Part shown: piece by piece, positions 1 to 64,000 of the stretch
Layout: every line of letters starts with the position of its first letter
Position numbering within the stretch: position 1 is the stretch's first letter
Source of the DNA: an uncultured Alphaproteobacteria bacterium
GTDB lineage: Bacteria > Pseudomonadota > Alphaproteobacteria > RF32 > CAG-239
Direction of reading: 5' to 3'
Assembly: GCA_944392835.1 (NCBI GenBank)
Contig: CALXYB010000008.1
Coordinates: 4,821-68,820 of the forward strand
DNA length: 64,000 nucleotides
Made by a program: the position numbers and the translations under genes
Notes under the pieces: model-generated
The model's input: the letters and a program-made list of their open reading frames with translations, nothing else
Database searches by the model: none
Told to the model about the DNA's origin: nothing

Positions 1-33
1 AAAATACATTTTATCTTTTGGTCCTTAAAATTA

Positions 34-573
34 TCAAACAGCGGCCGCCGTTTTTTTGCGATAGGTGCGCTTGGGCTTGGGTTGTTCTTCTGCAGCACTC
101 TCGTTCTGAGCTGAAACAGCTGCATTCTCTTCCGTTGCCGAAATCTCTATAACCTTAAACTCTCTGCGCGGTGTGCTTTGCGCCTCAGCAATAGGCATTT
201 CAACAACATTGTTGTTTTCTTGCTCCGTTGTGTCCGGATTTTCTCCTATATTATCATTGCTGACCGGCGTATCAGAATCGGCCATTTGCTCCTGATTGTC
301 AAAATGTTTGTCCTGAGAACGATTTTGGTTTAAATTTCTTTTTTCGTTAATCTCGGTTACAATCTTGCGATAATGCTCGGCATATTGGCGAAAAACCTCC
401 ATATCAACAAAGTTACAGTTGCTATGAGCTTCTTTGGCCAACTCATTATATTTCTTAATTAAATCCAACGCTGTGCCGCTGATTTTACCGGCGATACTTG
501 TTGAGTCAAATTTATAATTCAGAGAATATATTTGATTGTTATTGTTACGATATTTGTTATTCATTTTTTTCAT
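34..573 (-). CDS. DUF4167-like low-complexity protein (N/Q/E-rich, conserved N-terminal ~60 aa)
   Basis: ORF 34..585 trimmed to ATG at 573 (MKKMNNKY...). The N-terminal block resembles the alphaproteobacterial DUF4167 family. C-terminal half is low complexity. Confidence 0.45.
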   Translation of the reverse strand: MKKMNNKYRNNNNQIYSLNYKFDSTSIAGKISGTALDLIKKYNELAKEAHSNCNFVDMEVFRQYAEHYRKIVTEINEKRNLNQNRSQDKHFDNQEQMADSDTPVSNDNIGENPDTTEQENNNVVEMPIAEAQSTPRREFKVIEISATEENAAVSAQNESAAEEQPKPKRTYRKKTAAAV

Positions 574-727
574 ATTTAATACCACAATCCATTACACCGA
601 AACACCTCGTTTTGAGGCTACGGAAAATACATTAAAAAAAGGTTTATTTCGGAAAAAAGTGCAAAACCAAATCCATTAAAAGGCACTTATCGGTAGTCAT
701 CATACATAAAAAAATGTTAATTGCAAT

Positions 728-1552
728 TTATTTTTTCAAAATAACACATCTTTCTATGCCCGATAAATCCGGTCTAATCTCAATCAGGTGCAGACCTTCA
801 TGCTCAAAAATATCTGCTATTTGTTTGGCTTGTCCTTGGCCCGCTTCCAATAAAATATATCCCTCTTGTTTTAACAAATGGGGCGTGAGCTCTGCTATGC
901 GACGATAATGTTCAAAGCCATCCTTGCCGCCGTCTAAGGCCAAAAGAGGATCATATTGCCTAACTTCCGGCTCCAGAGTTAGAATATCTGCCGTCGGGAT
1001 GTAAGGTGGATTAGAAACAATCATATCAAAACCACTGCCGATGTGTTCCACAAAATCCGGCTCAAACCAATCAGCTTGCATAAAGGTTACTCGTTTATCT
1101 AAGCCTAAGAGCTCTGCATTGTGTTTGGCTATAACCAAGGCCGGCTCTGATTTGTCTGCAGCCATTCCGCAAGCTTTTGAGCAATCTCCTAAAATGGATA
1201 GCAGTATACAGCCGGAGCCGGTTCCTAAATCCAATATCTTTTGCGGTATTTTTTTTGGTAGAAGTTCTATGGCTGCCTCAACCAAAATCTCCGTATCCGG
1301 ACGCGGGGTTAAAACATCTTTGCTCACCGCAAAGGTATTTTTGTAAAAGTCTCTTTTTCCCAAGATTTTATCCAGCGGAGCATGAGCCAAACGCCTATCC
1401 AGCAAACCACGCAAACGCATTTCTGCCTCTCCATCTACCGGAGCGAACTGGTTGAGCCCTAAATATTCAAATAATATTCTGGCTTCTAAACGCGGTGAAG
1501 GAATCTTTCCTTCGGACAAAATGCGTACGACATCATCAAAACCTAAGCTCAT
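728..1552 (-). CDS. prmC: release factor glutamine N5-methyltransferase PrmC/HemK
   Basis: GTGSGCI SAM-binding motif and VSNPPY catalytic motif. Full-length 274 aa. Confidence 0.9.
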   Translation of the reverse strand: MSLGFDDVVRILSEGKIPSPRLEARILFEYLGLNQFAPVDGEAEMRLRGLLDRRLAHAPLDKILGKRDFYKNTFAVSKDVLTPRPDTEILVEAAIELLPKKIPQKILDLGTGSGCILLSILGDCSKACGMAADKSEPALVIAKHNAELLGLDKRVTFMQADWFEPDFVEHIGSGFDMIVSNPPYIPTADILTLEPEVRQYDPLLALDGGKDGFEHYRRIAELTPHLLKQEGYILLEAGQGQAKQIADIFEHEGLHLIEIRPDLSGIERCVILKK

Positions 1553-1615
1553 TTTTTCCTCTTTTCTTAAACCCTTGCGAGTTTAGATAAATTATAACTC
1601 TTTTGCAAGCAATAA

Positions 1616-1652
1616 AAAAAACCTCGGATAAAGCCACCGAGGTTTTTTTATT
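1616..1652 (-). terminator. rho-independent terminator after Cys-rich repeat protein gene
   Basis: cctcgg...ccgagg stem flanked by A-run and T-run immediately 3' of the 1665 stop. Confidence 0.5.
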
Positions 1653-1664
1653 ATGTGGAATGTT

Positions 1665-3518
1665 TTAGTTTACTGTTAAAGCTGGTTTATCTAATGTAGC
1701 CTCACACCAACATTTATAGTTCGTGGTGCAACTTACTCCCGGAGGACAACAACATTTCATACCATTACAATATGTTGTCCTATTAGGAGATGTACAAATG
1801 GATCCTGAACCGCCTCCACTAGGTTTAAGTTTACATTTATACTTGGTTGTTCCACAAGCTGTACAACTATCTAATATACCATAAGTACATCTTACGAGAT
1901 TGTAGCCAGGACATTCGGTTGAGTAAGAACAACTTTTACATGCCGTACATTTACCGCATGAGTTTGTAGTAGCACAACCGTACGGACATACCTTAGGTGT
2001 TACACTACAATCCGGGTTATCCTTACAAGCCGTACACTTATTGCAAGAGTTTGTCGTCTTACATCCATATTGACAGGTTAATGATGTCGCACTGCAATCC
2101 GGATTAGACTTACAAGCCGTACATTTACCACAAGAGTTGGTAGACGCACAACCATAATCACAGGATTTTGAGCTTACATTACAATCAGGGTTACCTTTAC
2201 AACCAGTACATTTACCGCAGGAATTGTATGTTGCACAACCATAATCGCAGGATTTTGAGCTTACACTACAATCTGGATTAGACTTACAAGATGTACATTT
2301 GCTACAGCTATTGTAGGAGGCACAACCATATTCGCAGCTTAATGATGTTGCATCACAATCTGGGTTGCCTGTTGCTGTTTGGCATTTGCTCGGACAGTCA
2401 GACCACCATTTTGAGCAACCATACGGGTGTGATACATCAGTACGTTTGTGGCAGTTATCCGTATAGGCAATTTCACATTTACTTGAGCAATCGCTGTAGT
2501 ATTTTTTACAACCATACGGTGCGCTTACAGATGTGCGGTTACGACAGTTATCACTGTAGCAAGTTTGGCACTTGAATTCGCAGTCTGAATAAGTTGACTG
2601 GCAACCATAAGTACATTCTTTATGTGTACGGTTATCGCAATTGTTGGTTTTTGCAATTTGGCACTTACTAGCGCAGTCGGGCCAATAGGTATGGCAACCA
2701 TAGTTTGCCTGAACAGATTCACGGTTGCGGCAGTTGTCCGTGTAAGCCGTTTGACATTTGCTTGAACAGTCTGCAAAATAAGCGACACAACCATAAGGCG
2801 TGCTTACGGCCGTACGATTACGACAGTTATCCGTATAAGCTTTTTTACAAACGGAGTTACATGGTGCCGGATAATATTCCTCACATCCATAAGCTCCGGC
2901 TGAAACACCTTTCGGACATGTACATTGTGAATATTTACCGCCACAGCTTGCACCGCTCGGTGAACGAGGTGATGTACAGTTTGATGTTGTGTACATATAT
3001 TCGCTCTTACAAGCGCAAGATTGATATTTGCCACCGCAACTAGCACCTTGTCCAACTTGGTTTGATGCACAAGACACAAGGTTAGGGTCGCATTTACAAG
3101 AAGCATATTGACCGCCGCAACTTTCACCAACGCCAACTTGTCCGGCCGGACAGGTTATGAGGTTTGTGGCACACTTGCAACGAGAGATGTAAGATTTGTT
3201 GTAAGGACAGTAACCTTCAGGAACTTGAACAGAGTTACAGTTATTAGCAATAAAGCCCTCATTTTTACATTGAGCGGCTGTATCCATGGTATAATCTTCA
3301 TCACCCTGACCATAGCCTGCGCTGTCATTACAATCGCCAACGCCCAAAAAGCAAACACCTGCAACTTTGTAGGCGTTTTCTATCTTAGCGAGTTCAAATG
3401 CGGGGGCTAAATTTGTCTTATCGGCCGTGATTTCTGAAATGGCTGAGGCCATTCCCTTGGGAGGAAATAAACACATTCCCACCAATAACGAGATTAAAAA
3501 CGCAGATTTCTTCTTCAT
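1665..3518 (-). CDS. secreted cysteine-rich tandem-repeat protein
   Basis: Signal peptide MKKKSAFLISLLVGMCLF follows RBS GAGGTG; the ORF as given is extended upstream. At least 5 copies of a 29-aa repeat NPDCxxxSxSCxYGCAxxNSCxKCTxCK. About 6 copies of a ~33-aa repeat AYTDNCRNRTxVSxPYGCxxYxxDCSSKC. Confidence 0.6.
   Translation of the reverse strand: MKKKSAFLISLLVGMCLFPPKGMASAISEITADKTNLAPAFELAKIENAYKVAGVCFLGVGDCNDSAGYGQGDEDYTMDTAAQCKNEGFIANNCNSVQVPEGYCPYNKSYISRCKCATNLITCPAGQVGVGESCGGQYASCKCDPNLVSCASNQVGQGASCGGKYQSCACKSEYMYTTSNCTSPRSPSGASCGGKYSQCTCPKGVSAGAYGCEEYYPAPCNSVCKKAYTDNCRNRTAVSTPYGCVAYFADCSSKCQTAYTDNCRNRESVQANYGCHTYWPDCASKCQIAKTNNCDNRTHKECTYGCQSTYSDCEFKCQTCYSDNCRNRTSVSAPYGCKKYYSDCSSKCEIAYTDNCHKRTDVSHPYGCSKWWSDCPSKCQTATGNPDCDATSLSCEYGCASYNSCSKCTSCKSNPDCSVSSKSCDYGCATYNSCGKCTGCKGNPDCNVSSKSCDYGCASTNSCGKCTACKSNPDCSATSLTCQYGCKTTNSCNKCTACKDNPDCSVTPKVCPYGCATTNSCGKCTACKSCSYSTECPGYNLVRCTYGILDSCTACGTTKYKCKLKPSGGGSGSICTSPNRTTYCNGMKCCCPPGVSCTTNYKCWCEATLDKPALTVN
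1800..2900. repeat. in-frame tandem nucleotide repeats (87-99 bp units) encoding the Cys-rich modules
   Basis: Recurring ggattagacttacaag... and ccgtacatttaccgca... blocks visible in sequence. Confidence 0.55.
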
Positions 3519-3799
3519 AATACACCTCACAACAGTTAAAACCACAGCCCTTTTATAGGTGAGGATATATATGAATATATGCAAAAATAGAAAGGGATTT
3601 CCGGGCACACTACCCCTATACCTTTAACACACACTCCGACTACGGCACCCCGTATCGGATAACACCCACACCTTAATATAGAATAGAACGATTTTGAGAC
3701 TTAGTCAACTATCAATGATACCGATAGATAAAAAAATTCATTATTTTAGGCATAAAAAAAGCCCCTCTTCTTGGGGCGTGTTTTTTGAGGGACAATCTG

Positions 3800-3982
3800 T
3801 CAGTTTTGTCGTTCTGTCTCTCTGGAAAAACTTATTTTATTTAGCGGACTATCCTGCTCTGATTTGAGACTTCTAACAAACTCCAAACGGCGAGCCATAC
3901 GCTCATTCAGCGCACCAAAGTCGGCACTCTTTGAGAACTTTCCTTTATATGTAAAACCTTTTTCTTCTGCTGCTTTGGACAT
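3800..3982 (-). CDS. small basic hypothetical protein downstream of rpoH
   Basis: ATG at 3982 preceded by GGAGA RBS. 60 aa. Terminator hairpin follows at about 3758-3790. Confidence 0.4.
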   Translation of the reverse strand: MSKAAEEKGFTYKGKFSKSADFGALNERMARRLEFVRSLKSEQDSPLNKISFSRETERQN

Positions 3983-4011
3983 CAATCTTTCTCCGTTTAT
4001 ATTGGTTTAGT

Positions 4012-4914
4012 TTAGCATATCTTTTGTGCTAATTCAAGTTTTACCAACGAAGCCAATTTTTCAAAGGACTTCTTCTCTATCTGGCGAACACGCTCGCGGC
4101 TAATGCCAAACTTTTCACCAATTTCTTCCAAAGTGGACGGTGTATCTGTCAACATGCGATTTTTGATGATATATTGCTCACGCTCATCCATTTGTGCTAA
4201 GCAATCGTGCAAAACCTTAGCCTTAATCGCACTTTCTTGACGGCGACCGAGACTTTCCTCAATGTTTTGTCTGCTATCTACAATAAAATCAACTTTTTCT
4301 TCATCGCTGTCATCGCAAGCGGCAACATTTAAGGACTTGTCGCCACCCATACGGCGGTTCATCTCAATAACGTCTTTTTCATCAACCACCAGCTCTTTGG
4401 CTATGCTCTTTACAACAGAGGGTTCAAGCTCGCGGTTTTCATAAATACCTAAACGCGCCTTAATGCGATTAAGATTGTAAAAAAGCTTCTTTTGCGCTGC
4501 AACCGTACCAATCTTGACCAAGGACCAAGAACGCAAAATATAGTCATTGATTGCGGCTTTAATCCACCAAATGGCGTAGGTTGCCAAACGAACTTTCTTG
4601 TCTAAGTCAAACTTTTTGACTGCCTGCATTAAACCAATATTGGCCTCAGAAACAATATCTGCTAAAGGTAAGCCATAGCGGCGATAAGTTAAAGCTATTT
4701 TGGCCGCCAAACGCAAATGCGAAGTTATTAGCTTCTGAGCGGCTGTCAAATCACCTTTTTCTTTAAACTCACGAATCAGGTTTGTTTCTTCACTCTCACT
4801 CAGAACCGGAAATTTTTTAATCTTTTCAAAATATGAAAATAAACTGTTTTCTTCAACAACCTGCGGTAAATTGCTTGTGTTTCTGATAACCATTACTTCA
4901 TTATTTTGACTCAT
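4012..4914 (-). CDS. rpoH: RNA polymerase sigma-32 factor RpoH
   Basis: Sigma-70 regions 2 and 4. Diagnostic RpoH box QKKLFYNLN. Strong alignment to E. coli RpoH. Start trimmed to ATG at 4914 with RBS. Confidence 0.85.
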   Translation of the reverse strand: MSQNNEVMVIRNTSNLPQVVEENSLFSYFEKIKKFPVLSESEETNLIREFKEKGDLTAAQKLITSHLRLAAKIALTYRRYGLPLADIVSEANIGLMQAVKKFDLDKKVRLATYAIWWIKAAINDYILRSWSLVKIGTVAAQKKLFYNLNRIKARLGIYENRELEPSVVKSIAKELVVDEKDVIEMNRRMGGDKSLNVAACDDSDEEKVDFIVDSRQNIEESLGRRQESAIKAKVLHDCLAQMDEREQYIIKNRMLTDTPSTLEEIGEKFGISRERVRQIEKKSFEKLASLVKLELAQKIC

Positions 4915-5049
4915 ATATTTCCAACCTTCTTTCAAATGATGCTGTTATATGATGTAGGGATAAAACAAAATGTTTGCAATACCCCGAGTGAGAATATTAC
5001 GACTTTCAAATCTGAGAATCAATATTATATTTTAGTTTTTTGAATTTTT

Positions 5050-5601
5050 TTAATCAAAAATAAAAGACAAATTCTGAATATCTTCTCCGGCAGACTTCAG
5101 ATTGATGATTTCGCCGACATTTCCTTCACCTACGGGATAAAGCAAGATATATACATTTGAAGCCCCTGCTATCCCTTTGCCTTTGCATAGTCTTAAATCT
5201 TTGTCTTCCAAACCTTTGTTGATTTTGTTCATTATGATGGCATTGGCCACATTGAAATCTTGCTTAGAGGTAAAGCCTTCTACCGCTACCTCCTCAAAAC
5301 TTGCCAGATTGCGGCGAAGCAAAATATCTCGGCGGCGGTCTATCTGCGTGGTTGAGGGATGTTCTTTTTGGTACAAGACAAGCGTTTCCACTACTTTTTT
5401 TGCTAATTTTTCATCAGAGCATTCCGGACGAGGTGCCGTTTTAACTCTTATGCTTTCAGTCCCAATGGGAGCAACAGCAACCTCTTCAACAACGGCAACA
5501 GAAGTTTCTTCTTGAGTTTTGGGCTCCTGCTCATTTGCTTTGACATTGGTTGACAAAGCCAAAACCAAGCTTAAACTCAGAAAAAACTTCAGGTTGCTCA
5601 T
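5050..5601 (-). CDS. secreted hypothetical protein (signal peptide)
   Basis: N-terminal MSNLKFFLSLSLVLALSTNVKA signal peptide. No recognisable domain. Confidence 0.45.
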   Translation of the reverse strand: MSNLKFFLSLSLVLALSTNVKANEQEPKTQEETSVAVVEEVAVAPIGTESIRVKTAPRPECSDEKLAKKVVETLVLYQKEHPSTTQIDRRRDILLRRNLASFEEVAVEGFTSKQDFNVANAIIMNKINKGLEDKDLRLCKGKGIAGASNVYILLYPVGEGNVGEIINLKSAGEDIQNLSFIFD

Positions 5602-5618
5602 TGTCTTATTTCCTTTGT

Positions 5619-7007
5619 TTAGAAGTTGATGGAGTTCGGAGTTCTCGGGAAAGGAATAACATCGCGGATGTTGCCGATACCCGTTACCAACATCATCATA
5701 CGCTCAAATCCCAAACCAAATCCTGAGTGCGGAACTGAGCCGTATTTGCGCGAATCGAGATACCACGAATAATCATCCTCATGCATGCCCATTTCGTGAA
5801 TTTTTTGAACCAAAACATCATAGCGTTCCTCACGTTGAGAACCGCCAATCAGCTCGCCGATGCCCGGAACCAAAACATCCATCGCGGCAACGGTGCGGCC
5901 ATCATCATTTAGGCGCATATAGAAAGCCTTAATCTCTTTGGGGTAGTCGCGCACAATAACCGGACGTTTGAAGTGAACTTCCGCCAGATAACGCTCATGC
6001 TCGGTTTGCATATCAATGCCGAACTCTGGCTTATATTCAAACTTATGACCAGAGTTTTTCATTATCTCAATGGCTTCGGCATAAGTGATGCGGGCAAAGC
6101 CGTTTTTAACAATATTATTCAGCTTATCCAACAAACCCGGTTCAACAAACTTATTAAACAGTTCCAAGTCTTCGGCGCAATGCTCCATAACATGTTTGAC
6201 GCAATAACGTACCATATCTTCCGCCAAATCCATATCATCATAAATATCAGCGAAAGCCATCTCGGGTTCAATCATCCAGAACTCGGCGGCATGGCGCGTG
6301 GTGTTGGAGTTTTCGGCACGGAAGGTCGGGCCAAAGGTATAAATATCTCCCAAAGCCATTGCATACATTTCGCCGTTGAGTTGGCCGGAAACGGTTAAAT
6401 GTGCTTCTTTGCCGAAAAAGTCCTTGCTGTAGTCTACTTTGCCATCCTTGGTACGCGGCGGATTGTTCAAATCCAAGGTCGTAACCTGAAACATCTCGCC
6501 TGCACCTTCGCAGTCAGAACCGGTTATCAGCGGTGTGTGAACATAGCGGAAGCCACGGTCATGGAAAAACTTGTGAATGGCATAAGATAACTCGGAACGA
6601 ACTCTGAAAGCCGCGCCATATTTGTTGGTGCGCGGACGCAAATGCGCAATGGTGCGCAGATACTCGTCCGAGTGTTTTTTCTTTTGCAGCGGAAAATCCT
6701 CGTCCGCAACATCATAAATTTCAATCTTGTCGGCAACAATTTCATATTTTTGGTTACCACCCTTGGACTCAACCAAAGCTCCTGTAACGGCCAAAGACGA
6801 ACCTGTGGTCAATTTTTTGACCTCGTCATAATTGCTTAAATTATTATTGGCAATAATCTGAATATTTTTAAGACAAGAGCCGTCGCCCAATTCAATAAAC
6901 GAAAAATCTTTGGCATCACGGCGGGTTTTGACCCAACCTTTGACCAGAACTTGTTGTTCCGGCTTGTCTGCAGCCAGCAGACTAACAACTTTTGTTCTTT
7001 TTAACAT
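5619..7007 (-). CDS. asnS: asparagine--tRNA ligase
   Basis: Near-collinear match to E. coli AsnRS, including class II motifs and the C-terminal GFGLGFERL...PFPRTP. ORF trimmed from 7286 to ATG 7007 with AAGGAAAT RBS. Confidence 0.9.
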
Positions 7008-7158
7008 CTTACATATTTCCTTAATATATTCCTTATTTTGATTATTGCCTTTGAAAAGCGAAAGACAATATATAACACTTATGTTTAATTGTCCAGCATT
7101 GACAAATATTAATCTATGTATAATTATAATTTTAACATTAATTTTGCGGAGAAAAGGA

Positions 7159-7620
7159 ATGAGAAAATCTGCCTTGATATTGATTTTGCCCATGTTACTT
7201 ATGGCCGGAGCCTGCACATCCAGAATCGGCGCCGACCAATATTCTACCGACTCAATCGGTGAAGTCAGCCGTGTGTTGAAGGGCACGGTTGTTTCCGTTC
7301 GTCCGATTTCGGTAGCGAGCGACAGCAGTGCCGGAACGCTTATCGGCGGTGCCGCAGGCGGTGTTGCCGGTTCTATGATTGGCGGGTCTGACGCTGCTCA
7401 TATTTTGGGCGCTATCGGCGGTGCGGTTGTCGGCGGAATTGCCGGTAATGCCGCGCAGGAGGGTTTGTCTTCTCAAGAAGGATATGAATATGTCGTTCAG
7501 TTAGACAATGGTAATATGGTTACGGTTTCGCAAGGAAATGACGTTTTGCTCAGCCCTGGGCAAAAATGTATGGTTCTGTATGGTAACCGCGCCCGCGTTG
7601 TTCCTTATTACGGAAACTAA
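7159..7620 (+). CDS. glycine-zipper outer-membrane lipoprotein (SlyB / 17-kDa-antigen-like)
   Basis: Signal peptide with lipobox-like MAGAC. Gly-rich GxxxG zipper region. RBS GAGAAAAGG before ATG 7159. Confidence 0.6.
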
Positions 7621-7627
7621 ATTTTTC

Positions 7628-7660
7628 AAAAGCCCTCTTTTCGGAGGGCTTTATTTTTAG
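7628..7660 (+). terminator. rho-independent terminator
   Basis: agccctcttttcggagggct hairpin followed by a T-run. Confidence 0.55.
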
Positions 7661-7896
7661 GTTGTTAACTTAAACTCAAAATGAGCGTCATAAAAATCCG
7701 TTAAGGATAATAATTCGCCCCAAGAAGCGTTACCGCAACCATTTTCCAACCTTCGCAAAATTCTTAACGGTAGTCCCGTTGCTGCCGCAACTTGTTGCTC
7801 CGTCAACTTGCGGCTCATACGAAGCCCGACCAAAACCGCGCCAAATTTTTTTCGTAACAAACGCTGTTTGCGTGCAAAACTAGGGTCATAAGTCAT
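7657..7896 (-). CDS. XRE-family helix-turn-helix transcriptional regulator
   Basis: LTEQQVAAATGLPLRILRRLENG is typical of HTH_XRE. Confidence 0.5.
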   Translation of the reverse strand: MTYDPSFARKQRLLRKKFGAVLVGLRMSRKLTEQQVAAATGLPLRILRRLENGCGNASWGELLSLTDFYDAHFEFKLTT

Positions 7897-8169
7897 TTGT
7901 TCAACTCCTCTTTGTTTTTGGATAAAACAAAAACCGCTCTCAATGGAGAGCGGAGGAGTTGCAAACTGTACAAGAACAGCACGCTTATTCGTCCGCTAAA
8001 GCGGCTTATTTCGCGTCATCCTCCACAAGTGGAGGTCATAAATTTTCTTGTAAGGAGTTTGCATACTCCGCCTGCGGGCTAACCTTTCCCGCAGGCAAAA
8101 GTTATTATAAAAGCTATTTGCTAATTTTCAATGAAGATTTTAGTGCTTGGTTTATTTCTTGTTCGGAAA

Positions 8170-8598
8170 CTATTTTTTTCTAAAACTTTTATATGTCGCC
8201 CAAATGACAGACAAACATAAAAAGACAATGTAGAGGTAATAAACGTAAGTTAAATACGCCATCGGTGCCGGAGGAATTTCTGCACCATTATATTGGGCAT
8301 TAGCTGCTTTATACCCATAAATCATTCCGGGGATTAGCATAAATATAATGCTGAAATATTCGCAGAAACCCAATGCCGCTAAATAATTGCTTGTTTTGGC
8401 AAATTTGTTTTGGAAACGACTGATAAAATCATATTTTTTCTTAAAACACAAAACAACAAACATTATAAAAAAGATGCTTGATATCGTAATGCTTGCAACA
8501 TCTGCCCCAGCACCTTGAGGAAAGAAAGACAATAAGGAGATGATAAAGTAAAATCCACCTAAAATTAAAACATGCCAAGCAAAAGTTTTCATAAACAT
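8170..8598 (-). CDS. integral membrane protein, hypothetical
   Basis: Four predicted TM helices. No known domain. Confidence 0.4.
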   Translation of the reverse strand: MFMKTFAWHVLILGGFYFIISLLSFFPQGAGADVASITISSIFFIMFVVLCFKKKYDFISRFQNKFAKTSNYLAALGFCEYFSIIFMLIPGMIYGYKAANAQYNGAEIPPAPMAYLTYVYYLYIVFLCLSVIWATYKSFRKK

Positions 8599-8742
8599 AT
8601 CTCCTGTTAACTTGTTTTTTATTAAATCATTTATTTTTTATGTTTGCAAGTATCGTTATATGTCTGTTTTTTATATCCTTTCATTGTTTGAAACAAAAAA
8701 GCTCTACACTTGGTGTAGAGCTGAAATTAGTAAAAAATTTGC

Positions 8743-9000
8743 TTAGAAGATGAATATAAAATACAAAAAACATAAAATAAAATATAGTAATGTAAAATAA
8801 ATAAAACTATATTTCTTGTTTATGTTACAGCGTTTTCTTATTTGCGGATAAATAATGTATGTTACTATATAAATAAAGGAAGGCCAGCCATAAACATAAA
8901 CTTTAGCACCTGAAATACCATTAAAAATAAGTAATGCCAAAGAGCTTAGTACAATATACCCACACAAAAAACGCAGAAATTTTACAATTTGTTCTTTCAT
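8743..9000 (-). CDS. small membrane protein, hypothetical
   Basis: Hydrophobic 85-aa ORF. Terminator hairpin at about 8703-8727. Confidence 0.3.
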   Translation of the reverse strand: MKEQIVKFLRFLCGYIVLSSLALLIFNGISGAKVYVYGWPSFIYIVTYIIYPQIRKRCNINKKYSFIYFTLLYFILCFLYFIFIF

Positions 9001-9067
9001 ATTCTATCTCCGGCAAAATAATAAATGTAACTTACCATATCGTATCTTAATATTTTGTATATTTAGA

Positions 9068-9119
9068 TACACTTATAGCAAGTGATGTTTGTTTTTATAA
9101 AACATCTCAACAACTTTTA
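9068..9119 (+). promoter_or_regulatory. duplicated promoter/operator block, copy 1 (palindrome CACTT-N5-AAGTG plus AAAACATCTCAACAACTTTTA)
   Basis: 19-bp tacacttatagcaagtgat is identical to 10653..10671. Second block resembles 10715..10735. Lies upstream of 9194..9673. Confidence 0.45.
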
Positions 9120-9193
9120 GTGCCTATTATCACACTTAATCTTTTTTTCAACTTTGTGCTTTATACTAAAAGGCAAAGTTAGGAGTTTGTGCG

Positions 9194-9673
9194 ATGAAAA
9201 AAGTTTGGCTCGTTTGTGTTTTGCTTATTTTTGTTATATCTATCAGCGGTGGTATTTATTGGTTTTATCAAAGCCAAGAAGCAGAAGATAAGGAGCAGAT
9301 ACTGATAGAACAAGAAACGGAAAAATATAAAAAAGACTGCTTTAGACAATCATATCCCGAAGATTTGAGCACAATTAATATGTACACGGATGAGTTAAAA
9401 TGTATGGATAAGCAATATCATCAATGCTTGAAAAATGTGATTATTGCTCAAATAAACGCGTTAGCAAATAAAGAAGATGCTCAAAAAATGGTAGATGCTC
9501 TTAATAAGTTTGAAGATAGTGTTCTTTCTTTGTATTGGGATTTATATAATAGAGAAGATTACGGCGTTATGGGAAGAGGAGTTAATGATGCCGCACTTGG
9601 ACGTTATTACGAATATCTGTTGTCCGACATCATTAACTTTAAATATATCTCAACTTATCCTCAACCTTTATAA
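9194..9673 (+). CDS. membrane-anchored hypothetical protein
   Basis: N-terminal TM/signal anchor. Two Cys pairs. No known domain. Confidence 0.45.
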   Translation: MKKVWLVCVLLIFVISISGGIYWFYQSQEAEDKEQILIEQETEKYKKDCFRQSYPEDLSTINMYTDELKCMDKQYHQCLKNVIIAQINALANKEDAQKMVDALNKFEDSVLSLYWDLYNREDYGVMGRGVNDAALGRYYEYLLSDIINFKYISTYPQPL

Positions 9674-9676
9674 GGT

Positions 9677-10588
9677 TTAATTAGGATATTTTAGTAATAA
9701 TTCCAAAGCGCGTTGTCGTTCGTCTACGGAGCGGTTTTTCTTTATGCTTTTTTGTATATCTTCCGAACTGCTTTTGAAATATTTTTTATAACCTCGCTCA
9801 TCATAGATTTTATTGATAATATCCTCGTCTCTGAGTTTGGAAACATCATTACCCAATGCTTTATAAATAAGATTAGCAGCTCCATTTCCACCAAATTGTA
9901 CTGCTGTTGAAAAAACACTATCACCAACTACCGGTGAACGTTTGTCAAGATTTAGTCCTTTAATATACTTTATTTTTTCTATTGCAGGATTATAATTATT
10001 CTTAAGCATAAAATTATGTTGTGAATCCAAAAATTTAGAATCTTGCGAAAGTTTTTTCCAAGTTGATTTAAATGCATCTGTACCCGATTTTGCCGCATCA
10101 AAACCGCCTGCTTGTTGAAGTGCATTATAGAAGTCTCGATATTCTTCTTTGTTTTTCATATAATTGAGATAATCTTTCATTGTTCCTGGACCTGTAGCTA
10201 TTTGATAAGTTCCATAGCTGCATCCTCCTGTTCTATCTGCTTTACAATCATTAAAAAGTTTTTTACCGTTCTCAGATTCAGCCGCACCACTTAAAGTTCC
10301 AAGTTTATAAGAGCTTACATCATTTGTTGTATTCGCCTTAGTATTTTGAGCAATTTTATATGAAGCGGCAGTGTTTCCGATTGGTTTGGGTGTTAAATCG
10401 GCTTTTATGTTTGATGGTTCTGCTATTTGAGCTTTGTTTGAGCTTAGCCTCATCCAACCTTTTTCTATCAGGTTTCTTGGATTATACTTATAACCTTCTT
10501 GTTGTTCTCTGAAAGTAGAGTTTTTGTTTTGCTTTTTAAGTTCTTCTTCTGGATCTTCTTGAGCAATATATTGAATTAAATTTGTCAT
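9677..10588 (-). CDS. putative peptidoglycan hydrolase-like protein (GH108-like motif, PG_binding_3-like C-terminus) with conserved N-terminal MTNLIQYIAQEDP tag
   Basis: DRTGGCSYGTYQI resembles the GH108 DPGGxTxYGIT motif. C-terminal SVFSTAVQFGGNGAANLIYKALG resembles PG_binding_3. Start trimmed to ATG 10588 (ORF started at TTG 10618). N-terminus is shared with 34926..35438. Confidence 0.4.
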   Translation of the reverse strand: MTNLIQYIAQEDPEEELKKQNKNSTFREQQEGYKYNPRNLIEKGWMRLSSNKAQIAEPSNIKADLTPKPIGNTAASYKIAQNTKANTTNDVSSYKLGTLSGAAESENGKKLFNDCKADRTGGCSYGTYQIATGPGTMKDYLNYMKNKEEYRDFYNALQQAGGFDAAKSGTDAFKSTWKKLSQDSKFLDSQHNFMLKNNYNPAIEKIKYIKGLNLDKRSPVVGDSVFSTAVQFGGNGAANLIYKALGNDVSKLRDEDIINKIYDERGYKKYFKSSSEDIQKSIKKNRSVDERQRALELLLKYPN

Positions 10589-10622
10589 TTTGTGCCCTTT
10601 CGTTAACAATTTAAACAAAAAA

Positions 10623-10646
10623 ATCCGAAGAACTTAATCTTCGGAT
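10623..10646 (-). other. stem-loop + T-run in the 5' leader of 9677..10588 (attenuator-like or insulating terminator)
   Basis: atccgaagaacttaatcttcggat followed by T-run in minus orientation. Lies 35 nt upstream of the start codon. Confidence 0.4.
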
Positions 10647-10652
10647 TTTGGG

Positions 10653-10735
10653 TACACTTATAGCAAGTGATAATTTTCATATAACAAAAATATATACAAT
10701 TTTCAAGACGCAATAAAACATATCAACAACTTTTA
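10653..10735 (+). promoter_or_regulatory. duplicated promoter/operator block, copy 2
   Basis: Identical 19-bp palindrome-containing motif plus second conserved block. Lies upstream of 10842..11246. Confidence 0.45.
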
Positions 10736-10841
10736 AGAAAGCAAAATATTATTTTGTCAAATTTTGTCTTGACTGAAACATTATTTAGAGGCATAGTAAA
10801 TGAACAAATAACTCTATTATTAATATTAACACTTTGAAAAA

Positions 10842-11246
10842 ATGGAAACAAAAGAATTTCGTTTTCAAGGCACTCTGCTTGTGCCGGTTAAGAATGTGAA
10901 AACTAATATGAATTTTTTCTGGGTTGGTACGCTCCGCTCAGAAAATAATGAAGTCTTTGTGATTGCCTTTAAGGCGGAAAACAAAGACGAATTTGTCCCC
11001 CTCTTGGAAAAAGATTTGAAAGATCTCCAAGACATGGAACAAACAGACGGGGTGAAACAGCAAGTAGCGTTTATTGAAAAAACGCTCTCTGAAGTAAAAA
11101 ATCCGGTGTTTGTAAAAGATGCCGACCATAAGCTTTTAGATGCCGCTTATAGTGTTGTTTCTCAATATTTAAGAAACAACTGTTCTCCGGCTAAGTTCAC
11201 CAGAGAAAATGTCATCTATACATCGGGGATTGTGGCAGTCTATTAA
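10842..11246 (+). CDS. hypothetical protein
   Basis: 134-aa ORF. Terminator hairpin at about 11258-11296. Confidence 0.45.
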   Translation: METKEFRFQGTLLVPVKNVKTNMNFFWVGTLRSENNEVFVIAFKAENKDEFVPLLEKDLKDLQDMEQTDGVKQQVAFIEKTLSEVKNPVFVKDADHKLLDAAYSVVSQYLRNNCSPAKFTRENVIYTSGIVAVY

Positions 11247-11321
11247 TCCTCCGGTGGTACCTTAAAGAAAACTCCTTTGTGTTGTTAAACGCAAGGGAGT
11301 TTTTTGTGGTACATCCTTTTG

Positions 11322-12701
11322 TTACATATCATAAAAAACAGCGTTTTTGTCGGCGGTATAAATTCCGCCCTTATCCGCAACATCATAGTAAACATATATG
11401 ACATTGGCGCGCTGGTGTCCCCAAGCGTTAAAATTGCCAATAACTTGTCTGGATAAGCTATGCGTAAAGACGGAACGTATGGTATTATCCAAATTTATGG
11501 CAAAGACGTTGCTAAAATTCGGGCTGGTTAAAATATTCATAACCACAATGCCGCCTTTTTTCAGGTTATTTTTGACACGGATAAAATATTCCTTGGTAAT
11601 TAGATCCATCGGAATAATGCCCATAGATGAATAAGTATCCAGCACAATCAGGTCATATTTTTGTTCGCTGTCTTTTAAAAACTGGTTGGCGTCTTCCACC
11701 ACAAATTTTTTGTTGGCATCTAATTTGTGCTCTAAAAACTTTTCTTCCGAGATTTTCAAAAGCGACTTATCAATGTCTAAAAAGGTATAATTATGAAAAG
11801 TATCACCCTCGCCCATGGTAAAACCGCCCGCGCCCAAAATCAGAATATCTTTCTTTGCATCTTTGGGCAGGGTTTCAATAAAATTGTCCTGAACATAGCG
11901 CACGTAGCCAAACCACAGGTCTTTGTCCTCTGATATTTTGGAGGAATTGCCGCCATTGATGACCATTGCACGCGCTTTGCCATCATCCGTATCCAAAATG
12001 GAGATGGTGGAGACAGCGTTGTTCTCCACAATGTCATAAACTTCGCTCAATAAACTACTGCGGTTGAGCATATAAGCCAAAATTATTGTCAGCCCCAACC
12101 AATACCATGCGGCTCTTTTGGCTAAAATTACCGAAGCGACGACCGCCGCCACAACAACGACAATGATTGTATGATTAACCCCGATAAAAGGCATAATAAC
12201 CAAAGTGGTTAAAATTGACCCTAGTACCGAACCGATGGTATCAATGGCCATTATTTTTCCGGTGCAGTTGCGATTATAGCGGTTCAAGCAACGGCTGATT
12301 AAGGCTGTTATTTTGCCAAACAAATATGGTCCGCCGGACAAAAACGCCAAAGAATAAATAAAGGTTTTGAGCACATTTGACTTTATGCCCAAGGCACTCA
12401 TCAAGCCAAAATACATATCCAGCAAAATGTAGCTTGATGCCAAGACCACCAAGAAGGCAACCCAAGCGAAGTCTTTGGCTGTCGTCTGACGAATGGAATT
12501 TTGGCTTAAGGAAAGTTCGGATCCCCGCCAATAGCCCCAAGACATAAAAGCCAGAAAGATGCCGATGATGATTGAGGTGGTGATGGCTGTTGAACCAACA
12601 AAACCGCTTAATTGGCGCAAGACAATAAGCTCTAACGACAAAGAGGCATAGCCGCCGATGAATATCGCCAGCAACAAGATAAAACGGATACGGCGGGTCA
12701 T
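11322..12701 (-). CDS. membrane-anchored spermidine synthase-like (polyamine aminopropyltransferase fold) protein
   Basis: N-terminal multi-TM region. C-terminal ILILGAGGFTMGEG...LIVLD is typical of the SpeE family. Confidence 0.6.
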   Translation of the reverse strand: MTRRIRFILLLAIFIGGYASLSLELIVLRQLSGFVGSTAITTSIIIGIFLAFMSWGYWRGSELSLSQNSIRQTTAKDFAWVAFLVVLASSYILLDMYFGLMSALGIKSNVLKTFIYSLAFLSGGPYLFGKITALISRCLNRYNRNCTGKIMAIDTIGSVLGSILTTLVIMPFIGVNHTIIVVVVAAVVASVILAKRAAWYWLGLTIILAYMLNRSSLLSEVYDIVENNAVSTISILDTDDGKARAMVINGGNSSKISEDKDLWFGYVRYVQDNFIETLPKDAKKDILILGAGGFTMGEGDTFHNYTFLDIDKSLLKISEEKFLEHKLDANKKFVVEDANQFLKDSEQKYDLIVLDTYSSMGIIPMDLITKEYFIRVKNNLKKGGIVVMNILTSPNFSNVFAINLDNTIRSVFTHSLSRQVIGNFNAWGHQRANVIYVYYDVADKGGIYTADKNAVFYDM

Positions 12702-12711
12702 TATTTATTCC

Positions 12712-13998
12712 TTACAGCAAAAAATTTTCAACCGAAAAAAGGCACTCTCCGCCAACATCATAAACAACCGCGGAAACGGGCGGAAGCACCAATTTGCCAA
12801 AGGGTGCGTCCAGCTCAACAGCAGAGTTACCGATGTTAACGGCGATGTATAAATTATTGCGGAAAAAGCTTAAAAACTCATTACCAAGAGCTGATTTTTG
12901 ATAGGGGGCATCGGCCAGATGCGGATATTTTTCCCTTAATGCGGAGAGTTTTTTGATAACCTCCGTCAGCTTGTTATCTTTCCTTAACTCCAAGCAACGG
13001 CGCAAGGCCTTGTCGCCATCGGTTTTGCGGCCGCCAACACCCCATTCGCCGCCATAATAAAGCGACGGGATTCCGGGGATTGTATATAACATAGTATATA
13101 GTATAGGCAAATGGCGGCTGTCTTTTAAGGTTGAAACAAGACGGCTGACATCGTGGTTTTCGGCAAAATTATAAAGCAGATAACCTTTATATATGCCGGC
13201 AGCGTCTTCACCAAACTGCCTGTCCAGTGAATGGGCGATTTCAAACATATTATGCGTATTGCACGAAGACCAAAGGCCTTTCCAACATTCATAATTGGTT
13301 ACACTGTCAACCAGCTTTGGTCTGAGCCAGCGGCGATAATTGCCCTTAATCACCTCACCCATTAGCCAAAAATCTGGCTTGAGTCTTAAAGTGAAGTCCC
13401 GCAGTTCTTGCATAAAGTCCATATTCAGGCAATAAGCAACATCCAAGCGCAAGCCATCTATATCAAACTCTTTAATCCAAAATTCAACGGCTTTGAGCAG
13501 ATATGCCCGAACCTCCGGATTGTTGAGGTTTAAGGTTACCAAATCATCACAGCCTTCCCAAGCATGGTAACTGAAACCATCGTTATGAGCATTATTTGTG
13601 CCAAAATCTATGCTGAACCAATCCTTATAAGCCGAATTTTGCTTATTCTCTTTCACATCGCGGAAAGCAAAGAAATCTCGCCCGACATGGTTAAACACGC
13701 CGTCCAAAACCAACAACATTCCGGCTTGGTGAACAGAATCGGCAACAGCCTTAAAATCAGCATTATTTCCCAAACGCCTATCCAACGTTAAATAATCCGC
13801 CGTGTCATAGCCATGGGCGGAAGACTCCCATATCGGCCCTAAGAGCAATGTATTACACCCCAAGGATTTGATATGCGGCAACCAATTTGTGATTTTGTTG
13901 ATGCGTGTAATCGGCTTTGCCTGAAAGTCGTTGTGTTCTTCTACAGCGCAAAAGCCCAGCGGATAAATATGATAAATAATCTTTTGGTCGGTCTGCAT
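12712..13998 (-). CDS. glycoside hydrolase family 13 (alpha-amylase family) enzyme
   Basis: GH13 motifs GHDTADY, DGLRLDVA, GEVI and NHD. Start trimmed to ATG 13998 with GGAGGT RBS. Confidence 0.8.
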   Translation of the reverse strand: MQTDQKIIYHIYPLGFCAVEEHNDFQAKPITRINKITNWLPHIKSLGCNTLLLGPIWESSAHGYDTADYLTLDRRLGNNADFKAVADSVHQAGMLLVLDGVFNHVGRDFFAFRDVKENKQNSAYKDWFSIDFGTNNAHNDGFSYHAWEGCDDLVTLNLNNPEVRAYLLKAVEFWIKEFDIDGLRLDVAYCLNMDFMQELRDFTLRLKPDFWLMGEVIKGNYRRWLRPKLVDSVTNYECWKGLWSSCNTHNMFEIAHSLDRQFGEDAAGIYKGYLLYNFAENHDVSRLVSTLKDSRHLPILYTMLYTIPGIPSLYYGGEWGVGGRKTDGDKALRRCLELRKDNKLTEVIKKLSALREKYPHLADAPYQKSALGNEFLSFFRNNLYIAVNIGNSAVELDAPFGKLVLPPVSAVVYDVGGECLFSVENFLL

Positions 13999-14130
13999 GG
14001 CACCTCCGGCGTTATAAGATATAACATTAAAGTTTTTAGGCAAGCATTTTTTATTTGACAATATACCCTCATAGGGTATAATGAAAGCACCTTTTAAGAG
14101 GTTTTAATTTTAATTTTTGGAGAATAAACA

Positions 14131-14292
14131 ATGGCTTGTAATAATCCTAAATGTAAGAATCCGAACTGCACCTGCGGCGATAACTGCAAGTGTGATGAAA
14201 ACCACCAATGCGGTGAAGGCAAAGAATGCTGCAAAGATAATAAAAAAGAGAAAAAGTGCGGCGAAAAGAAATGCTGCTGCCACAAAAAGTGA
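14131..14292 (+). CDS. small Cys-rich metallothionein-like metal-binding protein (53 aa, not in ORF track)
   Basis: ATG 14131 preceded by GGAGA RBS. MACNNPKCKNPNCTCGDNCKCDENHQCGEGKECCKDNKKEKKCGEKKCCCHKK has 15 Cys in CxC/CC/CxxC patterns. Lies immediately upstream of a CsoR-family gene. Confidence 0.6.
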   Translation: MACNNPKCKNPNCTCGDNCKCDENHQCGEGKECCKDNKKEKKCGEKKCCCHKK

Positions 14293-14301
14293 GTTAAATT
14301 T

Positions 14302-14583
14302 ATGAGCGATACAGCCCATCATCCTTGCCATAAGCAAGAGCTTCCACGACTAAACCGGATTATTGGGCAGCTTGAGGGAATCAAAAAAATGATTGAGGAG
14401 CAGCGCTATTGCCCCGATATTTTGATTCAGCTTCGGGCAACGCGTTCGGCAATCCGCGCGGTGGAAAGTAATATATTAAAAACTCATTTGCAATCTTGCG
14501 TGGCGCAGTCTTTTGCTTCGCCCGAGGACCGAGACCAAAAACTCAGTGAGCTCAAAGAGCTTTTTGACCGCTTTGAAAGTTAA
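14302..14583 (+). CDS. CsoR/RcnR-family metal-sensing transcriptional repressor
   Basis: Four-helix-bundle family signature with C37...H62-x3-C66 (CsoR-type Cu(I) ligands). N-terminal AHHPCH. Confidence 0.75.
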   Translation: MSDTAHHPCHKQELPRLNRIIGQLEGIKKMIEEQRYCPDILIQLRATRSAIRAVESNILKTHLQSCVAQSFASPEDRDQKLSELKELFDRFES

Positions 14584-14587
14584 CAAA

Positions 14588-14618
14588 AAAAGAACCTCCG
14601 TTAAGAGGTTCTTTTTTT
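14588..14618. terminator. bidirectional rho-independent terminator
   Basis: aagaacctccgttaagaggttctt hairpin flanked by A-run and T-run. Confidence 0.6.
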
Positions 14619-14623
14619 TATCT

Positions 14624-14851
14624 TTATCTTACGGCATTGGCGTTGGTATCAAAATTTTTAACATTAGCATCGGTAGCAAAGTTGACCGTGTTGGTGATAG
14701 TGTGGTCAACAGAGTCTTTCAAATAGTTTTCATAAACATACATTCCACCATAACCCAAAGCTGCCAAAAGAATGATGTAAAAAATCGCTTTCATTTTTCT
14801 CTCCTTTGCTATGTTTTTTGTCAGCTTAGAATATTTATGAAAGGAATGCAA
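14624..14851 (-). CDS. small membrane-anchored hypothetical protein
   Basis: Internal MKAIFYIILLAALGYGG hydrophobic segment. True start uncertain. Confidence 0.3.
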   Translation of the reverse strand: MHSFHKYSKLTKNIAKERKMKAIFYIILLAALGYGGMYVYENYLKDSVDHTITNTVNFATDANVKNFDTNANAVR

Positions 14852-14916
14852 GCAAAAGAAAACGCCCGATGGAGATTGTCCGTGGGGCGTTTTGTTTTTT
14901 TTAGTTTCCGGCTTTC

Positions 14917-15600
14917 TTATTGCGCTTTGCGTGAATAGCGCGCATATTCCGCTTCACGCTCGGGCGAAACATCTCGGCCTTTGCCGCTCAGCTCCTTGGT
15001 CAGTTCTGCATTAGTTGACCAGGTCTGATAGAACATCGGCGTTGCTAACGGCAAAATAGAGCGAACAGCTTTGCTCATGTAATTCTGCCAAGCCAAGGAC
15101 GGATTTCCTTCGCAGCTCAAAGGCGATGTCCCATGAACCTCACATCCGTGATCTGTCCAAACTTGAACCAGTGATGTCATAAGACCACAATGCGAACGGA
15201 AGGTTTTTAAGATTTCGGCAACCTGCTCAACCAAGATATTGCCTTCTACCAGCAAAGACTTAGTTACAAGCCCCGTACCAGCAGAAGCAACATTATTCAA
15301 AGGCACGGTATAAATCGCATTACTTAACGATATATTGCCGGTTAGATGACAGATATCATCAAGAGCGGATTTATAAGACATCTGGTTTGGTTGGTGTGGC
15401 TGGTAAAACAGCCCGAAGACCATCTTGTTATCCTCACTGCCTTGTTCGCAGGCATAATACAAATCACCACGTTGCAAAAAATAACTCTGCAAAATGTTTT
15501 TGGTTTTGCCCAACAGATGTTTAATTTCACTCTCGGCATCTCTTATAAAATCAGCCGAAAAATAAGGAATAAAGATTCCCGGGATTAATTTTCTTTCCAT
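14917..15600 (-). CDS. hypothetical protein
   Basis: 227-aa ORF with coding-like composition, flanked by terminators. No recognisable domain. Confidence 0.45.
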   Translation of the reverse strand: MERKLIPGIFIPYFSADFIRDAESEIKHLLGKTKNILQSYFLQRGDLYYACEQGSEDNKMVFGLFYQPHQPNQMSYKSALDDICHLTGNISLSNAIYTVPLNNVASAGTGLVTKSLLVEGNILVEQVAEILKTFRSHCGLMTSLVQVWTDHGCEVHGTSPLSCEGNPSLAWQNYMSKAVRSILPLATPMFYQTWSTNAELTKELSGKGRDVSPEREAEYARYSRKAQ

Positions 15601-15728
15601 ATACTTAGAGATTTAATTATAAAAAAACTTGTGTTTCAAGTTAATGCGTTTTTGTCTATCTGTCAAACATTAAATGCTTGCCAAGCGCATTTTCTTTGCA
15701 TATCTTGCTAAAAAACAATGGAGATGAG

Positions 15729-16181
15729 ATGGAAGAGTTTGTTAACTATGGTTATTTGGGCTTGTTTGCCGCGGCTTTTTTGGCGGCGACCATTTTGCCC
15801 GTGGGCTCGGAGCCGTTGTTTGCAATGATGATTGCCATGGATTTTGACGTTTGGCTTTGTTTGCTGTTTGCCTCAATCGGAAACTGGCTCGGCGGAATGA
15901 CAAATTATTGGCTCGGACGGTTAGGCAAAATTGAATGGGCCAAGAAATATCTTAAAATGAGCCCCGAGAAATTTGATAAGCTTCAACATAATTTAGCGCA
16001 ATATGGTGCGGGGATGGCTTTTTTCAGCTTTTTACCGCTTATCGGAGACTTAATTGCTTTTGGCTTGGGATATGTGCGCGCCAAGCAAAGCATTGTCGCT
16101 TTCTCTATGCTTTTGGGCAAGGTCTTTCGCTATGCGCTCATCGTTTATGCCGTTTTCTTTGGTAAAGATATCTTGTTATAA
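15729..16181 (+). CDS. YqaA/DedA-family membrane protein
   Basis: N-terminus NYGYLGLFAAAFLAATILPVGSE matches the YqaA family. GGAG RBS before ATG 15729. Confidence 0.6.
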   Translation: MEEFVNYGYLGLFAAAFLAATILPVGSEPLFAMMIAMDFDVWLCLLFASIGNWLGGMTNYWLGRLGKIEWAKKYLKMSPEKFDKLQHNLAQYGAGMAFFSFLPLIGDLIAFGLGYVRAKQSIVAFSMLLGKVFRYALIVYAVFFGKDILL

Positions 16182-16225
16182 AATTTTAAACTTTTGCGAC
16201 TATATTAAAAACCGAATCATTAATT

Positions 16226-17401
16226 ATGCAGGAGGTTGTTATGGCTAATCGCTTTATCCTGAATGAAACAAGTTATCACGGACACGGCGCGGTCAACGAG
16301 CTTGTGCCGGAGGTTAAGAGCAGAGGTTTTAAGAAAGCCTTGATTGTTACCGATGCCGACTTGGTTAAGTTTAAGGTGGTTAAGAAAGTTACGGATATTT
16401 TGGACAAGAACAAAATGTCTTATGAGATTTTTGACAAGGTTAAGGCCAACCCGAGTGTGGAGATTGTGCAAGAGGGCGTTAAGGCCTTCAAAAAAGCCAA
16501 AGCCGACTATATGATTGCCATTGGCGGTGGCTCGCCGCAAGATACGGCCAAAGGTATCGGTATTATCATTAACAACCCCGAATTTGCCGATGTGGTTTCT
16601 TTGGAAGGTGTGGCTCCGACCAAAAATAAAAGCGTGCCGGTTATCGCAATTGCAACAACAGCCGGAACAGCTGCCGAAACCACCATCAATTATGTGATTA
16701 CGGACGAAAAGAAACGCCGCAAGTTTGTTTGCGTTGACCCACATGATATTCCGGTTGTGGCTATTGTTGACCCGGATATGATGTCCAGTATGCCTAAAGG
16801 GTTGACTGCGGCAACGGGTATGGATGCCCTGACACACGCGATTGAGGGTTATACGACACTCGGCGCCTGGGAGCTGGCGGATACACTCAACCTAAAAGCG
16901 ATTGAGCTGATTGCAAAAAACTTGCGCAAAGCCGTTGACAACGACCCCGACGGGCGCGAAGGTATGGCTCTGGGACAATATGTTACCGGTATGGCTTTTT
17001 CTAATGTGGGTTTGGGTGTGGTTCATGGAATGGCGCATCCGCTCTCGGCTTTTTATGATACACCACATGGTGTGGCAAACGCTGTTTTGCTGCCTTATGT
17101 GATGGAATTTAACGCTCCCTACACGGGCACAAAATTCCGCGATATTGCCAAGGCAATGGGTGTGAAAAAAGTTGATGAAATGAAGCAAGCCGAATATCGG
17201 GAAGCAGCAATTAAGGCGGTTAAGAAACTTTCCAAAGATGTGGGGATTCCGAAGACGCTTAAGGAAATCGGCGTGAAGAAAGAAGACTTGGAAGCTTTGG
17301 CCGAGGCGGCAATGGCTGATGTCTGCACCGGAGGCAATCCCCGTCCCTGCAGCAAAGAGCTGGTCTTAGAAGTTTATAAAAAAGCCTTTAACGGCAAATA
17401 A
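16226..17401 (+). CDS. iron-containing alcohol dehydrogenase (lactaldehyde/propanediol oxidoreductase-like)
   Basis: GGGSPQDTAKG NAD-binding motif. Conserved metal-ligand His residues. 391 aa. Confidence 0.85.
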   Translation: MQEVVMANRFILNETSYHGHGAVNELVPEVKSRGFKKALIVTDADLVKFKVVKKVTDILDKNKMSYEIFDKVKANPSVEIVQEGVKAFKKAKADYMIAIGGGSPQDTAKGIGIIINNPEFADVVSLEGVAPTKNKSVPVIAIATTAGTAAETTINYVITDEKKRRKFVCVDPHDIPVVAIVDPDMMSSMPKGLTAATGMDALTHAIEGYTTLGAWELADTLNLKAIELIAKNLRKAVDNDPDGREGMALGQYVTGMAFSNVGLGVVHGMAHPLSAFYDTPHGVANAVLLPYVMEFNAPYTGTKFRDIAKAMGVKKVDEMKQAEYREAAIKAVKKLSKDVGIPKTLKEIGVKKEDLEALAEAAMADVCTGGNPRPCSKELVLEVYKKAFNGK

Positions 17402-17554
17402 AGCATAAGACAAGAGAGGCTCTGACATGGGGTCTCTCTTCTTATTTGGACAAAAATTTGACTTAAAGTGTAAAATATTCTTGCCATAAGGGTGATAATG
17501 AGCTATATTAGGCGTTACAAATAACCCTATTATTCATTAAAAAAAATTACAATT

Positions 17555-18283
17555 ATGGCTTTAATTTTTTGGGAGAATGCCCTGATTAAGAAAAGTGAAA
17601 AGCCCGTTGTTGCCTTACTTCTTGGCACAGAGAATGGGCTGTATGAAACAAATGATAGCTATAACAAAGCAATAGAAGATGCCGGAGGTATCCCCGTGCA
17701 GTTCGGCTTTGATGATGTATATCATAAGCTGTCGGTATTGAAACCGGATGCAGTATTGCTCCCCGGCGGTGCTTTCAAAACTCCAGACTGTTGGTACGGA
17801 CAGTTTGAGGGCGATGACACTATTAACTCTCGTACGCAGGCATATATTGATATGCTTAAGTACGCAGAGGAGAACAAATTGCCGCTCCTCGGAATTTGCG
17901 CCGGAATGCAGCTTTTGGCGGTGAAATATTGTTCCCTGCTGCTTGCCAAAATAAACGGACACAAGCTTCCGGGGAATGATGAGGCTCACTCCATCCGCAT
18001 TCAAGCAGGTTCTCTGCTCGCGGATATTGTGGGGCCGAAAGAATTAACCGTTAACTCGCGCCACAATGAAGCGGTCAACCCGAACATTCTTGGCGATGAG
18101 CTGAGAATTACGGCAATGGCCGAGGACGGCACGGTGGAAGCCATTGAGCTGAAAATGCCTTGGTGCGATTTTGTTCTAGGGCTTCAATTTCACCCCGAAA
18201 ATCTGGCGAATAAGGGAAATGCCAGATGTAAACGGATTTTTGAAGCATTTGTCGCGGCTGCTGCCAGACATATGCAGAAATAA
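17555..18283 (+). CDS. class I glutamine amidotransferase-like / gamma-glutamyl hydrolase (peptidase C26, PuuD-like)
   Basis: LLGICAGMQLL nucleophile elbow. His/Glu in C-terminal FHPE. Confidence 0.65.
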   Translation: MALIFWENALIKKSEKPVVALLLGTENGLYETNDSYNKAIEDAGGIPVQFGFDDVYHKLSVLKPDAVLLPGGAFKTPDCWYGQFEGDDTINSRTQAYIDMLKYAEENKLPLLGICAGMQLLAVKYCSLLLAKINGHKLPGNDEAHSIRIQAGSLLADIVGPKELTVNSRHNEAVNPNILGDELRITAMAEDGTVEAIELKMPWCDFVLGLQFHPENLANKGNARCKRIFEAFVAAAARHMQK

Positions 18284-18301
18284 AAACTTTTCCCCTAAAC
18301 A

Positions 18302-18340
18302 AAAACAGCGCCCTTTCAGAGCGCTGTTTTTTTGTGCCGC
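18302..18340. terminator. bidirectional terminator
   Basis: cagcgccctttcagagcgctg hairpin followed by a T-run. Confidence 0.55.
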
Positions 18341-18346
18341 AAAGGC

Positions 18347-18838
18347 TTATTTGCGGTTGATGGTAATTTTTTTCTTGCGGCCTTTTTCTTCCTGAGATTT
18401 CGGAATAAAGACTTTCAAAACACCGTTTTCAAAGTCAGCTTTGGCATCATCAAACTTCAAATCCCAAGGCAGAGGAATGGTTCTTTTGAATGAGCCGTAA
18501 GAAATCTCTGAAAAATAGCTGCCTTTTGAATGTTCTTTCTTCTCTTGGTGTTTTTCACCGGACAAGGTCAAGTAGCCATCAGAAGAGATTTCCAAGTCAA
18601 CATCTTTTTCCGAGATGCCCGGAAGCTCAGCGCAGACGGTTACGTCATTTTCGTTTTCTGAGACCTCAATTTTGGGTTCCATATTCTTAAATGCGGCGTT
18701 TTCGGTCGGAAGTTCAAGCCAGCCGTTGAAAAAGCTGTTGACCAAATCATTCAAATCTTTGCGATAACCATAATGCATCGGAGTATTGTGGCTGTGTTCT
18801 TTGCGTGTAATCAGTGAATCAGACATTTTTTCCTCCAT
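18347..18838 (-). CDS. Hsp20/alpha-crystallin family small heat-shock protein
   Basis: Alpha-crystallin-domain pattern across ENDVTVCAELPGISEKDVDLEISSDGYLTLSGEK. Confidence 0.8.
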   Translation of the reverse strand: MEEKMSDSLITRKEHSHNTPMHYGYRKDLNDLVNSFFNGWLELPTENAAFKNMEPKIEVSENENDVTVCAELPGISEKDVDLEISSDGYLTLSGEKHQEKKEHSKGSYFSEISYGSFKRTIPLPWDLKFDDAKADFENGVLKVFIPKSQEEKGRKKKITINRK

Positions 18839-19099
18839 TAAAAATTTATCACTTTCTAAGTTTTAGGTAAGAAACAAAAATGACGAAATCAAGAGGATAT
18901 GAAAAAATTTTTATTGTCGGCTAGATTAGACAAAATTTTTTAAAACGCCCTTATTTATTGTTGTCTTCTGTCTAAAAATGTGATAGTATAAACTTCGGTA
19001 TTATAAGCTGTTGTTTATTATTTAGAGATTTGTTTTCATGGTTTTTGTTGTTATACCACTGAATTCCGCTCAGATAATAAACTTTTTTATGCTTATAAT

Positions 19100-20188
19100 T
19101 TGGGTAAGAATTTAATTATTAACATAATAAATCAAAAAAAAATTATGAAAACATTTCAAATTAAGCCGTTTGACGGCAAGTGGTATCAGGGAGAAATTAG
19201 AATTCAGTACAATCTTTTGACTGTACTGAAAGTGTTGGTTTTGGCAGCTGCGCTTGCGTTGGTTGCCGCCATCATCTATCTGCTCTTCCAGGGAGCTTGC
19301 TGGCTTTGGGATGCTATCCTGATGCCAATGTTCTCTTGGATAGGAGATAATTGGCTGTGGCTGTTGCTCAGCTTGCTGGGTATTGCAGCTGTGGTTTGGG
19401 CTTGGCTCAAGGGTTTGTTCCGCAATCTCTTTAGACGCAGATCCCCAAACCAACAGAGCAAGAAGCACAGCTGGTGGTGGATGCTTTGGGCTCTTTTGGC
19501 ATTGCTGCTCGGCCTCCTTTGCTGGAGAAGCTGTAGCGGTGATGAGAGAGAGAAAGAAGCTGAAGAAACCGTGTACACCGTATATGACTTGTCATTTGAC
19601 AAAGTTATCATCGCCAGAGCTTATTTGGACGGTGTACAAGAAAAAGTAAATGAAAACTGCCCACGCGCATTGGTGGGTTTCAAATTTATTAACGACAAGT
19701 CCGTCAAGGATTACAATTTTGCAGGCCTCACTTATGAGGAATCTGTAAAAATTGTATCCAACGACTGGAAACCTTTGGTCGTTGAGAATTTGAATCCTGA
19801 ATTGCAGCTTTCTGAACAGCAGATGGCTGTGATTACCCTTGCAGCGATGCGTATGGGTAAGTACGGATTTGCCCGCTCAACCTTCTTACAGAAGGTCAAC
19901 GAAGGAAACTTCGCTGAAGTCACAAATTGGCTCCTTCTGCAGAAGGCAAACGGAGAGATTAGAGAGACCCGTGACGAGCCGAAGCAGTATTTCTTTATGC
20001 TGCGCGCTCTGTGGGAGAACAAAATCTCCATTGAGGAGCTTTTGGATATGCCAATGTTCTCATACAAGGCTATCCCTGTACAGACAATGTACAACAAGGA
20101 TGGCTCGTTTGTGTGGAACGAGGCTATCAAGGAAGCGCTAAAGAGCGGCAACTTTGCCACTCCGCGGACGGCGTTGGGACTTGAATAA
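19100..20188 (+). CDS. membrane-anchored lysozyme-like (GH24 phage-lysozyme fold) protein
   Basis: N-terminal TM helices. C-terminal QQMAVITLAAMRMGKYGFARSTFLQKVNEGNFAEVTNWLL matches the T4-lysozyme-family conserved core. Alternative start at ATG 19145. Confidence 0.45.
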   Translation: MGKNLIINIINQKKIMKTFQIKPFDGKWYQGEIRIQYNLLTVLKVLVLAAALALVAAIIYLLFQGACWLWDAILMPMFSWIGDNWLWLLLSLLGIAAVVWAWLKGLFRNLFRRRSPNQQSKKHSWWWMLWALLALLLGLLCWRSCSGDEREKEAEETVYTVYDLSFDKVIIARAYLDGVQEKVNENCPRALVGFKFINDKSVKDYNFAGLTYEESVKIVSNDWKPLVVENLNPELQLSEQQMAVITLAAMRMGKYGFARSTFLQKVNEGNFAEVTNWLLLQKANGEIRETRDEPKQYFFMLRALWENKISIEELLDMPMFSYKAIPVQTMYNKDGSFVWNEAIKEALKSGNFATPRTALGLE

Positions 20189-20244
20189 AGTCCCCTAAAA
20201 TAAAAGGAAACCTCTTTGCTTGTGAAAAGCAGAGAGGTTTTCTT

Positions 20245-21186
20245 TTATGCGCAAAGTCCGCAGTTTGAACAGCCGTTGCAAATCAGGCGGCTGCCGCAAG
20301 TTTGGCAGCGTTCGCGAAAGAATTTTTTATAGGTGTTTTCTTCCTCAAAAAATGATGGCTGTGCTTGCCTTAATTTGAAGCTTTGCGCCCTTCCCTCATA
20401 CTGCATTCCCGATTTGAAAGCCATCTCGCTTTGCAGGCGTTTGTCCGGCATATGATAAGTTTTGCCGTCTTTGATAAAATAGCTGCCCGTTTCTATAAAA
20501 CAAAAAGTTACATTCGCGGCAACGCATTCGGCATATAGCTTTTTTACCCAAGCATAATCGCAGGGGCGCGAGCCGTCATAGTTTTCGCCTCCGGCTATTA
20601 CCTGCTCTATCTGCCCCGAAGAAAGATATTCGGCAAGACTTACTTCCCCTATAAAAGGCGCAACCATAATCCCCTTATGCTTAAACGGAAGCTCCAGCAA
20701 AAGCGGTATCCGCTCATCTGCCATAGTTTGGTTCTCACAAGTAACATTAAAAAAGACATTTTCCCAGCCATCCTGCCAATCCGGCGGGAGGCAATTTTTT
20801 ACCCGCTCAGGTCGCTTGGTCAACAAAAAGAAGATGACATCAGGTCTTTGTTTCATTATCTGCCATGCCTCTTGCCGCCAGACATCCGCCTCTGCCAGAA
20901 AAAAGTCAGAGGTCATACAAACACGCAGTTGCTCCCCGCTTTTGACCTTGTAATGTCCGTCCTTGTCTTTTTGCAAAGGATAGTCAAAATTGTTCTTTAC
21001 CTTATAAATTTTACCGCCATCGCCACCGCGTTGCTTGTCTAAAAAGTACATATAACAATTTCGGCAGCCTTCGCTCTTTTTGATGCAACCATGCCACGGA
21101 TTCCATATATCATGCATAAATTTTTCTTCCTTTTTATGCTCAAACATAATATTATCCGTTACAAACATCAACCAAAAAACTTTCAA
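20245..21186 (-). CDS. phage Gp37/Gp68 family protein (DUF5131)
   Basis: HDIWNPWHGCIKKSEGCRNCY matches the family N-terminal signature. C-terminal Cys cluster. Confidence 0.55.
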   Translation of the reverse strand: MKVFWLMFVTDNIMFEHKKEEKFMHDIWNPWHGCIKKSEGCRNCYMYFLDKQRGGDGGKIYKVKNNFDYPLQKDKDGHYKVKSGEQLRVCMTSDFFLAEADVWRQEAWQIMKQRPDVIFFLLTKRPERVKNCLPPDWQDGWENVFFNVTCENQTMADERIPLLLELPFKHKGIMVAPFIGEVSLAEYLSSGQIEQVIAGGENYDGSRPCDYAWVKKLYAECVAANVTFCFIETGSYFIKDGKTYHMPDKRLQSEMAFKSGMQYEGRAQSFKLRQAQPSFFEEENTYKKFFRERCQTCGSRLICNGCSNCGLCA

Positions 21187-21276
21187 CCTTAAGGGGATAT
21201 GTTGTAAGTCATAGTTGATTTTGGTGCAATCATATTAATAATAGTAGTGTAAGAGTTTATTTTAAGGAGTGGGTGT

Positions 21277-22947
21277 ATGTTATCTGATATTGAAATTTCG
21301 CAACAAAATCAACCTGAGCCGATTTTGAATATTGCGCAAAAAGTCGGTTTATATGAAAATGATGTGGAGCTTTACGGCAAATATAAGGCAAAAATAAGCT
21401 TTGAAAAACTTAAAGAACTTTCTAAGGCTCCGCTTAACGGAAAGCTCATTTTAGTTACGGCTATTACTCCTACTCCCGCCGGAGAAGGAAAATCCACCAT
21501 CTCCATCGGTTTGGCTGATGCTTTGCAACGCAGTCGCAAAAATGTTATGCTTGCTTTGCGTGAGCCTTCGCTCGGCCCATGTTTTGGTCTTAAAGGCGGC
21601 GCAACCGGCGGCGGTTATGCCCAAATTGTGCCGATGGAAGAAATCAATTTGCATTTCACGGGCGATATTCACGCCATTACGGCCGCAAACAACCTTTTGG
21701 CGGCGATGATTGATAACCATATCAAGCAAGGCAATGAACTCAACATCAATCCGCAAAGTATTTGTTGGCGGCGTTGTCTGGACCTTAATGACCGTGCGTT
21801 GCGCGCTGTGGAAATCGCTATGGGCGGCGCGGCTGACGGAATGCCTCGCCGAGACGGCTTTGACATCAGCGTAGCCTCCGAGATTATGGCTATTTTGTGC
21901 TTGGCTGAAGACATAACAGACCTCAAAAAACGTCTGTCCAACATCGTTATCGGCAAAACCTATGACGGGCGCTATGTTACCGCCAAAGAGATTAAGGCTG
22001 TCGGGGCTATGGCGGCTTTGCTCAAAGATGCTATTCGCCCGAACATCGTGCAGACTTTGGAAAAAACTCCGGCTCTGGTCCATGGCGGACCTTTTGCAAA
22101 TATTGCACATGGTTGCAACAGCATTGTTGCAACCAAAACAGCCTTACGCTTGGCTGACTATGTGGTTACGGAAGCAGGCTTCGGCGCAGACTTAGGTGCG
22201 GAAAAGTTTTTTGACATCAAATGCCAAATCGGTAATCTTAAACCCGATGCCGTAGTTGTGGTCGCGACCATCCGCGCGCTCAAAATGCACGGCGGTGTTG
22301 AAAAAGACAAACTCGGCGAAGAAAACTTGGAGGCTTTGCGCAAAGGATTTGCTAACCTTCGCGTTCATTTGGAAAATGTGGCAAAATTCGGGGTGCCTGC
22401 TATCGTTGCCGTTAACCGCTTTGTTACCGACAGCGTATCCGAGCTTAATTTGCTCCAAGAATTATGCTCCGAAATCAGCGTTTCCGCTATTGTTACAAAC
22501 TGTTGGGAATTGGGCGGTAAAGGCGCTTTGGCACTGGCCTTTGAAGTTATCCGTGCAGCTGATGAGCCCGAAAACTTTGGCCCATTATATGACATTAATT
22601 TGCCGCTGAAAGAAAAAATCTGCCGCATTGCTAAAGAAATTTATCGTGCAGGAGAAATTACCTTCTCCGAAAAAGCTTTGGCAAAACTTGCAGAATATGA
22701 AAACAACGGTTATGCCAAACTTCCGGTTTGTATTGCAAAGACGCAAAACTCTATCTCTGATGACCCAAAGCTCAAAGGTGCGCCTCATGGCTTTAACTTT
22801 ACGGTTAATGATGTGCGTCTCTCCGCCGGCGCGGGTTTTGTTGTTGCTCTAGCCGGAAATATCTTAACTATGCCGGGGTTGCCCAAGCACCCTGCCGCCG
22901 AACAGATTGATGTTGACGAGGACGGCAAAATCTCCGGTCTTTTCTGA
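21277..22947 (+). CDS. fhs: formate--tetrahydrofolate ligase
   Basis: Full-length 556 aa. TPAGEGKST P-loop. Strong family-wide similarity. RBS AAGGAG. Confidence 0.9.
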   Translation: MLSDIEISQQNQPEPILNIAQKVGLYENDVELYGKYKAKISFEKLKELSKAPLNGKLILVTAITPTPAGEGKSTISIGLADALQRSRKNVMLALREPSLGPCFGLKGGATGGGYAQIVPMEEINLHFTGDIHAITAANNLLAAMIDNHIKQGNELNINPQSICWRRCLDLNDRALRAVEIAMGGAADGMPRRDGFDISVASEIMAILCLAEDITDLKKRLSNIVIGKTYDGRYVTAKEIKAVGAMAALLKDAIRPNIVQTLEKTPALVHGGPFANIAHGCNSIVATKTALRLADYVVTEAGFGADLGAEKFFDIKCQIGNLKPDAVVVVATIRALKMHGGVEKDKLGEENLEALRKGFANLRVHLENVAKFGVPAIVAVNRFVTDSVSELNLLQELCSEISVSAIVTNCWELGGKGALALAFEVIRAADEPENFGPLYDINLPLKEKICRIAKEIYRAGEITFSEKALAKLAEYENNGYAKLPVCIAKTQNSISDDPKLKGAPHGFNFTVNDVRLSAGAGFVVALAGNILTMPGLPKHPAAEQIDVDEDGKISGLF

Positions 22948-23006
22948 CAGCAAAATTAAAAGGCGCACCCAAGTTTTTGAGTACGCCTTTTTTTCTTTCT
23001 TATCTT

Positions 23007-23630
23007 CTACCCTAATCTAATCAGCGGATATTTTTCGCTTCGGGCATCGGGAAGTTCATAATGCCACCATTCATGCAATCTTGGAACCGGAACCAAGCCA
23101 ATGTCTTCCATCAGTTTTCGCAACTCGTTGCGGTTGTTAATGGCTTCCGGCATATCAGGATTGGTATAATTATGCGAGGCTTGTTTTAAGTAAGCAAAAA
23201 AGCCTTGCAAATTGCCCGATTGCACTTCCTTCGCAAAATGCTCGTCATAAGCATCTACCAAAGTTGGATAGACAAGCTCCTTGCCGTCTTTTTCTACCAG
23301 AGCAACATCTACGGCCGTAGCACGGCAATGCGGTGAACGTGAAGCATCGGCAATAAAAAAGCCATCTTGCGGAATGAGTGCAAATAATTTTTCATGAGCC
23401 TCTACCGGACGGCAAGCATCATAAATTTTGAGCTTGCGCCCCGTCTTGTCCAGATAAGGTATCAGTCTTTGCAGAGCTTGCCACAAATTCGGATGAACAT
23501 AGGCTTGATTTCCCCAACCTAAATCCGCATAAACAGCAACACCTGTCATATTATGCTCTGTTCCAGCATACATTAAATCTATGATAAAATGCGGGTCGGT
23601 GATTTTTACCAAGCCATCCAAATTATTCAT
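23007..23630 (-). CDS. D-alanyl-D-alanine dipeptidase (peptidase M15D, VanX/DdpX-like)
   Basis: SRSPHCRATAVD and EWWHYE Zn-ligand motifs. Confidence 0.7.
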   Translation of the reverse strand: MNNLDGLVKITDPHFIIDLMYAGTEHNMTGVAVYADLGWGNQAYVHPNLWQALQRLIPYLDKTGRKLKIYDACRPVEAHEKLFALIPQDGFFIADASRSPHCRATAVDVALVEKDGKELVYPTLVDAYDEHFAKEVQSGNLQGFFAYLKQASHNYTNPDMPEAINNRNELRKLMEDIGLVPVPRLHEWWHYELPDARSEKYPLIRLG

Positions 23631-23635
23631 TATTC

Positions 23636-24274
23636 TTATCTCTCCGGCTTGTAGATTTTGTTGCCTTCTTTAACATAGTCTTCCAAAACCTGACAACCTT
23701 TGGCCGATTCAATATTGCCATAAACCTTAATCCCGCGTTTTTTGAACTCATTAACCCAGTCCGGTTTATAGCCTTCATCAAAACCCGTAATCTGTTCAAC
23801 ATCTTTGGACGGCACGCTGTAAAAAACCGTCTTGACCCCTGACCACATTATCGCGCCGGTACACATAACGCAAGGTTCGGCATTGACATAGATGGTCAGA
23901 TTATGTTTGGACAAGTCATATTCGCCAAACTTTTGGTGTGCCAAACGAAGCGTGTTGACCTCGGCATGGTACAAAGCGCAATTATCCTCCACCACGCTGT
24001 TTGAGGCGGCAACAACCAAATTGCCTTCCGCATCATAAATTTCGGCATAGAAAGGACCTTTACCTTTTTTTATGCCCTCGGCCGTCTTGTCATGAATGTT
24101 GCGCAAAATCTGTTCAGCCTTGTGCAAGTCTGCTTCAGACAAAGGACTGTTTGCGATGATGTTTTTTTGTTCAAGCTCGGTAACGCTTAGCATTTTATCT
24201 TCTTTTGACATATCTCTTCTTCCTTCTTTATAATTCTTTCTTACAAATATTTCCCAATTTATAAAAAAAATCAA
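23636..24274 (-). CDS. nucleoside/nucleotide deaminase (CMP/dCMP-type zinc deaminase)
   Basis: HAEVN and PCVMCTGAI zinc-binding motifs. Confidence 0.7.
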   Translation of the reverse strand: MIFFINWEIFVRKNYKEGRRDMSKEDKMLSVTELEQKNIIANSPLSEADLHKAEQILRNIHDKTAEGIKKGKGPFYAEIYDAEGNLVVAASNSVVEDNCALYHAEVNTLRLAHQKFGEYDLSKHNLTIYVNAEPCVMCTGAIMWSGVKTVFYSVPSKDVEQITGFDEGYKPDWVNEFKKRGIKVYGNIESAKGCQVLEDYVKEGNKIYKPER

Positions 24275-24346
24275 ATTAAATATTGACTTAGAGTATACTC
24301 TAGCAATTACGATATATGCGTTATTAGAATATTTGTTCTTAATATT

Positions 24347-25375
24347 TTGGAGAAAAATATGAAAATTTTATTGTCTTTATTGGTGATTGCGGCTTGTGCA
24401 GGTGTTTGGAAATATTATTCCTGCCATAGTTGGGATAAAACCTTTCCCAAAAGCGACAAAGTTGATGTTAAAAAAGTTTCTTTTGTTAATCGTTACGGAA
24501 TAGAGTTGGTCGGCGACCTTTATACACCGAAAAATATAGGTAAAGAAAAATTACCTGCCATTGCCGTCTCCGGACCTTTCGGTGCGGTCAAAGAGCAATC
24601 TTCCGGCTTATATGCACAGACAATGGCTGAAAAAGGTTTTGTTACCTTGGCTTTTGACCCATCTTATACGGGCGAAAGCGGCGGCAAACCGCGTTTGGTT
24701 GCCTCGCCGGATATTAATACGGAAGACATGAGTGCCGCCGTTGACTTTTTGAGCAACTTGCCTTTTGTAAATGCGGATAAAATCGGTGTTATCGGAATAT
24801 GCGGTTTTGGCGGATTTGCGCTTAATGCTGCCGCTATGGATACGAGAATCAAGGCAACGGTTACGGCAACCATGTATGATATGAGCCGCGTGAATGCCAA
24901 CGGATATTTTGATGCCATGGATGAAAATGCACGCTACGCTCTCAAAGAAAAACTTAATGCACAGAGAACCTCTGACTTTAAGAATGGAACTTATGCCCCC
25001 GAAGCCGGACTGCCCGATAAGTTGACTGGTGATGAACCGCAGTTTGTTAAGGACTATTATGATTATTATAAAACGCCGCGCGGTTATCATAAACGCTCCA
25101 AAAACTCTAATACGGGCTGGAATATGACTTATGCGCTGTCTTTTATTAATATGCCGATTTTGTCTTACAGCAACGAAATCAGAACACCGGTTTTGATGAT
25201 TCACGGCGAAAAAGCGCATAGTCGTTATTTTAGTGAAGATGCGTTCAAAAAACTTAAAGGCAAAAATAAGGAACTGATGATTATTCCGGATGCAAACCAT
25301 GTGGATTTGTACGATAATCTTGAAAAAATTCCTTTTGATAAAATCACACAATTCTTTATGGAAAATCTGAAATAA
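24347..25375 (+). CDS. secreted alpha/beta hydrolase (dienelactone-hydrolase-like)
   Basis: Signal peptide. Nucleophile elbow GICGFGG. C-terminal His region. Confidence 0.55.
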   Translation: MEKNMKILLSLLVIAACAGVWKYYSCHSWDKTFPKSDKVDVKKVSFVNRYGIELVGDLYTPKNIGKEKLPAIAVSGPFGAVKEQSSGLYAQTMAEKGFVTLAFDPSYTGESGGKPRLVASPDINTEDMSAAVDFLSNLPFVNADKIGVIGICGFGGFALNAAAMDTRIKATVTATMYDMSRVNANGYFDAMDENARYALKEKLNAQRTSDFKNGTYAPEAGLPDKLTGDEPQFVKDYYDYYKTPRGYHKRSKNSNTGWNMTYALSFINMPILSYSNEIRTPVLMIHGEKAHSRYFSEDAFKKLKGKNKELMIIPDANHVDLYDNLEKIPFDKITQFFMENLK

Positions 25376-25645
25376 GAAAAACTAGATAAAGCCGAGAGAG
25401 AAAAATCTCGGCTTTATTTTTTTAGAAAAAAAAATTCTTTACAAAGACGAAGAAATCTGCAATATTGCTTTTCAGTGTTAATTTATGTTGGTTTAAGATG
25501 AACAATTTGAGACAAACATCTCTGCGTTTGCGCAGACTGATAATGCGACGATGACTTTACCTTTTTAGGTTTTGTCTGTCGCAAGGTTTGAGTTTTGCTC
25601 AAATCTTTTTTTTGTGAAAAATTTATCAGTTATTCAGAGGTCTCA

Positions 25646-26419
25646 ATGAACAAAAAACATTTAACGGTTAAAAAATTAGATATCAGCAACTTAGCAGATG
25701 TTATGAAGCTGCAAGAAAAAATCATCAGCGGATTGCACCCTGACGAACAACATTTTATTCTGCACAGAACCGCCGAAGATTATATGAAATCACTTGATGG
25801 CAAAAGCTCCAATATGCTCGGTGTTTTTGACGGTGATGTCTTAATTGCGCAAACGGTTTTCAATATGCCGCAAAACGGTGAAGAAAGAGATATGCCCGAG
25901 TTTAAGCCCGACTTGGAAAACAAAGATTTGGTTTTGTATGAAGCAATTTTGGTTGATCCGGCTTATCGGGGATCCAGCCTGATGAAAAAGATGTTGGAAT
26001 ATATTGAGGGGCACGCTCTTGATAACGGTCGGACACACGCCATTATCCAAATTGCCGTAGATAATCCGGCAAGCTGGATTAATGCCTTACACCACGGAAT
26101 GTCCATTACCAAGGTAGACCTTGACCCTGTTGACGCCGCAAAAGTTATTTATTTGGAAAAGGAAATTGCTCATTCCAATACCCCCAATCTGCGGGCTGCC
26201 AACAACAATCACCAGACTTACAGTTTGTTTTTGGGTGAAAATATACATGCCAGAATTCCGTCTTTATTTAACAAAATGCAATATCTGATTCAAAACGGCT
26301 ACAAAGGCGTTAGTCTTAACAAAGAAACCCAAAGTTTGATTTTTGAAAAACAAACAACAAGCCGGACAAAATCTCTTAACTTTGCTTATTTTTCAAATGA
26401 CAAGGTCAGCTCTTTGTAA
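25646..26419 (+). CDS. GNAT-family N-acetyltransferase-like protein
   Basis: Acetyl-CoA-binding-like YRGSSLMKKMLEYIEGHA. Start trimmed to ATG 25646. Confidence 0.45.
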   Translation: MNKKHLTVKKLDISNLADVMKLQEKIISGLHPDEQHFILHRTAEDYMKSLDGKSSNMLGVFDGDVLIAQTVFNMPQNGEERDMPEFKPDLENKDLVLYEAILVDPAYRGSSLMKKMLEYIEGHALDNGRTHAIIQIAVDNPASWINALHHGMSITKVDLDPVDAAKVIYLEKEIAHSNTPNLRAANNNHQTYSLFLGENIHARIPSLFNKMQYLIQNGYKGVSLNKETQSLIFEKQTTSRTKSLNFAYFSNDKVSSL

Positions 26420-26482
26420 AAATCCATCTTGCATCTTTCGGAAAAAAAATATAATATAAAAAAGTCTTTTGTATTATATTGA

Positions 26483-26517
26483 GATTTTATTATTAACCTA
26501 AAATATATTGCCTTATG
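26483..26517 (+). promoter_or_regulatory. 35-bp duplicated 5' leader / start region (copy 1)
   Basis: gattttattattaacctaaaatatattgccttatg. Differs at one position from 27268..27302. Includes the start codon of 26515..27045. Confidence 0.5.
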
Positions 26518-27045
26518 GAAGAAAAAGTACAAGCTATTTTAAGATTGATGGAAGTTATGGGGGTTACCATAAATGATTTGCAGGTTTTTAATCGCAGTAT
26601 TGAATCAACTAAAAAATTTCCATTAGAAGTTTACTATGATGATAAGACAATGTCTGACGACCTTGAGTATTATAAAAAAGGATTGGAGCGTTGTCCTATC
26701 GGAATAGTTATTGGTGATACGGTGTTTGCTCTGCCTTCTCGTATTGATAGCCCTAAATGTGGTGAAGCTTTCAAGTATTGTAAAGAAGCCTTTGGTAGAG
26801 GTATAATAGGTTCTTTGCCAATACAAAATCAGTTTGAAATGCTTAAAGAACATCTTACTGATTATGATAAGATATCTTTTTATCTTGAGAAGAAAAGATT
26901 GGGTGATGATGACCAGTTATATCTCGCTATTGAACACCCTGGTAATAGAGAGCATTTACAATACTATTATGATTTTAAAAGGGAGATAATTGCTTCAAAT
27001 AATAGTTGGGTTCCAACACTTCCCGTTATTAATTTGAAAAATTAA
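26515..27045 (+). CDS. hypothetical protein
   Basis: 176-aa ORF behind the duplicated leader. Confidence 0.4.
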   Translation: MEEKVQAILRLMEVMGVTINDLQVFNRSIESTKKFPLEVYYDDKTMSDDLEYYKKGLERCPIGIVIGDTVFALPSRIDSPKCGEAFKYCKEAFGRGIIGSLPIQNQFEMLKEHLTDYDKISFYLEKKRLGDDDQLYLAIEHPGNREHLQYYYDFKREIIASNNSWVPTLPVINLKN

Positions 27046-27267
27046 ATTCTAAAAAACAGACACTCTTAGCTTTTTAAGTTAAGGGTGTTTTTTTATAAAT
27101 TAAATCACAAAAAAATCTCGCTTTTATTATAAAATATTATATAATTCCTTAACAAATTAAAAATTATGTCAAACTTTTATTATGAAAGATTAAATCTTTA
27201 TTGTTATGTTGCTTGCGCTGCATACCTTTAATAAAATGCCTTCGGTCTTGTTGGGCTGAAAGCTATG

Positions 27268-27302
27268 GATTTTATTATTAACCTAAAATATATTGGCTTA
27301 TG
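27268..27302 (+). promoter_or_regulatory. 35-bp duplicated 5' leader / start region (copy 2)
   Basis: Near-identical to 26483..26517. Includes the start codon of 27300..27743. Confidence 0.5.
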
Positions 27303-27743
27303 AAAAAAACAATATTCTTACGTTCGCTGGACTATTTATGCAAAGTTCTCGAAAGAATTGGAGACTGGATAGACTTTGATTGGCAGTTTAGGTTTCTTCG
27401 CTGCATAAATATCAGTCTTTTTATTGTTGTGCTTTTATCCGATATCTTTAATCTAAACTTTGAGATAACAAGAATACTTTTTGGAATTTTTGGCGCAACA
27501 TGGACTGCTTCAAGAAGCTATATGTATAAGAAAGCTTTGCTTGTTTCGGAACCGGAACTGAGAAAACTCCTGATTGTTTGTGATATCGGATGTATCTGTT
27601 TCGGATGTTGTATTGTCCTCAATGTAATAGCGTTTTATTTGCCACTTATTCCTGTGCTAGCCTGCATTTTTCTGATGTTTATATGTCTGGTTATAAGTGC
27701 TGTAATGGCGGTGTATATGGCTATTTTGATTCTTAAGCCCTAA
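27300..27743 (+). CDS. integral membrane protein, hypothetical
   Basis: Four TM helices. Terminator hairpin at about 27756-27786. Confidence 0.4.
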   Translation: MKKTIFLRSLDYLCKVLERIGDWIDFDWQFRFLRCINISLFIVVLLSDIFNLNFEITRILFGIFGATWTASRSYMYKKALLVSEPELRKLLIVCDIGCICFGCCIVLNVIAFYLPLIPVLACIFLMFICLVISAVMAVYMAILILKP

Positions 27744-27790
27744 TTTTATAAAAGTCGGAAGATGTTTTTTATCTTCCGGCTTTTGCTTTT

Positions 27791-28666
27791 TTAATGCCCG
27801 AGATAATACCATTCGGTATTGATATCTGCTTGGCTGTTGGGAAGCAGAATAAAACCATCATTCGGCGCATATAGTTCTTCTCCGTCTGCATAAACGGCGA
27901 TTTTTTCTCCACGGCTTATCGGGTCCAGATGTTTGTAATTTTTGCAAAGTTTGCCTTCTTTGGTCTTGAGTACGTAGCTATCCATCTGAATATGCTTCTT
28001 GGGGTGGGTTTTGATCTGATTATGCTCTATCAACCCAAATACAGCTAAAGTGCTTTTAATCGCCTTATAAGCTAAATCCACCGCCGCGGGGGACTTGTGG
28101 TAACCGCATTCAACCGTTGTGCCCGTATTGCCCAAAATATGTGCGCATTGCTCGGTGGAGAAATCCTGAATGGCACTTTCCCCACTATAGATTTTCGGCC
28201 AACCTTCCAAAACAAAATCCACCTCCAGCGCGGAGATGAGCTTTTGATTATCTTCATTCGGATAATCGCAAAAAGCAAAAGGAACATCACCCTCACAATG
28301 GGTGGAATGCAGGTCTAACATAATCTGATGATTTTGAATCAGGGGGTAAATCTCGTTGGCTAATTTTTGCTCATAAGTTTTTGGATTGGCGTGATAAGTT
28401 ATTACCCTGTTCAAGTTCTCTTCCACGCAGCGCTCATCTTTTTTATAAGCCTCGGGGTTGCATATCGGGACCAAGGTTAAGCGTCCGCCTTTAAGCTTCA
28501 ACTCGCCGCTGTTTAGCTCCTTTATAACCTTAAATGCGGCATTGGTTCCCGCGGTTTCGTTGCCATGGATGGCGGCTAAGACCAAAAGGCTTATGCCCTC
28601 CTCTCCTCCATTAAACTCATATTTTTCAATCATCAAAATTCTCCTTGGGCAAAATAATAACCTCAT
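27791..28666 (-). CDS. succinylglutamate desuccinylase/aspartoacylase family zinc hydrolase
   Basis: LAAIHGNETAG zinc-binding motif. Family-typical length. Confidence 0.65.
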   Translation of the reverse strand: MRLLFCPRRILMIEKYEFNGGEEGISLLVLAAIHGNETAGTNAAFKVIKELNSGELKLKGGRLTLVPICNPEAYKKDERCVEENLNRVITYHANPKTYEQKLANEIYPLIQNHQIMLDLHSTHCEGDVPFAFCDYPNEDNQKLISALEVDFVLEGWPKIYSGESAIQDFSTEQCAHILGNTGTTVECGYHKSPAAVDLAYKAIKSTLAVFGLIEHNQIKTHPKKHIQMDSYVLKTKEGKLCKNYKHLDPISRGEKIAVYADGEELYAPNDGFILLPNSQADINTEWYYLGH

Positions 28667-28731
28667 CTTGCAAGTTTACAAGCAAAAAACAAAATCCCCG
28701 CCTTGACGGACGAGGTTTTATTAATCTGCCC

Positions 28732-30027
28732 TTATTTTTCTTTTTGCTTCATCAGCCACTGAAGACGGGCGGCATTATTTTCATTCTGCGGGCGGGTCTG
28801 AAATTTTCCGCTTACGAGATTTACGCGCATATAATCACCTTCCTTAATATGCTCAAATTCTTTGCCGCGTCCAAAGGTTTCCAAAACCGTAAAGTCCAGA
28901 TTCTCACGCGACATATTGCCCAGGTGATTATATTGCGCCGAAAAAGGCGAGTGTTCACGAAAAAAACCCTCAAAAGCAAGATAGACGCCAACCGAATCCT
29001 TGGTAAAAACATGCACTGAGTCTCCGTCCCTTGACTTCCAAATATTTATATCAAAGTCTTTTTGGGCGTACCACGGTTGCGGGTAGCGTACGAAACCAAC
29101 TCTGCCTTCAATAATCGGTTTTTGCTGCGAAAAAACTGAAGTTGTTTTTAGGTCTATATTTTTTATAAAAAACTCAGGCAAACAATATGGACGTTGCTGC
29201 AAGAGATTAATCTGCCCCGTTTGCGAAACAGCAAACTCCATATCCACCGGATAATCCAAGTCTTTTTCCAATGAAGTTATTAGTGCGGCCAAGCTAAACT
29301 GTGCCTTATATTTTTGTCTGTCTTCCGGTGTAGCCAATCTGATATCACGGAACTTTGGGGACCAATAGGTTAGTTTTTTATCATTGTCATTAATTGAATT
29401 AAAACTTATGCGCTGAATATTGTTTTCTTCATCCGAATAAAATTTGCCGACCGCAAATAAATATCCTTCATCCCCGCCTTCGGCAACCAGTTTATCCGCA
29501 AATTTGTTTTTGGTATAATTTAAGACTACAAAAGGGTCGCCGTACCAACTTTCAGAATAAGCCACACCGGCGATTTTTGGCGTATCAACCATCTTTTGCA
29601 AGATGACGGCCATTTTGCTGCCTTCAACATTCTTTGCCGAGGCGTAAACCTCTCTCAGAGCCTGATACATCTGGCTTTTGTTTTTTACGGACAAGACAGA
29701 GGCAAATTGGCCTGAATAAGTTTTGCCCATTCCGTCCTCAACATCGGCCGAAGACCGAACCGCCACATTGCCGCCCAGCTTAACGACATATTCCATCGCC
29801 TTATTAACCAACTCCTCCGGAACGCCTTTATGCAGAATATCATACCGGTCAAAAACCTCGGATGATATGGCATAAGTTTTAGGAATGGCAATATCTAAGC
29901 CAAATTTTTGGTTATATTTATCAACCAGCTTTTTAAGTTTTACCAAACCTTTGAATTTGCCGCCGCTAAAAGGTGCGTAACTATTCTCGGCATTTTCTAA
30001 AGAAAGTATGTCGTATTCTCTTATCAT
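28732..30027 (-). CDS. PEP-utilising-enzyme ATP-grasp-domain protein (PEP synthase / rifampin-phosphotransferase-like N-domain only)
   Basis: FSGGKFKGL...AIPKTYAISSEVF resembles PPDK_N nucleotide-binding domain. No swivel-His domain. Confidence 0.45.
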   Translation of the reverse strand: MIREYDILSLENAENSYAPFSGGKFKGLVKLKKLVDKYNQKFGLDIAIPKTYAISSEVFDRYDILHKGVPEELVNKAMEYVVKLGGNVAVRSSADVEDGMGKTYSGQFASVLSVKNKSQMYQALREVYASAKNVEGSKMAVILQKMVDTPKIAGVAYSESWYGDPFVVLNYTKNKFADKLVAEGGDEGYLFAVGKFYSDEENNIQRISFNSINDNDKKLTYWSPKFRDIRLATPEDRQKYKAQFSLAALITSLEKDLDYPVDMEFAVSQTGQINLLQQRPYCLPEFFIKNIDLKTTSVFSQQKPIIEGRVGFVRYPQPWYAQKDFDINIWKSRDGDSVHVFTKDSVGVYLAFEGFFREHSPFSAQYNHLGNMSRENLDFTVLETFGRGKEFEHIKEGDYMRVNLVSGKFQTRPQNENNAARLQWLMKQKEK

Positions 30028-30097
30028 CTTCTTTACTTAATATTTTAGTGAATGGCTTGGTTTTATTCCATTTTCAGCCTTTTGTCAATTTTTTATA

Positions 30098-30427
30098 TCA
30101 AAGTCTTTTCCAGGTGCGTTGCTTGTTTTTCTCTTCCTTGTCCCGAAAGGCTTGCTCCAAATCAATGTTATGCATATTGGCCAAAGAGCAGAGATAAATA
30201 AAAACATCGGCTAATTCTTCCGCCACATTGCCGACGGTTGAGCCGGAGCCGATACTACCTGTTTTTGAATTTTTACGCACGGCAGAAATTACCTCACCGC
30301 ATTCTTCCGCAAATAAGCAACATTCATAAAACTTATCTGTCGTATTAAAGCCCCTTTCCTGCTTCATCTTTAGGACATATTCCTGAAAATCTTTAAGGGT
30401 CGGCTCTTTCTTTAGCTCCAAGGTCAT
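30098..30427 (-). CDS. MazG-like nucleotide pyrophosphohydrolase domain protein
   Basis: ECGEVISAVRK...EELADVFIYL EExxE/D motifs. Confidence 0.6.
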   Translation of the reverse strand: MTLELKKEPTLKDFQEYVLKMKQERGFNTTDKFYECCLFAEECGEVISAVRKNSKTGSIGSGSTVGNVAEELADVFIYLCSLANMHNIDLEQAFRDKEEKNKQRTWKRL

Positions 30428-30560
30428 CTCTTACTCCTTTGCTTGTTTTCTTTTTATTGAATTAGAAAACGGCGACAAAGGCAAGAAAATATTTTACCTT
30501 TCTATCTTTCTCTTTCTTCGCAATAAAAAAACCCTCCACTGCGGGAGGGAATTTTTTTAT

Positions 30561-31346
30561 TTAATATTGCAAGATCTCATTATCATCAGGAACTACAACA
30601 TTTTTTAACTTTAGTTTTTTGATGTCATCTCTTGTAACTGTCAAATGGCTGACTGTGTCCATATGGCTGGCAACAATAATCGCTGAAGGCGCATAGGCGG
30701 CTATGGTCTTGACATCCTCATCATTCATAATGATTCTTTCCCCATTAAGCAAAGTTGCACCACAAGCATTAACAATAATCACATCCGGCGTGAACTTATT
30801 GATTGCTGCAATCACTTCATCGCACCAAATTGTGTCTCCGGCAAGATATAGCGTTTTTTCTGTCTTCGCTTTAAAAACTACGCCCATAGCATCATAGGGC
30901 ATATTGATTTGTTCACATAGGGGTTTAATGATTTCTCTTTTTCCGTGTTGTCCGCCGGTTTTATAAAGCATGCTACCTTCAAAACTCGTTCCATCTTCAG
31001 ACATGATGTTTACATTCTTAAAGCCTAAGGATTTAATTTTATCTAAATCTTCCTCACTTTGCACAAAGAAAGGCAAGTTTTTATCAATAGCCTCAACGGC
31101 GAATTCATCCCAATGATCCGGATGAAAATGGGTTAAAATCACGGCATCAACATCAACAATATCTGAAATAGGTAAAGGTAAATCTACCCTGGGTTGGCGC
31201 ACGTTGGCATTTACGGCCACGTCAAAGCCCGCCATATAGCCTTTGGGCATAAGCCATGGATCAATCAAAAATCTCGTTTTGTTATAGGTGATTATGAGAG
31301 TGGCATTGCGTATTTGATGTATTTGCATATTATTTACTCCAATCAA
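30561..31346 (-). CDS. MBL-fold metallo-hydrolase
   Basis: HFHPDHW motif. Confidence 0.7.
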   Translation of the reverse strand: MIGVNNMQIHQIRNATLIITYNKTRFLIDPWLMPKGYMAGFDVAVNANVRQPRVDLPLPISDIVDVDAVILTHFHPDHWDEFAVEAIDKNLPFFVQSEEDLDKIKSLGFKNVNIMSEDGTSFEGSMLYKTGGQHGKREIIKPLCEQINMPYDAMGVVFKAKTEKTLYLAGDTIWCDEVIAAINKFTPDVIIVNACGATLLNGERIIMNDEDVKTIAAYAPSAIIVASHMDTVSHLTVTRDDIKKLKLKNVVVPDDNEILQY

Positions 31347-31896
31347 AATCAGTTAATGTTTTTTTCAGATGTTGGGTATAATCACGAATAAAATTGACGG
31401 CAAAAACAACTTCTTTTTCATTATAACGGCTTAAAAATTTTAAGTCTTTTTTATGCCATTTTTGGTGAATATTCTCGTGCGCTTGAAAAACCTTTTTACC
31501 GTGTTCCGTCAGTTTGTAATAAATCTCTTTTTTATTGTTTGGCGTTTGATAAGGTATAATTGTATTTTTGGAAATAAGTTTTTTTATCAATTTGCTAATT
31601 CCGCCGCGGGTGATATTCAAATCCTGCGAGATTTTTGTTACATTTGAATCTTCTATTTTGCCTATGTGTTCTATACAATGCAGTTCTGTAATTGTATAAT
31701 TTTGCAAAATTGCCTCAGCCTTGTCCTTGAACGAGTTTTGCATAAGCTCAAAGGTATTAAGCAGCACTGAAAGAAACGTATTTAAATCTTTTTCCATAAT
31801 TGGCCTCTGGAAATATTCTGACATTACAATAAATTTATATAAGATATTTTGTTTCCTTGTCAACAAAATATGGACTAAAGATTTAGTATTCTGCAT
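31330..31896 (-). CDS. MarR-family transcriptional regulator
   Basis: Winged-helix region ITRGGISKLIKKLISKNTIIPYQTPNNKKEIYYKLTEHG. Confidence 0.55.
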   Translation of the reverse strand: MQNTKSLVHILLTRKQNILYKFIVMSEYFQRPIMEKDLNTFLSVLLNTFELMQNSFKDKAEAILQNYTITELHCIEHIGKIEDSNVTKISQDLNITRGGISKLIKKLISKNTIIPYQTPNNKKEIYYKLTEHGKKVFQAHENIHQKWHKKDLKFLSRYNEKEVVFAVNFIRDYTQHLKKTLTDFDWSK

Positions 31897-31911
31897 AAAT
31901 AGTAGAAACAG

Positions 31912-32439
31912 TCAGGCAAGATGAGTGAGAATAAAGCTCTTCCATTCATCAAGCTTTTCTTTCGGGCTTTTGCGCGCGTTGGCAGAACTTGTGGACGGCA
32001 AGACATTATTTCCGTTATTGGTTCGTGTTAACAGCCAATTTTTTAAATCTTCGTTTTTTTCTTGCCGGATATATTTATCAAACAGCTTTTTGGCATTGCG
32101 ACTATTAAAAACAATATATTTAATTTTCGGGCAATTTTGCTTTATGATAGAAAAATCGTTATATTCCTGCTTGGTGATGGTGTTATCACTGCTCCCTTGA
32201 ATATGACAAGTTTTTATAACATCCCACAAACCGACACCATTTTTCAATAAGCAAGCGTAACGCTCCGCGCTGTTACCGTTTATGACTTCCTCCGCGTTAA
32301 AAATATCAGCAATGATTTTCCAAAACTGGTTTTGCGGATTGTTATAATAACACTTGTTTCTTGATTTTTTACTTGGAAAAGTCCCTAAGATGATTAACTT
32401 TGTTTCCTTATCAAAAACATAATCCAGACCTTTTTCCAT
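31912..32439 (-). CDS. uracil-DNA glycosylase superfamily protein (family-6 hypoxanthine-DNA-glycosylase-like)
   Basis: Motif A-like LIILGTFPS and motif B-like LPSTSSAN. Size about 175 aa. Confidence 0.45.
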   Translation of the reverse strand: MEKGLDYVFDKETKLIILGTFPSKKSRNKCYYNNPQNQFWKIIADIFNAEEVINGNSAERYACLLKNGVGLWDVIKTCHIQGSSDNTITKQEYNDFSIIKQNCPKIKYIVFNSRNAKKLFDKYIRQEKNEDLKNWLLTRTNNGNNVLPSTSSANARKSPKEKLDEWKSFILTHLA

Positions 32440-32490
32440 TTTATACCTCTATGTTTAGCCCTATCTTTTCGCCCTTTGAGATGTTTTAAA

Positions 32491-33036
32491 TTAGAGCTTA
32501 ATCCAATATCTTTTGTATTTTTGACCGCTATTATCCCATGGCAAAGTAATAATATTTTCTAAAACACCATTATTTTTTTCAATGGCTTTCCATGAGCCTA
32601 TATTTTTCTCTTTGGCGGCTAAAAGTAATTTATCCATTTCAAGCTCTCGCGCTTTAGATATGAGCAACGCCAAGCCTTTGGTCGCATATCCCATTCTTCT
32701 GTATTTTGGTGTAATTCCATAACCAACATTTCCGCCGACATACATCAAAAAATCATTCAATTTAGTTCGCAAATTAAAAGCACCTATAAACCTGCCGTTA
32801 TCAATGAGCCAATATGTGATTTGCGGCGCATTGGGATAATATTTGCCGTCATCTCTTAACCTTGGTGTCGGGTCATAAGGTTTTAATAATTTATTCCTCA
32901 GAAAAGCCTCAAAATCTTTTTCAATCTCGGCTATTTCCTCAACACTCTTTGGAGATTGTGAACCTAAATAAAAACCTTCTCTTAAAGCTTCTATAAAACT
33001 ATCTTTATATTTTATGTCCGGCTTAACTAATTCCAT
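32491..33036 (-). CDS. GNAT-family N-acetyltransferase
   Basis: RRMGYATKGLALLISKAREL acetyl-CoA-binding motif. Confidence 0.6.
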   Translation of the reverse strand: MELVKPDIKYKDSFIEALREGFYLGSQSPKSVEEIAEIEKDFEAFLRNKLLKPYDPTPRLRDDGKYYPNAPQITYWLIDNGRFIGAFNLRTKLNDFLMYVGGNVGYGITPKYRRMGYATKGLALLISKARELEMDKLLLAAKEKNIGSWKAIEKNNGVLENIITLPWDNSGQKYKRYWIKL

Positions 33037-33160
33037 AAATTTACCCCTTCTAAAAATATTAATGTTTTATAGCATAGCCAAAAGAAATAAAATAGCCTAA
33101 AAATTATTCGGATAAAAAAATGAAACATCAAAACTTGATAAAAGTCCTACAAATAAAAAA

Positions 33161-33196
33161 GGCAGCCGTTTCATTGACTGCCATTTTAATTGGTTA
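33161..33196 (+). repeat. terminator hairpin + degenerate island-boundary core (attttaattggtta)
   Basis: ggcagccgtttcattgactgcc hairpin, then a core related to the TTGGTGAT repeats further right. Coincides with the GC-content drop. Confidence 0.35.
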
Positions 33197-33478
33197 TTTT
33201 CTTTTTAAAAGATGAAGTAATATTATAATCAACACTGGTGAAAGTAATAATAATGCATAGAACTCAAGCTCAGAAAGCTCCACTAGATAATTAAGTCCAA
33301 AAACAATTAAAATTGGAGAAAGTCCAAAGACAATCCTTAAAAAATGCCAATCTTCGGTCACTGTATCATGATCACAATCTGTCCAACGATATATCTTAGG
33401 ATAAATATAACATCCATAAATGAAAAGCATTAATCCCAAAACAACCAATAAACTTCCGATTATCTTTACTGTTTCCAT
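33194..33478 (-). CDS. small membrane protein, hypothetical
   Basis: Three TM helices. Confidence 0.35.
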   Translation of the reverse strand: METVKIIGSLLVVLGLMLFIYGCYIYPKIYRWTDCDHDTVTEDWHFLRIVFGLSPILIVFGLNYLVELSELEFYALLLLSPVLIIILLHLLKRK

Positions 33479-33690
33479 AATAATATTATTAAATAGTTAA
33501 ACATTATGATTAAATTTTGTTAAATTATAATATGTTAAAAAAATAAGTAAAGATTTTAATATAAAAAATTTGGACGAAATAAAAAAACAACATCAAACTA
33601 AAAAACTGTTTGTATTAGTGATGCGGTTAGCCTAAGATTGCGGAAATATTTCCTAATCACAAGTTATTTATAATCATTAAAATGCGAGAT

Positions 33691-34011
33691 TTATATATTA
33701 TAAAAGTTGGTAAAATAGACATATCTCGCCAAATAAACAAGAGCCGGTATGGATAGAATGATATAGGCTTTTTTGAGATTTGTTTTACGCTTTTTCCAAG
33801 CATAAACCGTAGGTGCAATTATTATCAACAATATTGTTAATGTCATTATGGTATAGTTAAACCTATTTTCATATGCCCAACCTAATGCCTCTGCATTCCA
33901 TGGCATTTGGTTGCTACTCATTTCTTTTGGATATGTTATGGCATATATAAAAACTAAAAATCCATTTAAGGACAATAAGAGATAAAACAGTATGAGTTTG
34001 ATTTTTTTCAT
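33691..34011 (-). CDS. small membrane protein, tandem paralog 1
   Basis: About 90% nucleotide identity to 34146..34466 over about 320 bp. Confidence 0.4.
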   Translation of the reverse strand: MKKIKLILFYLLLSLNGFLVFIYAITYPKEMSSNQMPWNAEALGWAYENRFNYTIMTLTILLIIIAPTVYAWKKRKTNLKKAYIILSIPALVYLARYVYFTNFYNI

Positions 34012-34145
34012 AATTGCACCTTCGATTAAATTTATTCAAAGTATATTCAGCATTTACCTTAAATACAATAAAAATCACCAACAATCTTTATCATATTTTA
34101 CATTAAGAATCATATCATGCCCATATTTCTTAAATTTAAATGAGG

Positions 34146-34466
34146 CTATATATTAAAAAAGTTGATAAAATAAATATATTGTATCAGATATAAAAGAGCC
34201 GGGATGGATAGAATTATATAGGCTTTTTTGAGATTTGTTTTACGCTTTTTCCAAGCATAAATCGTAGGTGCAATTATTATCAACAATATTGTTAATGTCA
34301 TTATGGTATAGTTAAACCTATTTTCATATGCCCAACCTAATGCCTCTGCATTCCATGGCATGCTGTCACTTGTCATATCATCTGGATATGTTACTGCAAT
34401 GATAAAAACCGCAAAGGCATATAATCCTGACAATAGATAAAACGGTATGAGTTTGATTTTTTTCAT
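34146..34466 (-). CDS. small membrane protein, tandem paralog 2
   Basis: Start trimmed to MKKIKLIPFYLL. Near-identical C-terminal two-thirds to paralog 1. Confidence 0.4.
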   Translation of the reverse strand: MKKIKLIPFYLLSGLYAFAVFIIAVTYPDDMTSDSMPWNAEALGWAYENRFNYTIMTLTILLIIIAPTIYAWKKRKTNLKKAYIILSIPALLYLIQYIYFINFFNI

Positions 34467-34480
34467 AATTGCACCTTCGG

Positions 34481-34876
34481 TTAAAGCGGAATACATTTTT
34501 GAACTTTATTCCAACTCAAGCAATCATTTCTGCATATGTGTTGGTCATAGTCCCATACCAAGCCATTATCAAGACAAGAATCCAATTGATGTGCTCGCTT
34601 GATATTCGCATTAAATAAAAACATTTGAAGAAAAGCTAAAAAAATGAGCATTACAAAAATATAATGTTTTTGTTTATATCTATTAAACACCCAAAAAATT
34701 AGTCCCCAACACAATGTTGTGATGATTGCCACGTAAGGAATATGCGCCATTGATGCTTCTTCATTTTCCGTAATATAAGCTTCATAAATCAGAAACAAAA
34801 CTATTGGCGTAATCAAAATTCCTTTAACAATTATATGCATTGCTTTAAGAAATAACTCTTTGGTTTGTTTTTTCAT
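34481..34876 (-). CDS. membrane protein, hypothetical
   Basis: TM helices plus C-terminal Cys-containing tail. Overlaps start of paralog 2 (coupled). Confidence 0.4.
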   Translation of the reverse strand: MKKQTKELFLKAMHIIVKGILITPIVLFLIYEAYITENEEASMAHIPYVAIITTLCWGLIFWVFNRYKQKHYIFVMLIFLAFLQMFLFNANIKRAHQLDSCLDNGLVWDYDQHICRNDCLSWNKVQKCIPL

Positions 34877-34925
34877 ATATGTTTCTCCTTAAAGTTATTC
34901 TATGAGCAATATTTATATTTGCAAG

Positions 34926-35438
34926 TTATTTGTAGTAATCGCGTGGATTACGAGAGCAACTTTCTAAAAGATTTTTTCCCGATTTTGCTCCCTGCCAACC
35001 TCTACGATTTGCTTCCCAATCATCTGATGATGCTTGAATTCCATCTTTCATTACTCCATACGGAAATTCTCGTGCTGTACTTAAAGTTTTTGCAACAAAT
35101 TCTCCCCATTTTCCCCTTTTAGCGGCTTCATAATTTGCTTTACAATGAAAAAATTTATCATTTCCTATAGTGGCATCTTCTTCCATCTCTTTTTTATTTT
35201 GCACAAAGTCATAAAATGGAGCTAATAACCCCGTTCTTGTTTTTCCTGGATAATTAGATTTATTTTTCTGCATATATTCATTGAGATGAGCCTCTGTCTT
35301 TTTTCCCCAATTTTCAGAAATATTTGATTTTTTTGTTCTATATGTTTCTAAATAATCCTTTTTACTATTTTCAATATTATCAATAGAAAATTTTTTAGAA
35401 GGATCTTCTTGTATAATATATCTTATTAAATTACTCAT
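34926..35438 (-). CDS. serum amyloid A (SAA) domain protein with N-terminal MSNLIRYIIQEDP tag
   Basis: IGNDKFFHCKANYEAAKRGKWGEFVAKTLSTARE and DDWEANRRGWQGAKSG align closely with the vertebrate SAA core ([34 protein letters not shown] ... ADQAANEWGRSG). Start trimmed to ATG 35438 with AAGGA RBS. Confidence 0.65.
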   Translation of the reverse strand: MSNLIRYIIQEDPSKKFSIDNIENSKKDYLETYRTKKSNISENWGKKTEAHLNEYMQKNKSNYPGKTRTGLLAPFYDFVQNKKEMEEDATIGNDKFFHCKANYEAAKRGKWGEFVAKTLSTAREFPYGVMKDGIQASSDDWEANRRGWQGAKSGKNLLESCSRNPRDYYK

Positions 35439-35477
35439 TTCTTTTTCCTTATTCTTTGTTAATTTTAGATACAAAAA

Positions 35478-35524
35478 AACCGTTGATTTTCATCAACGGT
35501 TTTTAGACGCACTTTTCCCAAGTG
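35478..35524 (-). promoter_or_regulatory. leader stem-loop + CACTT-N5-AAGTG palindrome upstream of the SAA-like gene
   Basis: aaccgttgattttcatcaacggtt hairpin with T-run, then cacttttcccaagtg palindrome. Same architecture as upstream of 9677..10588. Confidence 0.4.
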
Positions 35525-36014
35525 ACATTTTATCTTTTATAATATTTTCTATTTAAAGTAAAGGAAAAAATTCCTATCTTGTGGGTAATTATGTTTTATG
35601 TTATTTAAGATGTTCCAAAGAGCTTGCATTTTTGCTTAGCGCTCCCTTCCGGGTTCGAACTTCTATTGTAATTATGATACTTTTTTATAATTTTTACTCT
35701 TTCTTGCTCATAAGCTCAAGCTTTTAGCTTTCGCCAACTCGCTTCGGTCACTCCATTTGTAACGTTTTTCGCCTACACTTCCGTTTGGCTCAAAACCAAC
35801 AAATGTTCGCCTGTCGTTAAAAATTCCTCCACGGGAGAAATTTTTTTCCTCCAGCCCCATACTTTGACGATGAGCCCTTAAATTTCAAAAATAAAAAAAT
35901 TGTTGATTAAAAATAAAAGGAATAAAATAAAAAAGTTCGGACAAATTGAAAAAATGATGATTTTTGAAAAAGAAACATCCGAACTTGATGAAAGCCTTGG
36001 AAATAAAAGAAAAA

Positions 36015-36050
36015 GCAGCCATTCTCATGACTGCCGTTTGAATTGATGAT
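36015..36050 (+). repeat. terminator hairpin + degenerate boundary core (gtttgaattgatgat)
   Basis: Terminates the radical SAM gene in minus orientation. Core is related to the TTGGTGAT repeats. Confidence 0.35.
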
Positions 36051-36091
36051 ATTGTTAGTCTAAAGTTGCGAAAATATCTATTAGTTTTTTA

Positions 36092-37348
36092 TTAACGTTC
36101 TTTTATTTTATTTTTCATAAAAGTATTAGAAAATTGACAAAATCCACCACATTTTATCCCTTCTGGTGAATTATTGACATCACAATCCTTGCATGCCTCT
36201 TGTGTTTTTAATCGTGAGCGCAATGTATAGTCTAGCTCTTGTAGCAATGCTTCAGGTGTATACTTTTCAATTGGCCCTTTCTTATGCTTACGATCCATAT
36301 GACAAACTAACAGACGACCATTTACATCAATGTTTATTAGTTGACGAATATCACAACCATAATACCTTGATTCTTGTATTTTATCTGCTAAATGGACGGT
36401 GTTGTGAAAAACATGCGGATTATTTTTGTGTTTTTCATAAATGCTCCTCATATCAACATTCTGCAATTCATTATTAGCAGCGGCTCCTGCAATTATTGTT
36501 GGACGGATAAATAAATTTATTTCAAATGGTTTTAAATATTCAACTAATCTATCAATACCAGGTTCATTATCTTGATTGACTGTACATAACAAAGAACAAT
36601 TTATGCCATTTTCTTTTAATATCTTAATTCCTTCTATATCTTTTGCAAAAAGTCCTGGTCTTTTTCTACTTTTGTCATGTAATTCCCCGTATGAGTCAAT
36701 ACTTATAATTATATCACTTGAACTTTTTAATGAATTAATAGTTTTTTTATCTAATGAAGACAAATACTCTCCGTTAGTTACAATTGTATATAAAAAATTT
36801 TCTTTATTAACAAAATCACAAAGTTCAGATAGATCTTTTCTAAGCAAAGGCTCACCACCTAAAATTTCGAGTCTAGTTATTCCTAATTTTTTTAAGTGCT
36901 TGATTCTTTTTTTCAAAGTATCCAGAGAAGGCGGAGGTGTTGGAATTTCTGCTTTATAACAAATATCGCAATTACACTGGCAAGCATCTGTAATTTCAAT
37001 TCTGCCATAATAAGGCAAGTCATTATTCAAACAGTGAACTTTCTTAAAAGAATTGGGATGATTAGTTTGTTCTATTAGTTCATGACTGAGTAACTTCTGA
37101 ACTATAGATTTAGGCATTCCATTCAGATTAAAAATCGGTTGTTGAAGAATTTCTACCATTTCATTATCCAGAAACAAAACACTATTTATTGTTTTTCCTG
37201 ATATAGCCAACGTTCCATTAGGAGATATTCTGAGTAAGCTATTCTTCATAATAGAGTACGTTTCTGTGCCTATATAAACAGAGGTATCTTCTTTAATAAA
37301 CTCTTTTTTACATGGAACAGCTCGACTGTATAAATTTGTTACTTGCAT
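36092..37348 (-). CDS. radical SAM enzyme with C-terminal SPASM/twitch domain (peptide- or protein-modifying maturase-like)
   Basis: CQCNCDIC (CxxxCxxC). C-terminal Cys cluster CHMD...CKDCD...CGGFC. About 130-aa N-terminal extension, possibly substrate recognition. Start trimmed to ATG 37348 with AGGGG RBS. Confidence 0.75.
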   Translation of the reverse strand: MQVTNLYSRAVPCKKEFIKEDTSVYIGTETYSIMKNSLLRISPNGTLAISGKTINSVLFLDNEMVEILQQPIFNLNGMPKSIVQKLLSHELIEQTNHPNSFKKVHCLNNDLPYYGRIEITDACQCNCDICYKAEIPTPPPSLDTLKKRIKHLKKLGITRLEILGGEPLLRKDLSELCDFVNKENFLYTIVTNGEYLSSLDKKTINSLKSSSDIIISIDSYGELHDKSRKRPGLFAKDIEGIKILKENGINCSLLCTVNQDNEPGIDRLVEYLKPFEINLFIRPTIIAGAAANNELQNVDMRSIYEKHKNNPHVFHNTVHLADKIQESRYYGCDIRQLINIDVNGRLLVCHMDRKHKKGPIEKYTPEALLQELDYTLRSRLKTQEACKDCDVNNSPEGIKCGGFCQFSNTFMKNKIKER

Positions 37349-37413
37349 TTCATGGCCCCTAAGCGAGTTATTTTTACATAAAAACAATTAACAGTAATAT
37401 TTTTATCAAAAAA

Positions 37414-37444
37414 TGTCAATATTTTGTCAAAAAAAATATTGACA
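37414..37444. promoter_or_regulatory. perfect 12-bp inverted repeat (TGTCAATATTTT-N7-AAAATATTGACA) in divergent promoter region
   Basis: Read directly from the sequence between the rSAM gene and the kinase-HIT-AlaRS-like operon. Candidate operator. Confidence 0.45.
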
Positions 37445-37591
37445 CAGCAAATTATTAACGATATATTAACACAAAAAAAATGCAGTAAATTAAATAATTA
37501 ATTACACAAAATTGTAAATTTTATATAACTTCTAGCAAAATTAATCTTATTTCTTATTAATTTTTTCTAAATTAATATTGTAAAGGTAAAA

Positions 37592-38197
37592 ATGAAGAAC
37601 ACAATAATCTATTTAATTGGAGGCCCCGGAGTTGGCAAACAAACTATTGCTAAAGAAATTCAAAAAAAGCAATCTTTTACTTTAGTGGATAATCATTCGT
37701 ATACAAATGCCATTTTTTCGATATCAAAAAATTATTCTCATCCTAAACACGAAGAATACAGACTAAAAGTACGCAATATTGTTCTTGAAGCTATGGGCGA
37801 AATTTGTCCCAAAGGCGAATCTTTTATATTTACAAATGTAATATCTTTGGGCGAAGAAACTTCATATTATAAGCCAGTTGAAAATCTTGCTAATACACGA
37901 CGCTCCTTATTTATTCCTGTAATGTTATTATGCGAAATGAAAGAGAATCAAAAAAGAATAGCTAATCCTTTTCGCAAAAAATTTTTGAAAACAATAAATC
38001 CCGAAGCAGTCCAACAAATTGCGAACTTAGGACTGCCGGAGATAGAACACCCTAATCTTTTACGTTTAGATGTTACTAAGCTATCTGCAGCAGAAGCTGC
38101 TCTACAAATTATAACGCATGTTAACCATATTAGAAAAAAACAAAATGGTTATTATTCTAAATTCTCAACAAAAGCCAATGGAGGGGCAAATTTATGA
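37592..38197 (+). CDS. P-loop NTPase / small-molecule (nucleotide) kinase-like protein
   Basis: Walker A GGPGVGKQT at N-terminus. About 200-aa size, typical of AAA_33/CPT-like kinases. Stop overlaps next start (ATGA). Confidence 0.55.
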   Translation: MKNTIIYLIGGPGVGKQTIAKEIQKKQSFTLVDNHSYTNAIFSISKNYSHPKHEEYRLKVRNIVLEAMGEICPKGESFIFTNVISLGEETSYYKPVENLANTRRSLFIPVMLLCEMKENQKRIANPFRKKFLKTINPEAVQQIANLGLPEIEHPNLLRLDVTKLSAAEAALQIITHVNHIRKKQNGYYSKFSTKANGGANL

Positions 38198-39006
38198 TAA
38201 AAAATTGCGTTTTGTGCGATGGTTTAAAAGACGAGTTTCAAAATATTAAGGAACAATACCCTGAACTACAGAGCAATGTAACTTTGTTTGAAACTAAAAA
38301 CTTTAAAGTTATTCCAGATAAATTTCCGATTGCACCTAATCACATTATTATTCTGCCGAAAGAACATATTAATACATTTGCTGAATTTAATGAAGCCCAA
38401 GGGCGAGAAGTTGGTTATATATTAGATCGTTTAGAGAACACAACAAAATCTGATAATTTTATTATGTTTGAACACGGAACAAGTAAATCTGAAGAGTTAA
38501 ATACTCCACCACATATTAAGTCAATATTTCATGCACATTTACACTTTATTCCAAATGTTAAATGCAATACAGAGGATATGGATGTTTTTTTTCAACAGAA
38601 AAACGTTCAATTACTTGATTATGATGGTTCTCAAAGAAATATATCTGAGTTTCAAACACAATATTCTGGAAATGCAAATTTAGTCAATTTTATTAAAGAC
38701 AATGTTATATATGAAGATTCTGCTCGTACTTCAGTTGAATCCTATTTTTATATAAAAAGCTCAGATAATACACAATTATTCTTTCCAGAAAGACTTGTAA
38801 CGCCAAGAATTCCATCTCAATTTTTACGAGAGGCTTTAAGTGTGCAATGTGAAACACCTGAATGGAACTGGAAAGTCGGCATGACTGCTGAGGGGCGTCA
38901 AAAATATGGAACGAGAATTGTACAAATGGCCAAATTATTTAAGCAAAATGATTATAATAATATTTTAGTTATGACCAAATTTAAATCTGGTTATGGTAAA
39001 GAATAG
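38194..39006 (+). CDS. HIT (histidine triad) superfamily nucleotide hydrolase/transferase-like protein
   Basis: N-terminal CVLCDG. Histidine triad HAHLHFIP (HxHxHxx). Translationally coupled to the upstream kinase. Confidence 0.55.
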   Translation: MIKNCVLCDGLKDEFQNIKEQYPELQSNVTLFETKNFKVIPDKFPIAPNHIIILPKEHINTFAEFNEAQGREVGYILDRLENTTKSDNFIMFEHGTSKSEELNTPPHIKSIFHAHLHFIPNVKCNTEDMDVFFQQKNVQLLDYDGSQRNISEFQTQYSGNANLVNFIKDNVIYEDSARTSVESYFYIKSSDNTQLFFPERLVTPRIPSQFLREALSVQCETPEWNWKVGMTAEGRQKYGTRIVQMAKLFKQNDYNNILVMTKFKSGYGKE

Positions 39007-39015
39007 GATAAAAAA

Positions 39016-40119
39016 ATGAAAATAAAAGATATGCCAAGATTTAATAGAAAAGAAAGTCATTTTCATATGCAAAATATGATTGATGGTTTTCTTAATTACT
39101 TTCAGGAACATTCTTGTATAAAACATGAACCGGTTAAAATCTCATCAGGGATTGATCCATCTGTTCGCTTTATTGGCTCTCACATCAGTGTTTTAAAGCC
39201 TTATTTTTTAAATGACAACATTCCTACAGGAGGATATGTTATGTCACAGCCATGTATTCGTACACGAAATTTAAAAAATTATGAAAATGATGATTTTTAT
39301 CCCAATTGGGGATCATATTTCCCAAGTCTTGGAATACTGACTAAACCTGAAAGATTGGAGGATATTACAAAACAAACTTATAGCTTTATTCAAGAGCAGT
39401 GGAATATTGATCCTCACGATATAAGAATTCGTATTAGTGCTAATGATACAGATTTGATGGATCTAGCTCATAGTATATTCAAGTCCGAAATGTTTGAAAT
39501 AGACACCATGCAACCAAAATATTATCGCCACAAACTTGGTATAGATGGTGTTTGGGGGCGTAATTTCAATCTTGCTTTACGTGATTATGGAAAAGATACT
39601 TTTTCAGACATTGGAAATGTTATTATTTTGGAAAATCAGGATAAACAGCTTGGAATAGAAATTGCATTAGGAAGCTCTACTGTATTAAAACAAATTTATG
39701 GATTAAGTCATGTCATGGATTGTCACCCTGTATTAGGATTGGATAAGTATATTCAAAATCCTAATATCCGTGTAAAGATGGAAGATACAATTGTTACAAG
39801 TATGGCCTTATATAATGATGGACTAGAACCATCTAATAAGGATAACACTAACCGCTTGATGAAAAAATATCTTGAGATAATGAAAGCTTGCGTTGACAAG
39901 ACAAATCTCCCCAAAGAGGTTCTTAGAAAAACACTATACCAGTATGAATTATTGGAATATGGTTCAAATAATGGAATATATACTCAAAAAATTATGGATT
40001 TTATTTGTTCATCTTCTCAAGCTCAGAAATCAAAAGCTTTAGAAAATAAACAACAATTGGAAGCTTCTCCCTCAAATTCCATAATTTTTACATTATCGCA
40101 AAATAAATTATCTAGATGA
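39016..40119 (+). CDS. alanyl-tRNA synthetase catalytic-domain paralog (truncated, stand-alone class II aaRS-like)
   Basis: FLNYFQEH..DPSVRFIGSHISVLKPYFL..SQPCIRT..NDDFYPNWGSYF aligns with the AlaRS N-terminus FLDFFHSKGH..DPTLLFTNAGMNQFKDVFL..SQRCVRAGGKHNDLENVG..FFEMLGNFSF. 367 aa, versus about 875 aa for AlaRS. Confidence 0.55.
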   Translation: MKIKDMPRFNRKESHFHMQNMIDGFLNYFQEHSCIKHEPVKISSGIDPSVRFIGSHISVLKPYFLNDNIPTGGYVMSQPCIRTRNLKNYENDDFYPNWGSYFPSLGILTKPERLEDITKQTYSFIQEQWNIDPHDIRIRISANDTDLMDLAHSIFKSEMFEIDTMQPKYYRHKLGIDGVWGRNFNLALRDYGKDTFSDIGNVIILENQDKQLGIEIALGSSTVLKQIYGLSHVMDCHPVLGLDKYIQNPNIRVKMEDTIVTSMALYNDGLEPSNKDNTNRLMKKYLEIMKACVDKTNLPKEVLRKTLYQYELLEYGSNNGIYTQKIMDFICSSSQAQKSKALENKQQLEASPSNSIIFTLSQNKLSR

Positions 40120-40269
40120 CATTCCTCCGTAAAATTTTGGGAGCTATGAATATGCTTAAAGGATAGGATTGTGTTGAGTAGCACCTAAGCATTTTACCGA
40201 GAATAACCTCTGAACTTACATCAAGACAACTACTTAAAGAAAAGCGGGAAGTAACATTCCCGCCTTTCT

Positions 40270-41268
40270 TTAATGCTCCAATATTTCAATAATAGGTAAT
40301 TTATCTCCCTGCATTTTCAGTGAAATCTGTCCTCCGATGGGATAGGTAATAATTGGAGTTGTATGACCGATATCAAAATTAGCAATTACTGGTAAATCAT
40401 TTAATGCTTCTTTAGTATGAATAATCTGTTCAAGCAAATTTCTATCAATTTTAGATTCTGGTCTAAAACGACCAATAATCAGTGCCTTAACATATTTAAA
40501 GTCGGCTTGTTGAATTAAAGACTGCAACAAACGGTCAAATAAGACGGCATTCGTTTCTTCATCTTCTTCTAAAAATAGAATAGAGTTTTTCAAAGATGGC
40601 CAGAATTCAGTGCCTTGTAAAGAACTTAAGCAACGGACATGGCCCCCAATCAATTTCCCCTCGAATATATTTCCTTTTCCTTTATTTATAATCCAAAACC
40701 CATTATTGGGTGTAAAATTACGTTTTTCCTGATCCATAAACCATTCATCATTGCTATATTCTTTAGCCGGTGTAACTTGATAGGGTGTATTCTCAATTAG
40801 ACATTTTTTAAAATAATCCAAGGTATAATCAAAACCGTGAAGCATTCCAAAACTTGAAAAATGCGGTCCAGAGTAAGTTACAACATCTGTCTTTGTTGTT
40901 ATTGCATGACAAAGACATGTAATATCAGAAAAGCCACATAAAATCTTAGGATTATTTTTTATAAGTTTATAATCAATTCTATCAATCAATTGATTTGTAT
41001 TAAAACCACCAATAGCTGTTAAAATACCATCAACATTTTTATCCGCAAAAGCCTCATGTAAATCTTCAAGCCTTGAAGCAATTGATGAAGAGACAAAATC
41101 ATCAATCTCATCGCAATGTTTAGAATAGCTTACTGATATCCCCATATCTGCAAAACGTTTCTTTGCGATTTCACGCGTTTCTTCAGAAATGATTTTAAAA
41201 CTTCTTGATGGGGCAATTATACGAATATGCGCCCCTGGTTTTAATTTTTTTGGACAAATCATCAGCAT
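40270..41268 (-). CDS. LD-carboxypeptidase (peptidase S66, MccF-like)
   Basis: Ser nucleophile motif GFSDITCL. His in IGHT. 332 aa. Confidence 0.75.
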   Translation of the reverse strand: MLMICPKKLKPGAHIRIIAPSRSFKIISEETREIAKKRFADMGISVSYSKHCDEIDDFVSSSIASRLEDLHEAFADKNVDGILTAIGGFNTNQLIDRIDYKLIKNNPKILCGFSDITCLCHAITTKTDVVTYSGPHFSSFGMLHGFDYTLDYFKKCLIENTPYQVTPAKEYSNDEWFMDQEKRNFTPNNGFWIINKGKGNIFEGKLIGGHVRCLSSLQGTEFWPSLKNSILFLEEDEETNAVLFDRLLQSLIQQADFKYVKALIIGRFRPESKIDRNLLEQIIHTKEALNDLPVIANFDIGHTTPIITYPIGGQISLKMQGDKLPIIEILEH

Positions 41269-41402
41269 CTCCTAATTTTAATAAACTTTTATTTAACCAT
41301 CAATATCATAAAGCAACTTAAAGATGATATTAAAATTCGTCTTGCAATAAAATCTAAGCCTATTTTTTTATGTAAGTCAATTAAAATATAAAATCTACAA
41401 TA

Positions 41403-42074
41403 TCATCCATATATCTCATCAAGCTTTTGTTCTAGATTTCCGGATTGAACGGCTGGTAACGTGTCAAATTGTCTCAGATTATGCTTTTCTATCTTAATTT
41501 CGTCACTGAAGCCTAAGATATAGGCGATAGCTATGCGATATATAATTTCTGTCGGAGCCAAACCGTAAACCTGATTGGCAAAAATATGTTGTAACCGTTC
41601 TTTATCATTCGGAAAGGCTTGTTTCATCTTCTCGTTTCTGTATAATCTTTTAACAATTTCGGTAATATAAAGACCAGATTTCATATATAAGTCGATAAAG
41701 GTTTTATTAGGATCATCAAAGCATTCAGGATTTTCCGCCAATAAGCTATCTACCATTTCCACAACCACTTTCTTGGGGGTGTATATTTGGTTGGTCTTTT
41801 GGGGTGGAATATAATCGAAAATGTCTTCTTTGCTTGCTTCATCAAAGTAATTTCCTAATTTTCGTTTCAGATTAAGAAACTCTTTAACCTCTGACAAATC
41901 GACATTTCCGGAAACTTCTCCTCCTAAAACTACAGTATTATCTTTAAGCAAAACCTCCACCGAATAGCGGATATTCTTATCTTGAGCCAGCAGGCGATCC
42001 AAAATGTATGATGAAATATAATCTGCTGTTTTATCAGGATGCCCGAGAGAAACAAACTCTGCCGTCTTTTTCAT
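41403..42074 (-). CDS. protein with S-adenosylmethionine synthetase (MetK) N-terminal-domain homology, otherwise divergent
   Basis: SLGHPDKTADYISSYILDRLL...VVLGGEVSG aligns with MetK [21 protein letters not shown]...MVLVGGEIT. Start trimmed to ATG 42074 with AAGGA RBS. The listed upstream extension covers leader hairpins. Confidence 0.5.
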   Translation of the reverse strand: MKKTAEFVSLGHPDKTADYISSYILDRLLAQDKNIRYSVEVLLKDNTVVLGGEVSGNVDLSEVKEFLNLKRKLGNYFDEASKEDIFDYIPPQKTNQIYTPKKVVVEMVDSLLAENPECFDDPNKTFIDLYMKSGLYITEIVKRLYRNEKMKQAFPNDKERLQHIFANQVYGLAPTEIIYRIAIAYILGFSDEIKIEKHNLRQFDTLPAVQSGNLEQKLDEIYG

Positions 42075-42323
42075 AGTTTTTCCTTCATAAAAAAAGCCCG
42101 CAGAATTTAATCTGCAGGCACAAACAAAAAAGGGAACAAGCCTTAAACACAACTCGTTCCCGATTATAGCTATTTTTATAAACTATTTTTCAGTTTTTGT
42201 CTTGTCTGTTTTTGTCGCAACCATAAACATTCATACGTATGTAATCGATAAAAATATCATTGCATACGTACAGAATTTAATTTACTATACGTTTTAGTTT
42301 ATAAAAAATATAAAGGTAAAAAA

Positions 42324-43331
42324 ATGTACGACGGATCAATTTCAAACTATAATAAAATAGAAGAGGATGCCTCCTACCATGAAATTATATCTTTTGAAGA
42401 TGAAAAGGACATTCGCAAACGATATTTAGACGAGCTTGCAAAAAATAAAGATAATTCACAGAAAATATCCGTTCTAAATGTAGCATTGATTAACTATTTT
42501 ATTAAAAAAGATAGATTTGATTTAGCTAAAGATGTGTTAAAAAAACAAACCTCCTTTTGCACAGAAGAACTTATAACATTGTTCGCATCTAAAATTGATG
42601 TAGAAATTCTGAGCAAAACAGACGTAGATTTTATCAATGAAGTTTTAAAATATTTATCGCACATTAAAACGAATAATAACGGACATCATGTAATTCACGA
42701 TTTAAAAGAAAAGATCAAAAAAATTAAAGAGAAAATCAAACAAGAATCAAAGAAAAAAAATGATAAGTATAAAAACAAAGAAACAAAATTATCTACCTCA
42801 TCTCAAAAAAAAGAAAATTTAACAGTAAGTCAGAATAAAGCCGAATCTCCTGAAGAGGCAATATCTTTCTTATCAAAATATATCAGCGAACAGAAACAAA
42901 ATATAAAAACCTTGAATGAAGAAAAACAGCTCATATTATCCCAAGTTAATACTTCTCAGAGAAAATTAGATGATTTAACAAAACAGTTACATACGGTAAT
43001 TCAAGAGAAAAAAGCAAAATCTTTTGAATTAGAAGATATTGAACAAAAATATAATAAGTTGAAAAAAGAAAATGATACTTACAAAATAAAAACACAAAGA
43101 AATGAAGAAGAGTTAGGCAAGAAAATTGAAAGCCTATCAAATAGTATCGATATTCTTAAAGAGAGTCATAAAATTGAAATACAATCTCTAAAAATCAATA
43201 TAAGAAATAAATTGAAAATAAGATATGATGATTTTTTAGATAAAAAAGATGAATTATCAAATAATCAATTGAAAATTTTAATTGCCAATATTTTTGCAGA
43301 CTTAGAATATCTTGGCATTAAATTCAAATAG
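42324..43331 (+). CDS. coiled-coil protein, hypothetical
   Basis: K/E-rich heptad-like C-terminal half. Stop overlaps next gene. Confidence 0.45.
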   Translation: MYDGSISNYNKIEEDASYHEIISFEDEKDIRKRYLDELAKNKDNSQKISVLNVALINYFIKKDRFDLAKDVLKKQTSFCTEELITLFASKIDVEILSKTDVDFINEVLKYLSHIKTNNNGHHVIHDLKEKIKKIKEKIKQESKKKNDKYKNKETKLSTSSQKKENLTVSQNKAESPEEAISFLSKYISEQKQNIKTLNEEKQLILSQVNTSQRKLDDLTKQLHTVIQEKKAKSFELEDIEQKYNKLKKENDTYKIKTQRNEEELGKKIESLSNSIDILKESHKIEIQSLKINIRNKLKIRYDDFLDKKDELSNNQLKILIANIFADLEYLGIKFK

Positions 43332-44748
43332 GAGATTAATTATGGGCTTCTGTGGTATTGATTTTGGAACAACAAATACAGCTATGGTCTATTTTTCAGA
43401 ACACACAGGAATGATATTTGTAGGGGATGAAGAAGAAAATTTACCTTTACCATCTATAGTTGCGTTAAACAAACATACTGGCGAAATCATTGTTGGAAGT
43501 GATGTAAAAAGAAATATACAGAAATATACTAGAGATTATGAAATAGTTTTATCAATTAAGACTGTTTTGGATGATCCTAAACAGGAATGGAATGTTGCTG
43601 GTCGAACATTAAAGCCTGTAGATATAGCCGCAGAAATTTTTAAAACTCTTAAAAACAATGCAACTAAAAGAAAAATAGATATATCAAAAATTGTAATTTC
43701 GGTCCCTATTAATTTTTCATCTGGAAAAAAAATATGCCTTCGAGAAGCTGCCAAAAAAGCCGGATTGGACATCAAAAAATTTGTAAATGAACCTACCGCA
43801 GCATTTTTAGCTCATTATGAGGAGTTAAAATCATTTTCTAAAACAGTTATTTTTGATTGGGGAGGCGGAACTTTAGATATATCTGCATTAGATATTAAAA
43901 ATGGTACTATTAGAGAAATATACACAGATAACATGTATAAAGCGGGAGATAATATAGATAAAGACCTGGCCCGTAGTATTTATGAAAAATCCATAAAAAA
44001 ATATGGTTTGTCGCTTATTCCTTTTGATAAAATAGAAGCCGACGAATATGATGAATTAATCGCAAAAGCAGAATTAGCAAAAATTTACTTATCAAAAGAT
44101 AACCAGAATCGATATGATGATTTTTGCAAAATACAAGGTAAAATACGAGATATTACCGTAACATACGAAGATTTATGTAATATTTCTGAAAATATAGTCA
44201 ATGAAGCTATAAGCAAATTAAATCATGTAATAAGTAAAGCATATAATGAACGAGTGCATTGCATTTTATGTGTAGGAGGCTCCTCAAATCTAAGAAACCT
44301 TAAAGAAAAATTGAGAAAAATTTATGGTGATATCCTGTATTTTCCTGATTTTCCACAATGGGATATAGCAAATGGTGCTTGTATTATAGATGCCTCAAAT
44401 AGAAATAATGTCTATAAACTGGCTTACGATATTAATCTAATTTTATCAAATGGAGATAAATATCCTCTTTTAAAAGAAGGTCAACTCATTCCTTGCAAAG
44501 AATCAAAAATACATTTATCGACTGTTGATTGCTCAGAAAATGCAAATTTTGTATTTCAATTTGGTCAAGATGAATATCATGAAATAACAATTCCTCTTCT
44601 AGGTGGAGTTGATGAGACTTTTGATTTATTCACATATATTGATAACTATTCTGTCTTGCATATAGATATGAAGAATAACAAAATTCAAGAAGATGAAAGA
44701 TACAATATATTTCGATATGAAAAACTAGATTTATGTTACAACGTGTAA
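43312..44748 (+). CDS. Hsp70 (DnaK)-family actin-fold ATPase, stand-alone
   Basis: GIDFGTTNTAMV phosphate-1. DWGGGTLDIS phosphate-2. NEPTAAF connect motif. 478 aa with no DnaK substrate-binding-domain signature. Confidence 0.7.
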   Translation: MALNSNRRLIMGFCGIDFGTTNTAMVYFSEHTGMIFVGDEEENLPLPSIVALNKHTGEIIVGSDVKRNIQKYTRDYEIVLSIKTVLDDPKQEWNVAGRTLKPVDIAAEIFKTLKNNATKRKIDISKIVISVPINFSSGKKICLREAAKKAGLDIKKFVNEPTAAFLAHYEELKSFSKTVIFDWGGGTLDISALDIKNGTIREIYTDNMYKAGDNIDKDLARSIYEKSIKKYGLSLIPFDKIEADEYDELIAKAELAKIYLSKDNQNRYDDFCKIQGKIRDITVTYEDLCNISENIVNEAISKLNHVISKAYNERVHCILCVGGSSNLRNLKEKLRKIYGDILYFPDFPQWDIANGACIIDASNRNNVYKLAYDINLILSNGDKYPLLKEGQLIPCKESKIHLSTVDCSENANFVFQFGQDEYHEITIPLLGGVDETFDLFTYIDNYSVLHIDMKNNKIQEDERYNIFRYEKLDLCYNV

Positions 44749-44757
44749 GGATAAAAA

Positions 44758-45486
44758 ATGTTATCTATAAATTCCAATATCCAGTACAAAAGTAATGTTT
44801 ATATTGTTTCTAGCTCATATAGTCCTTATGATGATTCATCTTTCATTCATCAAGTATATGATGCAAAGAAGTTGAACGAAATAATAAAAAAATCTCGTTT
44901 TGGAGATGTATTGTTGACAAAAGTACAAAGATATATTTTAGAGAAAGATGTAGTTTGTGTTTATGCAAAAAAATTTCTAAAAAGTGAAACAGCGCAATAT
45001 TTCGTTCTGACAAAACACAATGAAGAGAAATGTAAATGCCAAATTGTTGATTGTCCTTTATTTGAGCAATGCCGTCCAAATGAAAAGATTAAAGCTAAAA
45101 CAGAGCAAGAGAGATTTAATAACTTAAGTATTGCTGAGAAAATTGATAATACCCATTATTATCCTATTATGCTAAATTTTGACAGAGTAATTGAGAGATG
45201 TAGCGATAATGCTTTTGACATTATATCTGATATAGATATGACGCAATATCAATATAATGATAATGTGACCTTTTCATATGTTGGAGATGGAAATGGTGCA
45301 AATTGGGACAACTGGGTCGGAGGAAGTGAAGAAAGGTATTTTAGCTCAGAAAAAAAGACAAAAAACATCCCTGTAGTAGATTTAACTTCTGATGTTCAAG
45401 CCTCTAATAACCCTATGTTAGAATACCAAAAAAGACACTTAAATCTAGATAATGAGTTTTTTAAGAAAATAAATAAAACCCCATAA
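44758..45486 (+). CDS. hypothetical protein (third gene of Hsp70-like operon)
   Basis: 10-nt gap from upstream gene. Hairpin terminator overlaps stop (45478-45500). Confidence 0.4.
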   Translation: MLSINSNIQYKSNVYIVSSSYSPYDDSSFIHQVYDAKKLNEIIKKSRFGDVLLTKVQRYILEKDVVCVYAKKFLKSETAQYFVLTKHNEEKCKCQIVDCPLFEQCRPNEKIKAKTEQERFNNLSIAEKIDNTHYYPIMLNFDRVIERCSDNAFDIISDIDMTQYQYNDNVTFSYVGDGNGANWDNWVGGSEERYFSSEKKTKNIPVVDLTSDVQASNNPMLEYQKRHLNLDNEFFKKINKTP

Positions 45487-45512
45487 ACATATATGGGGTT
45501 AATAGCATTACT

Positions 45513-45926
45513 TTATAATATTTTTTCAACCAAAATCTTCACCAGCGCTTTTTCGTAGTGGCGGCTGAGGTTGCTGCGGTGAAGACCAAACTCATAGCTC
45601 AAGACTTTCCATGGGATTCTGGCGCCGCGTTTCCATACCAGCTTTCTTTCCCAAGGTTCCAACACTTCTAGCCACTCCAAAACCTCGTCCATTTGGGTAA
45701 TTTGTTCCGTTGTCGGTCTTATCTTGATTGGTTTTCTATCCATAAAGGCGATTTCTTGCGGTGTATAGATAATATCCGGCATAGTGGAGTGGTAGCCTTG
45801 AACTTTTACCGGCGGCAGGAGTTTCATTACATAAACCGCGGATTCAATTCGCATTTTGATATCATCAAGGGTTAAGTTTGTCATTGAACACCTCCTTGCC
45901 GAGCTAATTTCGGCAGACGGAAACAA
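45513..45926 (-). CDS. phage/plasmid-associated putative DNA-binding regulator
   Basis: Small basic C-terminal helix region. Overlaps start of upstream gene (coupled). Confidence 0.3.
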   Translation of the reverse strand: MFPSAEISSARRCSMTNLTLDDIKMRIESAVYVMKLLPPVKVQGYHSTMPDIIYTPQEIAFMDRKPIKIRPTTEQITQMDEVLEWLEVLEPWERKLVWKRGARIPWKVLSYEFGLHRSNLSRHYEKALVKILVEKIL

Positions 45927-46540
45927 TCGCCAATGGGTGAAAATGAGTTCAATCCTGCATCACCCTTAGCCCATTTAATGACTTTGGCTTGCCAGTCGGT
46001 TATGGGTTTGTTACCGGTTTTCCACTGCTTTGCTGTGTAATAATCGTAAAATTCTTGCGGATTGATGTTTTTTAAGCCACGAACGGCACAATAAATCTTC
46101 ACATCTTCCAAACTCGGAACATCGGCAAGATATGAACTTTCTTTTTTGTTAGTTTTTTCTTTTATTTCCTTCTTTATTTTTTGGTTTAAATCATCTTCAT
46201 TTTTATTTTCATTATCATCTTCATCCTCATTAAGCTTGGCATTTGCCGATTTTTCAGCTTGCTTTTGCTCGGCATTTGCTCTGCGTTTGCTGGCGGCTTT
46301 GGTTGCTATTGCTCGCCGTTTTTCACAAACCGCATCATATTTTGAGAAATTGTCTTTAATGCTCTCGGCCATAAAATCATAGGCTTTGCTGATTTCTTGA
46401 GATACGGGTTTCATGGGTTCACCATACAAAACCATTTCACACAGAGCAGTCATTAACTCTCCACGCTGTTTTAAGTTAAGATGATTGGACAAGGCCAAAA
46501 ACTCCGGTGCGAACACGATAAAACTTTTCTTTTTATCCAT
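45881..46540 (-). CDS. putative replication/replisome-organiser-like protein (phage or plasmid type)
   Basis: N-terminal HTH-like region. Acidic and basic low-complexity middle. AGGAGG RBS. Confidence 0.35.
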   Translation of the reverse strand: MDKKKSFIVFAPEFLALSNHLNLKQRGELMTALCEMVLYGEPMKPVSQEISKAYDFMAESIKDNFSKYDAVCEKRRAIATKAASKRRANAEQKQAEKSANAKLNEDEDDNENKNEDDLNQKIKKEIKEKTNKKESSYLADVPSLEDVKIYCAVRGLKNINPQEFYDYYTAKQWKTGNKPITDWQAKVIKWAKGDAGLNSFSPIGDCFRLPKLARQGGVQ

Positions 46541-47073
46541 TTTGACCTCCTAAACTTTTCTTGATACGCTGTATGCCTTGAACCCATTTCAATGCCAACT
46601 TTGCCCTTTGAACCTCGCGGTTGATTTCTTTTTCCAAACAGTTGAGTTGTTTTTCTTCCAACTCTAAAAGGGCTAAAACCGGCACTCATCGGATTGTCTC
46701 AAAGATAGGTTTGTTCTTTGTGTATTGCATAAAAACCTCCGTTAAAATTGTCTTACGCAAAGAACAAGTCAAAATTGAAAAAAATCGTTCTCACTTTTTT
46801 TATTTTTTTGTAAACCGCAGTTTGGGCGAGATAATCGGTAAGGTAATTGAGTTGCGAAACAGGACATGCAGAGAAATCAAGAAAACTTTTGTTTTACAAT
46901 AAGCTGGCAAATGGTAACTAAAAATAGAGAGGTTTTCAACAAAAGTATAGATTTGGGCGTTTTTTCTGCAAAAGAACTGAAAAACACTTTCGATGATTTC
47001 CAACGCAGTTACCAGCGCACTTGGCAAATCGGCGCGGAATAAAGGGCTTGTTGATAAGGATTTAAAACGAAAA

Positions 47074-47097
47074 AAGAGGAAGTATAAACTTCCTCTT
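47074..47097 (-). terminator. terminator of catP
   Basis: gaggaagtataaacttcctc hairpin with T-run in minus orientation, immediately after the catP stop. Confidence 0.6.
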
Positions 47098-47101
47098 TTC
47101 A

Positions 47102-47135
47102 AATTGGTGATGCTTAACTCACGCTTTACGAGCTA
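47102..47135 (+). repeat. direct repeat, left copy (22-bp perfect aattggtgatgcttaactcacg + 12-bp imperfect)
   Basis: Identical 22-mer at 60421..60442. Extension ctttacgagcta versus gtttccgagcta. Confidence 0.8.
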
Positions 47136-47137
47136 TT

Positions 47138-47764
47138 TTATAAATTATCTATATTTTGTTGCAATTCATTTATAAATTTTGAAACATGCCTCCCATCACA
47201 AACAGCATGATGTGCCAAAACAGAAAAAGGAAGTATTGTTTTGCCGTTTTCTTCAATATATTTGCCCATAGTAAAAATAGGCATCAAGTAGTCATAACCT
47301 TGCTTCAAGTTTAAATTGAATGAAGAAAAATGAAGCCATGGTAGCATAGATACATAAAAAATATTAGGAGGACAATTCGGTTTGGCTTCATATTTCATTA
47401 TATTGCCATATTTATTAACATCAGAATTATAATTCCGGCAAAAAGTCTCAAAATCAGGATCATATTCACTCCAAATTCCTGAAAAAGTTTCCGTTTCTTT
47501 GTGAAAAATCGTATATGCCGGATGAACAATATCAAAAAAACCTAAAATTCCATCATCATCAAACATTGTTCGAAATTCTTCATGTTTATTAACAAGTCTA
47601 GCCAATAAATACAGCATTGCTGGGTAAAGTTTTAAACTTTTATTCCTGAGATTGGAAATATCTAAATTAACCGTTATACTAAACGTTGTGGGTACATTGC
47701 TATAAAATTGTTCAAAATATTCTTTACGTTCTCGCTGTTCCATATTGATTGGAGTAAATACCAT
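47138..47764 (-). CDS. catP: chloramphenicol O-acetyltransferase (type A, CatP-like)
   Basis: Collinear high similarity to clostridial CatP (KLYPAMLY, TETFSS, IFTMGKY, HHAVCDG catalytic His motif). 208 aa. Confidence 0.9.
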   Translation of the reverse strand: MVFTPINMEQRERKEYFEQFYSNVPTTFSITVNLDISNLRNKSLKLYPAMLYLLARLVNKHEEFRTMFDDDGILGFFDIVHPAYTIFHKETETFSGIWSEYDPDFETFCRNYNSDVNKYGNIMKYEAKPNCPPNIFYVSMLPWLHFSSFNLNLKQGYDYLMPIFTMGKYIEENGKTILPFSVLAHHAVCDGRHVSKFINELQQNIDNL

Positions 47765-47984
47765 ACTTATTTCCTTAATTTATATCTTTTAATTTAATGA
47801 ATATTATATTTACAGAAAACAATCTAAGCAATATTTTTTTGATTTATCAAAAAAAATTTTTATTCAATAGTCCTTTGAAAAATAAAGGATTATCATCAAA
47901 CGAGTTCGGAAAATTCTCCCAAAATGACATTTTCAAATTTACAACATTCGAACTCGATTAAGTGCTTGATTTATAAAAGAAAAA

Positions 47985-48020
47985 CGGCAGTTTTTGTACC
48001 TGCCGTTTGAAATGGTGATC
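47985..48020 (+). repeat. terminator hairpin + boundary core (tttgaaatggtgatc)
   Basis: cggcagtttttgtacctgccg hairpin followed by core related to the 47102 and 60421 repeats. Confidence 0.5.
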
Positions 48021-48169
48021 CCAACGAGATTGTCCGCGACATTGCTTCGCAATGCTTGTTCCTCTGCGCTCATTCGCAATTGCTCACCGGCGTTCTCCCA
48101 CCCGCCTTTCGCTTGTAGTCAAACTCGTCTCTACGAGTTCGTATCTCGGGGATGACTATAATACAAAAA

Positions 48170-48208
48170 CACCCTCCACAAGGGAGGGTGTTTTTGTATT
48201 GGTGATAG
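48170..48208 (+). repeat. terminator hairpin + boundary core (tttttgtattggtgatag)
   Basis: caccctccacaagggagggtg hairpin followed by core. Terminator of 48311..49036 in minus orientation. Confidence 0.5.
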
Positions 48209-48310
48209 TTCCGCAATGAATTTCGAACTTTTGCTTACCCCTGAATATCATGAAGCAACAATGCAGACATATCAGTTAGCCAAAGTATTCATGCAAAGCA
48301 ATCAAGAATA

Positions 48311-49036
48311 TCAACATTTGTGCCAACCGAGGAATTTACCGTTATTATCAAATTTGCATTCATAATGAAATCTGTCTTCACGCTCTGCAAAAAAGACGAA
48401 ATCTTTAATCGCTTTTGCTTTTAGTAGGTCAGGATAAACCACTGGTGTGAATCTCGCCTCATATCCACCCGTTTTGAACTCAATCAGAAATGGCTTTAGC
48501 TCTTTACAAAAACGTTTAAAGAATGCATCAATTGACCCAAAGGGTTTGCGAAAATTACATTCACACCATTTATTTGCGTTATTTTGAGCGTTTTCCCAAA
48601 ATTTCATAATTTCAGTTACCACACCATTCTTAGCGGATTTGAAATTTACTATTATCTTCTCATCAATGCCATTTAGTTCAATAATAAAGTTCCGCTTTTT
48701 AGTGTCAATAGATGCTTTTATTGCCCAACCACTATTTTCAATTTTGGATGTTGCAAAATATTCTGGTTTTAATACATCAATATTGTAGCGAGTAAATTGG
48801 TCACATAATTCAATCCAACGAGAACGGTCGCTATACGTTTGTCCTTGCCTTGCGATTGTTTTAATTTTAATAATCCCCATATTTTCTAAGGCCTGCATTT
48901 CCTCATATATATCAAAGTTGCTAAAATTAGTATCTGAGGTTAGTAATTGAATTTTATCAGCCCGTATTAGCAAATTTTGATAAATCATATTATCTTCAAT
49001 TACTTGTTGAATAAATGTCCTAATCGTATTTCTCAT
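48311..49036 (-). CDS. hypothetical protein
   Basis: 241-aa ORF. No recognisable domain. Confidence 0.4.
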   Translation of the reverse strand: MRNTIRTFIQQVIEDNMIYQNLLIRADKIQLLTSDTNFSNFDIYEEMQALENMGIIKIKTIARQGQTYSDRSRWIELCDQFTRYNIDVLKPEYFATSKIENSGWAIKASIDTKKRNFIIELNGIDEKIIVNFKSAKNGVVTEIMKFWENAQNNANKWCECNFRKPFGSIDAFFKRFCKELKPFLIEFKTGGYEARFTPVVYPDLLKAKAIKDFVFFAEREDRFHYECKFDNNGKFLGWHKC

Positions 49037-49319
49037 GGCAGTTCCTTTCAGTTGCCACTGGCATTATCGCTTGTATACTTTTAGGATATCAAAAACACAA
49101 CTTGAAACATTAAATAAAAGCATAGAACTAGAGCTAAGAAAAACATAATATCTTAATAACATGTATTAAAATATTTAATAAGAGTTAAATATAAAATATG
49201 AGTTTTTCAATTAGATAAATGCAAATTTTATAAAGTTTATAAGGGAAATTTTATTATTAATAAATTTATATACACATTAAACATGTATTATATTTTGTAT
49301 TAAGGGTTATCGTTTGCGA

Positions 49320-50273
49320 TTACTCAGCCCAATTATGCTCTTTTTTATGTCGTCTGACCGTATTTGTATTAGACTTCCGACTAAGTAATTCTTTCTCTTT
49401 ATCTGTAAATTCTTTCAAAATAGGCTCGATTTCCTTAAATCCAAATTTTTTTATTGCTTTGGAAGGAATTGATATAAATTGAATTGGGGATTCAGCATGT
49501 TTGCCTTTCTCTTTTCCAAGGATATTTTCTACATATAAAGCGTAGCCAATAATTTCAGAGGTTAAACTATAGCATTTTTCTTCGGTAAAAGAGGCTAAGA
49601 CGTTTTTAACTGTGTTTGAAATTAAATCATTTGCCGACGATAAATTTTCAATGTTTATTATGTTATGGGTTATTAGAGTGTGGATATATCCAAAAATAAT
49701 ATGACTTCTAGAGAGGTAATGGCTCAAAGCTTCATTAATATTAGTCATTCCCCAACCGGATATTGAAAATAAACTTTCAGAACCTTGTATAGTCAAACTT
49801 AGTCTATGTACCATTTCTTTCGCTTTATTACGAGAGAATTTATTTCGGCAGTAAGTATATAATCGTAATAAATTTAGCACAAAAAAATACGTTATTAAAA
49901 GTGGTGAAGTTTCTTCTTTTATAATATTTTTTATATTCTCGTACGTGTACCCATATATTAGTGATTGGGCACCTCCATTTGTAATATAAGATTCGTACTC
50001 GCATTTATAAATATCAAATAGCTCTTTAGAACATTTCTGCTTTTTTGCAACTTTAGAACGGTACATAAGAGAGTTAAGAGAATCTTCTTTGTCATCGGCG
50101 ATACTGTTCATTAAGTCAAAAGAAACCATCGCCTTATATTTTTTTAACTTTTCTTCATCCTCAATAGCAAATATATATGGAATAAGGTGAAACAATATGT
50201 TTTCTATTGCACATTCTTTTGATTTTTCAGATATTCTATGATTCAAATAGGGAAATGTAATTTCGCGTACCAT
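49320..50273 (-). CDS. hypothetical protein (possibly abortive-infection-like)
   Basis: 317-aa AT-rich ORF. Weak overall resemblance to Abi-type proteins only. Confidence 0.35.
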   Translation of the reverse strand: MVREITFPYLNHRISEKSKECAIENILFHLIPYIFAIEDEEKLKKYKAMVSFDLMNSIADDKEDSLNSLMYRSKVAKKQKCSKELFDIYKCEYESYITNGGAQSLIYGYTYENIKNIIKEETSPLLITYFFVLNLLRLYTYCRNKFSRNKAKEMVHRLSLTIQGSESLFSISGWGMTNINEALSHYLSRSHIIFGYIHTLITHNIINIENLSSANDLISNTVKNVLASFTEEKCYSLTSEIIGYALYVENILGKEKGKHAESPIQFISIPSKAIKKFGFKEIEPILKEFTDKEKELLSRKSNTNTVRRHKKEHNWAE

Positions 50274-50583
50274 ATTTACCTCTTCTGCTATTTGCTACAT
50301 ATTGAAGTTTAGAAATAAATGTAGTAGTTAAAACTTTAAATATAGTTTACGAAGATGTGTTAATCTTGAAAATTGTCAATATGCTGAAAACGTCACTCGT
50401 ACGCACATAGGTTGTTTAAAATCGCATAATTTATCAATTTTAATACAAACTGCCGCATATGGTCAAAAAATGCAGTTTATTTCTAATATGTTATTAAAAG
50501 AAATCAACTAAGGTATTATTTGTTCAAAGGAGATACAAGCGAGGCGGATAAAAGCAGAAAAATTAATAAGCATACTGTTCTTT

Positions 50584-51339
50584 TCAATTTTCATTCCAGA
50601 CTTTATTATAAATTTTCCCCCAACCTTCATTATGGCTTGCTCCGTCCACTTCAATAATTAAATCATCATTATCGACAAATTCACGAATCAAAATCGGTGG
50701 CATAACCTTGTCATGATTGCCGACATAATGAATTTGCGGAAGTTCGGCAAACTGTTTGTGATAGCTTTCCAAATTCATCGCCTCATTAAGCGGCGGCAGG
50801 TTGTGATATTGCGTCCATGCCAAGTGGTCGAGATTTCCGGCAATGGTTATAATTTTTTTGACATTCAACCCCCTTTTTGCGGTTGCAACCAATCCTGCAA
50901 CTTGTGCCCCTCCCGAAAAACCAACCAAAACAACTGGATTATTACCGGCAATTTGTCTTATCGTTTCATATTCGGCATTAATAATTTCAGGAGCAAATCG
51001 TGCGGTTGTCCAATGTCGTTTTGAACAAATAGGACTTTTAATATATTGACAGGGACGTGCGATATAAACAACATTCGGACTTTTATCACCGAAAGCCAAT
51101 TCACGAACTAATGTTCCGCGAGGTGTCGGGTCTTGTGTTGCTTTACCATGACTATTAAAAGCATAACCATCACCCTCAATATAAATCTTGTACACACCTT
51201 GCGGATTGGTTATCTTCTGCCATGTTACAATCGTAAAGTTCCGTGTTTCAACTTCTTTATAAACATAGTCGGAGGGGACTGTTATTGAGGAACAGTTTGT
51301 CAAAAGCAACAGCGCCGCAAATATTTTCATTAAAGTCTT
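50584..51339 (-). CDS. secreted alpha/beta-hydrolase (serine esterase/lipase-like)
   Basis: Signal peptide MKTLMKIFAALLLLTNCSS. GFSGG nucleophile elbow. Start trimmed from 51378. Confidence 0.55.
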   Translation of the reverse strand, partial: KTLMKIFAALLLLTNCSSITVPSDYVYKEVETRNFTIVTWQKITNPQGVYKIYIEGDGYAFNSHGKATQDPTPRGTLVRELAFGDKSPNVVYIARPCQYIKSPICSKRHWTTARFAPEIINAEYETIRQIAGNNPVVLVGFSGGAQVAGLVATAKRGLNVKKIITIAGNLDHLAWTQYHNLPPLNEAMNLESYHKQFAELPQIHYVGNHDKVMPPILIREFVDNDDLIIEVDGASHNEGWGKIYNKVWNEN

Positions 51340-51885
51340 CATAACGTTAACCATACCCCCTAATATTTTAAACCACAATAATATTTTAACTCTATATCTG
51401 TTTTTACGGTATTTTTCGCACGCATACGCATAAATCGCTTAAACCGCATAATTTATCATTTTTAATCAAAACTGCCGCGTATCATCAAAAAATGTGGTTT
51501 TATATGGTGAAATATTTTATTTTTTAATTGCAAATCAACCACACTCCCGATAACATACAGTCAGGCACGAAGTTTGCTTTGTGTTTAGTACCTTGAGTGG
51601 TACGGAGCTTTCATCGGCTTTTATTAGCTACGGTGTTAGGATATAGCATCGTCATATTGTCAGCTATTCATCATAGCTGGCAGTAAATATATCCCCGATT
51701 CATAGTTATCTATGGTCGGGGAGCTTTTGACGTATGTTCAGGAACCATATAACTATCTCTGAAAAAATATGGCTCTAAAGGTTAAAGGAATCATTTTAGC
51801 TAATATGATTGATGAACTCTCCGACCACCTTATAAAACAGGTGGTTTTCTTTTAATTGCAATTAAAGAAAAGGAAGTTTAATCAT

Positions 51886-54744
51886 ATGAAAAAAAATTTA
51901 CTCATAACAACCGCATTAGTTGCCGTTCTAAGTACAACTAGCGCTTATGCGGAATCACTCCCGAGTGATGCGTCAAATTTAACAACAGGTAAATATGTTG
52001 TTGAAGATACTGGTCAGGAAAATATCCATAACGGAAATATCAAACTCTCGGAAGAGGCTTCTTTAGAAGTAAATACCTATGTCGATATCGATGCCGAGCA
52101 GGATAAGGTCACCGATACAAGCCATATTTTTAACGTACAAGGAAATTTGGAAGTCGGCGATGCTACTAATGGCGGCGGTAGTTTATCGGTAAAACGCGAT
52201 GATGACAAAAAGCCGTTTATGAGCGTCAACGGGAATCTGACTGTCAATAACGGCGCCTCTGTTGATATGTCCAGCAACAGTGACTATTTCTCAACTATAA
52301 CTGTTAGCGAAAATGCCGATATTAAAGGCGGCAATGTTAAGATGAATAATGCTGAAATCTTTGTCAGAAAGGGTTTGAGCATTACCGGAGGCAACCTTGA
52401 ATTACAGAACAACGGTGGTTTGTATTTGCCGGAAGAGACTTCCAGTAATGTGACTATCAGCGGCGGCAAAATCACGATGAACGGCAACACGGAAATAGAC
52501 ACTTCCAAAGGCGATATTACCATCAGTGGCGGTGAAATTAATTTGAAAGATGCCAGTTCTATTAAAACCCGTGGCGGCAATATTAATATTTCAGATGGGA
52601 CGATTACCACTTCATATACCGGTAACGGAGACGGAGAAGTTATGTCTCTTATTGCCAACGGAAACGTTGAAATCAGTGGTGGAACGGTTAATTTGAATTC
52701 AACAACCATGGCTGCATTTGGCGGAAAAATGAATATTACCGGCGGAAATATTACATTAAAAGGAACTTCAACCAATGAGGCGTCTTTATGGTCTGCGGCC
52801 GGTGATTTAGATATTTCCGGAGCTGATACCGTTATCAATATGCAAGGCCATGCGGATATGGATAGCATTGATGACCGCCTTAATGTTGGAACACATACGA
52901 AAAATAATATTAATATTACAGATGCAACTATTAATATTTCCGGTACGGAAAACGAAATCGGCGCCGAAGGCTCTATTAATTTGAATAATGCAACATTGAA
53001 TGTTGCCGATGCCGGGGAGGTTTTGGTTTCAAATTCGGCTGATAAGAAACAAGGAACATTAAACCTTAATGGCGGTCTGATTAACTTAGGCGGTACAATT
53101 AATGGTAACGTTAATGGAAATGGCAATCTCTGTTTCAGAAACGCTGCCGCTACTGTCAGCGGTAACGTCTCCGGTTCTAATCTGGCTTTTGAGACTGACC
53201 ATTCTTTAAGTAAGGCGGTTTCAGGTACAATCGGCGATTTGGCTTCTCTGAGTGTTAATAAAGGCACATTGACCTATGATAAGCAAACCGGTACAATCGG
53301 TAATTTGAATGTTGCCGGCGGTTTGGATATTGGTACAAATACCGTCAATGCAACAGCCGTTGATTTTAAAGATAATTCAAAACTAGCCCTGCGTGTAGCT
53401 GCGGCTGATAATTACGGTAAAATCAATGCTGACAATATTACCATCGGCGATAAAACAACAATGAATGTCACTTTGGATAATGGTGTCGTTGGTAACGGTA
53501 AAACTTCTGAATTTAAATTCTTAAACGGTACGGTTAATGGTGATTTTACAAATAAAATTGCTGAAAATAACCGTTATGCGATTGAATGGACAGAGGATGG
53601 TTCTTTGAATATTACCGGAACAGCGACGGCATCTGATGTTGTTAATGAAGCCGGTGGTTCTACGAATAATGCCAAAACAGCGGAGGCCTGGGACAGTTTG
53701 ACATCTTCATCAACGGCAAGTGCCGGAGCTAAAGCAGTTGCTTCGGTTCTGAATGATTTATCGCAGAATAATGAACAGGCTTATGTTGAGGCTTTGACCG
53801 CGGTGGCTCCTGAAGTTGCACCGATGGTTCAAAAAACACAGACTGAAACGGCTAATCAGGTATTCGGGGCTGTATCAACTCGTTTAACCGGTGGTTCGGT
53901 TTCAACCGGCGGCGAGGGTATGTCTTCCGGCGATAACATTTTTGAACGCGCAGCGATGTGGGTTCAGGGCTTGTTTAATCATTCCAAACTTGATGATACG
54001 TCCAAAGCCAAAGGTTTTGATGCCGATACCAACGGTATTGCTTTCGGTTTTGAGAAGTTTGTGACCGATGATGTTAAAGCCGGTATCGGTTATGCTTACA
54101 GTAATACTGATATTGACGGCTTTAAGCGTGATACAGATGTTGATACTCATACCGCTATTTTGTATGGTGAATACAAACCGTCAAATTGGTATGTAAATGG
54201 TATTGCGACTTATGGTTGGTCTGATTATGACGAAAGCAAGAACGTTGCCGGTATCAAAGTTAATGCTGACTATGATGTTGAAACGTTTGGTTTGCAGGCG
54301 ATGACCGGTTATGATATGAACATTAAAGGTATCAATGTTACGCCGGAAACCGGTTTGCGCTATGTCCATATTAAGCAGGATGCTTATAAAGACTCTGCTG
54401 ACCAGCGCGTATCTGCCAATGACAGCGATATTTTGACCGGTGTTATCGGTGCCAAAGTCAGCAAGTCTTGGGAATTGTCTAATGGTATGACTGTCAAACC
54501 GGAAGCCCGCATTGCCGCGACTTATGACCTGTTTAACGATGATGTTAATTCGGTTGTTACGTTGGCGAATGGTTCGGCTTATACCGTTGATGGTGAAGCT
54601 CTTGACCGTTTCGGAATGGAATTTGGGGCTGGTGTAACTGCGGAAGTCAACGATAATGTCGAACTCTCGCTTGGTTATGAAGGCAAATTCCGTGAGGACT
54701 ACCAAGACCATACCGGATTGATTAATGCTAAATATAAGTTTTAA
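51886..54744 (+). CDS. autotransporter (type Va) with repetitive Gly/Asn-rich passenger and C-terminal beta-barrel
   Basis: Signal peptide. Passenger with repeated GGNI/ISGG beta-helix-like motifs. C-terminal domain ending ...NAKYKF, typical of autotransporter barrels. Confidence 0.75.
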   Translation: MKKNLLITTALVAVLSTTSAYAESLPSDASNLTTGKYVVEDTGQENIHNGNIKLSEEASLEVNTYVDIDAEQDKVTDTSHIFNVQGNLEVGDATNGGGSLSVKRDDDKKPFMSVNGNLTVNNGASVDMSSNSDYFSTITVSENADIKGGNVKMNNAEIFVRKGLSITGGNLELQNNGGLYLPEETSSNVTISGGKITMNGNTEIDTSKGDITISGGEINLKDASSIKTRGGNINISDGTITTSYTGNGDGEVMSLIANGNVEISGGTVNLNSTTMAAFGGKMNITGGNITLKGTSTNEASLWSAAGDLDISGADTVINMQGHADMDSIDDRLNVGTHTKNNINITDATINISGTENEIGAEGSINLNNATLNVADAGEVLVSNSADKKQGTLNLNGGLINLGGTINGNVNGNGNLCFRNAAATVSGNVSGSNLAFETDHSLSKAVSGTIGDLASLSVNKGTLTYDKQTGTIGNLNVAGGLDIGTNTVNATAVDFKDNSKLALRVAAADNYGKINADNITIGDKTTMNVTLDNGVVGNGKTSEFKFLNGTVNGDFTNKIAENNRYAIEWTEDGSLNITGTATASDVVNEAGGSTNNAKTAEAWDSLTSSSTASAGAKAVASVLNDLSQNNEQAYVEALTAVAPEVAPMVQKTQTETANQVFGAVSTRLTGGSVSTGGEGMSSGDNIFERAAMWVQGLFNHSKLDDTSKAKGFDADTNGIAFGFEKFVTDDVKAGIGYAYSNTDIDGFKRDTDVDTHTAILYGEYKPSNWYVNGIATYGWSDYDESKNVAGIKVNADYDVETFGLQAMTGYDMNIKGINVTPETGLRYVHIKQDAYKDSADQRVSANDSDILTGVIGAKVSKSWELSNGMTVKPEARIAATYDLFNDDVNSVVTLANGSAYTVDGEALDRFGMEFGAGVTAEVNDNVELSLGYEGKFREDYQDHTGLINAKYKF

Positions 54745-54773
54745 TAATTAGCTAACCGGTATAAAATGCTCTG

Positions 54774-54980
54774 TTACTTATTGGTTGCAGAGCATTTTTT
54801 ATTGTCAATACTGGCTTTGATGAATTGATGTTTGTGGTTGGGGCTATTAGGGCAAGTACCACCCTTTGGAGCTAGTTCCTTATGACCGCACCACTGACAA
54901 ATAAAGCCTTGACGATGGATTAAGTCCTTTTTTAGCCTTTCTAAAATTTCACGAATAGCTTTGACATCGTCTTTTTTCAT
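54774..54980 (-). CDS. small zinc-ribbon-like protein
   Basis: CQWCGH...CPNSPNHKH Cys/His cluster. Hairpin terminator at 54752-54790. Confidence 0.3.
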   Translation of the reverse strand: MKKDDVKAIREILERLKKDLIHRQGFICQWCGHKELAPKGGTCPNSPNHKHQFIKASIDNKKCSATNK

Positions 54981-55344
54981 TTTTTTGAGCTCCTAAAATT
55001 GATTATTGTTTATATAATAAAATTATTTAAGCATTTGATTTTTCAGTATTTTACTTGATTTTACTGTTGCAATTTGCGGTAGAGTATGTTATAATATATT
55101 ATATTTGAAATTGATTCGATTCGTTTTCATTTCAAATATAAATCACCGACATATTAGCCTGTATGGTCTGCTTTTTTCATCAGAGCGGATAAGGTTTTAT
55201 ATGTTTGAAAGTGAGGGGTGATATGCTGTACATTACAAACATCAAAAATAAGTTTTGTAGGGCATATCACTTACCCAAATCCGCAACTATTCAGAGCCTT
55301 TGTTAATTACCTTGGCTCTTTTTTTATTTTAAAGGAGTAAAAAT

Positions 55345-55668
55345 ATGAATGTTGAAAAAATAAAACAGCTGAACGACACATTCCGCAAAACATTCTGTGG
55401 CGGACGCGTTGTTTTAACCGTAGGTATTCAATCAATGCCTACTGATGACCGAAGTGAGCTTTTGAAACAAGTTCAGGAGTTCGATAAATTTACCGAAGAC
55501 AACGACCCCTACGGGGAACATGATTTTGGGGCAATAAGTTTCAAAAACGATACATACTTCTGGAAAATCGACTATTACGATACCGATTATAATTATTTAA
55601 GCCCCGACGCAAGCGACTCCAATGTCACAAACCGTGTCTTAACAATTATGCGGGGAGACGAATATTGA
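55345..55668 (+). CDS. conserved hypothetical (plasmid-associated DUF-like) protein
   Basis: 107-aa ORF with RBS AAGGAG. Stop overlaps next start. Confidence 0.4.
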   Translation: MNVEKIKQLNDTFRKTFCGGRVVLTVGIQSMPTDDRSELLKQVQEFDKFTEDNDPYGEHDFGAISFKNDTYFWKIDYYDTDYNYLSPDASDSNVTNRVLTIMRGDEY

Positions 55669-56195
55669 GTAACCCGAATTACAAATGTCAGGGAGATACC
55701 GACAACTTATGCGGCATTTATGCCAGCCTAAATAGTATTATCAAAGCAACCGATGGTGTGATGACAATTAGTCAGACCAGAGCGAGAACCCTTTTCGGGG
55801 AAATTATCAGCCATTTACACCGTCGGAGGCTATTATATAAAATTCACCAACATGGGACGAATGTGCAACAGCTTAACGAATATTTGACCTTACTTGAAGA
55901 CAAACTCGCCGAAAAAATAAATATACATCATTATTTCCCTTTTTCAGAAAGAACCAGAACTAAAACAGTTATCAAACGACTTACTGATATGTCTTCTGAA
56001 AAACACATCGCGGTAATTTTGCCTTTAGAGGGAAAATACTATCACTGGAGCCTGCTCGATAAAGTAGTCGGTAATCGCATTTATTTAATTGATTCTAATC
56101 ATCTTAAATATATTAATATTGATAAAATTCCCGATATTCACCAGATGTGTCCCGAAGAAGTATGCATCGTTGTTGCCGATACGGAGGCTGTATAA
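55665..56195 (+). CDS. hypothetical protein (possible Cys-peptidase-like N-terminus)
   Basis: CQGDTDNLCGIYASLNS weakly resembles Q...C papain-like active-site spacing. Speculative. Confidence 0.3.
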   Translation: MSNPNYKCQGDTDNLCGIYASLNSIIKATDGVMTISQTRARTLFGEIISHLHRRRLLYKIHQHGTNVQQLNEYLTLLEDKLAEKINIHHYFPFSERTRTKTVIKRLTDMSSEKHIAVILPLEGKYYHWSLLDKVVGNRIYLIDSNHLKYINIDKIPDIHQMCPEEVCIVVADTEAV

Positions 56196-56314
56196 ATGAA
56201 GTATACCGTGCTTTCACAGATGATTTTGTGTGTAAACAAAGTCAAAAACCGCATTTATTGCACACCTGTAAACGCAAGTTATAAATTTCAATTTCACATA
56301 AAGGAGCAAAAAAT

Positions 56315-56860
56315 ATGATTTTTAACTATATCCGTGTTTCAACTACCGACCAAAACACCGAACGACAACTTTTAGATATTCCGTGCGACCGAGCTTATAT
56401 TGAAAAAATCAGCGGCAAAAATACCGACCGCCCTGAATTACAGGCTATGTTATTAAATATTCGTTCCGGCGACATTTTAAATATTCACGAAATGAGTCGT
56501 TTGGCTCGTAATACTCGGGATTTGCTGAACCTTGTAGAGGAAATTACAGCCAAAGGAGCGACTATAGTCTTTTATAAAGAAAATTTGACCTTCAAAGGCG
56601 ATGGAAAGCAAGACCCTTATCAGAAAATGATGATGACGATGTTAGGAGCCGTTGCGGAGCTTGAACGTAATTTAATCCTTGAACGCCAACGAGAGGGTAT
56701 AGCTCTTGCCAAACTTCACGGCAAATATAAAGGCGGTCAGCCTAAACTAACCGCCCAACAAGTCGAAGAAATAAAAGCCCTTGTTAATAATCGCACACCA
56801 ATAACGCAAATTGCCAGACAATATAACATCAGCCGTCGTACTGTATATAACTACCTATGA
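56315..56860 (+). CDS. small serine recombinase (resolvase/invertase family)
   Basis: IRVSTTDQ catalytic Ser motif. C-terminal HTH. 181 aa. Confidence 0.8.
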   Translation: MIFNYIRVSTTDQNTERQLLDIPCDRAYIEKISGKNTDRPELQAMLLNIRSGDILNIHEMSRLARNTRDLLNLVEEITAKGATIVFYKENLTFKGDGKQDPYQKMMMTMLGAVAELERNLILERQREGIALAKLHGKYKGGQPKLTAQQVEEIKALVNNRTPITQIARQYNISRRTVYNYL

Positions 56861-56897
56861 AAAAAGGCGGTCAACCCATAAGCCAACCACCCAACAA

Positions 56898-57650
56898 TTA
56901 ATTCCCATTTTTAATGTCGCTAATAATATTGCGTAAAATTTCTTTTCCTTTTCCCCCTGCAAAAGCTAAATCATATATTCTAAAACGTTTGAGATGAATA
57001 AAGTTAGCATAAACAGCCTTGTACGTCATATTGGTGTTTTTGAGGCCAATCGTTAAATTTCTCCTCATAAATGTTCTTTTTCCGCCAAATAATGCTTTGA
57101 AACTGTACTGTATTGCAGATTCTAAATCATATTGAGGTCTGACGACAAAGGGCCTAATTCTACTTTGAGGGAAGTATTTTTTTATACGTTTCGATAGTTT
57201 CCCTTTTTCCCATCTAGTTAAAGTTCTGAAAAAAATTCCGTGAATATGTGGTGTCATCAGAGTACCATCTTGCTGGAATGATATCCGAGGAAATTCATCT
57301 AAAGCAACATTAGCGATATAATCATATCCTTTAAAAATCTTTTTTATTTTCTTTTGAAATGACTTGTGTTGGAAATTCCAATTATCCTGCCCAAAATTAT
57401 ATTTATCGACAACAACAGTAAACATAGAGATATTGTTATTACCGATAACTGGTTCCAAGTATGAATAAGCAACATCTGAAAAGTTTTTGAGAGCTAGAGG
57501 TTGCATCATTCCAAATCCAGTTCGACTATTAACATACCTTATTAATCGGCTCTTTACATAAACATCTTTAACATACAAATCAATTGCTCTTGTCACTTTT
57601 CTGAGTTGCAAATTTGCATTTTGTTCAAATCTTTCTGAAAAAGTTTTCAT
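56898..57650 (-). CDS. HUH-type replication-initiator / relaxase-like protein
   Basis: PHIHGIFF (HUH motif). Downstream Tyr-containing YKAVYANF. Confidence 0.4.
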   Translation of the reverse strand: MKTFSERFEQNANLQLRKVTRAIDLYVKDVYVKSRLIRYVNSRTGFGMMQPLALKNFSDVAYSYLEPVIGNNNISMFTVVVDKYNFGQDNWNFQHKSFQKKIKKIFKGYDYIANVALDEFPRISFQQDGTLMTPHIHGIFFRTLTRWEKGKLSKRIKKYFPQSRIRPFVVRPQYDLESAIQYSFKALFGGKRTFMRRNLTIGLKNTNMTYKAVYANFIHLKRFRIYDLAFAGGKGKEILRNIISDIKNGN

Positions 57651-57792
57651 TTTAATTTATTCCTTAATTGACTGATTTAACTGCATTATGTTTAAAATAT
57701 GGTTGTATACATACATTTGCAGTTTTCGCAAAAACGTTGTAATACAACGTTTTTCAAAAAAAGGGGAACAGTTTAAATTGTCCCCCTTTCTA

Positions 57793-58512
57793 TTATTGTA
57801 ATTTAAAAAACTCGAAATCATCCAGCTTTTTAATTAAAGCAACATCTGTGCTTTTGAATGCTTCACCCTCTGTAACCCAGATGACGTAACTTTCATCTTC
57901 AATTTTATTATTTTTCAAAAAGTTAACGATTTTAGTGCTCAAATAAGGTTTGGCTGAATTAGATGAAGAGGCTTTATGATTTTCTTCTGTATCATCATCA
58001 CTTTCATCGTCATCATCTTCGTCAAGGTCATCATTCTCTTCAGATGTTTCATTGCTAAAGTCAAATTCCAATTGGTTTTCATTATTCTCTTCTTCCTCTT
58101 CTTCAGATTGCTCTTTTGAACGAGGATTGGCAAAATAATCAATCCCAAATTTTTTCAACTCTTCGTTAGCTCTTTTAACATCATATTGAAGCTCATCAAA
58201 GTGTTTCAAGACTCTAACATAAGTTCTGATTCTTGCTTTTATGTGTTCATCATCACAGTCACTTGAAACGTTCATGGCTAACATTAATACCATTTTCATT
58301 GGTTTTGAAGCTGAGTATTTAATATTTGCCTTTTTACATCGCTTTTTAATGACTTTCTCGTTGTAATGAAGACAAACGTCATAACACCCAATGATGGCCT
58401 GGCGTATGTGTTTACGTCCTTTTAACTCAAATTTTCCAAAAGATGCGAAATCTTTTTTTGCTATGTTGAGTTTTTCAACGATTTCGTCTTTATTATAAGA
58501 TTCAAGAAACAT
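57793..58512 (-). CDS. acidic (D/E-rich) hypothetical protein
   Basis: Long Asp/Glu run in centre. Overlaps next ORF start. Confidence 0.35.
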   Translation of the reverse strand: MFLESYNKDEIVEKLNIAKKDFASFGKFELKGRKHIRQAIIGCYDVCLHYNEKVIKKRCKKANIKYSASKPMKMVLMLAMNVSSDCDDEHIKARIRTYVRVLKHFDELQYDVKRANEELKKFGIDYFANPRSKEQSEEEEEENNENQLEFDFSNETSEENDDLDEDDDDESDDDTEENHKASSSNSAKPYLSTKIVNFLKNNKIEDESYVIWVTEGEAFKSTDVALIKKLDDFEFFKLQ

Positions 58513-58816
58513 TTTGTATTTCCTTTATTTCTTTGTCTGCATAATAAAGAGTGAGAAAAAGTTTCAATAACTGCTCATAAATAGCCAAAGCCTCATCATC
58601 AGATAAAACTTCATTTGGATACCATGATTTAATTACATCTTCTTTTCTCATAGCTTCACAATTTAGACAAAATTGATACACAGCCAATTGGCTGGAAAGA
58701 CAATTCATTTGCCTTACAATATGAACAATAGCGTAAACATCGTTAGTTTGGAAATTGTTAGTTTCTAAGGGTTTTGTGTGATTGATAGAAACATCCAACG
58801 ATATTGTAACAATCAT
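58502..58816 (-). CDS. hypothetical protein
   Basis: 104-aa ORF coupled to downstream gene. Confidence 0.3.
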   Translation of the reverse strand: MIVTISLDVSINHTKPLETNNFQTNDVYAIVHIVRQMNCLSSQLAVYQFCLNCEAMRKEDVIKSWYPNEVLSDDEALAIYEQLLKLFLTLYYADKEIKEIQNVS

Positions 58817-58906
58817 TAGAAAAAGCTAACAATCGTTATTGGAAACAAATAAATTGCTTGTTTTGTCTAAAATCACATAATATTATTATTTTTAACAATT
58901 GGAGAT

Positions 58907-60436
58907 TTGAAAATGATAAAAAATGCAGTTTTATTAAGGCGAGTATCGACCGTTATGCAGGAGCGTGATGGTAATTCACTTCAAAATCAATCAGAAATGC
59001 TAACTCAATACTGTGAACGAAAAGAGATGACTATCATTAAAGACGCAGAAATAGTCGAGAGCAGTACCAGAGGCGAACGTAAAAAATTTATGGAAGTCAT
59101 AAAGTTCTGCCAACAACAACGCGGTGGTGTTGCTTTAGTATGTTTGAAGACTGACAGACTGTTTCGAAACTTCAAGAATTATACATTGATTGATGAAATG
59201 CGAAAAAGCGGACAGCTTGAGCTTCACCTGATTCAAGAAAACTTAGTGTTAAATAAAGATTCCAAAGCCGGTGACTTAACCATACTCGGTTTAAATGTCG
59301 TTATGGCTCAAAACTATGCTCTTAGCTTACGAGATAATGTGGTTTACGGTATGGATTATTCTGTCAATCAAGGACGGTGTATGTCGAAAGCTCCAGCAGG
59401 CTATTTAAATATAAGAACACCGGACGGAAAAGCCGCTGTAATTATTGACAATGAACGAGCTCCAATTATTCAGAAACTTTTTGAAGAATACGCAACAGGG
59501 CTTTATTCGGTTAAGGACATGATGAAAAAATGCAAAGAATGGGGGCTTGTCAGTCGGTTTTCCGGTAAACCGTTTGATACAAGCACAATTCACCGCATAT
59601 TAAATAACAAATTCTACATTGGGGAAATGCTGTATAAAGACCAATGGCACAAGCACAATTACGAAACATTGATTGCACCTGCTTTGTTCAAAACTTGTCA
59701 GGATATTATGCACGGTCGCAAACCAGAAGAACCTAAACATTTCAAAACCACCGAAAAGCCCTTTATCTTTCGAGGACTGATAACTTGTGGAGAATGCGGT
59801 TGTATGGTTAGTAGCTACCGCAAAACGAAACCTAGCGGTAGAGAATATGTTTATCTGAAATGTTCGCATTTCAAGGGAAACTGTAACAATCCGCAAGTTA
59901 ATGAAAACGTTGTTTTACAACAAATTGAAGACGAATTGAAAAACTTGTCCGTACCGCAAGAGATAATGGGCTATCTTAAAGCTGATATGGAGAAAATCAT
60001 AAATCGACAGAATGAAGCCCATAACCGTGAAGTCAAAGCCATTCGCAAGAAATACGATGACTGTCAGGATAAAATTAAACGTCTGCGGTCATTACTGCTT
60101 GAGGGATATATTACACCGGAAGAATACCGTGACATGAATGAAGACCTTAAAAATGAGCAGTACGAACTAGAGGGGAAATCAGAATTGTTGACAGAAGCTG
60201 ATGAAAAGTTTTCAATCGCAGTCGCGACAATACTTTCCTTGGGCAATAATGCGTATAAAATCTTTCAGAGTTCGAAAGTAGAAACAAAAAGAGAGATTTT
60301 GCACATCTTACTTTCGAACTTGAAATTGCAAGACCGTAAAATCTCTTATACCTTTAGAAAACCTTACGATTACATCAAGTCTTTAAATAAAAAAATACCC
60401 TCAAAAACTGAGGGTATCGCAATTGGTGATGCTTAA
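58907..60436 (+). CDS. large serine recombinase
   Basis: N-terminal resolvase domain (RRVSTVMQ), recombinase domain, Cys zinc ribbon (CGECGC...C...C) and coiled-coil. Last five codons lie inside the 22-bp direct repeat. Confidence 0.85.
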   Translation: MKMIKNAVLLRRVSTVMQERDGNSLQNQSEMLTQYCERKEMTIIKDAEIVESSTRGERKKFMEVIKFCQQQRGGVALVCLKTDRLFRNFKNYTLIDEMRKSGQLELHLIQENLVLNKDSKAGDLTILGLNVVMAQNYALSLRDNVVYGMDYSVNQGRCMSKAPAGYLNIRTPDGKAAVIIDNERAPIIQKLFEEYATGLYSVKDMMKKCKEWGLVSRFSGKPFDTSTIHRILNNKFYIGEMLYKDQWHKHNYETLIAPALFKTCQDIMHGRKPEEPKHFKTTEKPFIFRGLITCGECGCMVSSYRKTKPSGREYVYLKCSHFKGNCNNPQVNENVVLQQIEDELKNLSVPQEIMGYLKADMEKIINRQNEAHNREVKAIRKKYDDCQDKIKRLRSLLLEGYITPEEYRDMNEDLKNEQYELEGKSELLTEADEKFSIAVATILSLGNNAYKIFQSSKVETKREILHILLSNLKLQDRKISYTFRKPYDYIKSLNKKIPSKTEGIAIGDA

Positions 60437-60454
60437 CTCACGGTTTCCGAGCTA
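60421..60454 (+). repeat. direct repeat, right copy
   Basis: Identical 22-mer to 47102..47123. Overlaps the large serine recombinase stop codon. Confidence 0.8.
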
Positions 60455-60530
60455 AAAGTAATAAATCAAATAATATATTTGTTGCTAAACAATTTTATTA
60501 ACAATAGTATGATAATAAATTAAATACTGA

Positions 60531-61811
60531 TTGAGGTTGTTTATGTGTAATGAATGTTTAGTTTATCCGGCATTACAAAAATTTTATAATGCTCTGGACA
60601 TCATTGATAAAATTGATTGCAAAAAATATATATTTGAAACAATTCCTCAGCTTGATGCTTTTTTCTCAGAAATGAGAAATATTACATTTGTCTTACAAAA
60701 AAGCTTTAATACTCCTGAACTAAAAATAGATTATGAACAAATTAGAGATAAATTCTTTAACAATAGTACTATGAATTGGTTCAAAAATACTAGAAATGAA
60801 ATATCAAAACAACATCCATTCAAACTGGAAAAGGCCTTAGAAATAGAATATTATCTACCAAATTTTTCTATAAAAGCAACAAACTCTAGGCTAACGATAG
60901 ACAACGATTATAACTTTCTCGATCTATACCAAAGTTTAAAAAACTTTTTAGATACTCATTATTCGAATAGCGTTGAAGTTTTTTTAAGTACAAACATAAC
61001 ATTTTTAGAAAATGGAGAAGAAGTTAATGTTTATTCCATAATTCGAGATGGAATAGATATAATGAATTCCTTTATACAGGAGCTCATCTCTAAATATCCC
61101 TGTAATTGTGTCAAATGTATGAGATTACAAAATTCAATTAAATCTCTCATTGAGAATATAAACATTAAACAATTAACATTTTCCTCAGATTTATATTATG
61201 CCGATAAAGAATTATCTATTGGAAGTGAAATTTATACTTTCTTAGATCCGAAACATTCTCTATTGACTCCTGCAATGCCATTAAAAAACAGCATTTGGGA
61301 TATGAACAACTCACTAAATTGCGACTTGAATTTGTTAAGAGTTTTTTCTTATCACCATATAGTTCTTGCACGAATACAGAGAACCCAATCTTCAGATAGT
61401 GAGCTAATGCCCGTATTTTTAATAATCTATAAAAATAATACATACTCATTTTATGGTCCAATTACTGGTACAAATAAATCCACATTTTACAGAGCTATTA
61501 GCAATATTTGTAAGATTATTACAAATAATCAAGTTAAAGCTGTTTTAATGCTTTCAGAAGCGTACTTCTATAAAGATAAAGATTTAACTAAATTACAAAA
61601 TATGAAATATAAAGATAGAATAAAAGAAGCTTCTGGGGTTAATATATTATTTTCACTGGTTTCAAAACAAATGAAAAAAATATGTAATATAACAATAGAT
61701 TATGAAAATCTGTTTAATGATGAGTACATATATAAAAACATTAAAGACATTGAAATGTGTAATCCTGAAGACCATACAGCATATCCTATTTTTCAAGCCC
61801 TACATTCATAA
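60531..61811 (+). CDS. hypothetical protein (very AT-rich cargo between two large serine recombinase genes)
   Basis: 426-aa ORF. No recognisable domain. N/I/K-rich composition distinct from backbone. Confidence 0.4.
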   Translation: MRLFMCNECLVYPALQKFYNALDIIDKIDCKKYIFETIPQLDAFFSEMRNITFVLQKSFNTPELKIDYEQIRDKFFNNSTMNWFKNTRNEISKQHPFKLEKALEIEYYLPNFSIKATNSRLTIDNDYNFLDLYQSLKNFLDTHYSNSVEVFLSTNITFLENGEEVNVYSIIRDGIDIMNSFIQELISKYPCNCVKCMRLQNSIKSLIENINIKQLTFSSDLYYADKELSIGSEIYTFLDPKHSLLTPAMPLKNSIWDMNNSLNCDLNLLRVFSYHHIVLARIQRTQSSDSELMPVFLIIYKNNTYSFYGPITGTNKSTFYRAISNICKIITNNQVKAVLMLSEAYFYKDKDLTKLQNMKYKDRIKEASGVNILFSLVSKQMKKICNITIDYENLFNDEYIYKNIKDIEMCNPEDHTAYPIFQALHS

Positions 61812-63404
61812 CCTATTCCTCTCGACTTTATACATCTGTACCTTCTCGGCCATGGTTTCATATTCCTTGATGTCGGATTTATCAAAATCAAACCAGGTAC
61901 TGGCATTTTTGAGGTTAACCAGCTTGTCAAAAGGCTTTTGCAGTTCATAAATCAGTTTCTGCCCGTCAAGATAACATTCTGAGAGCATAAGACTTAACAA
62001 TTTATTTTGCTGAGTAGGATTTGCCTTTTTCATAACATCGGAAACAGTTGCCGCAATATCTAAAATTTCATTAACAGTTACTTGAATATCTTTGCTTATA
62101 TCGGCATATTTTTCAGCTGTTCGTTGTAGTTCTTCTCTCTTGGTGGCGATAATGGCTTTTTCTTCCTGCCATTCCTCTCTGGTTATATCGCCCTCAAAAA
62201 ATGAATCCTTAACCCGTCTTTCTTTAGCTTCAAGATTGTTTAGTTCTACGGTAATTTTGCGTTTTACAATGGTATTGGCGTCGGATTCTTCAAGCAATTT
62301 TTTTTGAACACATTTTTTCAGAGGTTCTAAAATATTCTTGCTCAGCCTTATTTTGCTAAAAACTTCATCATCTAATTGTTGTAATAAAAGGTTTTCGCTA
62401 ACCAGCCCTTGATGACAATTCCCTTTTGTATGAGCACAGCGTAAATATGTATAAGTTCTGCCGCTTTTCTTCTTATGTGTTTCAGAACTAATGGTGTTGC
62501 CGCATTCCGCACATTTTACCAACCCGCGAAACACAAACGGAATCTTGGCATATTCTTGCGTTATTGTATGTATTTTACCACCGGAACGGATTTCTTGAAC
62601 TTTGTCATATAATGATTTTGAAATAAGAGGTTCATAAGCGTGTGGCATTTTTTCACCCCGAATAACCATTTCACCATAATAAAACGGATTTTTTAACATT
62701 GCATATATGGTTTCTCGTCCTAATGGTTTATTTGTCTTAGAGTGAGAAGAGCATAAATTCATTTCTTCAGCAAAATTTTGTAAGCTTTTGATAGAGTATA
62801 ATCCGGTAGCATACATCTCAAACATCTTTTTAACCAAAGGTGCACGTTCTGAATCAACAATAATGTCTTTGTTAACATTCAAATAGCCGACAGGAGCCTT
62901 TGTCTGATATTTTCCAATCGACCAGTTGTAATTCATACCTCTGTTAACATTATCACGCAGATTTGCCACATACATTTTACCTGATAAAATACCCATATCC
63001 CAACGCATAATATCAGAAGACGGACTATTTTTAGTGAGAATTAACCCTTCTTTGCAAAAATGCAGATCGGTTTTATCATCCAACAAAATCTCTTCAACTT
63101 CCACACATTCATTAAAACGTCTTTGAAAACGGTCAATACAATGAACAACGATAGCGGTTTTCTTCTTCTGTTTCCTGACAAAATCTAACATTTCATTGAA
63201 TTTTGTGCGGTTGCCGTTAGTAGAACTTTCAATTGCTCTGTATTTTTGAACAATGGGTAAACCTATTTTATTACAATAATCTTCCATTGCTTCTTTTTGA
63301 GCCTTTAGAGAAGCACCTGGTTCTTGTTCCTTAGTAGATACTCGCGCAAATATGACAGCTTGAACGCATGGTGCCGCTTTTGCATATCTGTATTTCTTTG
63401 CCAT
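61806..63404 (-). CDS. large serine recombinase
   Basis: ARVSTKEQ catalytic motif, recombinase domain, zinc ribbon (CAECGN...C...C) and C-terminal coiled-coil. Confidence 0.85.
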   Translation of the reverse strand: MAKKYRYAKAAPCVQAVIFARVSTKEQEPGASLKAQKEAMEDYCNKIGLPIVQKYRAIESSTNGNRTKFNEMLDFVRKQKKKTAIVVHCIDRFQRRFNECVEVEEILLDDKTDLHFCKEGLILTKNSPSSDIMRWDMGILSGKMYVANLRDNVNRGMNYNWSIGKYQTKAPVGYLNVNKDIIVDSERAPLVKKMFEMYATGLYSIKSLQNFAEEMNLCSSHSKTNKPLGRETIYAMLKNPFYYGEMVIRGEKMPHAYEPLISKSLYDKVQEIRSGGKIHTITQEYAKIPFVFRGLVKCAECGNTISSETHKKKSGRTYTYLRCAHTKGNCHQGLVSENLLLQQLDDEVFSKIRLSKNILEPLKKCVQKKLLEESDANTIVKRKITVELNNLEAKERRVKDSFFEGDITREEWQEEKAIIATKREELQRTAEKYADISKDIQVTVNEILDIAATVSDVMKKANPTQQNKLLSLMLSECYLDGQKLIYELQKPFDKLVNLKNASTWFDFDKSDIKEYETMAEKVQMYKVERNRL

Positions 63405-63504
63405 TTTTAACTACTCCATTGATTTAACACAATATTATTATGTCGCGTTAATTTGGGAATGTACGCAAAAAAATGCACTTTTAGGCAACTTTTTTACTAA
63501 TATT

Positions 63505-63993
63505 TTACTGATTTTTCAGAAGGTTAGCTTTTATGTTTTCTTGCATCTGAGATATATAAATCTTATCTGCTATATATTGTAATTTATCCTTAGGTATATC
63601 TTGGATATTATGGTATTGATAAGCTAAGATTACCATATTAAGTCTGGCGATTTCAGAAGTTGGTGTTTGAGAGTTATATATCAAATGTTCTCTACAAAAA
63701 TGCAAACTAACTTTTCTTGTTTTAACCAAATTACCAAACAATTCTAACATTTTTGTATCTGGCAGTAAGTCATTAACACTATAAGCTACTATATTTATAT
63801 GTTTGTTTGGGAGGGCCTTAACATCTTCATATAGATTTTTGATATAACGGGTATCTTTACGTTTTGCACAAATAGAATATTCTTTAATTATAGATAGCTT
63901 ATGGTTACTACAATAGTTTACTAAGTTATCAATTTTAGTATCAAGATTAGAATGTTGGGATGCTACTCTTGCATAAATAATTGCTTGAGTCAT
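63505..63993 (-). CDS. serine-recombinase N-terminal-domain protein (short, possibly degenerate)
   Basis: IYARVASQHS resembles the resolvase catalytic motif with Ser displaced. Only 162 aa. Confidence 0.45.
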   Translation of the reverse strand: MTQAIIYARVASQHSNLDTKIDNLVNYCSNHKLSIIKEYSICAKRKDTRYIKNLYEDVKALPNKHINIVAYSVNDLLPDTKMLELFGNLVKTRKVSLHFCREHLIYNSQTPTSEIARLNMVILAYQYHNIQDIPKDKLQYIADKIYISQMQENIKANLLKNQ

Positions 63994-64000
63994 TTTATAT

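Follow-up and report, generated by a model that had tools for sequence, protein, structure and literature searches.

The window analysed here, the whole stretch of DNA of 64,000 nucleotides (64 kb), contains a gene whose product resembles serum amyloid A (SAA), a protein best known from the acute phase of vertebrates. This raises the question of what such a protein does in a bacterium, and in particular whether it acts on an animal host, as the earlier note suggested, or on other bacteria. We propose that the ORF most probably encodes the toxin of a two-gene interbacterial toxin-immunity module directed at envelope lipids, which would be addressed by a short N-terminal tag and controlled by a 5' leader, in what is probably a gut Alphaproteobacterium. 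The features on which this proposal rests are listed in Table 1.

Table 1. Features of the SAA toxin locus and of related genes; coordinates are positions in the window.
Feature	Position	Strand	Description or basis
Toxin gene, 170 aa	34926..35438	minus	tag, spacer of about 60 aa and prok-SAA (Lipocone) domain
N-terminal tag, thirteen codons, MSNLIRYIIQEDP	35400..35438	minus	consensus M-x-N-L-I-[QR]-Y-I-x-Q-[ED]-D-P
SAA/Lipocone core	34980..35213	minus	Pfam match, aa 76-153; contains H98, C99, E124, D140, N144 and G147
5' leader	35436..35529	minus	hairpin 1, A-rich linker, terminator-type hairpin with U7, Shine-Dalgarno, ATG
Inferred promoter/operator, AT-rich	35531..35575	minus	palindrome AGGAATTTTTTCCT at 35562..35575; read from the sequence
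Cognate immunity gene, 131 aa, Imm-SAA type	34481..34876	minus	conserved linkage, motif, model
Candidate orphan immunity-type gene, 106-aa membrane protein, "PWNAEALGWAYENRFNYT"	34146..34466	minus	homology
Second candidate orphan immunity-type paralog, 106 aa	33691..34011	minus	homology
Second tagged toxin, 303 aa	9677..10588	minus	tag MTNLIQYIAQEDP, polar linker, VgrG3-C-like peptidoglycan hydrolase domain
Second leader copy	10586..10674	minus	R1 83 bits; terminator hairpin 10620..10649
Candidate immunity gene, 159 aa, N-terminal membrane anchor	9194..9673	plus	conserved position

The toxin ORF is intact, with an ATG start and a Shine-Dalgarno-like AAGGA sequence 5' of it. An alternative TTG start at 35474 was rejected, since translation from it would cross the terminator and the Shine-Dalgarno sequence, and all orthologs begin M-x-N-L-I. 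The Pfam SAA profile (PF00277) matched the 170-aa product with 59.8 bits (gathering cutoff 30.8; E = 3.8e-16), aligning aa 76-153 with profile positions 12-90 of 102, and PF00277 was present in 52 of the 54 toxin homologs found. A phmmer search against PDB sequences returned human SAA1 (4ip9/4ip8; E ~7e-9), with the FH.K/R.NY.AAKRG and ..AN..G motifs aligned. In the AlphaFold2 model (pLDDT 81.8, pTM 0.81) helices are predicted at residues 73-88, 93-106, 110-132 and 134-152, with further short C-terminal helices, so that the modelled protein displays the four-helix core and short fifth helix or tail of the SAA helical bundle. The best Foldseek matches of this model in the PDB were mouse SAA3 and human SAA1 (target-normalised TM-score 0.62-0.74, rmsd 2.0-3.0 Å, probability 1.00, with E-values of only 6e-3 to 2e-2). 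Since profile, PDB-sequence and fold matches agree, the likeness to SAA is one of homology, and a compositional artefact is excluded; the earlier note was right to call the domain genuine. A weak Pfam match of the toxin to Imm26 (E = 0.004, below the cutoff) was judged spurious, an overlap with the helical core of SAA, and P0041, a protein with a cadherin-like domain and an SAA C-terminus, was left out because it is probably a fragment produced by chimerism or misassembly.

The same note had described the domain as rare in bacteria and eukaryote-like, which is not supported. Prok-SAA is a published family of bacterial toxins within the Lipocone superfamily, defined with contextual data from 195 loci in many phyla, free-living and predatory lineages included (Burroughs, Nicastro & Aravind, eLife 2025, PMC12419801), and CDB53504.1, a member of the sequence set of that paper, is a 76%-identical ortholog of the SAA domain of our toxin. 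The window pair shares with this family the Pfam family, the fold, the His/Glu/Asp and N..G positions, and the order of the genes, toxin then immunity.

An alignment of 38 homologs (A2) shows no variation at residues F97, H98, C99, Y103, R108, G109, E124, D140 and G147; N144 and C161 are kept at 90% or more. These residues map to the published His of helix H2, Glu of H3 and Asp of H4, the Asn that comes four positions later, and the glycine cap. Hence, as read from the alignment, the predicted catalytic positions H98, E124, D140, N144 and G147 are retained; the family motif sNxxGR reads ANRRGW in the clade of the toxin, the final Arg being replaced by Trp. C161, the conserved partner of C99, falls shortly after the end of the Pfam match, and the C99/C161 pair, a putative disulfide, would fit an oxidising compartment.

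The gene that follows begins 49 nt past the toxin stop codon, and its 131-aa product combines three transmembrane helices with a C-terminal mini-domain containing four cysteines. In all the orthologous loci that were examined, a homolog of it lies directly after the SAA toxin, its C-terminal motif C-L-D-x-G-x-V-W-D-Y-...-C-R-x-D-C-..-W-...-C also occurs after the distant SAA toxins of loci L019 and L021, and all four C-terminal cysteines are invariant in 8 immunity homologs. The model obtained from 8 sequences, which is of moderate confidence (pLDDT 70), predicts 3 long (transmembrane) helices, to which a further helix (89-103) and 4 short strands are added. It is worth noting that prok-SAA tips come with membrane or periplasmic immunity proteins, and that in the published Imm-SAA one or three transmembrane helices precede a part made of one helix and four strands, four cysteines being conserved (PMC12419801). 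The 131-aa protein matches this published "TM+[TM+TM+]Imm-SAA" architecture. The conserved linkage establishes the pairing of the two genes, and the membrane protein presumably protects its producer. The earlier note was also right in seeing an effector-type protein here.

Among the features that set the window toxin apart from the published prok-SAA proteins are the 13-aa N-terminal tag and a terminator-containing leader. The toxin begins MSNLIRYIIQEDPSKK, a stretch in which we saw by eye neither a positively charged n-region leading into a hydrophobic stretch, nor a lipobox, nor a twin arginine, in agreement with the lack of a signal peptide asserted before. The sharing of the tag with another effector, also asserted before, holds as well, since ORF 9677..10588 (minus strand) begins MTNLIQYIAQEDP. 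At least 58 protein clusters bear the tag: in an exhaustive HMM search with a 30-position tag profile, 58 cluster representatives reached E <= 1e-3, the match lying at residue 1 in almost every one, while a word-indexed search with the same profile returned gene fragments only. At the DNA level, the tag pattern was found at 65 sites in 54 metagenome loci (mostly labelled human gut), and 65/65 of these sites were at ORF starts. Each invariant residue of the tag is encoded by 2-4 synonymous codons, and past residue 16 the conservation breaks down. The tips carried by the tagged proteins are, according to Pfam, three SAA subtypes, VgrG3-C, GH108 and a borderline SLT (20.9 bits, under the 21.3 cutoff), to which lysozyme-like and glycine-zipper tips can be added by eye. 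Other lineages have longer N-terminal modules that are likewise common to SAA, SLT, Tlde1 and one unknown tip within a single locus. The tag strings NLIRYIIQ and NLIQYI are absent from the supplementary files of PMC12419801 that were examined; the SAA domain is already known, and what may be new is the module formed by the tag and the leader.

The promoter-proximal leader is the same before nearly every tagged gene. That of the toxin, whose hairpin 1 has the form CACUU-N5-AAGUG, contains a second, terminator-type hairpin with its U7 run that was found by a terminator scan at 35475..35504 (minus strand). It aligns with the leader of the second tagged gene and with those at orthologous loci; 92% of the cells of this alignment are paired, three pairs show compensatory changes, and the folding z-score is -4.25. 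A covariance model, R1, scores 96.8 bits at the toxin leader and also matches upstream of tagged genes outside its training set. In essentially all of 72 further R1 sites the leader is coupled to the tag, 56 of them by the strict pattern; most of the others correspond to tag variants or to contig-end truncations, and four weak matches (E 0.006-0.013) are misalignments by a few bases at tagged genes. The R1 search detected no third copy in the 64-kb window. Rfam gave no match to the leader at the gathering level, its E-value mode returning weak, sub-gathering, unrelated matches only. As regards the promoter, orthologous loci have near-consensus -35 boxes (TTGACT or TTGACA) and, at or near the position of the palindrome listed in Table 1, a palindrome AGGAAT-N4-ATTCCT; a simple promoter scan made no call in 35531..35575 on the minus strand. 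A link between the toxin and the radical-SAM gene upstream, in a possible RiPP system, was dismissed because that gene has its own terminator (36014..36035) and the toxin its own leader.

The second tagged toxin of the window is a hydrolase matched by Pfam PF21277 (E = 8.6e-35). The promoter of its leader must sit in the 253-nt gap ahead of a divergent gene that starts at 10842. The convergent gene 9194..9673 (plus strand) lies 3 nt from the stop codon of this toxin, a position that is conserved in 4/4 contigs carrying the VgrG3-C-like toxin, and its product, for which Pfam returned no family, would serve as the immunity protein.

The toxin-immunity pair is found in differing housekeeping contexts, several of which adjoin tRNA genes: in other genomes, the orthologous cassettes lie 400-500 nt after tRNA-Leu or tRNA-Thr. 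ARAGORN detected no tRNA or tmRNA beside the window copy. We count this variable genomic position as support for the mobility of the cassette. Pseudogenised copies of the toxin-immunity pair also occur, and its distribution is patchy. At locus L008, a leader-like element follows the toxin-immunity pair and is itself followed by overlapping membrane-protein and lipoprotein ORFs resembling a spanin/lysis module.

Head-group cleavage or transfer is predicted for the SAA family and has been demonstrated only for TelC and PTDSS; TelC of Streptococcus intermedius, which acts extracytoplasmically on lipid II, is the sole member of the superfamily with demonstrated toxin activity (PMC12419801). TelC, which belongs to the same superfamily as our toxin, is neutralised by the extracytoplasmic immunity protein TipC. 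It differs from the window toxin in being a lipid II phosphatase of a different Lipocone clade, delivered through an LXG/T7SS domain by a Gram-positive bacterium, and the fold of TipC is unrelated to that of the window immunity protein. The C-terminal 100 residues of our protein form a prok-SAA domain with its predicted catalytic positions intact. By analogy with TelC, we propose that this domain would most likely remove a phosphate-linked head group from an envelope lipid, polyprenyl or other, for instance lipid II or undecaprenyl-PP-linked intermediates. The reaction is assigned from the published prediction and from the homology with TelC and PTDSS. The toxin would act at the inner membrane of the target cell, on its outer face, and the Imm-SAA-type protein, with its putatively disulfide-stabilised periplasmic mini-domain, would shield the producer at that same site. 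The tag would be a peptide-level signal common to the whole toxin family, whose identified tips are mostly cell-wall-directed; since it is common to such a family, the tag most likely routes the protein to a common delivery step, which may be the loading of an export machine or a receptor/TonB-type uptake as in colicin M and pesticin. As for the leader, its terminator hairpin would hold the tagged genes off until an inducing condition allows read-through.

Could the protein instead be a mimic aimed at the host, that is, a vertebrate SAA gene acquired by the bacterium and secreted to bind retinol or HDL or to engage host receptors? The organism probably inhabits a human or animal gut, the protein has a genuine SAA fold and is 32-35% identical to human SAA1, the four-helix core superposes with those of vertebrate SAA1 and SAA3 (PDB 4ip8, 6pxz) at 27-35% identity, and both share the FH..NY.AAKRG and AN..G motifs. 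However, the toxin is only 32% identical to human SAA1 in the comparison that gives 45-76% for its closest bacterial relatives, and a neighbour-joining tree, albeit a crude one (15 sequences, about 100 aligned positions), placed it in a bacterial clade separate from the metazoan clade and outside the acute-phase group (Met-SAA). The transfer from a eukaryotic host that the earlier note had proposed to test for is not supported, and the published direction is from bacteria to Metazoa, animal SAA being held to be of bacterial origin (PMC12419801). Vertebrate acute-phase SAA has a signal peptide and circulates on HDL, whereas the toxin has no signal peptide, and the vertebrate proteins lack its extra N-terminal helix, the C99/C161 pair, the tag and any immunity partner. 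The catalytic positions are conserved in the toxin, a membrane immunity gene is tightly linked to it, and its tag and leader are common to peptidoglycan hydrolases, the muramidases and transglycosylases, enzymes without a target in animal cells. Moreover, occurrence of the domain in free-living relatives had been named beforehand as what would speak against mimicry, and because the SAA domain is widespread in such relatives this reading fails; we leave it a very small chance. An equally slight one goes to a housekeeping enzyme, in which the SAA-domain protein and its membrane partner would process the producer's own envelope lipid carriers. Other Lipocone families do have such roles, in lipid and peptidoglycan metabolism (PMC12419801), but a housekeeping role fits poorly with a patchy cassette of variable position, often beside tRNA genes and with pseudogenised copies, nor would it explain a 5' module in common with lytic enzymes, and the protein has no export signal, yet its predicted substrate faces the periplasm.

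Within the preferred reading, an interbacterial toxin with its immunity protein, two modes of delivery were weighed. The toxin could be carried as an effector by a type VI secretion system (T6SS), its tag docking this cargo to a spike or adaptor protein, an option that we regard as rather doubtful. Prok-SAA tips have been reported in T6SS and PAAR contexts (PMC12419801), the co-tagged or co-located VgrG3-C and Tlde1 tips take their names from T6SS effectors, and the common module is N-terminal in proteins devoid of a Sec signal. Against this option, neither the window nor the genes that recur beside related loci included a gene for VgrG, PAAR, Hcp or an adaptor; T6SS linkage through spike or adaptor genes and the N-terminal markers PAAR, MIX, FIX and RIX were likewise absent, and Pfam recognised no known T6SS marker in the tag. 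More generally, no PAAR/VgrG, RHS, MuF or similar delivery domain was detected in the toxin, the scanned window genes or the scanned neighbours of related loci, and the toxin has none of the PAAR, RHS, MuF, peptidoglycan-binding or broken-hairpin fusions known in the prok-SAA family. Such delivery hallmarks of polymorphic toxins are common in that family and are not required for membership. Nor was a secretion, adaptor or lysis gene seen in the 64 kb of the window or in the genes that recur beside ~70 related loci, one neighbour-family census behind this result covering 25 of 132 families. An ABC transporter near tagged arrays was rejected as a type I system, as it lacks a C39 domain and an HlyD/TolC partner and has housekeeping neighbours; its recurrence reflects one conserved locus. 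Our search of the literature on secretion systems of RF32-type gut Alphaproteobacteria yielded nothing usable. In the other option, which we consider unlikely, the toxin would be a bacteriocin comparable to colicin M and pesticin, with the tag as an import signal of the TonB/Tol box kind, the polar spacer as the translocation and receptor-binding part, and no dedicated secretion machine. Colicin M and pesticin are toxins without signal peptide that act on lipid II or peptidoglycan in the periplasm, with a conserved motif at residues 2-13 and a polar low-complexity linker, and their immunity proteins are periplasmic and anchored in the inner membrane. The layout of the window toxin is comparable, a resemblance and not a claim of homology; the toxin folds of colicin M and pesticin are unrelated to SAA. 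A conserved motif lies at the extreme N-terminus of the window toxin, the tagged genes stand alone among housekeeping genes, and the spanin/lysis-like ORF pair of L008 is preceded by a leader-like element. Conversely, the tag does not read as a TonB box, departing from the enterobacterial consensus [DE]-T-x-x-V; AlphaFold models it as a helix, at low confidence; and 170 aa offer little space for a receptor-binding domain, and none was identified in the toxin.

Taken alone, the SAA domain adds little, being that of another member, in a gut Alphaproteobacterium, of a family catalogued in 2025. The window toxin nevertheless supports the view that animal SAA derives from bacterial envelope toxins (PMC12419801). 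Furthermore, the pair is compact, the toxin having 170 aa and the immunity protein 131 aa and large delivery domains being absent, which makes it suitable for a first biochemical test of an SAA-family enzyme. The tagged toxins raise the question of how proteins are delivered without a known secretion signal, and we tentatively suggest, as a possibility worth stating, that the tag is an undescribed delivery signal and the leader an undescribed attenuator RNA, which jointly define a co-regulated arsenal of polymorphic toxins in uncultured human-gut Alphaproteobacteria. If so, the SAA toxin would be one cassette of a self-contained arsenal, and the tag either a peptide for loading onto an unrecognised export machine or an import signal similar to a TonB/Tol box. 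The tag and the leader together offer a simple handle on the toxin repertoire of uncultured gut bacteria, with its many cassettes and different tips.

Two further genes, downstream of the toxin-immunity pair, resemble immunity genes and are listed as candidate orphans; we count them as support for the toxin-immunity reading. No toxin gene of the Tlde1/YkuD type was noticed among the window genes. The products of the two genes are 81% identical to each other. A homolog of 34146..34466 directly follows an untagged Tlde1/YkuD-type toxin in locus L001, and the product of 33691..34011 is 74% identical to that of L001:1106-1423, the gene located after the L,D-transpeptidase-type toxin of that locus.

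Residues 76-153 of the 170-residue SAA toxin match the Pfam SAA family (PF00277) with 59.8 bits (E = 3.8e-16; gathering cutoff, 30.8 bits), while NCBIfam returned no match. A phmmer search of the PDB sequences retrieved human SAA1 (E about 7e-9), and the AlphaFold2 model of the toxin (pLDDT 81.8, pTM 0.81; alignment of 38 homologs) is closest to mouse SAA3 and human SAA1 (target-normalised TM-score at most 0.74; rmsd 2.0 A, 27-35% identity upon superposition). From these profile, PDB-sequence and fold matches, we conclude that the earlier note was correct in recognising a genuine SAA domain, and that the similarity is not a compositional effect. The features of the toxin-immunity cassette and its relatives in the window are as follows.

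Coordinates of the toxin, immunity and leader elements
Feature	Coordinates	Strand	Remarks
SAA toxin gene	34926..35438	minus	intact 170-aa ORF; ATG start with AAGGA upstream
Leader of the SAA toxin gene	35436..35529	minus	roughly 90 nt
Immunity gene	34481..34876	minus	131 aa; starts 49 nt past the SAA toxin stop codon
Orphan immunity-type gene	34146..34466	minus	small membrane protein; next after the immunity gene
Second orphan immunity-type gene	33691..34011	minus	small membrane protein; 81% identical to 34146..34466
Second tagged toxin gene	9677..10588	minus	303 aa; starts MTNLIQYIAQEDP
Leader of the second tagged toxin gene	10586..10674	minus	roughly 90 nt

The prok-SAA family has been defined within the Lipocone superfamily, in one clade with Wnt; active Lipocone members are predicted to cleave or exchange phosphate-linked lipid head groups, prok-SAA domains operate as toxin tips in polymorphic toxin systems, and metazoan SAA is argued to come from bacteria (PMC12419801). 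Prok-SAA was counted there at 195 loci in the contextual data, and CDB53504.1, present in the sequence file of the same paper, has a domain 76% identical to that of our toxin. In a crude neighbor-joining tree the SAA toxin clusters with bacterial sequences, the four metazoan SAAs forming a separate clade, and it shares 32% identity with human SAA1. Therefore, the proposals that SAA domains are rare in bacteria and that this one was acquired horizontally from a eukaryotic host are without support. Likewise unsupported is the reading as eukaryote-like mimicry; the gene belongs, as a new member, to the prok-SAA/Imm-SAA kind of toxin-immunity pair already published. Identical or near-identical copies occur in MAGs named uncultured Alphaproteobacteria, and in one named uncultured proteobacterium; 'Candidatus Scatocola faecigallinarum' and other MAGs have more diverged ones. 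Most of the related contigs are from human gut metagenomes.

Nine residues (F97, H98, C99, Y103, R108, G109, E124, D140 and G147) are invariant in the 38 homologs, and two more, N144 and C161, almost invariant. In terms of the superfamily, H98 is the His of H2, E124 the Glu of H3, D140 the Asp of H4 and G147 the helix-capping Gly; N144 corresponds to the Asn that comes four positions past the Asp. The clade motif sNxxGR reads ANRRGW in the toxin. The conserved C99/C161 pair, which vertebrate SAA lacks, is a putative disulfide, and this predicted bridge suggests an oxidising compartment as the place of action. Together, the conserved residues suggest an active, extracytoplasmic toxin enzyme.

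The 13-residue N-terminal tag (consensus M-x-N-L-I-[QR]-Y-I-x-Q-[ED]-D-P), which the earlier note had found on this protein and on another putative effector, is indeed shared with the 303-residue protein, which carries a VgrG3-C-like peptidoglycan hydrolase domain (E = 8.6e-35). A profile of 30 N-terminal columns, searched against 1.84 billion representatives, retrieved 58 clusters (E <= 1e-3), in almost all of which the profile aligns at residue 1. The toxin tips of the tagged proteins confirmed by Pfam are three SAA subtypes, VgrG3-C-like and GH108; the SLT match of one tagged protein (P0112; 20.9 bits) falls slightly below the 21.3-bit cutoff, and T4-lysozyme-like, glycine-zipper and unknown tips were recognised from sequence reading only. 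At the DNA level, a degenerate tag pattern matched 54 metagenome loci, mostly from the human gut, and all 65 matches lie where an ORF starts; in some cases, two or three tagged genes form an array. The invariant tag residues are each encoded by two to four synonymous codons, and conservation is lost beyond residue 16; therefore selection acts on the tag at the peptide level. The invariance in this codon sample is partly due to the search pattern, and the profile search gives the same picture. Within their polar linker, many of the tagged toxins (P0064-P0117) also have the short motifs 'NLLEN.F' and, immediately before the toxin tip, 'PKPIGN..ASYKIAQN.KGN'; these motifs, both absent from the 170-residue SAA toxin, may serve as a site of processing or recognition.

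In other lineages, a longer shared N-terminus takes the role of the tag, as two related loci show. In L019, a module of about 85 residues is found on SLT, Tlde1 and SAA toxins (complete on two genes, partial on the third), each toxin being followed by a multi-transmembrane protein; in L018, a module of about 100 residues is common to an SAA toxin and a toxin of unknown type, and such a membrane protein follows the SAA toxin. This is the layout of polymorphic toxins, with the constant part cut down to 13 residues in the window lineage. The shared-module toxins span L019 6737-11092 and L018 6479-10720, and their long modules have no Pfam match; the Tlde1 tip of L019 also carries a peptidoglycan-binding domain, and upstream of the first toxin of L019 there is a weak leader-like match (E = 0.7).

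Both tagged genes of the window are preceded by the same order of elements: a promoter-like region, a small hairpin of the form CACUU-N5-AAGUG, a linker rich in A, a terminator-type hairpin and its U7 run, and a final stretch of about 30 nt containing the Shine-Dalgarno sequence. At the second tagged gene, the terminator-type hairpin cannot belong to another gene as its terminator, because the upstream neighbour is divergent. The same elements are present in the orthologous loci, where the terminator stem shows compensatory changes: 92% of the cells are paired, against only 35-48% in slid controls, and three pairs are changed on both sides. Built from only seven copies, a covariance model detected the leader before tagged genes outside the building set, including those of GH108 and glycine-zipper toxins. 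It yielded 72 further sites in metagenome loci, 56 of them directly followed by a strictly matching tagged ORF and the others being mostly tag variants or contig-end truncations; in four weak matches (E 0.006-0.013) at tagged genes, the alignment is off by just a few bases. The leader precedes essentially every tagged toxin gene of the window and of the related loci L001-L084, and one L001 copy stands upstream of an untagged Tlde1-like toxin. An Rfam search gave no significant match. We infer that the leader is a promoter-proximal attenuator, possibly of the toxin regulon, which would hold the toxins off until induced read-through. No alternative antiterminator pairing is evident in the leader, so that a protein factor seems more likely than a riboswitch. 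A palindrome (AGGAAT-N4-ATTCCT) at or inside the promoter-like region of SAA-type cassettes (35562..35575, minus strand; equivalents in L002, L005, L006 and L012), with no obvious counterpart upstream of the VgrG3-C-like gene, may be the operator of a dimeric regulator.

In all the orthologous loci examined, an immunity homolog comes after the toxin, regardless of the surrounding genes. The C-terminal motif of the immunity protein, AH..D.C.D.G.VWDY...H.CR.DC..W.....C, also occurs after the distant SAA toxins of L019 and L021, and all four C-terminal cysteines are invariant in eight homologs; in the subgroup of L005, L006 and L018, the tail is shorter and has two cysteines. The model (pLDDT 70) comprises three long helices, a helix at 89-103 and four short strands, and the charges flanking the three predicted helices suggest that the C-terminal domain faces the periplasm. 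The two genes that come next are 74% identical to the gene behind a YkuD/Tlde1-like L,D-transpeptidase-type toxin (L001:314-1042) of a sister MAG. As no such toxin was noticed in the window, both appear to be orphan immunity genes, which are usual in toxin islands. A 94-residue membrane ORF (33194..33478) may be another one.

The cassette appears to be mobile. Four genomes (L005, L006, L008 and L012) have a tRNA gene (tRNA-Leu GAG or tRNA-Thr CGT, at about 9445-9830) 400-500 nt upstream of it; no tRNA gene lies near the window cassette. A frameshift within the tag codons (L004, around 9984, and P0001) and an in-frame stop at the position of the relatives' Trp in a tagged SAA gene (L021, 10073-10540) suggest ongoing cassette gain and loss.

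Regarding delivery, two routes appear about equally plausible. The toxins may be T6SS cargo, a proposal that fits their domain repertoire and the presence of T6SS among the published prok-SAA contexts. Alternatively, they could be colicin-M/pesticin-like bacteriocins using the N-terminal motif for import, which would fit the layout and the fact that the toxin genes stand alone. No T6SS, T4SS, T1SS-partner, MuF or lysis genes were found among the window genes scanned, within 10 kb of the orthologs or in the 20 most recurrent neighbour clusters. When 102 further neighbour proteins were scanned as a pool, the 25 commonest of the 132 families included no secretion family. An ABC transporter recurring near some tagged arrays was rejected as a possible T1SS, because its neighbours are housekeeping genes and it has no T1SS partners. 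Also in favour of the bacteriocin route, the SAA toxin-immunity pair of L008 is directly followed (10806-11241) by a weaker leader-like match (46 bits) and two small untagged ORFs, one of 68 residues, whose N-terminus has a transmembrane segment, and one of 79 residues, which overlaps the first and is lipoprotein-like (lipobox LSSC); the two look like a spanin pair (Rz/Rz1) of phages and could form a module for release or lysis.

Two things may be new: the 13-residue tag, in the role of the constant module shared across a polymorphic toxin family, and its conserved leader. The tag strings are absent from the supplementary files of PMC12419801, which our literature check for the tag covered; the tag or the leader may have been described earlier elsewhere.

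Several neighbouring features were also observed. Upstream of the SAA toxin lies a radical-SAM enzyme gene (Radical_SAM and Fer4_12; 36092..37348, minus strand) with its own terminator (36014..36035), and the interval between it and the toxin leader (35640..35880) looks more GC-rich than its surroundings, its sole ORF encoding 50 residues. Three plus-strand genes (42324..45486), encoding a truncated Hsp70/actin-like ATPase of 468 residues and two proteins of 335 and 242 residues assigned to no family, may constitute a defence or mobile-element module. A 952-residue autotransporter (51886..54744, plus strand; Autotransporter beta-domain, E = 1.7e-54) is followed by four ORFs (56315..63993), the N-termini of which read like those of serine recombinases/resolvases, suggesting an integrated mobile element at the right end of the window.

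Follow-up and report, generated by a model that had tools for sequence, protein, structure and literature searches.

Aminoacyl-nucleotides are detoxified by MccE and MccF, as is well established. Three enzyme classes are known to do so, represented by the S66 peptidase MccF, the GNAT C-terminal domain of MccE and the HIT protein MccH (PMC7157772). In ascamycin biosynthesis, alanyl transfer is the work of AcmF, a truncated AlaRS-like, aminoacyl-tRNA-dependent transferase with a D232E change (PMC12945691). Here we describe a locus in the window (the whole stretch of 64,000 nucleotides analysed, from an uncultured Alphaproteobacteria bacterium) where the original prediction placed six adjacent genes for the synthesis of, or immunity to, an aminoacyl-nucleotide inhibitor. 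All six ORFs are present where predicted, in an AT-rich island with a GC content of 0.28-0.34 over 33-45 kb versus 0.40-0.46 in the flanking DNA. The domain calls stand for five of them, which form a cassette of the composition rSAM / kinase-HIT-AlaL / S66; the sixth, MetK-N-like, is a junction artefact. The cassette is a lineage-specific version of a widespread, previously uncharacterised family of clusters built on AlaL and an MccF-type S66 peptidase. As predicted, we found no described cluster of the same composition in PADLOC, NCBIfam or the literature.

AlaL (39016..40119, plus strand) is a truncated AlaRS-like protein of 367 aa. It consists of the aminoacylation domain followed by the beginning of the tRNA-recognition domain; the editing and C-Ala domains are missing. 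Its relationship to AlaRS comes from profile, hhalign and Foldseek comparisons. The Pfam AlaRS match (E 1.8e-5) is under the cut-off, the AlaL family profile finds AlaRS catalytic fragments in the PDB with E 5.5e-7, hhalign aligns 250 columns with AlaRS at a probability of 90%, and in Foldseek the AF2 model (pLDDT 90.7) picks out catalytic fragments of AlaRS with E 1e-14 and TM 0.70. AlaL shares with E. coli AlaRS the residues R69 (R82 in AlaL), F90 (F102) and N212 (N201), it retains the adenine-stacking and phosphate-binding residues of the adenylate pocket, and 36 residues, R82, N201 and E215 among them, are invariant in its strongly conserved active site. The substitutions are D235 to E215, G237 to A217 and the motif-3 Arg to T222. 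The protein had been proposed to be a stand-alone AlaRS catalytic core making Ala-AMP. The kinship with AlaRS is borne out by profile and structure; the retained start of the tRNA-recognition domain, the lost motif-3 Arg and the D235 to E change tell against the rest, and on sequence grounds AlaL is likelier to act as an aminoacyl transferase than as a synthetase.

Convergent with AlaL is the S66 serine peptidase (40270..41268, minus strand; 330-332 aa), of the MccF-like branch, in which both Pfam domains match with E-values of at most 1e-28. Alignment to B. anthracis MccF identifies a putative S114/E234/H302 triad. Its PDB matches are the MccF-like proteins BA_5613 and Lmo1638 (E 1e-102), B. 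anthracis MccF (8e-39), E. coli MccF (6e-30) and LdcA (1e-14 to 1e-17), which by sequence comparison put it nearer MccF than LdcA, on the side of the family first proposed. The closest relatives, BA_5613 and Lmo1638, are functionally uncharacterised, and we count this against the reading favoured below.

The AlaL gene lies at most four genes from the S66 gene in 36 of 43 non-redundant loci. The pair occurs in about 40 unrelated genomes, spanning Patescibacteria, (gut) Alphaproteobacteria, Calothrix and archaea, and in one locus (L040) the two are fused into a protein of 692 aa. What is conserved is the AlaL-S66 core, to which rSAM, kinase and HIT are added as lineage-specific accessories. Almost all of the variable partners are nucleotide-acting enzymes (HD, HIT, kinase, dCTP-deaminase-like and metallophosphoesterase proteins). 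HD proteins are found in 15 loci, HIT proteins in 6 and an AsnRS-core/AsnA-like ligase in 27; methyltransferases and duplicated GlyRS genes recur as well. Fusions of GNAT-AlaL, AlaL-MTase and AlaL-HD are also seen, so that the expected co-occurrence of the AlaRS-like gene with its partners is a strong linkage. The Serratia cluster includes two dCTP-deaminase-like proteins, a metallophosphoesterase, two ATP-grasp L-amino-acid ligases and an MFS exporter, and judging from this predicted content it is a typical small-molecule biosynthetic cluster. One archaeal cluster carries three NUDIX genes, and archaeal locus L064 has archease and RtcB a few kb away. This last neighbourhood would suit a role in tRNA 3'-end repair or modification, in which AlaL would dock on the tRNA acceptor stem. 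A damaged CCA end would be healed and marked, by analogy with Pnkp/Hen1, by the kinase together with the methyltransferase and a phosphoesterase of the HD, HIT or metallophosphoesterase type, and S66 would strip an aberrant aminoacyl group. These enzymes do resemble RNA-repair toolkits and AlaL keeps part of the tRNA-recognition domain, but the kinase and methyltransferase similarities are generic, a ligase for repair is missing, and the AsnA-like and L-amino-acid ligases, dCTP-deaminase-like proteins and MFS exporter fit poorly; we consider this role highly improbable. Cluster-linked GlyRS paralogues are found in five loci. The cluster in L028 is flanked by two copies, 66.5% identical, and between L028, L032 and L039 the cluster-linked copies share 77-78% identity, a pattern that would fit a dedicated donor synthetase (AcmD-like) or a self-resistance copy. 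These paralogues suggest that glycine, and not alanine as first proposed, may be the amino acid used.

Together with 487 bp of a neighbouring gene that is truncated, the cassette forms a mobile 5.85-kb block (36037..41889). This block is 99.35-99.56% identical over 5853-5855 bp to loci L002, L003, L006 and L008, whose flanks differ on both sides, giving at least three flanking contexts in all, and it is surrounded by serine recombinases, AAA_15/AAA_21 ATPases and R-M genes. The five-gene block is a real, horizontally mobile cassette, probably transferred among closely related gut Alphaproteobacteria inside an accessory or defence island that also bears recombinases. This island is mosaic and contains pseudogene remnants, as one would expect had unrelated genes come together by chance in junk DNA; since the block is kept as a unit in differing flanks, AlaL and S66 are adjacent across phyla and several gene fusions occur, chance is scarcely credible and we reject it. 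Among the remnants is the sixth ORF (41403..42152, minus strand). Residues 29-87 match S-AdoMet_synt_N, and the stretch aa 27-88 is a fragment of 61 aa from the 5' end of metK, originating in the local flank. The remainder (aa 89-249) matches with 100% identity the 161 C-terminal aa of a ResIII-family (helicase-like) protein of 1104 aa, whose gene is intact in other contigs and whose truncated copy came in with the block. The recombination junction, at window position 41889, falls within the ORF. It is therefore a chimeric pseudogene outside the system, and we reject the stand-alone MetK N-domain protein that had been counted as a cluster member. Two terminator-like hairpins lie within its 5' end.

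The P-loop, NMP-kinase-like kinase (37592..38197, plus strand; 201 aa) overlaps with its stop codon the start of the HIT gene. Detectable similarity is limited to its P-loop/NMP-kinase-like N-terminus (AAA_18, E 1.2e-5, under the Pfam cut-off), with weak matches to adenylate, dephospho-CoA and APS kinases. In homologues of 447-460 aa (P0191, P0193 and P0194) it is fused N-terminal to HIT. The HIT-superfamily protein (38194..39006, plus strand; 270 aa) matches PF11969 (E 2e-8) and PF01230 (E 3.5e-6), both exceeding the Pfam cut-off, and Hint/Fhit-type structures in the PDB. It has a canonical HxHxH motif (H113-A-H115-L-H117), an N-terminal CxxC, H50, FEHG, and a C-terminal extension of about 150 aa with invariant IPSQFxR and WxW motifs. 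HIT-AlaL-S66 occurs without the rSAM and kinase genes in L011, L015 and L017. We find AlaRS kinship, a HIT fold upheld by profile and structure, and co-occurrence, the three points on which the original prediction could have failed. The MccH immunity clade has HxHxK where this protein has HxHxH, which places it outside that clade, and we reject it as an MccH-clade immunity enzyme. HxHxH is of the hydrolase type, not the transferase HxHxQ, so that HIT may act in detoxification, as a second such enzyme, and not in biosynthesis. Such a motif would suit a cassette for resistance only, which synthesises nothing and detoxifies exogenous gut aminoacyl-nucleotide antibiotics, with HIT as phosphoramidase, S66 as amidase, the kinase inactivating the drug by phosphorylation and AlaL binding AlaRS/GlyRS inhibitors or acting as a decoy for them. 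Homologues of MccF and MccH that stand alone are known to give resistance (PMC7157772), the cassette is without an exporter, a chloramphenicol acetyltransferase gene is in the same island, and GNAT-AlaL fusions occur. However, the invariant residues of AlaL (R82, N201 and E215 among them) would argue for catalysis and not decoy binding, the AsnA-like and L-amino-acid ligases, methyltransferase, rSAM and MFS exporter are biosynthetic, not detoxifying, and HIT lacks the MccH-clade signature, all of which makes resistance alone quite unlikely.

The radical-SAM enzyme (36092..37348, minus strand; 418 aa; PF04055, E 7.7e-15) likely starts at an ATG 13 codons into a 431-aa TTG ORF; 418 aa is the length called in most contigs. 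The cysteines of the CX3CX2C core (C123, C127, C130) and the C-terminal SPASM-type cysteines (C332, C349, C389, C400 and C404) are conserved in the family alignment, and the N-terminal extension, at about residues 25-105, is an RRE-like domain, so that profile, cysteines and AF2 model (pLDDT 87.4) agree with the predicted rSAM-SPASM architecture. The best PDB matches of the model, aligned over nearly the full length, are the RRE-containing RiPP maturases SuiB, SkfB and CteB. With about 12 full-length homologues the family is very small, and one member, 65% identical, is within another AlaL/S66/AsnA-like cluster adjoining an integrase (L058). This likeness to maturases, which share its RRE, rSAM and SPASM architecture, would fit a system in which AlaL attaches a residue to a scaffold peptide or protein, either C-terminally or on a side chain, the rSAM tailors it and S66, from a family of carboxypeptidases, releases or trims it. 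In EpmA/EpmB an aaRS paralogue works with an rSAM enzyme, and PEARLs extend peptides in an aminoacyl-tRNA-dependent manner (PMC12945691). We see this as very unlikely here, given that no precursor or scaffold ORF is conserved within or beside the cassette despite the maturase-like rSAM, that the rSAM is found in merely about 4 of 43 loci while HD, HIT, DCD, NUDIX, metallophosphoesterase and kinase partners are the rule, and that AlaL keeps its adenine-stacking and phosphate-binding residues.

The best promoter-like site (37413..37470, plus strand) has TTGACA-17-TATATT at 37439-37467, an 11/12 match. Two palindromes overlap it, GTCAATATT...AATATTGAC and GTTAAyGATATATTAAC, and are kept in loci just 82% identical, where the downstream spacer is not. 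The site is a putative regulated promoter of the kinase-HIT-AlaL operon. A terminator-like hairpin (40244..40263, plus strand) separates the convergent AlaL and S66 genes; another (36014..36035, minus strand) follows the rSAM gene where the block ends on the left and sits within a repeat element of about 150 bp (35909-36086). The operator-like palindromes are one argument for anti-phage defence, in which infection would derepress the operon, a toxic aminoacyl-nucleotide made by AlaL, HIT, the kinase and the rSAM would stop translation in abortive infection, and S66 would neutralise basal levels. The block is also mobile, in an AT-rich island and without an exporter; AAA_15/AAA_21 ATPase, type I HsdM and ResIII+Eco57I genes surround it in L002, L003 and L006, an OLD-like TOPRIM ATPase adjoins the CPR cluster in L013, and AbiTii and a restriction endonuclease adjoin a 51%-identical rSAM in L060. 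Yet PADLOC has no match for AlaL, HIT or S66 and shows a generic similarity of the rSAM to pVip, most CPR loci are amid housekeeping genes, the MFS exporter and amino-acid ligases in Serratia suggest a secreted product, AlaL is absent from IMG/VR viral contigs, giving no sign of an arms race, and no sensor component is apparent in the cassette. We regard defence as unlikely.

Profiles, structure, neighbourhoods and fusions support a functional unit centred on aminoacyl-nucleotide-type chemistry, and the reading that we favour, tentatively and at slightly less than even confidence, is the synthesis of, and self-protection from, a toxic aminoacyl-adenylate mimic through nucleotide-directed AlaL chemistry. 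The kinase and HIT would prepare a nucleoside-5'-phospho acceptor, for which adenosine 5'-phosphoramidate is a candidate, through a His-NMP intermediate. AlaL would hold this nucleotide in its conserved adenylate pocket and load it with Ala or Gly, the probable donor being aminoacyl-tRNA as for AcmF. The result would be a poorly hydrolysable mimic able to inhibit an aminoacyl-tRNA synthetase. The rSAM may add a further modification or couple the product to a partner, peptide or protein, whose gene lies elsewhere, and S66 would protect the host by splitting the aminoacyl-nucleotide bond in the manner of MccF. The toxin may be exported for competition or act intracellularly, for instance in abortive infection. 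For the mimic we count the mobility, the core pair, the nucleotide-acting partners, the fusions, the parallel with the microcin C immunity enzymes, the AlaL fold, its pocket and its AcmF-like changes, the GlyRS copies and the rSAM in L058. Against it we count the hydrolase-type HIT motif, the lack of a conserved precursor ORF, the retention of N212 and the AlaL-S66 fusion, odd for a synthase and its immunity enzyme and better suited to consecutive pathway steps; the window's cassette is also without an exporter and has HIT and the kinase as its sole apparent acceptor-forming enzymes. The predicted inhibitor synthesis or immunity is partly supported by these sequence comparisons, with the MetK-N member and the Ala-AMP-making core dropped.

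Compared with AcmF, which is known here from its description alone, AlaL has the same architecture, the D235 to E change and the lost motif-3 Arg; AlaL keeps N212, whereas AcmF has N to Q. The S66, GNAT and HIT enzymes of the cluster family parallel the microcin C immunity set of MccF, the MccE C-terminal domain and MccH.

The five genes encoding the rSAM enzyme, the kinase, the HIT protein, AlaL (our name for the truncated AlaRS-like protein and its family) and the S66 peptidase form a mobile unit. When related contigs are compared with the window by BLAST, positions 36037-41889 are 99.4-99.6% identical in loci with differing flanks, and the layout is kept across several of these flanks: rSAM (36092-37348, minus strand), then kinase (37592-38197), HIT (38194-39006) and AlaL (39016-40119), all plus strand, then S66 (40270-41268, minus strand). 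The exact AlaL protein is found on at least 21 metagenomic contigs, and identical DNA also occurs in the MAG CALXRS010000042; the host is an uncultured gut alphaproteobacterium. At least three types of flanks occur. The first, that of the window, has a serum-amyloid-A-like (SAA-like) gene on one side and a trio of coiled-coil and HSP70-like genes on the other. In the second, an AAA_15/AAA_21 ATPase and a serine recombinase lie at one end of the block and a resolvase with a DUF2924 gene at the other; the third combines the same ATPase with a ResIII and Eco57I pair. All six ORFs of the original prediction are present at the coordinates given there, and they do lie in an AT-rich island, with a GC content of 0.28-0.34 over about 33 to 51 kb compared with 0.40-0.46 in its flanks.

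The same island carries a resolvase (56315-56860, plus strand) and a large serine recombinase (58907-60436, plus strand). Homologues of both directly adjoin the cassette in L003, one of the contigs compared with the window, and the window segment at 56.2-60.4 kb is 79% identical to the DNA directly left of the cassette there. Also in the island are a chloramphenicol-acetyltransferase-family gene (47138-47764, minus strand) and a 962-aa autotransporter (51856-54744, plus strand). We find no tRNA genes or Rfam RNAs in the window that could be integration sites or riboswitches. At junctions between island modules we observe a repeat element of about 150 bp that contains an inverted repeat (GTTCGGA...TCGAAC) as well as a terminator-like hairpin. 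Its copies are at 35909-36086 and 47875-48031 in the window and, in other contigs, at L002 15378-15502 and 16299-16468, L008 4729-4909 and L017 12392-12549; the left boundary of the cassette (36037) is inside one of them. A second repeat, of 64 bp, lies just beyond the S66 start, the 5' end of that gene (41409-41472). In the other contexts (L002 6782-6845, L003 6780-6844, L006 1879-1942 and L008 6781-6844) it recurs, at 87-91% identity, about 180 bp left of the cassette, and forms a direct repeat flanking the five genes. This left copy is absent from the window.

The right-hand junction of the block falls within the sixth ORF (41403-42152, minus strand), which had been read as a MetK-N-like, SAM- or adenosine-binding component. 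Only residues 29-87 match the MetK N-domain (profile positions 4-64 of 99), while residues 89-249 match, at 100% identity, the 161 C-terminal residues of a ResIII-family protein of 1104 aa, of which L003 and L006 have intact copies. Two terminator-like hairpins lie in its nominal 5' end. Because the junction is inside the ORF, and because it contains the 3' end of another gene together with these hairpins, we interpret it as a recombination scar and reject the binding role for a chimeric ORF. An intact metK-derived gene is ruled out, since what follows residue 87 comes from the other gene.

Other neighbours deserve a brief description. Immediately left of the cassette is a serum-amyloid-A domain protein (34926-35474, minus strand; PF00277, E 4.6e-16, residues 88-165), of which L008 has a shorter version. 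Further left, four small predicted membrane proteins are arranged in tandem (33194-34876, minus strand), two of them (33691-34011 and 34146-34496) near-identical paralogues; no family matches are recorded for the four in matching contigs. To the right, three co-oriented genes (42324-45486, plus strand) move together in the window-type context. They encode a 335-aa coiled-coil protein, a 478-aa HSP70/actin-like ATPase (PF00012, E 1e-33) that does not include the substrate-binding domain, and a 242-aa protein without matches. This trio, without a match in PADLOC, could be an accessory or defence system of three genes.

Within the cassette, the kinase gene is preceded by the best promoter-like site of the region, whose -35 and -10 elements are overlapped by a pair of palindromes, GTCAATATT-N-AATATTGAC and GTTAAyGATATATTAAC (37413-37470); both are kept in loci of just 82% identity. 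The cassette has no repressor gene. One terminator-like hairpin closes the rSAM gene, and another lies between the convergent AlaL and S66 genes.

AlaL has 367 residues, of which the N-terminal 330 or so are structured in the AlphaFold2 model. Its relationship to AlaRS is solid by profile, by hhalign and by model, though it is the weakest call at the single-sequence level, where scores fall under the cut-offs (PF01411, 24 bits versus 30.3; TIGR00344, 22 bits versus 457). With a profile of 35 family members, catalytic fragments of AlaRS are matched in the PDB at E 5.5e-7, and hhalign aligns AlaL to E. coli AlaRS over 250 columns with a probability of 90%. For the model (pLDDT 90.7), the top 19 PDB matches by Foldseek are all AlaRS N-terminal fragments (E 1e-14, TM 0.70). 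AlaL is not a canonical alanyl-tRNA synthetase: besides its low scores, it does not have the full set of aminoacylation, tRNA-recognition, editing and C-Ala domains. Its catalytic residues lead to the same conclusion. The residues that hold the adenylate in E. coli AlaRS are kept (R69 as R82, F90, the adenine-stacking residue, as F102, E209 as D198, and N212 as N201), and the amino-acid/ATP end has invariant changes (D235 to E215, G237 to A217, and the motif-3 arginine to T222). AlaL also keeps the first helices of the tRNA-recognition domain, where 'EGLEPS..N.NR' is the counterpart of 'DGVMPSNENRGY' and a 'DG..PSN..RGYVLRR'-like helix is retained. The E215 and T222 changes and this retained start of the tRNA-recognition domain do not agree with the proposal of a stand-alone core forming Ala-AMP.

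By its published description, AcmF of the ascamycin pathway resembles AlaL. AcmF, from Streptomyces sp. 80H647, is a truncated AlaRS-like protein with aminoacylation and tRNA-recognition domains only; in its active site it has D232E and N219Q and has lost ATP-binding residues (PMC12945691). It no longer activates alanine; it takes Ala from Ala-tRNA and attaches it to the sulfamate nitrogen in dealanylascamycin, so that the acceptor is a nucleoside 5'-sulfamate and the product an aminoacyl-adenylate mimic (PMC12945691). The truncated two-domain architecture and the Asp to Glu change, which is the invariant E215 in AlaL, are common to both. AlaL differs in keeping the asparagine (N201) that is Gln in AcmF. 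It also keeps the R69 and F90 equivalents, and has lost the motif-3 arginine.

The S66 protein has both family domains above curated thresholds (PF02016, E 2.9e-32; PF17676, E 5.4e-28), and its Ser, Glu and His motifs are intact, with GFS114D, LE234ED and GH302T aligned to those of Bacillus anthracis MccF. Its identity to two structural-genomics proteins annotated 'MccF-like', BA_5613 and Lmo1638, is about 55%; for neither did we find a published function in the literature searched. PDB matches have E-values of 1e-102 to MccF-like, 8e-39 to B. anthracis MccF, 6e-30 to E. coli MccF and 1e-14 to 1e-17 to LdcA, and the NCBIfam LdcA model gives 99.5 bits against a cut-off of 378. By sequence, the protein is thus probably of the MccF type as had been proposed, being much nearer to the two MccF proteins than to the LdcA murein carboxypeptidases.

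The HIT assignment holds as well, with PF11969 and PF01230 above their cut-offs, an F-H113-A-H115-L-H117-F-I motif, and Hint-type PDB matches at E 1.7e-6. The implied MccH-like role does not. In the MccH clade the third histidine is replaced by Lys (HxHxK), the N-terminal histidine by Phe, and there is a Glu five residues upstream (PMC7157772). In the window protein the motif is the canonical HxHxH and the upstream histidine, H50, is still there, which places it outside this clade. Together with relatives of about 215 aa it forms a distinct subfamily with FEHG, IPSQFxR and WxW motifs; its 150-aa C-terminal extension alone has no Pfam match. The kinase is recognisable solely by a P-loop/NMP-kinase-like N-terminus, with AAA_18 at E 1.2e-5, under the Pfam cut-off, and P-loop similarity to adenylate kinases only (E about 0.1) in the PDB.

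The rSAM protein belongs to a tiny, distinct family of about 12 full-length homologues, at most 27% identical to named maturases. Its radical-SAM core is above the curated threshold in a profile search, and the alignment shows the CX3CX2C core motif and auxiliary-cluster cysteines. The AlphaFold2 model (pLDDT 87) has a beta-rich, winged-helix-like N-domain (beta-beta-beta-beta-alpha-alpha), the rSAM core and a Cys-rich C-domain, in agreement with the rSAM-SPASM enzyme with an N-terminal extension that had been described. The best PDB matches, the RRE-containing RiPP maturases SuiB, SkfB and CteB, extend over about 450 columns, nearly the full length; BlsE, MoaA and viperin match the rSAM core only (about 280 residues for viperin structures). 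With its CX3CX2C motif, auxiliary cysteines and a predicted N-terminal RRE, the protein fits a RiPP rSAM-SPASM maturase, the RRE assignment reflecting overall alignment length rather than a domain-only comparison. The N-domain alone has no Pfam match. This three-part architecture is common to SuiB, SkfB, CteB and AlbA, as seen in the best structural matches to the first three and in NCBIfam alignments, but the window enzyme has no adjacent precursor gene and is embedded in a nucleotide and aaRS-like cluster. No precursor-peptide ORF is conserved in the block, with intergenic regions scanned down to 6 aa and compared among loci 82% identical; in the spacers of 55, 243, 150 and 134 bp, only the promoter/operator part is conserved. 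A putative RRE-bearing rSAM enzyme beside a carboxypeptidase could serve aminoacylation of a peptide or protein, in the manner of PEARL or EpmA/B, but a scaffold gene is lacking, and the nucleotide theme counts against this reading, which we hold to be distinctly improbable. The most distant full-length rSAM relative (32% identity) is in the locus L061 (69-7741), next to a methyltransferase, two further rSAM-SPASM genes, a 36-aa ORF and a FeeM-like gene, with no AlaL or S66; this locus looks like a RiPP-type cluster.

As with pVip, the rSAM gene has a nucleotide-kinase-like gene next to it, in surroundings that resemble a defence island. Viperins have neither RRE nor SPASM domains. The window protein is ruled out as a prokaryotic viperin by score (53.8 bits on NCBIfam NF038283 against a cut-off of 180) and by architecture, the likeness being confined to the generic rSAM core. 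Among PADLOC v2 models we obtain only generic matches to pVip (rSAM, weak, E 6e-18), VakA (weak, E 0.016) and MTase, and none for AlaL, HIT or S66. In PHROGs, HIT and S66 match only entries without assigned function, AlaL has no informative match there, and a pattern scan of IMG/VR finds no AlaL in phage genomes. An intracellular anti-phage toxin acting by abortive infection would suit a cassette that has defence-island surroundings and no exporter; with no support from PADLOC or from the phage side, we regard this reading as rather unlikely.

The AlaL family extends far beyond the window. Searched with a profile, 1.84 billion representatives yield 298 clusters (50% identity) at E <= 1e-30, or 501 when the limit is E <= 1e-10, which describes a diverse but rare family well separated from true AlaRS. 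Where the source names its members, all are 'hypothetical protein'. The hosts are mainly Patescibacteria, and also gut Alphaproteobacteria, a Calothrix plasmid, Serratia plymuthica, S. nevei, Dysgonomonas and archaea. For 43 non-redundant loci we predicted the ORFs and sorted the genes found within four genes of AlaL into clusters. An S66 peptidase is present in 36 of the 43 loci, an AsnRS-core or archaeal-AsnA-like ligase in 27, a Class I SAM methyltransferase in 25, an HD phosphohydrolase in 15, a HIT protein in 6, an alpha2-type GlyRS in 5, and paired dCTP-deaminase-like genes in 4. In the locus L040, AlaL and S66 are fused into a 692-aa protein. AlaL and S66 are a conserved pair, sometimes fused, and co-occur in other genomes. 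This adjacency in 36 of 43 loci, together with a block conserved in differing flanks, excludes chance juxtaposition as an explanation, leaving it a negligible probability. Other fusions among the representatives are GNAT-AlaL, AlaL-MTase, receiver-AlaL and AlaL-HD, and three proteins are kinase-HIT fusions.

The commonest layout is HD-MTase-AlaL-S66-AsnA-like. The second is that of the window, [rSAM][kinase]HIT-AlaL-S66, which occurs in L011, L015 and L017 without rSAM and kinase. The third, in Serratia, is MTase-DCDx2-AlaL-metallophosphoesterase-LALx2-MFS. The Serratia loci, L052 8012-15480 (S. plymuthica NBRC 102599) and L057 (S. nevei), have a distant AlaL (29-32% identity), two dCTP-deaminase-like proteins, two ATP-grasp L-amino-acid ligases and an MFS exporter, and no S66 gene; they look like a peptidyl-nucleoside biosynthetic cluster. 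Hybrid loci connect the three layouts. L020 reads S66-HD-MTase-AsnA-like-AlaL-S66-GlyRS, in L062 a kinase-HIT fusion faces S66-AlaL-MTase, and in L058, which adjoins a terminase gene, S66-AlaL-S66-AsnA-like is followed by a 65%-identical copy of the window rSAM and an integrase. One archaeal locus has HIT-AlaL with three NUDIX genes. The variable partners are overwhelmingly nucleotide-acting enzymes, plus amide-forming ligases and tailoring enzymes. A role in tRNA-end repair fits this partner set loosely, but there is no ligase and we give it very little credence. A cassette for resistance only, as the hydrolase-type HIT and S66 could suggest, is improbable given the strongly conserved AlaL active site and the biosynthetic partners in other loci.

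In five loci a GlyRS paralogue accompanies the cluster. The Staskawiczbacteria locus L028 has two alpha2-type GlyRS paralogues (1872-3272 and 8870-10273; 66.5% identical) flanking HD-MTase-AlaL-S66-AsnA-like, the first of them sharing 77-78% identity with the GlyRS linked to the cluster in L032 and in L039. In two alphaproteobacterial loci, L011 and L020, a GlyRS gene is likewise directly next to the cluster. This linkage suggests that glycine rather than alanine may be the amino acid, or that GlyRS is the target.

Our tentative general mechanism, to which we give somewhat less than even chances, is that these clusters direct the synthesis of an aminoacyl-adenylate mimic, a nucleotide or nucleoside bearing an amino acid; the specific chemical steps are much less likely. 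AlaL would form the aminoacyl bond, probably from aminoacyl-tRNA, and S66 would hydrolyse it for self-protection. In the window version, the kinase-HIT pair may supply or edit the nucleotide acceptor. Since HIT enzymes act through a His-NMP intermediate, adenosine 5'-phosphoramidate is an attractive guess for this acceptor. The rSAM enzyme might modify the compound further, or couple it to a peptide or protein whose gene lies elsewhere. More doubtful is a wider proposal in which AlaL/S66 clusters would encode a phylum-spanning class of aminoacyl-AMP-mimic toxins, made by an aaRS-derived transferase, neutralised by MccF-like enzymes and aimed at GlyRS or AlaRS. Patescibacteria would use them to attack or control their hosts, and in the alphaproteobacterial cassette the RiPP-type rSAM would join the warhead to a peptide, or the product would be an abortive-infection translation poison. 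Of the six-gene module for biosynthesis of, or immunity to, an aminoacyl-nucleotide (Trojan-horse antibiotic) in the original prediction, five genes, the chemical theme and the co-occurrence stand, while the MetK-N component, the Ala-AMP core and the MccH-like HIT fall away.

If the mechanism is correct, these clusters represent a new, widespread route to aminoacyl-adenylate-mimic inhibitors by way of an AcmF-like aaRS-derived transferase, different from MccB-type adenylation and from sulfamate chemistry. To our knowledge AcmF is the single characterised AlaRS-derived transferase that builds such a mimic, compared with an AlaL family of about 300-500 clusters at 50% identity. Patescibacteria have few conserved accessory gene clusters, and one of them would thereby gain a function; many 'MccF-like' S66 peptidases without an assigned role would gain a rationale. 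Among gut Alphaproteobacteria, the mobile cassette could influence how strains compete or resist phages. A relative is present in S. plymuthica NBRC 102599 and in S. nevei, both cultured and genetically tractable, which makes experiments feasible.

As originally stated, no known cluster has this composition: there is no PADLOC or NCBIfam model, and we found no literature description of AlaRS-like/S66 clusters. Two known systems come close. The microcin C system is similar in that the S66 peptidase, like mccF, is encoded with the biosynthetic operon and transcribed opposite to it, and we also count the mobility of the cassette among the likenesses. S66/MccF and the GNAT domain at the C-terminus of MccE inactivate aminoacyl-nucleotide antibiotics. 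HIT/MccH likewise inactivates aminoacyl-nucleotides (PMC7157772). All three immunity families, S66, GNAT and HIT, associate with AlaL. The differences are that the window has no MccB (the ThiF/E1-like adenylyltransferase), MccA precursor or MccC exporter, that its HIT is HxHxH rather than of the HxHxK clade, and that the bond-forming enzyme is aaRS-like. With neither MccB nor MccA among its ORFs, the cassette is not a microcin C-type biosynthetic cluster. The ascamycin cluster encodes two companions of AcmF: AcmD, which is a dedicated AlaRS, and AcmE, a hydrolase that removes the alanyl group (PMC12945691). A hydrolase partner is common to both systems, an alpha/beta hydrolase in AcmE and an S66 peptidase as the constant partner of AlaL, and the companion aaRS, AcmD there, is a GlyRS paralogue in five AlaL loci. 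In contrast to ascamycin, a product of actinomycetes, AlaL clusters occur in CPR bacteria and gut Alphaproteobacteria, and AlaL is accompanied by HIT/kinase/rSAM or HD/MTase/AsnA-like partners and not by sulfamate or halogenation genes. As their logic maps onto AcmF, AcmD and AcmE together with microcin C immunity, AlaL/S66 clusters are not categorically new; they are an uncharacterised family that spans phyla, includes several Rosetta-stone fusions and has members in cultured hosts.

What the first reader, a model, noticed from the sequence alone, without database searches (positions are those of the whole stretch)
37592..39006. Translationally coupled P-loop kinase + HIT-domain gene pair (ATGA overlap)
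Start and stop overlap by 4 nt, which implies obligate co-expression. HIT enzymes act on nucleoside-phosphoramidates and adenylates. The kinase could phosphorylate a nucleoside-like intermediate, or act as a resistance kinase. Together with the downstream AlaRS-like gene this forms a three-gene operon.
Basis: partly seen in the sequence, partly recalled or inferred. Interest (0 to 1): 0.55.

Follow-up and report, generated by a model that had tools for sequence, protein, structure and literature searches.

The report
Kinase–HIT pair in AlaRS-like cassette
The overlapping kinase and HIT genes are real and functionally linked, but they are the accessory nucleotide-handling part of a mobile five-gene cassette built around an uncharacterised truncated alanyl-tRNA-synthetase look-alike and a microcin-C-immunity-type peptidase, which most likely makes and detoxifies an aminoacyl-nucleotide antimetabolite.

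Summary
A 201-aa P-loop kinase (37592-38197) and a 270-aa HIT protein (38194-39006) overlap by ATGA, and a 367-aa AlaRS-like gene (39016-40119) follows. The overlap alone is commonplace. The stronger evidence for coupling is that three relatives carry kinase-HIT fusions, and that all genes are under strong purifying selection (dN/dS 0.02-0.09).

The three genes belong to a 5.85-kb block (36037-41889). It also holds a divergent radical-SAM gene and a convergent S66 peptidase, and it occurs at 99.35% identity in a different genomic context flanked by serine recombinase genes.

Across 65 non-redundant metagenomic loci, the stable core is the AlaRS-like protein plus S66, usually with an AsnA-like ligase, a methyltransferase, and an HD or HAD phosphatase. 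HIT with or without the kinase is a rare variant, found in gut Alphaproteobacteria and one archaeal-type contig.

The AlaRS-like family has at least 300 clusters at 50% identity. It has the AlaRS catalytic-fragment fold but lacks the motif-3 arginine and carries Glu in place of Asp235. The Asp-to-Glu change and the truncated architecture also define AcmF, the Ala-tRNA-dependent transferase that makes ascamycin.

Best reading (about 0.4): the cassette makes and self-protects against an aminoacyl-nucleotide aaRS-inhibitor mimic. No chemistry has been demonstrated.

The parts
36037..41889 (.). Mobile block shared at 99.35% identity with a contig that has different flanks (L002 7846-13696)
   Evidence: blastn of the window against L002. 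In L002/L006 the block sits between a large serine recombinase plus an AAA_15 gene on one side and a resolvase plus DUF2924 on the other. GC is 0.28-0.34 within a low-GC island spanning about 33-45 kb.
36092..37348 (-). Radical-SAM enzyme (418 aa from the ATG used by gene callers) with a CxxxCxxC motif and a Cys-rich C-terminus of SPASM/twitch type. Transcribed divergently from the kinase.
   Evidence: Pfam Radical_SAM 7.7e-15. NCBIfam matches SPASM maturases and NirJ/AhbC, all far below cut-offs; viperin scores 53.8 against a cut-off of 180. Best PDB matches are SkfB 1.8e-10, BlsE 7e-8 and MoaA. dN/dS 0.043 against L008. Absent in L010, L013 and L015. Related radical-SAM genes lie next to AlaRS-like genes in 7 of 36 two-flank loci.
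37414..37444 (.). Perfect 10-bp inverted repeat, TGTCAATATT (37414-37423) and AATATTGACA (37435-37444), overlapping the -35 hexamer. Candidate operator.
   Evidence: Read directly from the sequence. Overlaps the promoter-like site. Not tested further.
37439..37467 (+). Sigma-70-like promoter, TTGACA-17-TATATT (11 of 12 positions)
   Evidence: Best-scoring site in 35400-41400. The total number of such sites is no higher than in shuffled sequence, so this is suggestive only.
37592..38197 (+). P-loop small-molecule-type kinase, 201 aa
   Evidence: Walker A G10/G15/K16, D33, R122, R128 and K133 are invariant across 32 homologues. The family profile matches shikimate, adenylate, deoxynucleoside and APS kinases in the PDB. 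In the fusion model, the kinase half resembles the 2rhm putative kinase and CMP, APS, gluconate and shikimate kinases, with TM about 0.64-0.66 normalised to the target. dN/dS 0.047.
38194..38197 (+). ATGA start/stop overlap, preceded by a GGAGG Shine-Dalgarno sequence at 38180-38184
   Evidence: Sequence.
38194..39006 (+). Two-domain HIT protein, 270 aa. The N-terminal HIT domain carries H113-A-H115-L-H117-F-I. The C-terminal half-domain carries the conserved motifs IPSQFxR and WNWK.
   Evidence: Pfam HIT and DcpS_C score above cut-offs. The family alignment shows invariant K56, F92-E93-H94-G95, A114-H115, P120, S208-Q209-F210, R212 and W226. The family profile matches CWF19L1 across both domains (E 7e-8). 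CwfJ_C_1 matches 24 of 29 members. Foldseek aligns 280-296 columns to CWF19L1/L2 and Cwf19. dN/dS 0.023.
39016..40119 (+). Truncated AlaRS paralogue, 367 aa: aminoacylation domain plus the first helical tRNA-recognition subdomain. No editing or C-Ala domains.
   Evidence: AF2 pLDDT 91. Foldseek top hits are all AlaRS catalytic fragments (E about 1e-14, TM 0.67-0.73, 13-14% identity). The family profile hits only AlaRS in the PDB. hhalign equates R82 with R69, N201 with N212, E215 with D235 and T222 with the motif-3 Arg. Across 260 family representatives, position 215 is Glu in 251 and Arg is not among the five commonest residues at position 222.
40244..40263 (+). Terminator-like GC-rich hairpin between the convergent AlaRS-like and S66 genes
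   Evidence: 7-bp stem, 5 GC pairs, T-rich tail.
40270..41268 (-). S66 serine peptidase (MccF/LdcA family), 332 aa
   Evidence: Pfam Peptidase_S66 and S66C. Best PDB matches are the uncharacterised 'MccF-like' BA_5613 and Lmo1638 (E 1e-102 and 1e-97), then B. anthracis MccF (8e-39), E. coli MccF (6e-30) and LdcA (2e-17). The Ser (GFSDIT), Glu (LEED) and His (GHTTP) positions, and the loop Trp, align with B. anthracis MccF. An S66 gene is within four genes of the AlaRS-like gene in 33 of 36 metagenomic loci with both flanks.
41403..42152 (-). Chimeric ORF at the edge of the block. A MetK N-terminal fragment is fused to a C-terminal part that, in L002, belongs to a resolvase gene.
   Evidence: Pfam S-AdoMet_synt_N matches residues 29-87. 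Identity with L002 ends at 41889, inside this ORF. The L002 counterpart carries the Resolvase domain.

Best explanation
The kinase-HIT pair is the nucleotide-handling module of a mobile five-gene cassette (radical-SAM gene | kinase-HIT-AlaRS-like | S66). The cassette is a rare lineage variant of a widespread, uncharacterised operon family.

Proposed mechanism:
1. The P-loop kinase phosphorylates a hydroxyl of a nucleoside-type precursor.
2. The HIT enzyme, through its covalent His-NMP intermediate, converts or trims that nucleotide to give an acceptor. A nucleoside 5'-phosphoramidate or a related amine-bearing nucleotide is one candidate.
3. In some lineages a radical-SAM enzyme or a SAM methyltransferase tailors the compound.
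4. The truncated AlaRS paralogue has lost the class-II motif-3 arginine and carries Glu in place of Asp235, but keeps the adenylate pocket and the acceptor-stem-binding helices. It transfers an aminoacyl group onto the acceptor held in the former adenylate pocket. The donor is most likely an aminoacyl-tRNA, as shown for AcmF in ascamycin biosynthesis. The product would be a non-hydrolysable aminoacyl-adenylate mimic, that is, an aaRS inhibitor.
5. The S66 peptidase cleaves the aminoacyl-N bond, as MccF does, for self-protection or recycling.

Shown here: the folds, the conserved catalytic residues, the gene fusions, the synteny, the mobility and the purifying selection. Inferred: every substrate, the direction in which HIT acts (building the acceptor versus detoxifying the product), the tRNA dependence, and the toxicity of the product.
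For: 1. Kinase and HIT are fused in three relatives, and the fusion model is confident.
2. In every distinct context examined, members of the HIT subfamily (50% identity or more) sit next to an AlaRS-like gene, often overlapping it (L001-L010, L011, L013, L015, L023, L032/L033, L100).
3. The AlaRS-like protein has the AlaRS catalytic-fragment fold. It keeps the motif-2 Arg (252 of 260) and the residues equivalent to F90 and N212. The motif-3 Arg position is Thr in 189 of 260, with Arg not among the five commonest residues. The Asp235 position is Glu in 251 of 260. The PSN...R..L+..Y helices that contact the tRNA acceptor stem are conserved. AcmF is described with the same truncation, loss of ATP and alanine-activation residues, and an essential Glu232 arising from D232E. 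AcmF uses Ala-tRNA(Ala) to N-alanylate 5'-O-sulfamoyladenosine (PMC12945691).
4. All three enzyme classes that detoxify processed microcin C recur with the AlaRS-like family (PMC7157772). S66/MccF-type genes are present in 33 of 36 loci. HIT is adjacent in the alphaproteobacterial clade and in the archaeal-type contig. GNAT occurs as a fusion (P0252) or as a neighbour (L024, L075).
5. The remaining slots are filled by interchangeable nucleotide enzymes: HD (16 of 36, plus the fusion P0325), HAD (10 neighbours), NUDIX (L011, L032), dCTP-deaminase-like (L075, L097) and kinase-HIT. There are also tailoring enzymes (a methyltransferase in 26 of 36, plus the fusion P0264; radical-SAM; SDR) and an AsnA-like adenylate-forming ligase (32 of 36).
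6. The window S66 is closer to MccF than to LdcA and keeps the loop Trp that aligns with the adenine-stacking Trp of B. anthracis MccF (the residue's role is from memory of Nocek 2012 and Agarwal 2012).
7. The cassette moves as a unit and all five genes evolve at the same rate under purifying selection.
Against: - No product, substrate or activity is known for any of these proteins.
- No exporter or precursor-supply genes lie inside the 5.85-kb block.
- The AlaRS-like family keeps Asn at the N212 position, whereas AcmF has Gln there.
- The nearly invariant K225, three residues after the missing motif-3 Arg, could rescue ATP binding. Adenylation activity is therefore not excluded.
- The best S66 relatives (BA_5613, Lmo1638) are uncharacterised and come from organisms not known to have this system.
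- HIT, HD and HAD are mainly hydrolases, which fits a detoxifying or trimming role at least as well as a biosynthetic one.
- In L010 the kinase and the radical-SAM gene are absent, so they cannot be essential for the core chemistry.
- The canonical operon contains an AsnA-like ligase that this cassette lacks, and its role is not explained.
Confidence: 0.4

Rival explanations
1. Resistance-only island. The cassette detoxifies exogenous aminoacyl-nucleotide antibiotics of the microcin C, albomycin or ascamycin type, which are plausible in gut communities. HIT would cleave the P-N bond as MccH does, S66 would cleave the aminoacyl-N bond as MccF does, and the kinase would inactivate by phosphorylation as CPT-type resistance kinases do. 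The AlaRS-like protein would bind or sequester the inhibitor, or re-route it.
For: HIT and S66 are two of the three known enzyme classes that inactivate processed McC (PMC7157772). The host is a gut alphaproteobacterial MAG. The cassette is mobile, like many resistance determinants. A CAT gene and a GNAT gene lie nearby in the window. No exporter or obvious precursor-supply gene is in the block.
Against: The most conserved component is the AlaRS-like protein, which has no role in any known resistance mechanism. The family-wide partners (methyltransferase, AsnA-like ligase, radical-SAM, SDR, dCTP-deaminase-like) look like biosynthesis and tailoring. The HIT protein belongs to a different clade from MccH/HinT: two domains, CwfJ-like. 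Pfam CPT matches only 1 of 32 kinase homologues.
Confidence: 0.2
2. Remodelling or recycling of a nucleotide-linked cell-wall precursor. The AlaRS-like enzyme would add Ala from Ala-tRNA, as in Fem/MurM-type chemistry, to a UDP-MurNAc-peptide or a free stem peptide. S66 would act as an LD-carboxypeptidase. The kinase and HIT would act like a GalK/GalT or AmgK/MurU pair (sugar kinase plus sugar-1-phosphate nucleotidyltransferase). The AsnA-like enzyme would amidate a stem-peptide carboxylate.
For: S66 is the LdcA family, and NCBIfam's best hit is muramoyltetrapeptide carboxypeptidase (1.8e-28, below cut-off). tRNA-dependent Ala addition to peptidoglycan precursors is established biochemistry (general knowledge). 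A kinase paired with a HIT transferase is the Leloir logic, and some HIT family members weakly match GalT C-terminal and DUF4931 models. The family's FEHG motif resembles GalT's FENxG (recalled from memory).
Against: The S66 is much closer to MccF than to LdcA (1e-39 versus 2e-17). The HIT motif is HxHxH, not GalT's HxHxQ. HD, HAD, NUDIX and dCTP-deaminase-like neighbours and methyltransferases do not fit peptidoglycan metabolism. The system also occurs on an archaeal-type contig (L011: large primase subunit, Hef-like helicase, archease/RtcB). No mur or fem genes are adjacent in any locus examined.
Confidence: 0.1
3. tRNA or RNA-end processing, or dinucleoside-polyphosphate signalling. The AlaRS-like protein would bind the tRNA acceptor stem, or make ApnA. 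The kinase (of the PNK or PSTK type) and the CwfJ/aprataxin-like HIT would act on RNA termini or on adenylated or aminoacylated ends. HIT, NUDIX and HD would degrade the nucleotide by-products.
For: The two-domain HIT architecture is closest to CWF19L1/L2 (Drn1), which acts on branched RNA together with Dbr1 (PMC4105757). Kinase fold hits include O-phosphoseryl-tRNA kinase, and a weak PHROG hit is polynucleotide kinase. The AlaRS-like protein keeps its tRNA-recognition helices. Three NUDIX genes follow the pair in L011.
Against: It does not explain the near-universal S66 peptidase, the methyltransferase or the AsnA-like partners. PSTK similarity is weak (TM about 0.46). There are no RNA ligase, RtcB or Dbr1 partners in the operons. 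Loss of the motif-3 Arg argues against ATP-dependent ApnA synthesis.
Confidence: 0.08
4. Anti-phage defence. The same chemistry as in the best explanation, but used as an abortive-infection or nucleotide-antimetabolite system. The radical-SAM enzyme and kinase would resemble prokaryotic viperin-kinase pairs, the AlaRS-like enzyme would complete a toxic aminoacyl-nucleotide, and S66 would serve as the antidote.
For: The cassette sits in variable, defence-island-like settings: next to an AAA_15 ATPase and type I R-M genes in L002/L006; next to OLD-like TOPRIM/AAA_15 genes in L017; and near OLD-like and HsdR genes in the P0080 contig. The radical-SAM gene gives generic hits to PADLOC pVip models (6e-18). 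dCTP-deaminase-like plus radical-SAM variants exist (L075, L097).
Against: No PADLOC model matches the kinase, HIT, AlaRS-like or S66 proteins. The radical-SAM protein fails the viperin cut-off (53.8 versus 180) and has a SPASM-type C-terminus. Most family members sit in ordinary chromosomal contexts of Patescibacteria, next to housekeeping genes. No infection sensor is evident.
Confidence: 0.1

Closest known systems
AcmF, with AcmD and AcmE, of the ascamycin cluster (Streptomyces sp. 80H647; Zheng et al. 2024 ACS Catal, reviewed in PMC12945691)
   Same: AcmF is a truncated AlaRS-like protein with only the aminoacylation and tRNA-recognition domains. Its ATP and alanine-activation residues are degraded, and the Asp that binds the alanine amino group is replaced by an essential Glu. 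The nucleoside acceptor sits in the former adenylate pocket. The product is an aminoacyl-adenylate mimic, and the cluster also encodes a hydrolase (AcmE) that removes the aminoacyl group.
   Different: Sequence relatedness to AcmF could not be tested. This family keeps Asn where AcmF has Gln (N219Q). The hydrolase here is an S66 peptidase, not an alpha/beta-hydrolase. There are no sulfamate-building genes and no second, resistant AlaRS (AcmD) in the cassette. The partners here are kinase-HIT and a radical-SAM enzyme, or HD/HAD, a methyltransferase and an AsnA-like ligase elsewhere. The hosts are gut Alphaproteobacteria, Patescibacteria and an archaeal-type lineage, not actinomycetes.
Microcin C immunity enzymes MccF (S66), MccH (HIT) and MccE-CTD (GNAT)
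   Same: The same three enzyme classes recur around the AlaRS-like gene. The S66 keeps the catalytic Ser, His and Glu and the loop Trp, and is closer to MccF than to LdcA. The HIT catalytic triad is intact.
   Different: There is no MccB (ThiF-like adenylyltransferase), no MccA heptapeptide gene and no MccC pump. The HIT is a two-domain CwfJ-like protein, not a HinT-like dimer of about 140 aa. The closest S66 structures (BA_5613, Lmo1638) have no assigned substrate.
CWF19L1/CWF19L2/Drn1 (CwfJ_C_1 plus CwfJ_C_2), eukaryotic spliceosome and debranching cofactors
   Same: The whole HIT plus C-terminal half-domain architecture matches, by profile (E 7e-8 over about 200 residues) and by Foldseek (280-296 aligned columns).
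   Different: These are bacterial and archaeal proteins with an intact HxHxHxx triad. They stand alone or are fused to a P-loop kinase rather than to a Dbr1-like or spliceosomal N-terminus. Their genomic partners are aaRS-like enzymes and peptidases, not RNA enzymes.
P-loop hydroxyl kinases of the shikimate, gluconate, APS, CMP-kinase and CPT/PNK group
   Same: Same fold. Walker A lysine, an Asp at the end of strand 2 (D33), and LID arginines are all present.
   Different: No family model reaches its cut-off. The closest structure is an uncharacterised putative kinase (2rhm). More distant sequence homologues (35-46% identity) occur in unrelated contexts, next to an aminotransferase or next to NUDIX and phosphodiesterase genes.
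Puromycin-type aminoacyl-nucleoside clusters (recalled from memory: NUDIX Pur7, phosphatase Pur3, methyltransferases, aminoacyl ligase Pur6, GNAT Pac, hydrolase NapH)
   Same: The same inventory of enzyme types: nucleotide pyrophosphatase or phosphatase, methyltransferase, aminoacyl-adding enzyme, N-acetyltransferase, and deacylating hydrolase.
   Different: No homology between the individual enzymes was tested. The aminoacyl-adding enzyme here is aaRS-derived. This is a resemblance in logic only.

Membership tests
HIT superfamily | His-phi-His-phi-His-phi-phi catalytic motif on the HIT alpha/beta fold | tested here: met
   The motif is HAHLHFI (H113, H115, H117). H115 is invariant and H113 and H117 are conserved in at least 90% of 29 homologues. 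Pfam HIT scores 28.0 (cut-off 21.5) and DcpS_C 35.1 (cut-off 24). In the AF2 fusion model the motif (291-295) runs into strand 294-298.
HinT/MccH phosphoramidase branch | Single-domain homodimeric HIT of about 110-150 aa with HinT-type substrate loop; phosphoramidase activity on aminoacyl-AMP analogues | tested here: not met
   The protein is 270 aa with an extra conserved C-terminal half-domain. The whole protein aligns to CWF19L1 rather than to HinT alone. Activity is not testable here.
GalT/Apa2 nucleotidyltransferase branch of HIT | HxHxQ motif (GalT) and tandem half-domains forming one active site | tested here: inconclusive
   The motif is HxHxH, not HxHxQ. A pseudo-dimeric two-half architecture is present. 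Only weak matches to GalP_UDP_tr_C (8 of 29 members, best 7e-5) and DUF4931_N (4 of 29).
CwfJ (CWF19/Drn1) C-terminal module | CwfJ_C_1 (HIT-like) followed by CwfJ_C_2 | tested here: inconclusive
   The family profile hits CWF19L1 residues 352-533 at E 7e-8. CwfJ_C_1 matches 24 of 29 members (best E 7e-5), but CwfJ_C_2 matches only 1 of 29. Foldseek top hits are 8ro1_L1/L2, 8ro2_L2, 6id0_U and 3jb9_c.
P-loop small-molecule kinase (NMP, shikimate, gluconate, APS-kinase-like) | Walker A GxxGxGK[ST], catalytic or substrate Asp after strand 2, mobile LID with Arg residues | tested here: met
   G10, G15, K16, D33, R122, R128 and K133 are invariant in 32 homologues. Fold hits have target-normalised TM of 0.6-0.66. 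The model has helices at 116-142 in the LID position.
Chloramphenicol phosphotransferase (CPT) / zeta-toxin kinases | Match to Pfam CPT (PF07931) or a zeta-toxin family model | tested here: not met
   CPT is matched by 1 of 32 family members (2.7e-5) and not by the window protein. No zeta-toxin family appears among the matches.
Alanyl-tRNA synthetase (functional AlaRS) | Class-II motifs 2 and 3 (both arginines), Asp235 for the alanine amino group, editing domain and C-Ala domain | tested here: not met
   The motif-2 Arg is present (R82). The motif-3 Arg is replaced (T222; Arg is not among the five commonest residues at this position in 260 representatives). Asp235 is replaced by Glu215 (251 of 260). 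The protein ends after the first helical subdomain at 367 aa. TIGR00344 alaS scores 22 bits against a cut-off of 457.
AcmF-type aa-tRNA-dependent AlaRS-like aminoacyltransferase | Truncation to the aminoacylation and tRNA-recognition domains | tested here: met
   The Foldseek alignment covers AlaRS catalytic fragments. The helices at 249-350 align to the E. coli ADH..DG..PSN..RGYVLRR region.
AcmF-type aa-tRNA-dependent AlaRS-like aminoacyltransferase | Asp-to-Glu change at the alanine-amine-binding residue (D232E in AcmF; this Glu is essential) | tested here: met
   E215 aligns with E. coli D235 and is Glu in 251 of 260 family representatives.
AcmF-type aa-tRNA-dependent AlaRS-like aminoacyltransferase | Asn-to-Gln change (N219Q in AcmF) | tested here: not met
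   N201 aligns with E. coli N212 and is Asn in 251 of 260.
AcmF-type aa-tRNA-dependent AlaRS-like aminoacyltransferase | Sequence homology to AcmF, and use of Ala-tRNA as donor with a nucleoside amine as acceptor | not testable with these tools
Only the published description could be compared.
MccF (microcin C self-immunity S66 peptidase) | Ser-His-Glu triad plus the catalytic-loop Trp that stacks on the adenine; hydrolysis of aminoacyl-nucleotide amide bonds | tested here: inconclusive
   The triad positions and the Trp (SNDEW) align with B. anthracis MccF. E is 8e-39 to B. anthracis MccF and 6e-30 to E. coli MccF, against 2e-17 to LdcA. The nearest structures (BA_5613, Lmo1638) are uncharacterised. 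The role of the Trp is recalled from the literature, and activity is not testable here.
Microcin C-type biosynthetic cluster | MccB ThiF-like adenylyltransferase plus a short MccA precursor gene | tested here: not met
   None of the five cassette proteins has a ThiF or MccB domain. No such gene lies within 36037-41889.
Prokaryotic viperin (pVip) with kinase | Viperin-family radical-SAM protein reaching the NCBIfam/PADLOC family score | tested here: not met
   NF038283 scores 53.8 bits against a cut-off of 180, covering only the generic radical-SAM core. PADLOC pVip hits are of generic strength (6e-18), and there is no hit for the kinase. The Cys-rich SPASM-like C-terminus is unlike viperin.

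The most novel reading that the evidence does not exclude
A large, previously unrecognised family of truncated AlaRS paralogues (at least 300 clusters at 50% identity, in Patescibacteria, an archaeal-type lineage and gut Alphaproteobacteria) defines a tRNA-dependent, MccB-independent route to aminoacyl-nucleotide 'adenylate-mimic' toxins. Plug-in nucleotide modules (kinase-HIT, HD, HAD, NUDIX, dCTP-deaminase-like with radical-SAM) determine the warhead's nucleotide part. MccF-like S66 peptidases, or GNATs, serve as built-in antidotes. Episymbionts and gut bacteria would use the system for competition, host manipulation or phage defence.
Probability: 0.25. Interest if true: 0.8.

Novelty: new variant of a known kind. 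Interest (0 to 1): 0.6.

Why it matters
Natural aminoacyl-adenylate mimics (microcin C, ascamycin, albomycin, agrocin 84) are rare, and each is made by a different route. If the best reading holds, this would be a compact, horizontally mobile and phylogenetically very broad route built on a repurposed AlaRS core.

It would extend the single characterised example (AcmF, from an actinomycete) to hundreds of lineages, including ultra-small Patescibacteria and human- and animal-gut Alphaproteobacteria. It would give the uncharacterised 'MccF-like' S66 structures (BA_5613, Lmo1638) a candidate substrate class. It would also give a bacterial context to the CwfJ/Drn1-type two-domain HIT fold, whose chemistry is unknown in eukaryotes.

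Practically, it would supply new aaRS-inhibitor scaffolds, their resistance genes, and chemoenzymatic aminoacyl-transfer catalysts. If one of the rival readings is right instead, the kinase-HIT fusion and the AlaRS-like/S66 pairing still mark an unassigned and clearly selected pathway.

Tried and rejected
- Single-sequence PDB search with the AlaRS-like protein found nothing relevant. A family profile and a fold search were needed.
- PADLOC has no model for the kinase, HIT, AlaRS-like or S66 proteins.
- PHROGs gave only weak, generic hits. No relative of the AlaRS-like protein was found in 2.9 million viral contigs, so a phage origin was dropped.
- Viperin membership of the radical-SAM protein was rejected on score.
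- A microcin-C-type RiPP cluster was rejected because there is no MccB. Small ORFs in the 35475-36092 spacer were inspected and none was called as a gene in related contigs. That spacer also lies mostly outside the mobile block.
- More distant HIT homologues (about 30% identity; P0037) and kinase homologues (37-46% identity; P0176, P0195) turned out not to be syntenic with AlaRS-like genes. The linkage is therefore specific to the close HIT subfamily and cannot be generalised to those wider families.
- Literature searches found no paper on BA_5613/Lmo1638 and, apart from the AcmF review, none on an AlaRS-like paralogue of this kind.
- The listing of cluster members returned no source names for representatives of the family.
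- I considered that the AlaRS-like gene might be a resistant replacement AlaRS. This was rejected because it lacks the motif-3 Arg and the editing and C-Ala domains.
The 92% hhalign probability and agreement with published residue numbers (R69, N212, D235, G237) support it, but treat the residue equivalences as provisional.

Full report
**1. The observation**

ORF A (37592-38197, +, 201 aa) has the Walker A motif GGPGVGKQT. ORF B (38194-39006, +, 270 aa) has HAHLHFIP. The ATG of B and the TGA of A share ATGA at 38194-38197, and a GGAGG Shine-Dalgarno sequence (38180-38184) lies inside the end of A. ORF C (39016-40119, +, 367 aa) starts 9 nt after B.

The best promoter-like site in the region (TTGACA-17-TATATT, 37439-37467) precedes A, and a terminator-like hairpin (40244-40263) follows C. 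A perfect 10-bp inverted repeat (37414-37423 / 37435-37444) overlaps the -35 hexamer.

Pfam puts B in HIT/DcpS_C above the gathering cut-offs. A matches AAA_18 and C matches the AlaRS N-terminus, both only below cut-off. The overlap itself is an ordinary operon feature, and another pair in this window (55665-55668) also overlaps by 4 nt.

**2. Are the two genes really linked?**

Yes, but not obligately. Three independent relatives of the HIT protein (P0016, P0018, P0019; 447-460 aa; 63-71% identical to one another) are kinase-HIT fusions in the same order. AlphaFold2 folds P0019 with pLDDT 93.3 and pTM 0.87.

Against a relative with saturated synonymous sites (L008), all five cassette genes have dN 0.04-0.06 and dN/dS 0.02-0.05. 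However, a 90%-identical relative (L010) begins its similarity at 38167, 27 nt before the HIT start, and has no kinase and no radical-SAM gene. Two further relatives (L015, L023) and an archaeal-type contig (L011) also lack the kinase.

More distant homologues of the kinase (35-46% identity) and of the HIT protein (about 30%) sit in unrelated contexts.

**3. What each protein is**

*Kinase.* Thirty-two homologues share invariant G10, G15, K16, D33, T81, R122, R128 and K133. That is Walker A, the Asp at the end of strand 2, and LID-type basic residues. The family profile matches shikimate, adenylate, deoxynucleoside and APS kinases. The kinase half of the fusion model matches the uncharacterised kinase 2rhm and CMP, APS, gluconate and shikimate kinases. 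CPT is matched by only 1 of 32 members.

*HIT.* The catalytic triad is intact. The family also conserves FEHG (92-95) and, in a C-terminal extension of about 150 residues, IPSQFxR and WNW(K/R). The family profile matches CWF19L1 across both parts (E 7e-8). CwfJ_C_1 matches 24 of 29 members. Foldseek aligns 280-296 columns to CWF19L1/L2 and Cwf19 of intron-lariat spliceosomes. It is therefore a two-domain, pseudo-dimeric HIT of the CwfJ/Drn1 type with a live active site, not a HinT/MccH-type protein.

*AlaRS-like protein.* A single-sequence PDB search found nothing, but the family profile hits only AlaRS (E 2e-8). The AF2 model (pLDDT 91.4) matches AlaRS catalytic fragments (E about 1e-14, TM 0.67-0.73, 13-14% identity).

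Profile alignment to the E. coli AlaRS N-terminus equates R82 with R69 (motif 2), N201 with N212, E215 with D235, A217 with G237, and T222 with the motif-3 Arg.

In 260 family representatives, position 215 is Glu in 251, Arg is not among the five commonest residues at position 222, and R82 is Arg in 252. The family is large: 300 clusters at 50% identity with E < 1e-30 and 815 with E < 1e-3. Nearly all are 320-400 aa and unnamed.

*S66.* Best PDB matches are the uncharacterised 'MccF-like' BA_5613 and Lmo1638 (1e-102 and 1e-97), then B. anthracis MccF (8e-39), E. coli MccF (6e-30) and LdcA (2e-17). The Ser, His and Glu positions and a loop Trp align with MccF.

*Radical-SAM protein.* It is of the SPASM/twitch type. 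It gives generic matches to SkfB, BlsE (from the blasticidin nucleoside antibiotic pathway) and MoaA. It is not a viperin.

**4. The unit and its relatives**

The window shares 36037-41889 (5.85 kb) at 99.35% identity with L002, whose flanks are different: a large serine recombinase and an AAA_15 gene on one side, and a resolvase and DUF2924 on the other. The right edge falls inside a chimeric ORF in which a MetK N-terminal fragment is fused to the tail of the resolvase gene. The host is an uncultured gut alphaproteobacterium.

In Patescibacteria the AlaRS-like gene lies in a tight operon: HD (or HAD), SAM methyltransferase, AlaRS-like, S66, and an AsnA/AsnRS-like core without an anticodon-binding domain.

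A metagenome scan gave 80 loci. After de-replication, 65 remained and 36 of them have at least 1.5 kb on both flanks. Genes found within four genes of the AlaRS-like gene in those 36 loci:

| Neighbour | Loci (of 36) |
|---|---|
| S66 | 33 |
| AsnA-like ligase | 32 |
| Methyltransferase | 26 |
| HD | 16 |
| Radical-SAM | 7 |
| HIT | 1 |
| Kinase | 1 |

The unclassified operon neighbours are HAD phosphatases (10), Amidohydro_2 (5), dCTP-deaminase-like (4) and SDR (3). S66-less variants (L075, L097) carry two dCTP-deaminase-like genes and a radical-SAM gene. In L075, an Acetyltransf_3 GNAT and an amidohydrolase were also identified.

Fusions exist between the AlaRS-like domain and HD (P0325, nine members in its cluster), a methyltransferase (P0264), GNAT (P0252) and a receiver domain (P0286).

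**5. Interpretation**

The recurring partners fall into four groups:
- Nucleotide-processing enzymes: HD, HAD, NUDIX, HIT with or without a kinase, dCTP-deaminase-like, radical-SAM.
- Tailoring enzymes: methyltransferase, SDR.
- A second aaRS-derived ligase (AsnA-like).
- Exactly the three enzyme classes known to inactivate processed microcin C: the S66 peptidase MccF, the HIT protein MccH and the GNAT domain MccE-CTD (PMC7157772).

The AlaRS-like protein has the architecture reported for AcmF and shares its Asp-to-Glu substitution. AcmF takes Ala from Ala-tRNA(Ala) and N-acylates 5'-O-sulfamoyladenosine bound in the old adenylate pocket, producing the Ala-AMP mimic ascamycin. That cluster also encodes a de-alanylating hydrolase (PMC12945691).

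I therefore propose that this cassette builds an aminoacyl-nucleotide adenylate mimic. The kinase and HIT would prepare (or possibly destroy) the nucleotide moiety, the AlaRS-like enzyme would add the aminoacyl group, most likely from aa-tRNA, and S66 would remove it for self-protection. Confidence is about 0.4.

Only the folds, motifs, fusions, synteny, mobility and selection are shown. Substrates, the direction of the HIT reaction, tRNA dependence and toxicity are all inferred.

Points against this reading:
- Asn201 is retained where AcmF has Gln.
- K225 might substitute for the motif-3 Arg.
- There is no exporter in the block.
- The AsnA-like partner of the canonical operon is absent here, and its role is unexplained.

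**6. Rivals**

- Resistance-only island (0.2).
- Peptidoglycan-precursor remodelling (0.1).
- tRNA or RNA-end processing, or ApnA metabolism (0.08).
- Anti-phage use of the same chemistry (0.1).

Each is set out with its own refuting experiments in the rival explanations section.

**7. Novelty and score**

No paper in the searchable library describes this AlaRS-like family, its pairing with S66, or a kinase-HIT fusion of this type. The logic has a single characterised precedent (AcmF) and a known immunity toolkit (McC). I therefore class it as a new variant of a known kind.

The kinase-HIT pair taken alone is of modest interest. The system it belongs to is of real interest to researchers working on aaRS enzymes, natural products and Patescibacteria. 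Interest: 0.6.

Noticed in passing
window 41403-42152 (-): Chimeric ORF. Residues 29-87 are the N-terminal domain of SAM synthetase (MetK). The C-terminal 162 aa or so are shared with a gene that carries a Resolvase domain in L002. Identity with L002 stops at 41889, inside the ORF. This looks like a recombination scar at the edge of the mobile block.
   Followed up: partly
window 34926-35474 (-): A bacterial protein matching the serum amyloid A family (PF00277, from the precomputed annotation of the identical gene in L001/L003/L004). Unusual for a bacterium. It lies just outside the mobile block.
   Followed up: no
window 33194-34876 (-): A run of four small predicted membrane proteins. Two of them (33691-34011 and 34146-34496) are near-identical tandem paralogues. 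No Pfam family is recorded for them.
   Followed up: no
window 42324-45486 (+): A three-gene unit: a 335-aa coiled-coil protein, a 478-aa Hsp70/actin-fold ATPase lacking a substrate-binding domain, and a 242-aa protein with no Pfam match. It is present in L001, L003 and L004 but replaced in L005. It may be a separate mobile or defence module. No PADLOC hit.
   Followed up: partly
window 37414-37444: A perfect 10-bp inverted repeat (TGTCAATATT / AATATTGACA, 11-bp spacer) overlapping the -35 hexamer of the kinase-HIT-AlaRS-like promoter, with a third TTGTCA half-site between the arms. Candidate repressor operator. No regulator gene lies inside the block.
   Followed up: no
L075 6001-12558 and L097 1-9006: More distant AlaRS-like genes (31-41% identity) with no adjacent S66. 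Instead they are flanked by two dCTP-deaminase-like genes and lie near a radical-SAM gene. L075 additionally has an Acetyltransf_3 GNAT and an Amidohydro_2 gene. This points to a cytidine-nucleotide-based variant of the system.
   Followed up: partly
proteins P0325, P0264, P0252, P0286 (from the representative search): Natural fusions of the AlaRS-like domain with HD (549 aa; nine members in its 90%-identity cluster, seen on many contigs), a SAM methyltransferase (627 aa), an N-terminal GNAT (520 aa) and a response-regulator receiver domain (498 aa).
   Followed up: partly
L019 9477-11969: In one Patescibacteria genome the five-gene operon is followed directly by a full-length AspRS/AsnRS-type synthetase and a second, divergent S66 peptidase. 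The synthetase could be a housekeeping gene or a resistant target copy.
   Followed up: no
window 58907-60436 (+) and 45513-47764 (-): A large serine recombinase gene is 82% identical at nucleotide level to the one flanking the cassette in L002. DUF6291 and DUF6362 genes (45513-46540) and a chloramphenicol acetyltransferase gene (47138-47764) lie between it and the cassette. The whole 33-60 kb stretch appears to be a mosaic of mobile DNA.
   Followed up: no
window 32491-33036 (-): An Acetyltransf_3 (RimL/MccE-CTD-type) GNAT lies 3 kb upstream of the cassette, in the flank that is not shared with L002. Its proximity to HIT and S66 completes the microcin C immunity trio in this genome, but it is not part of the mobile block.
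   Followed up: no
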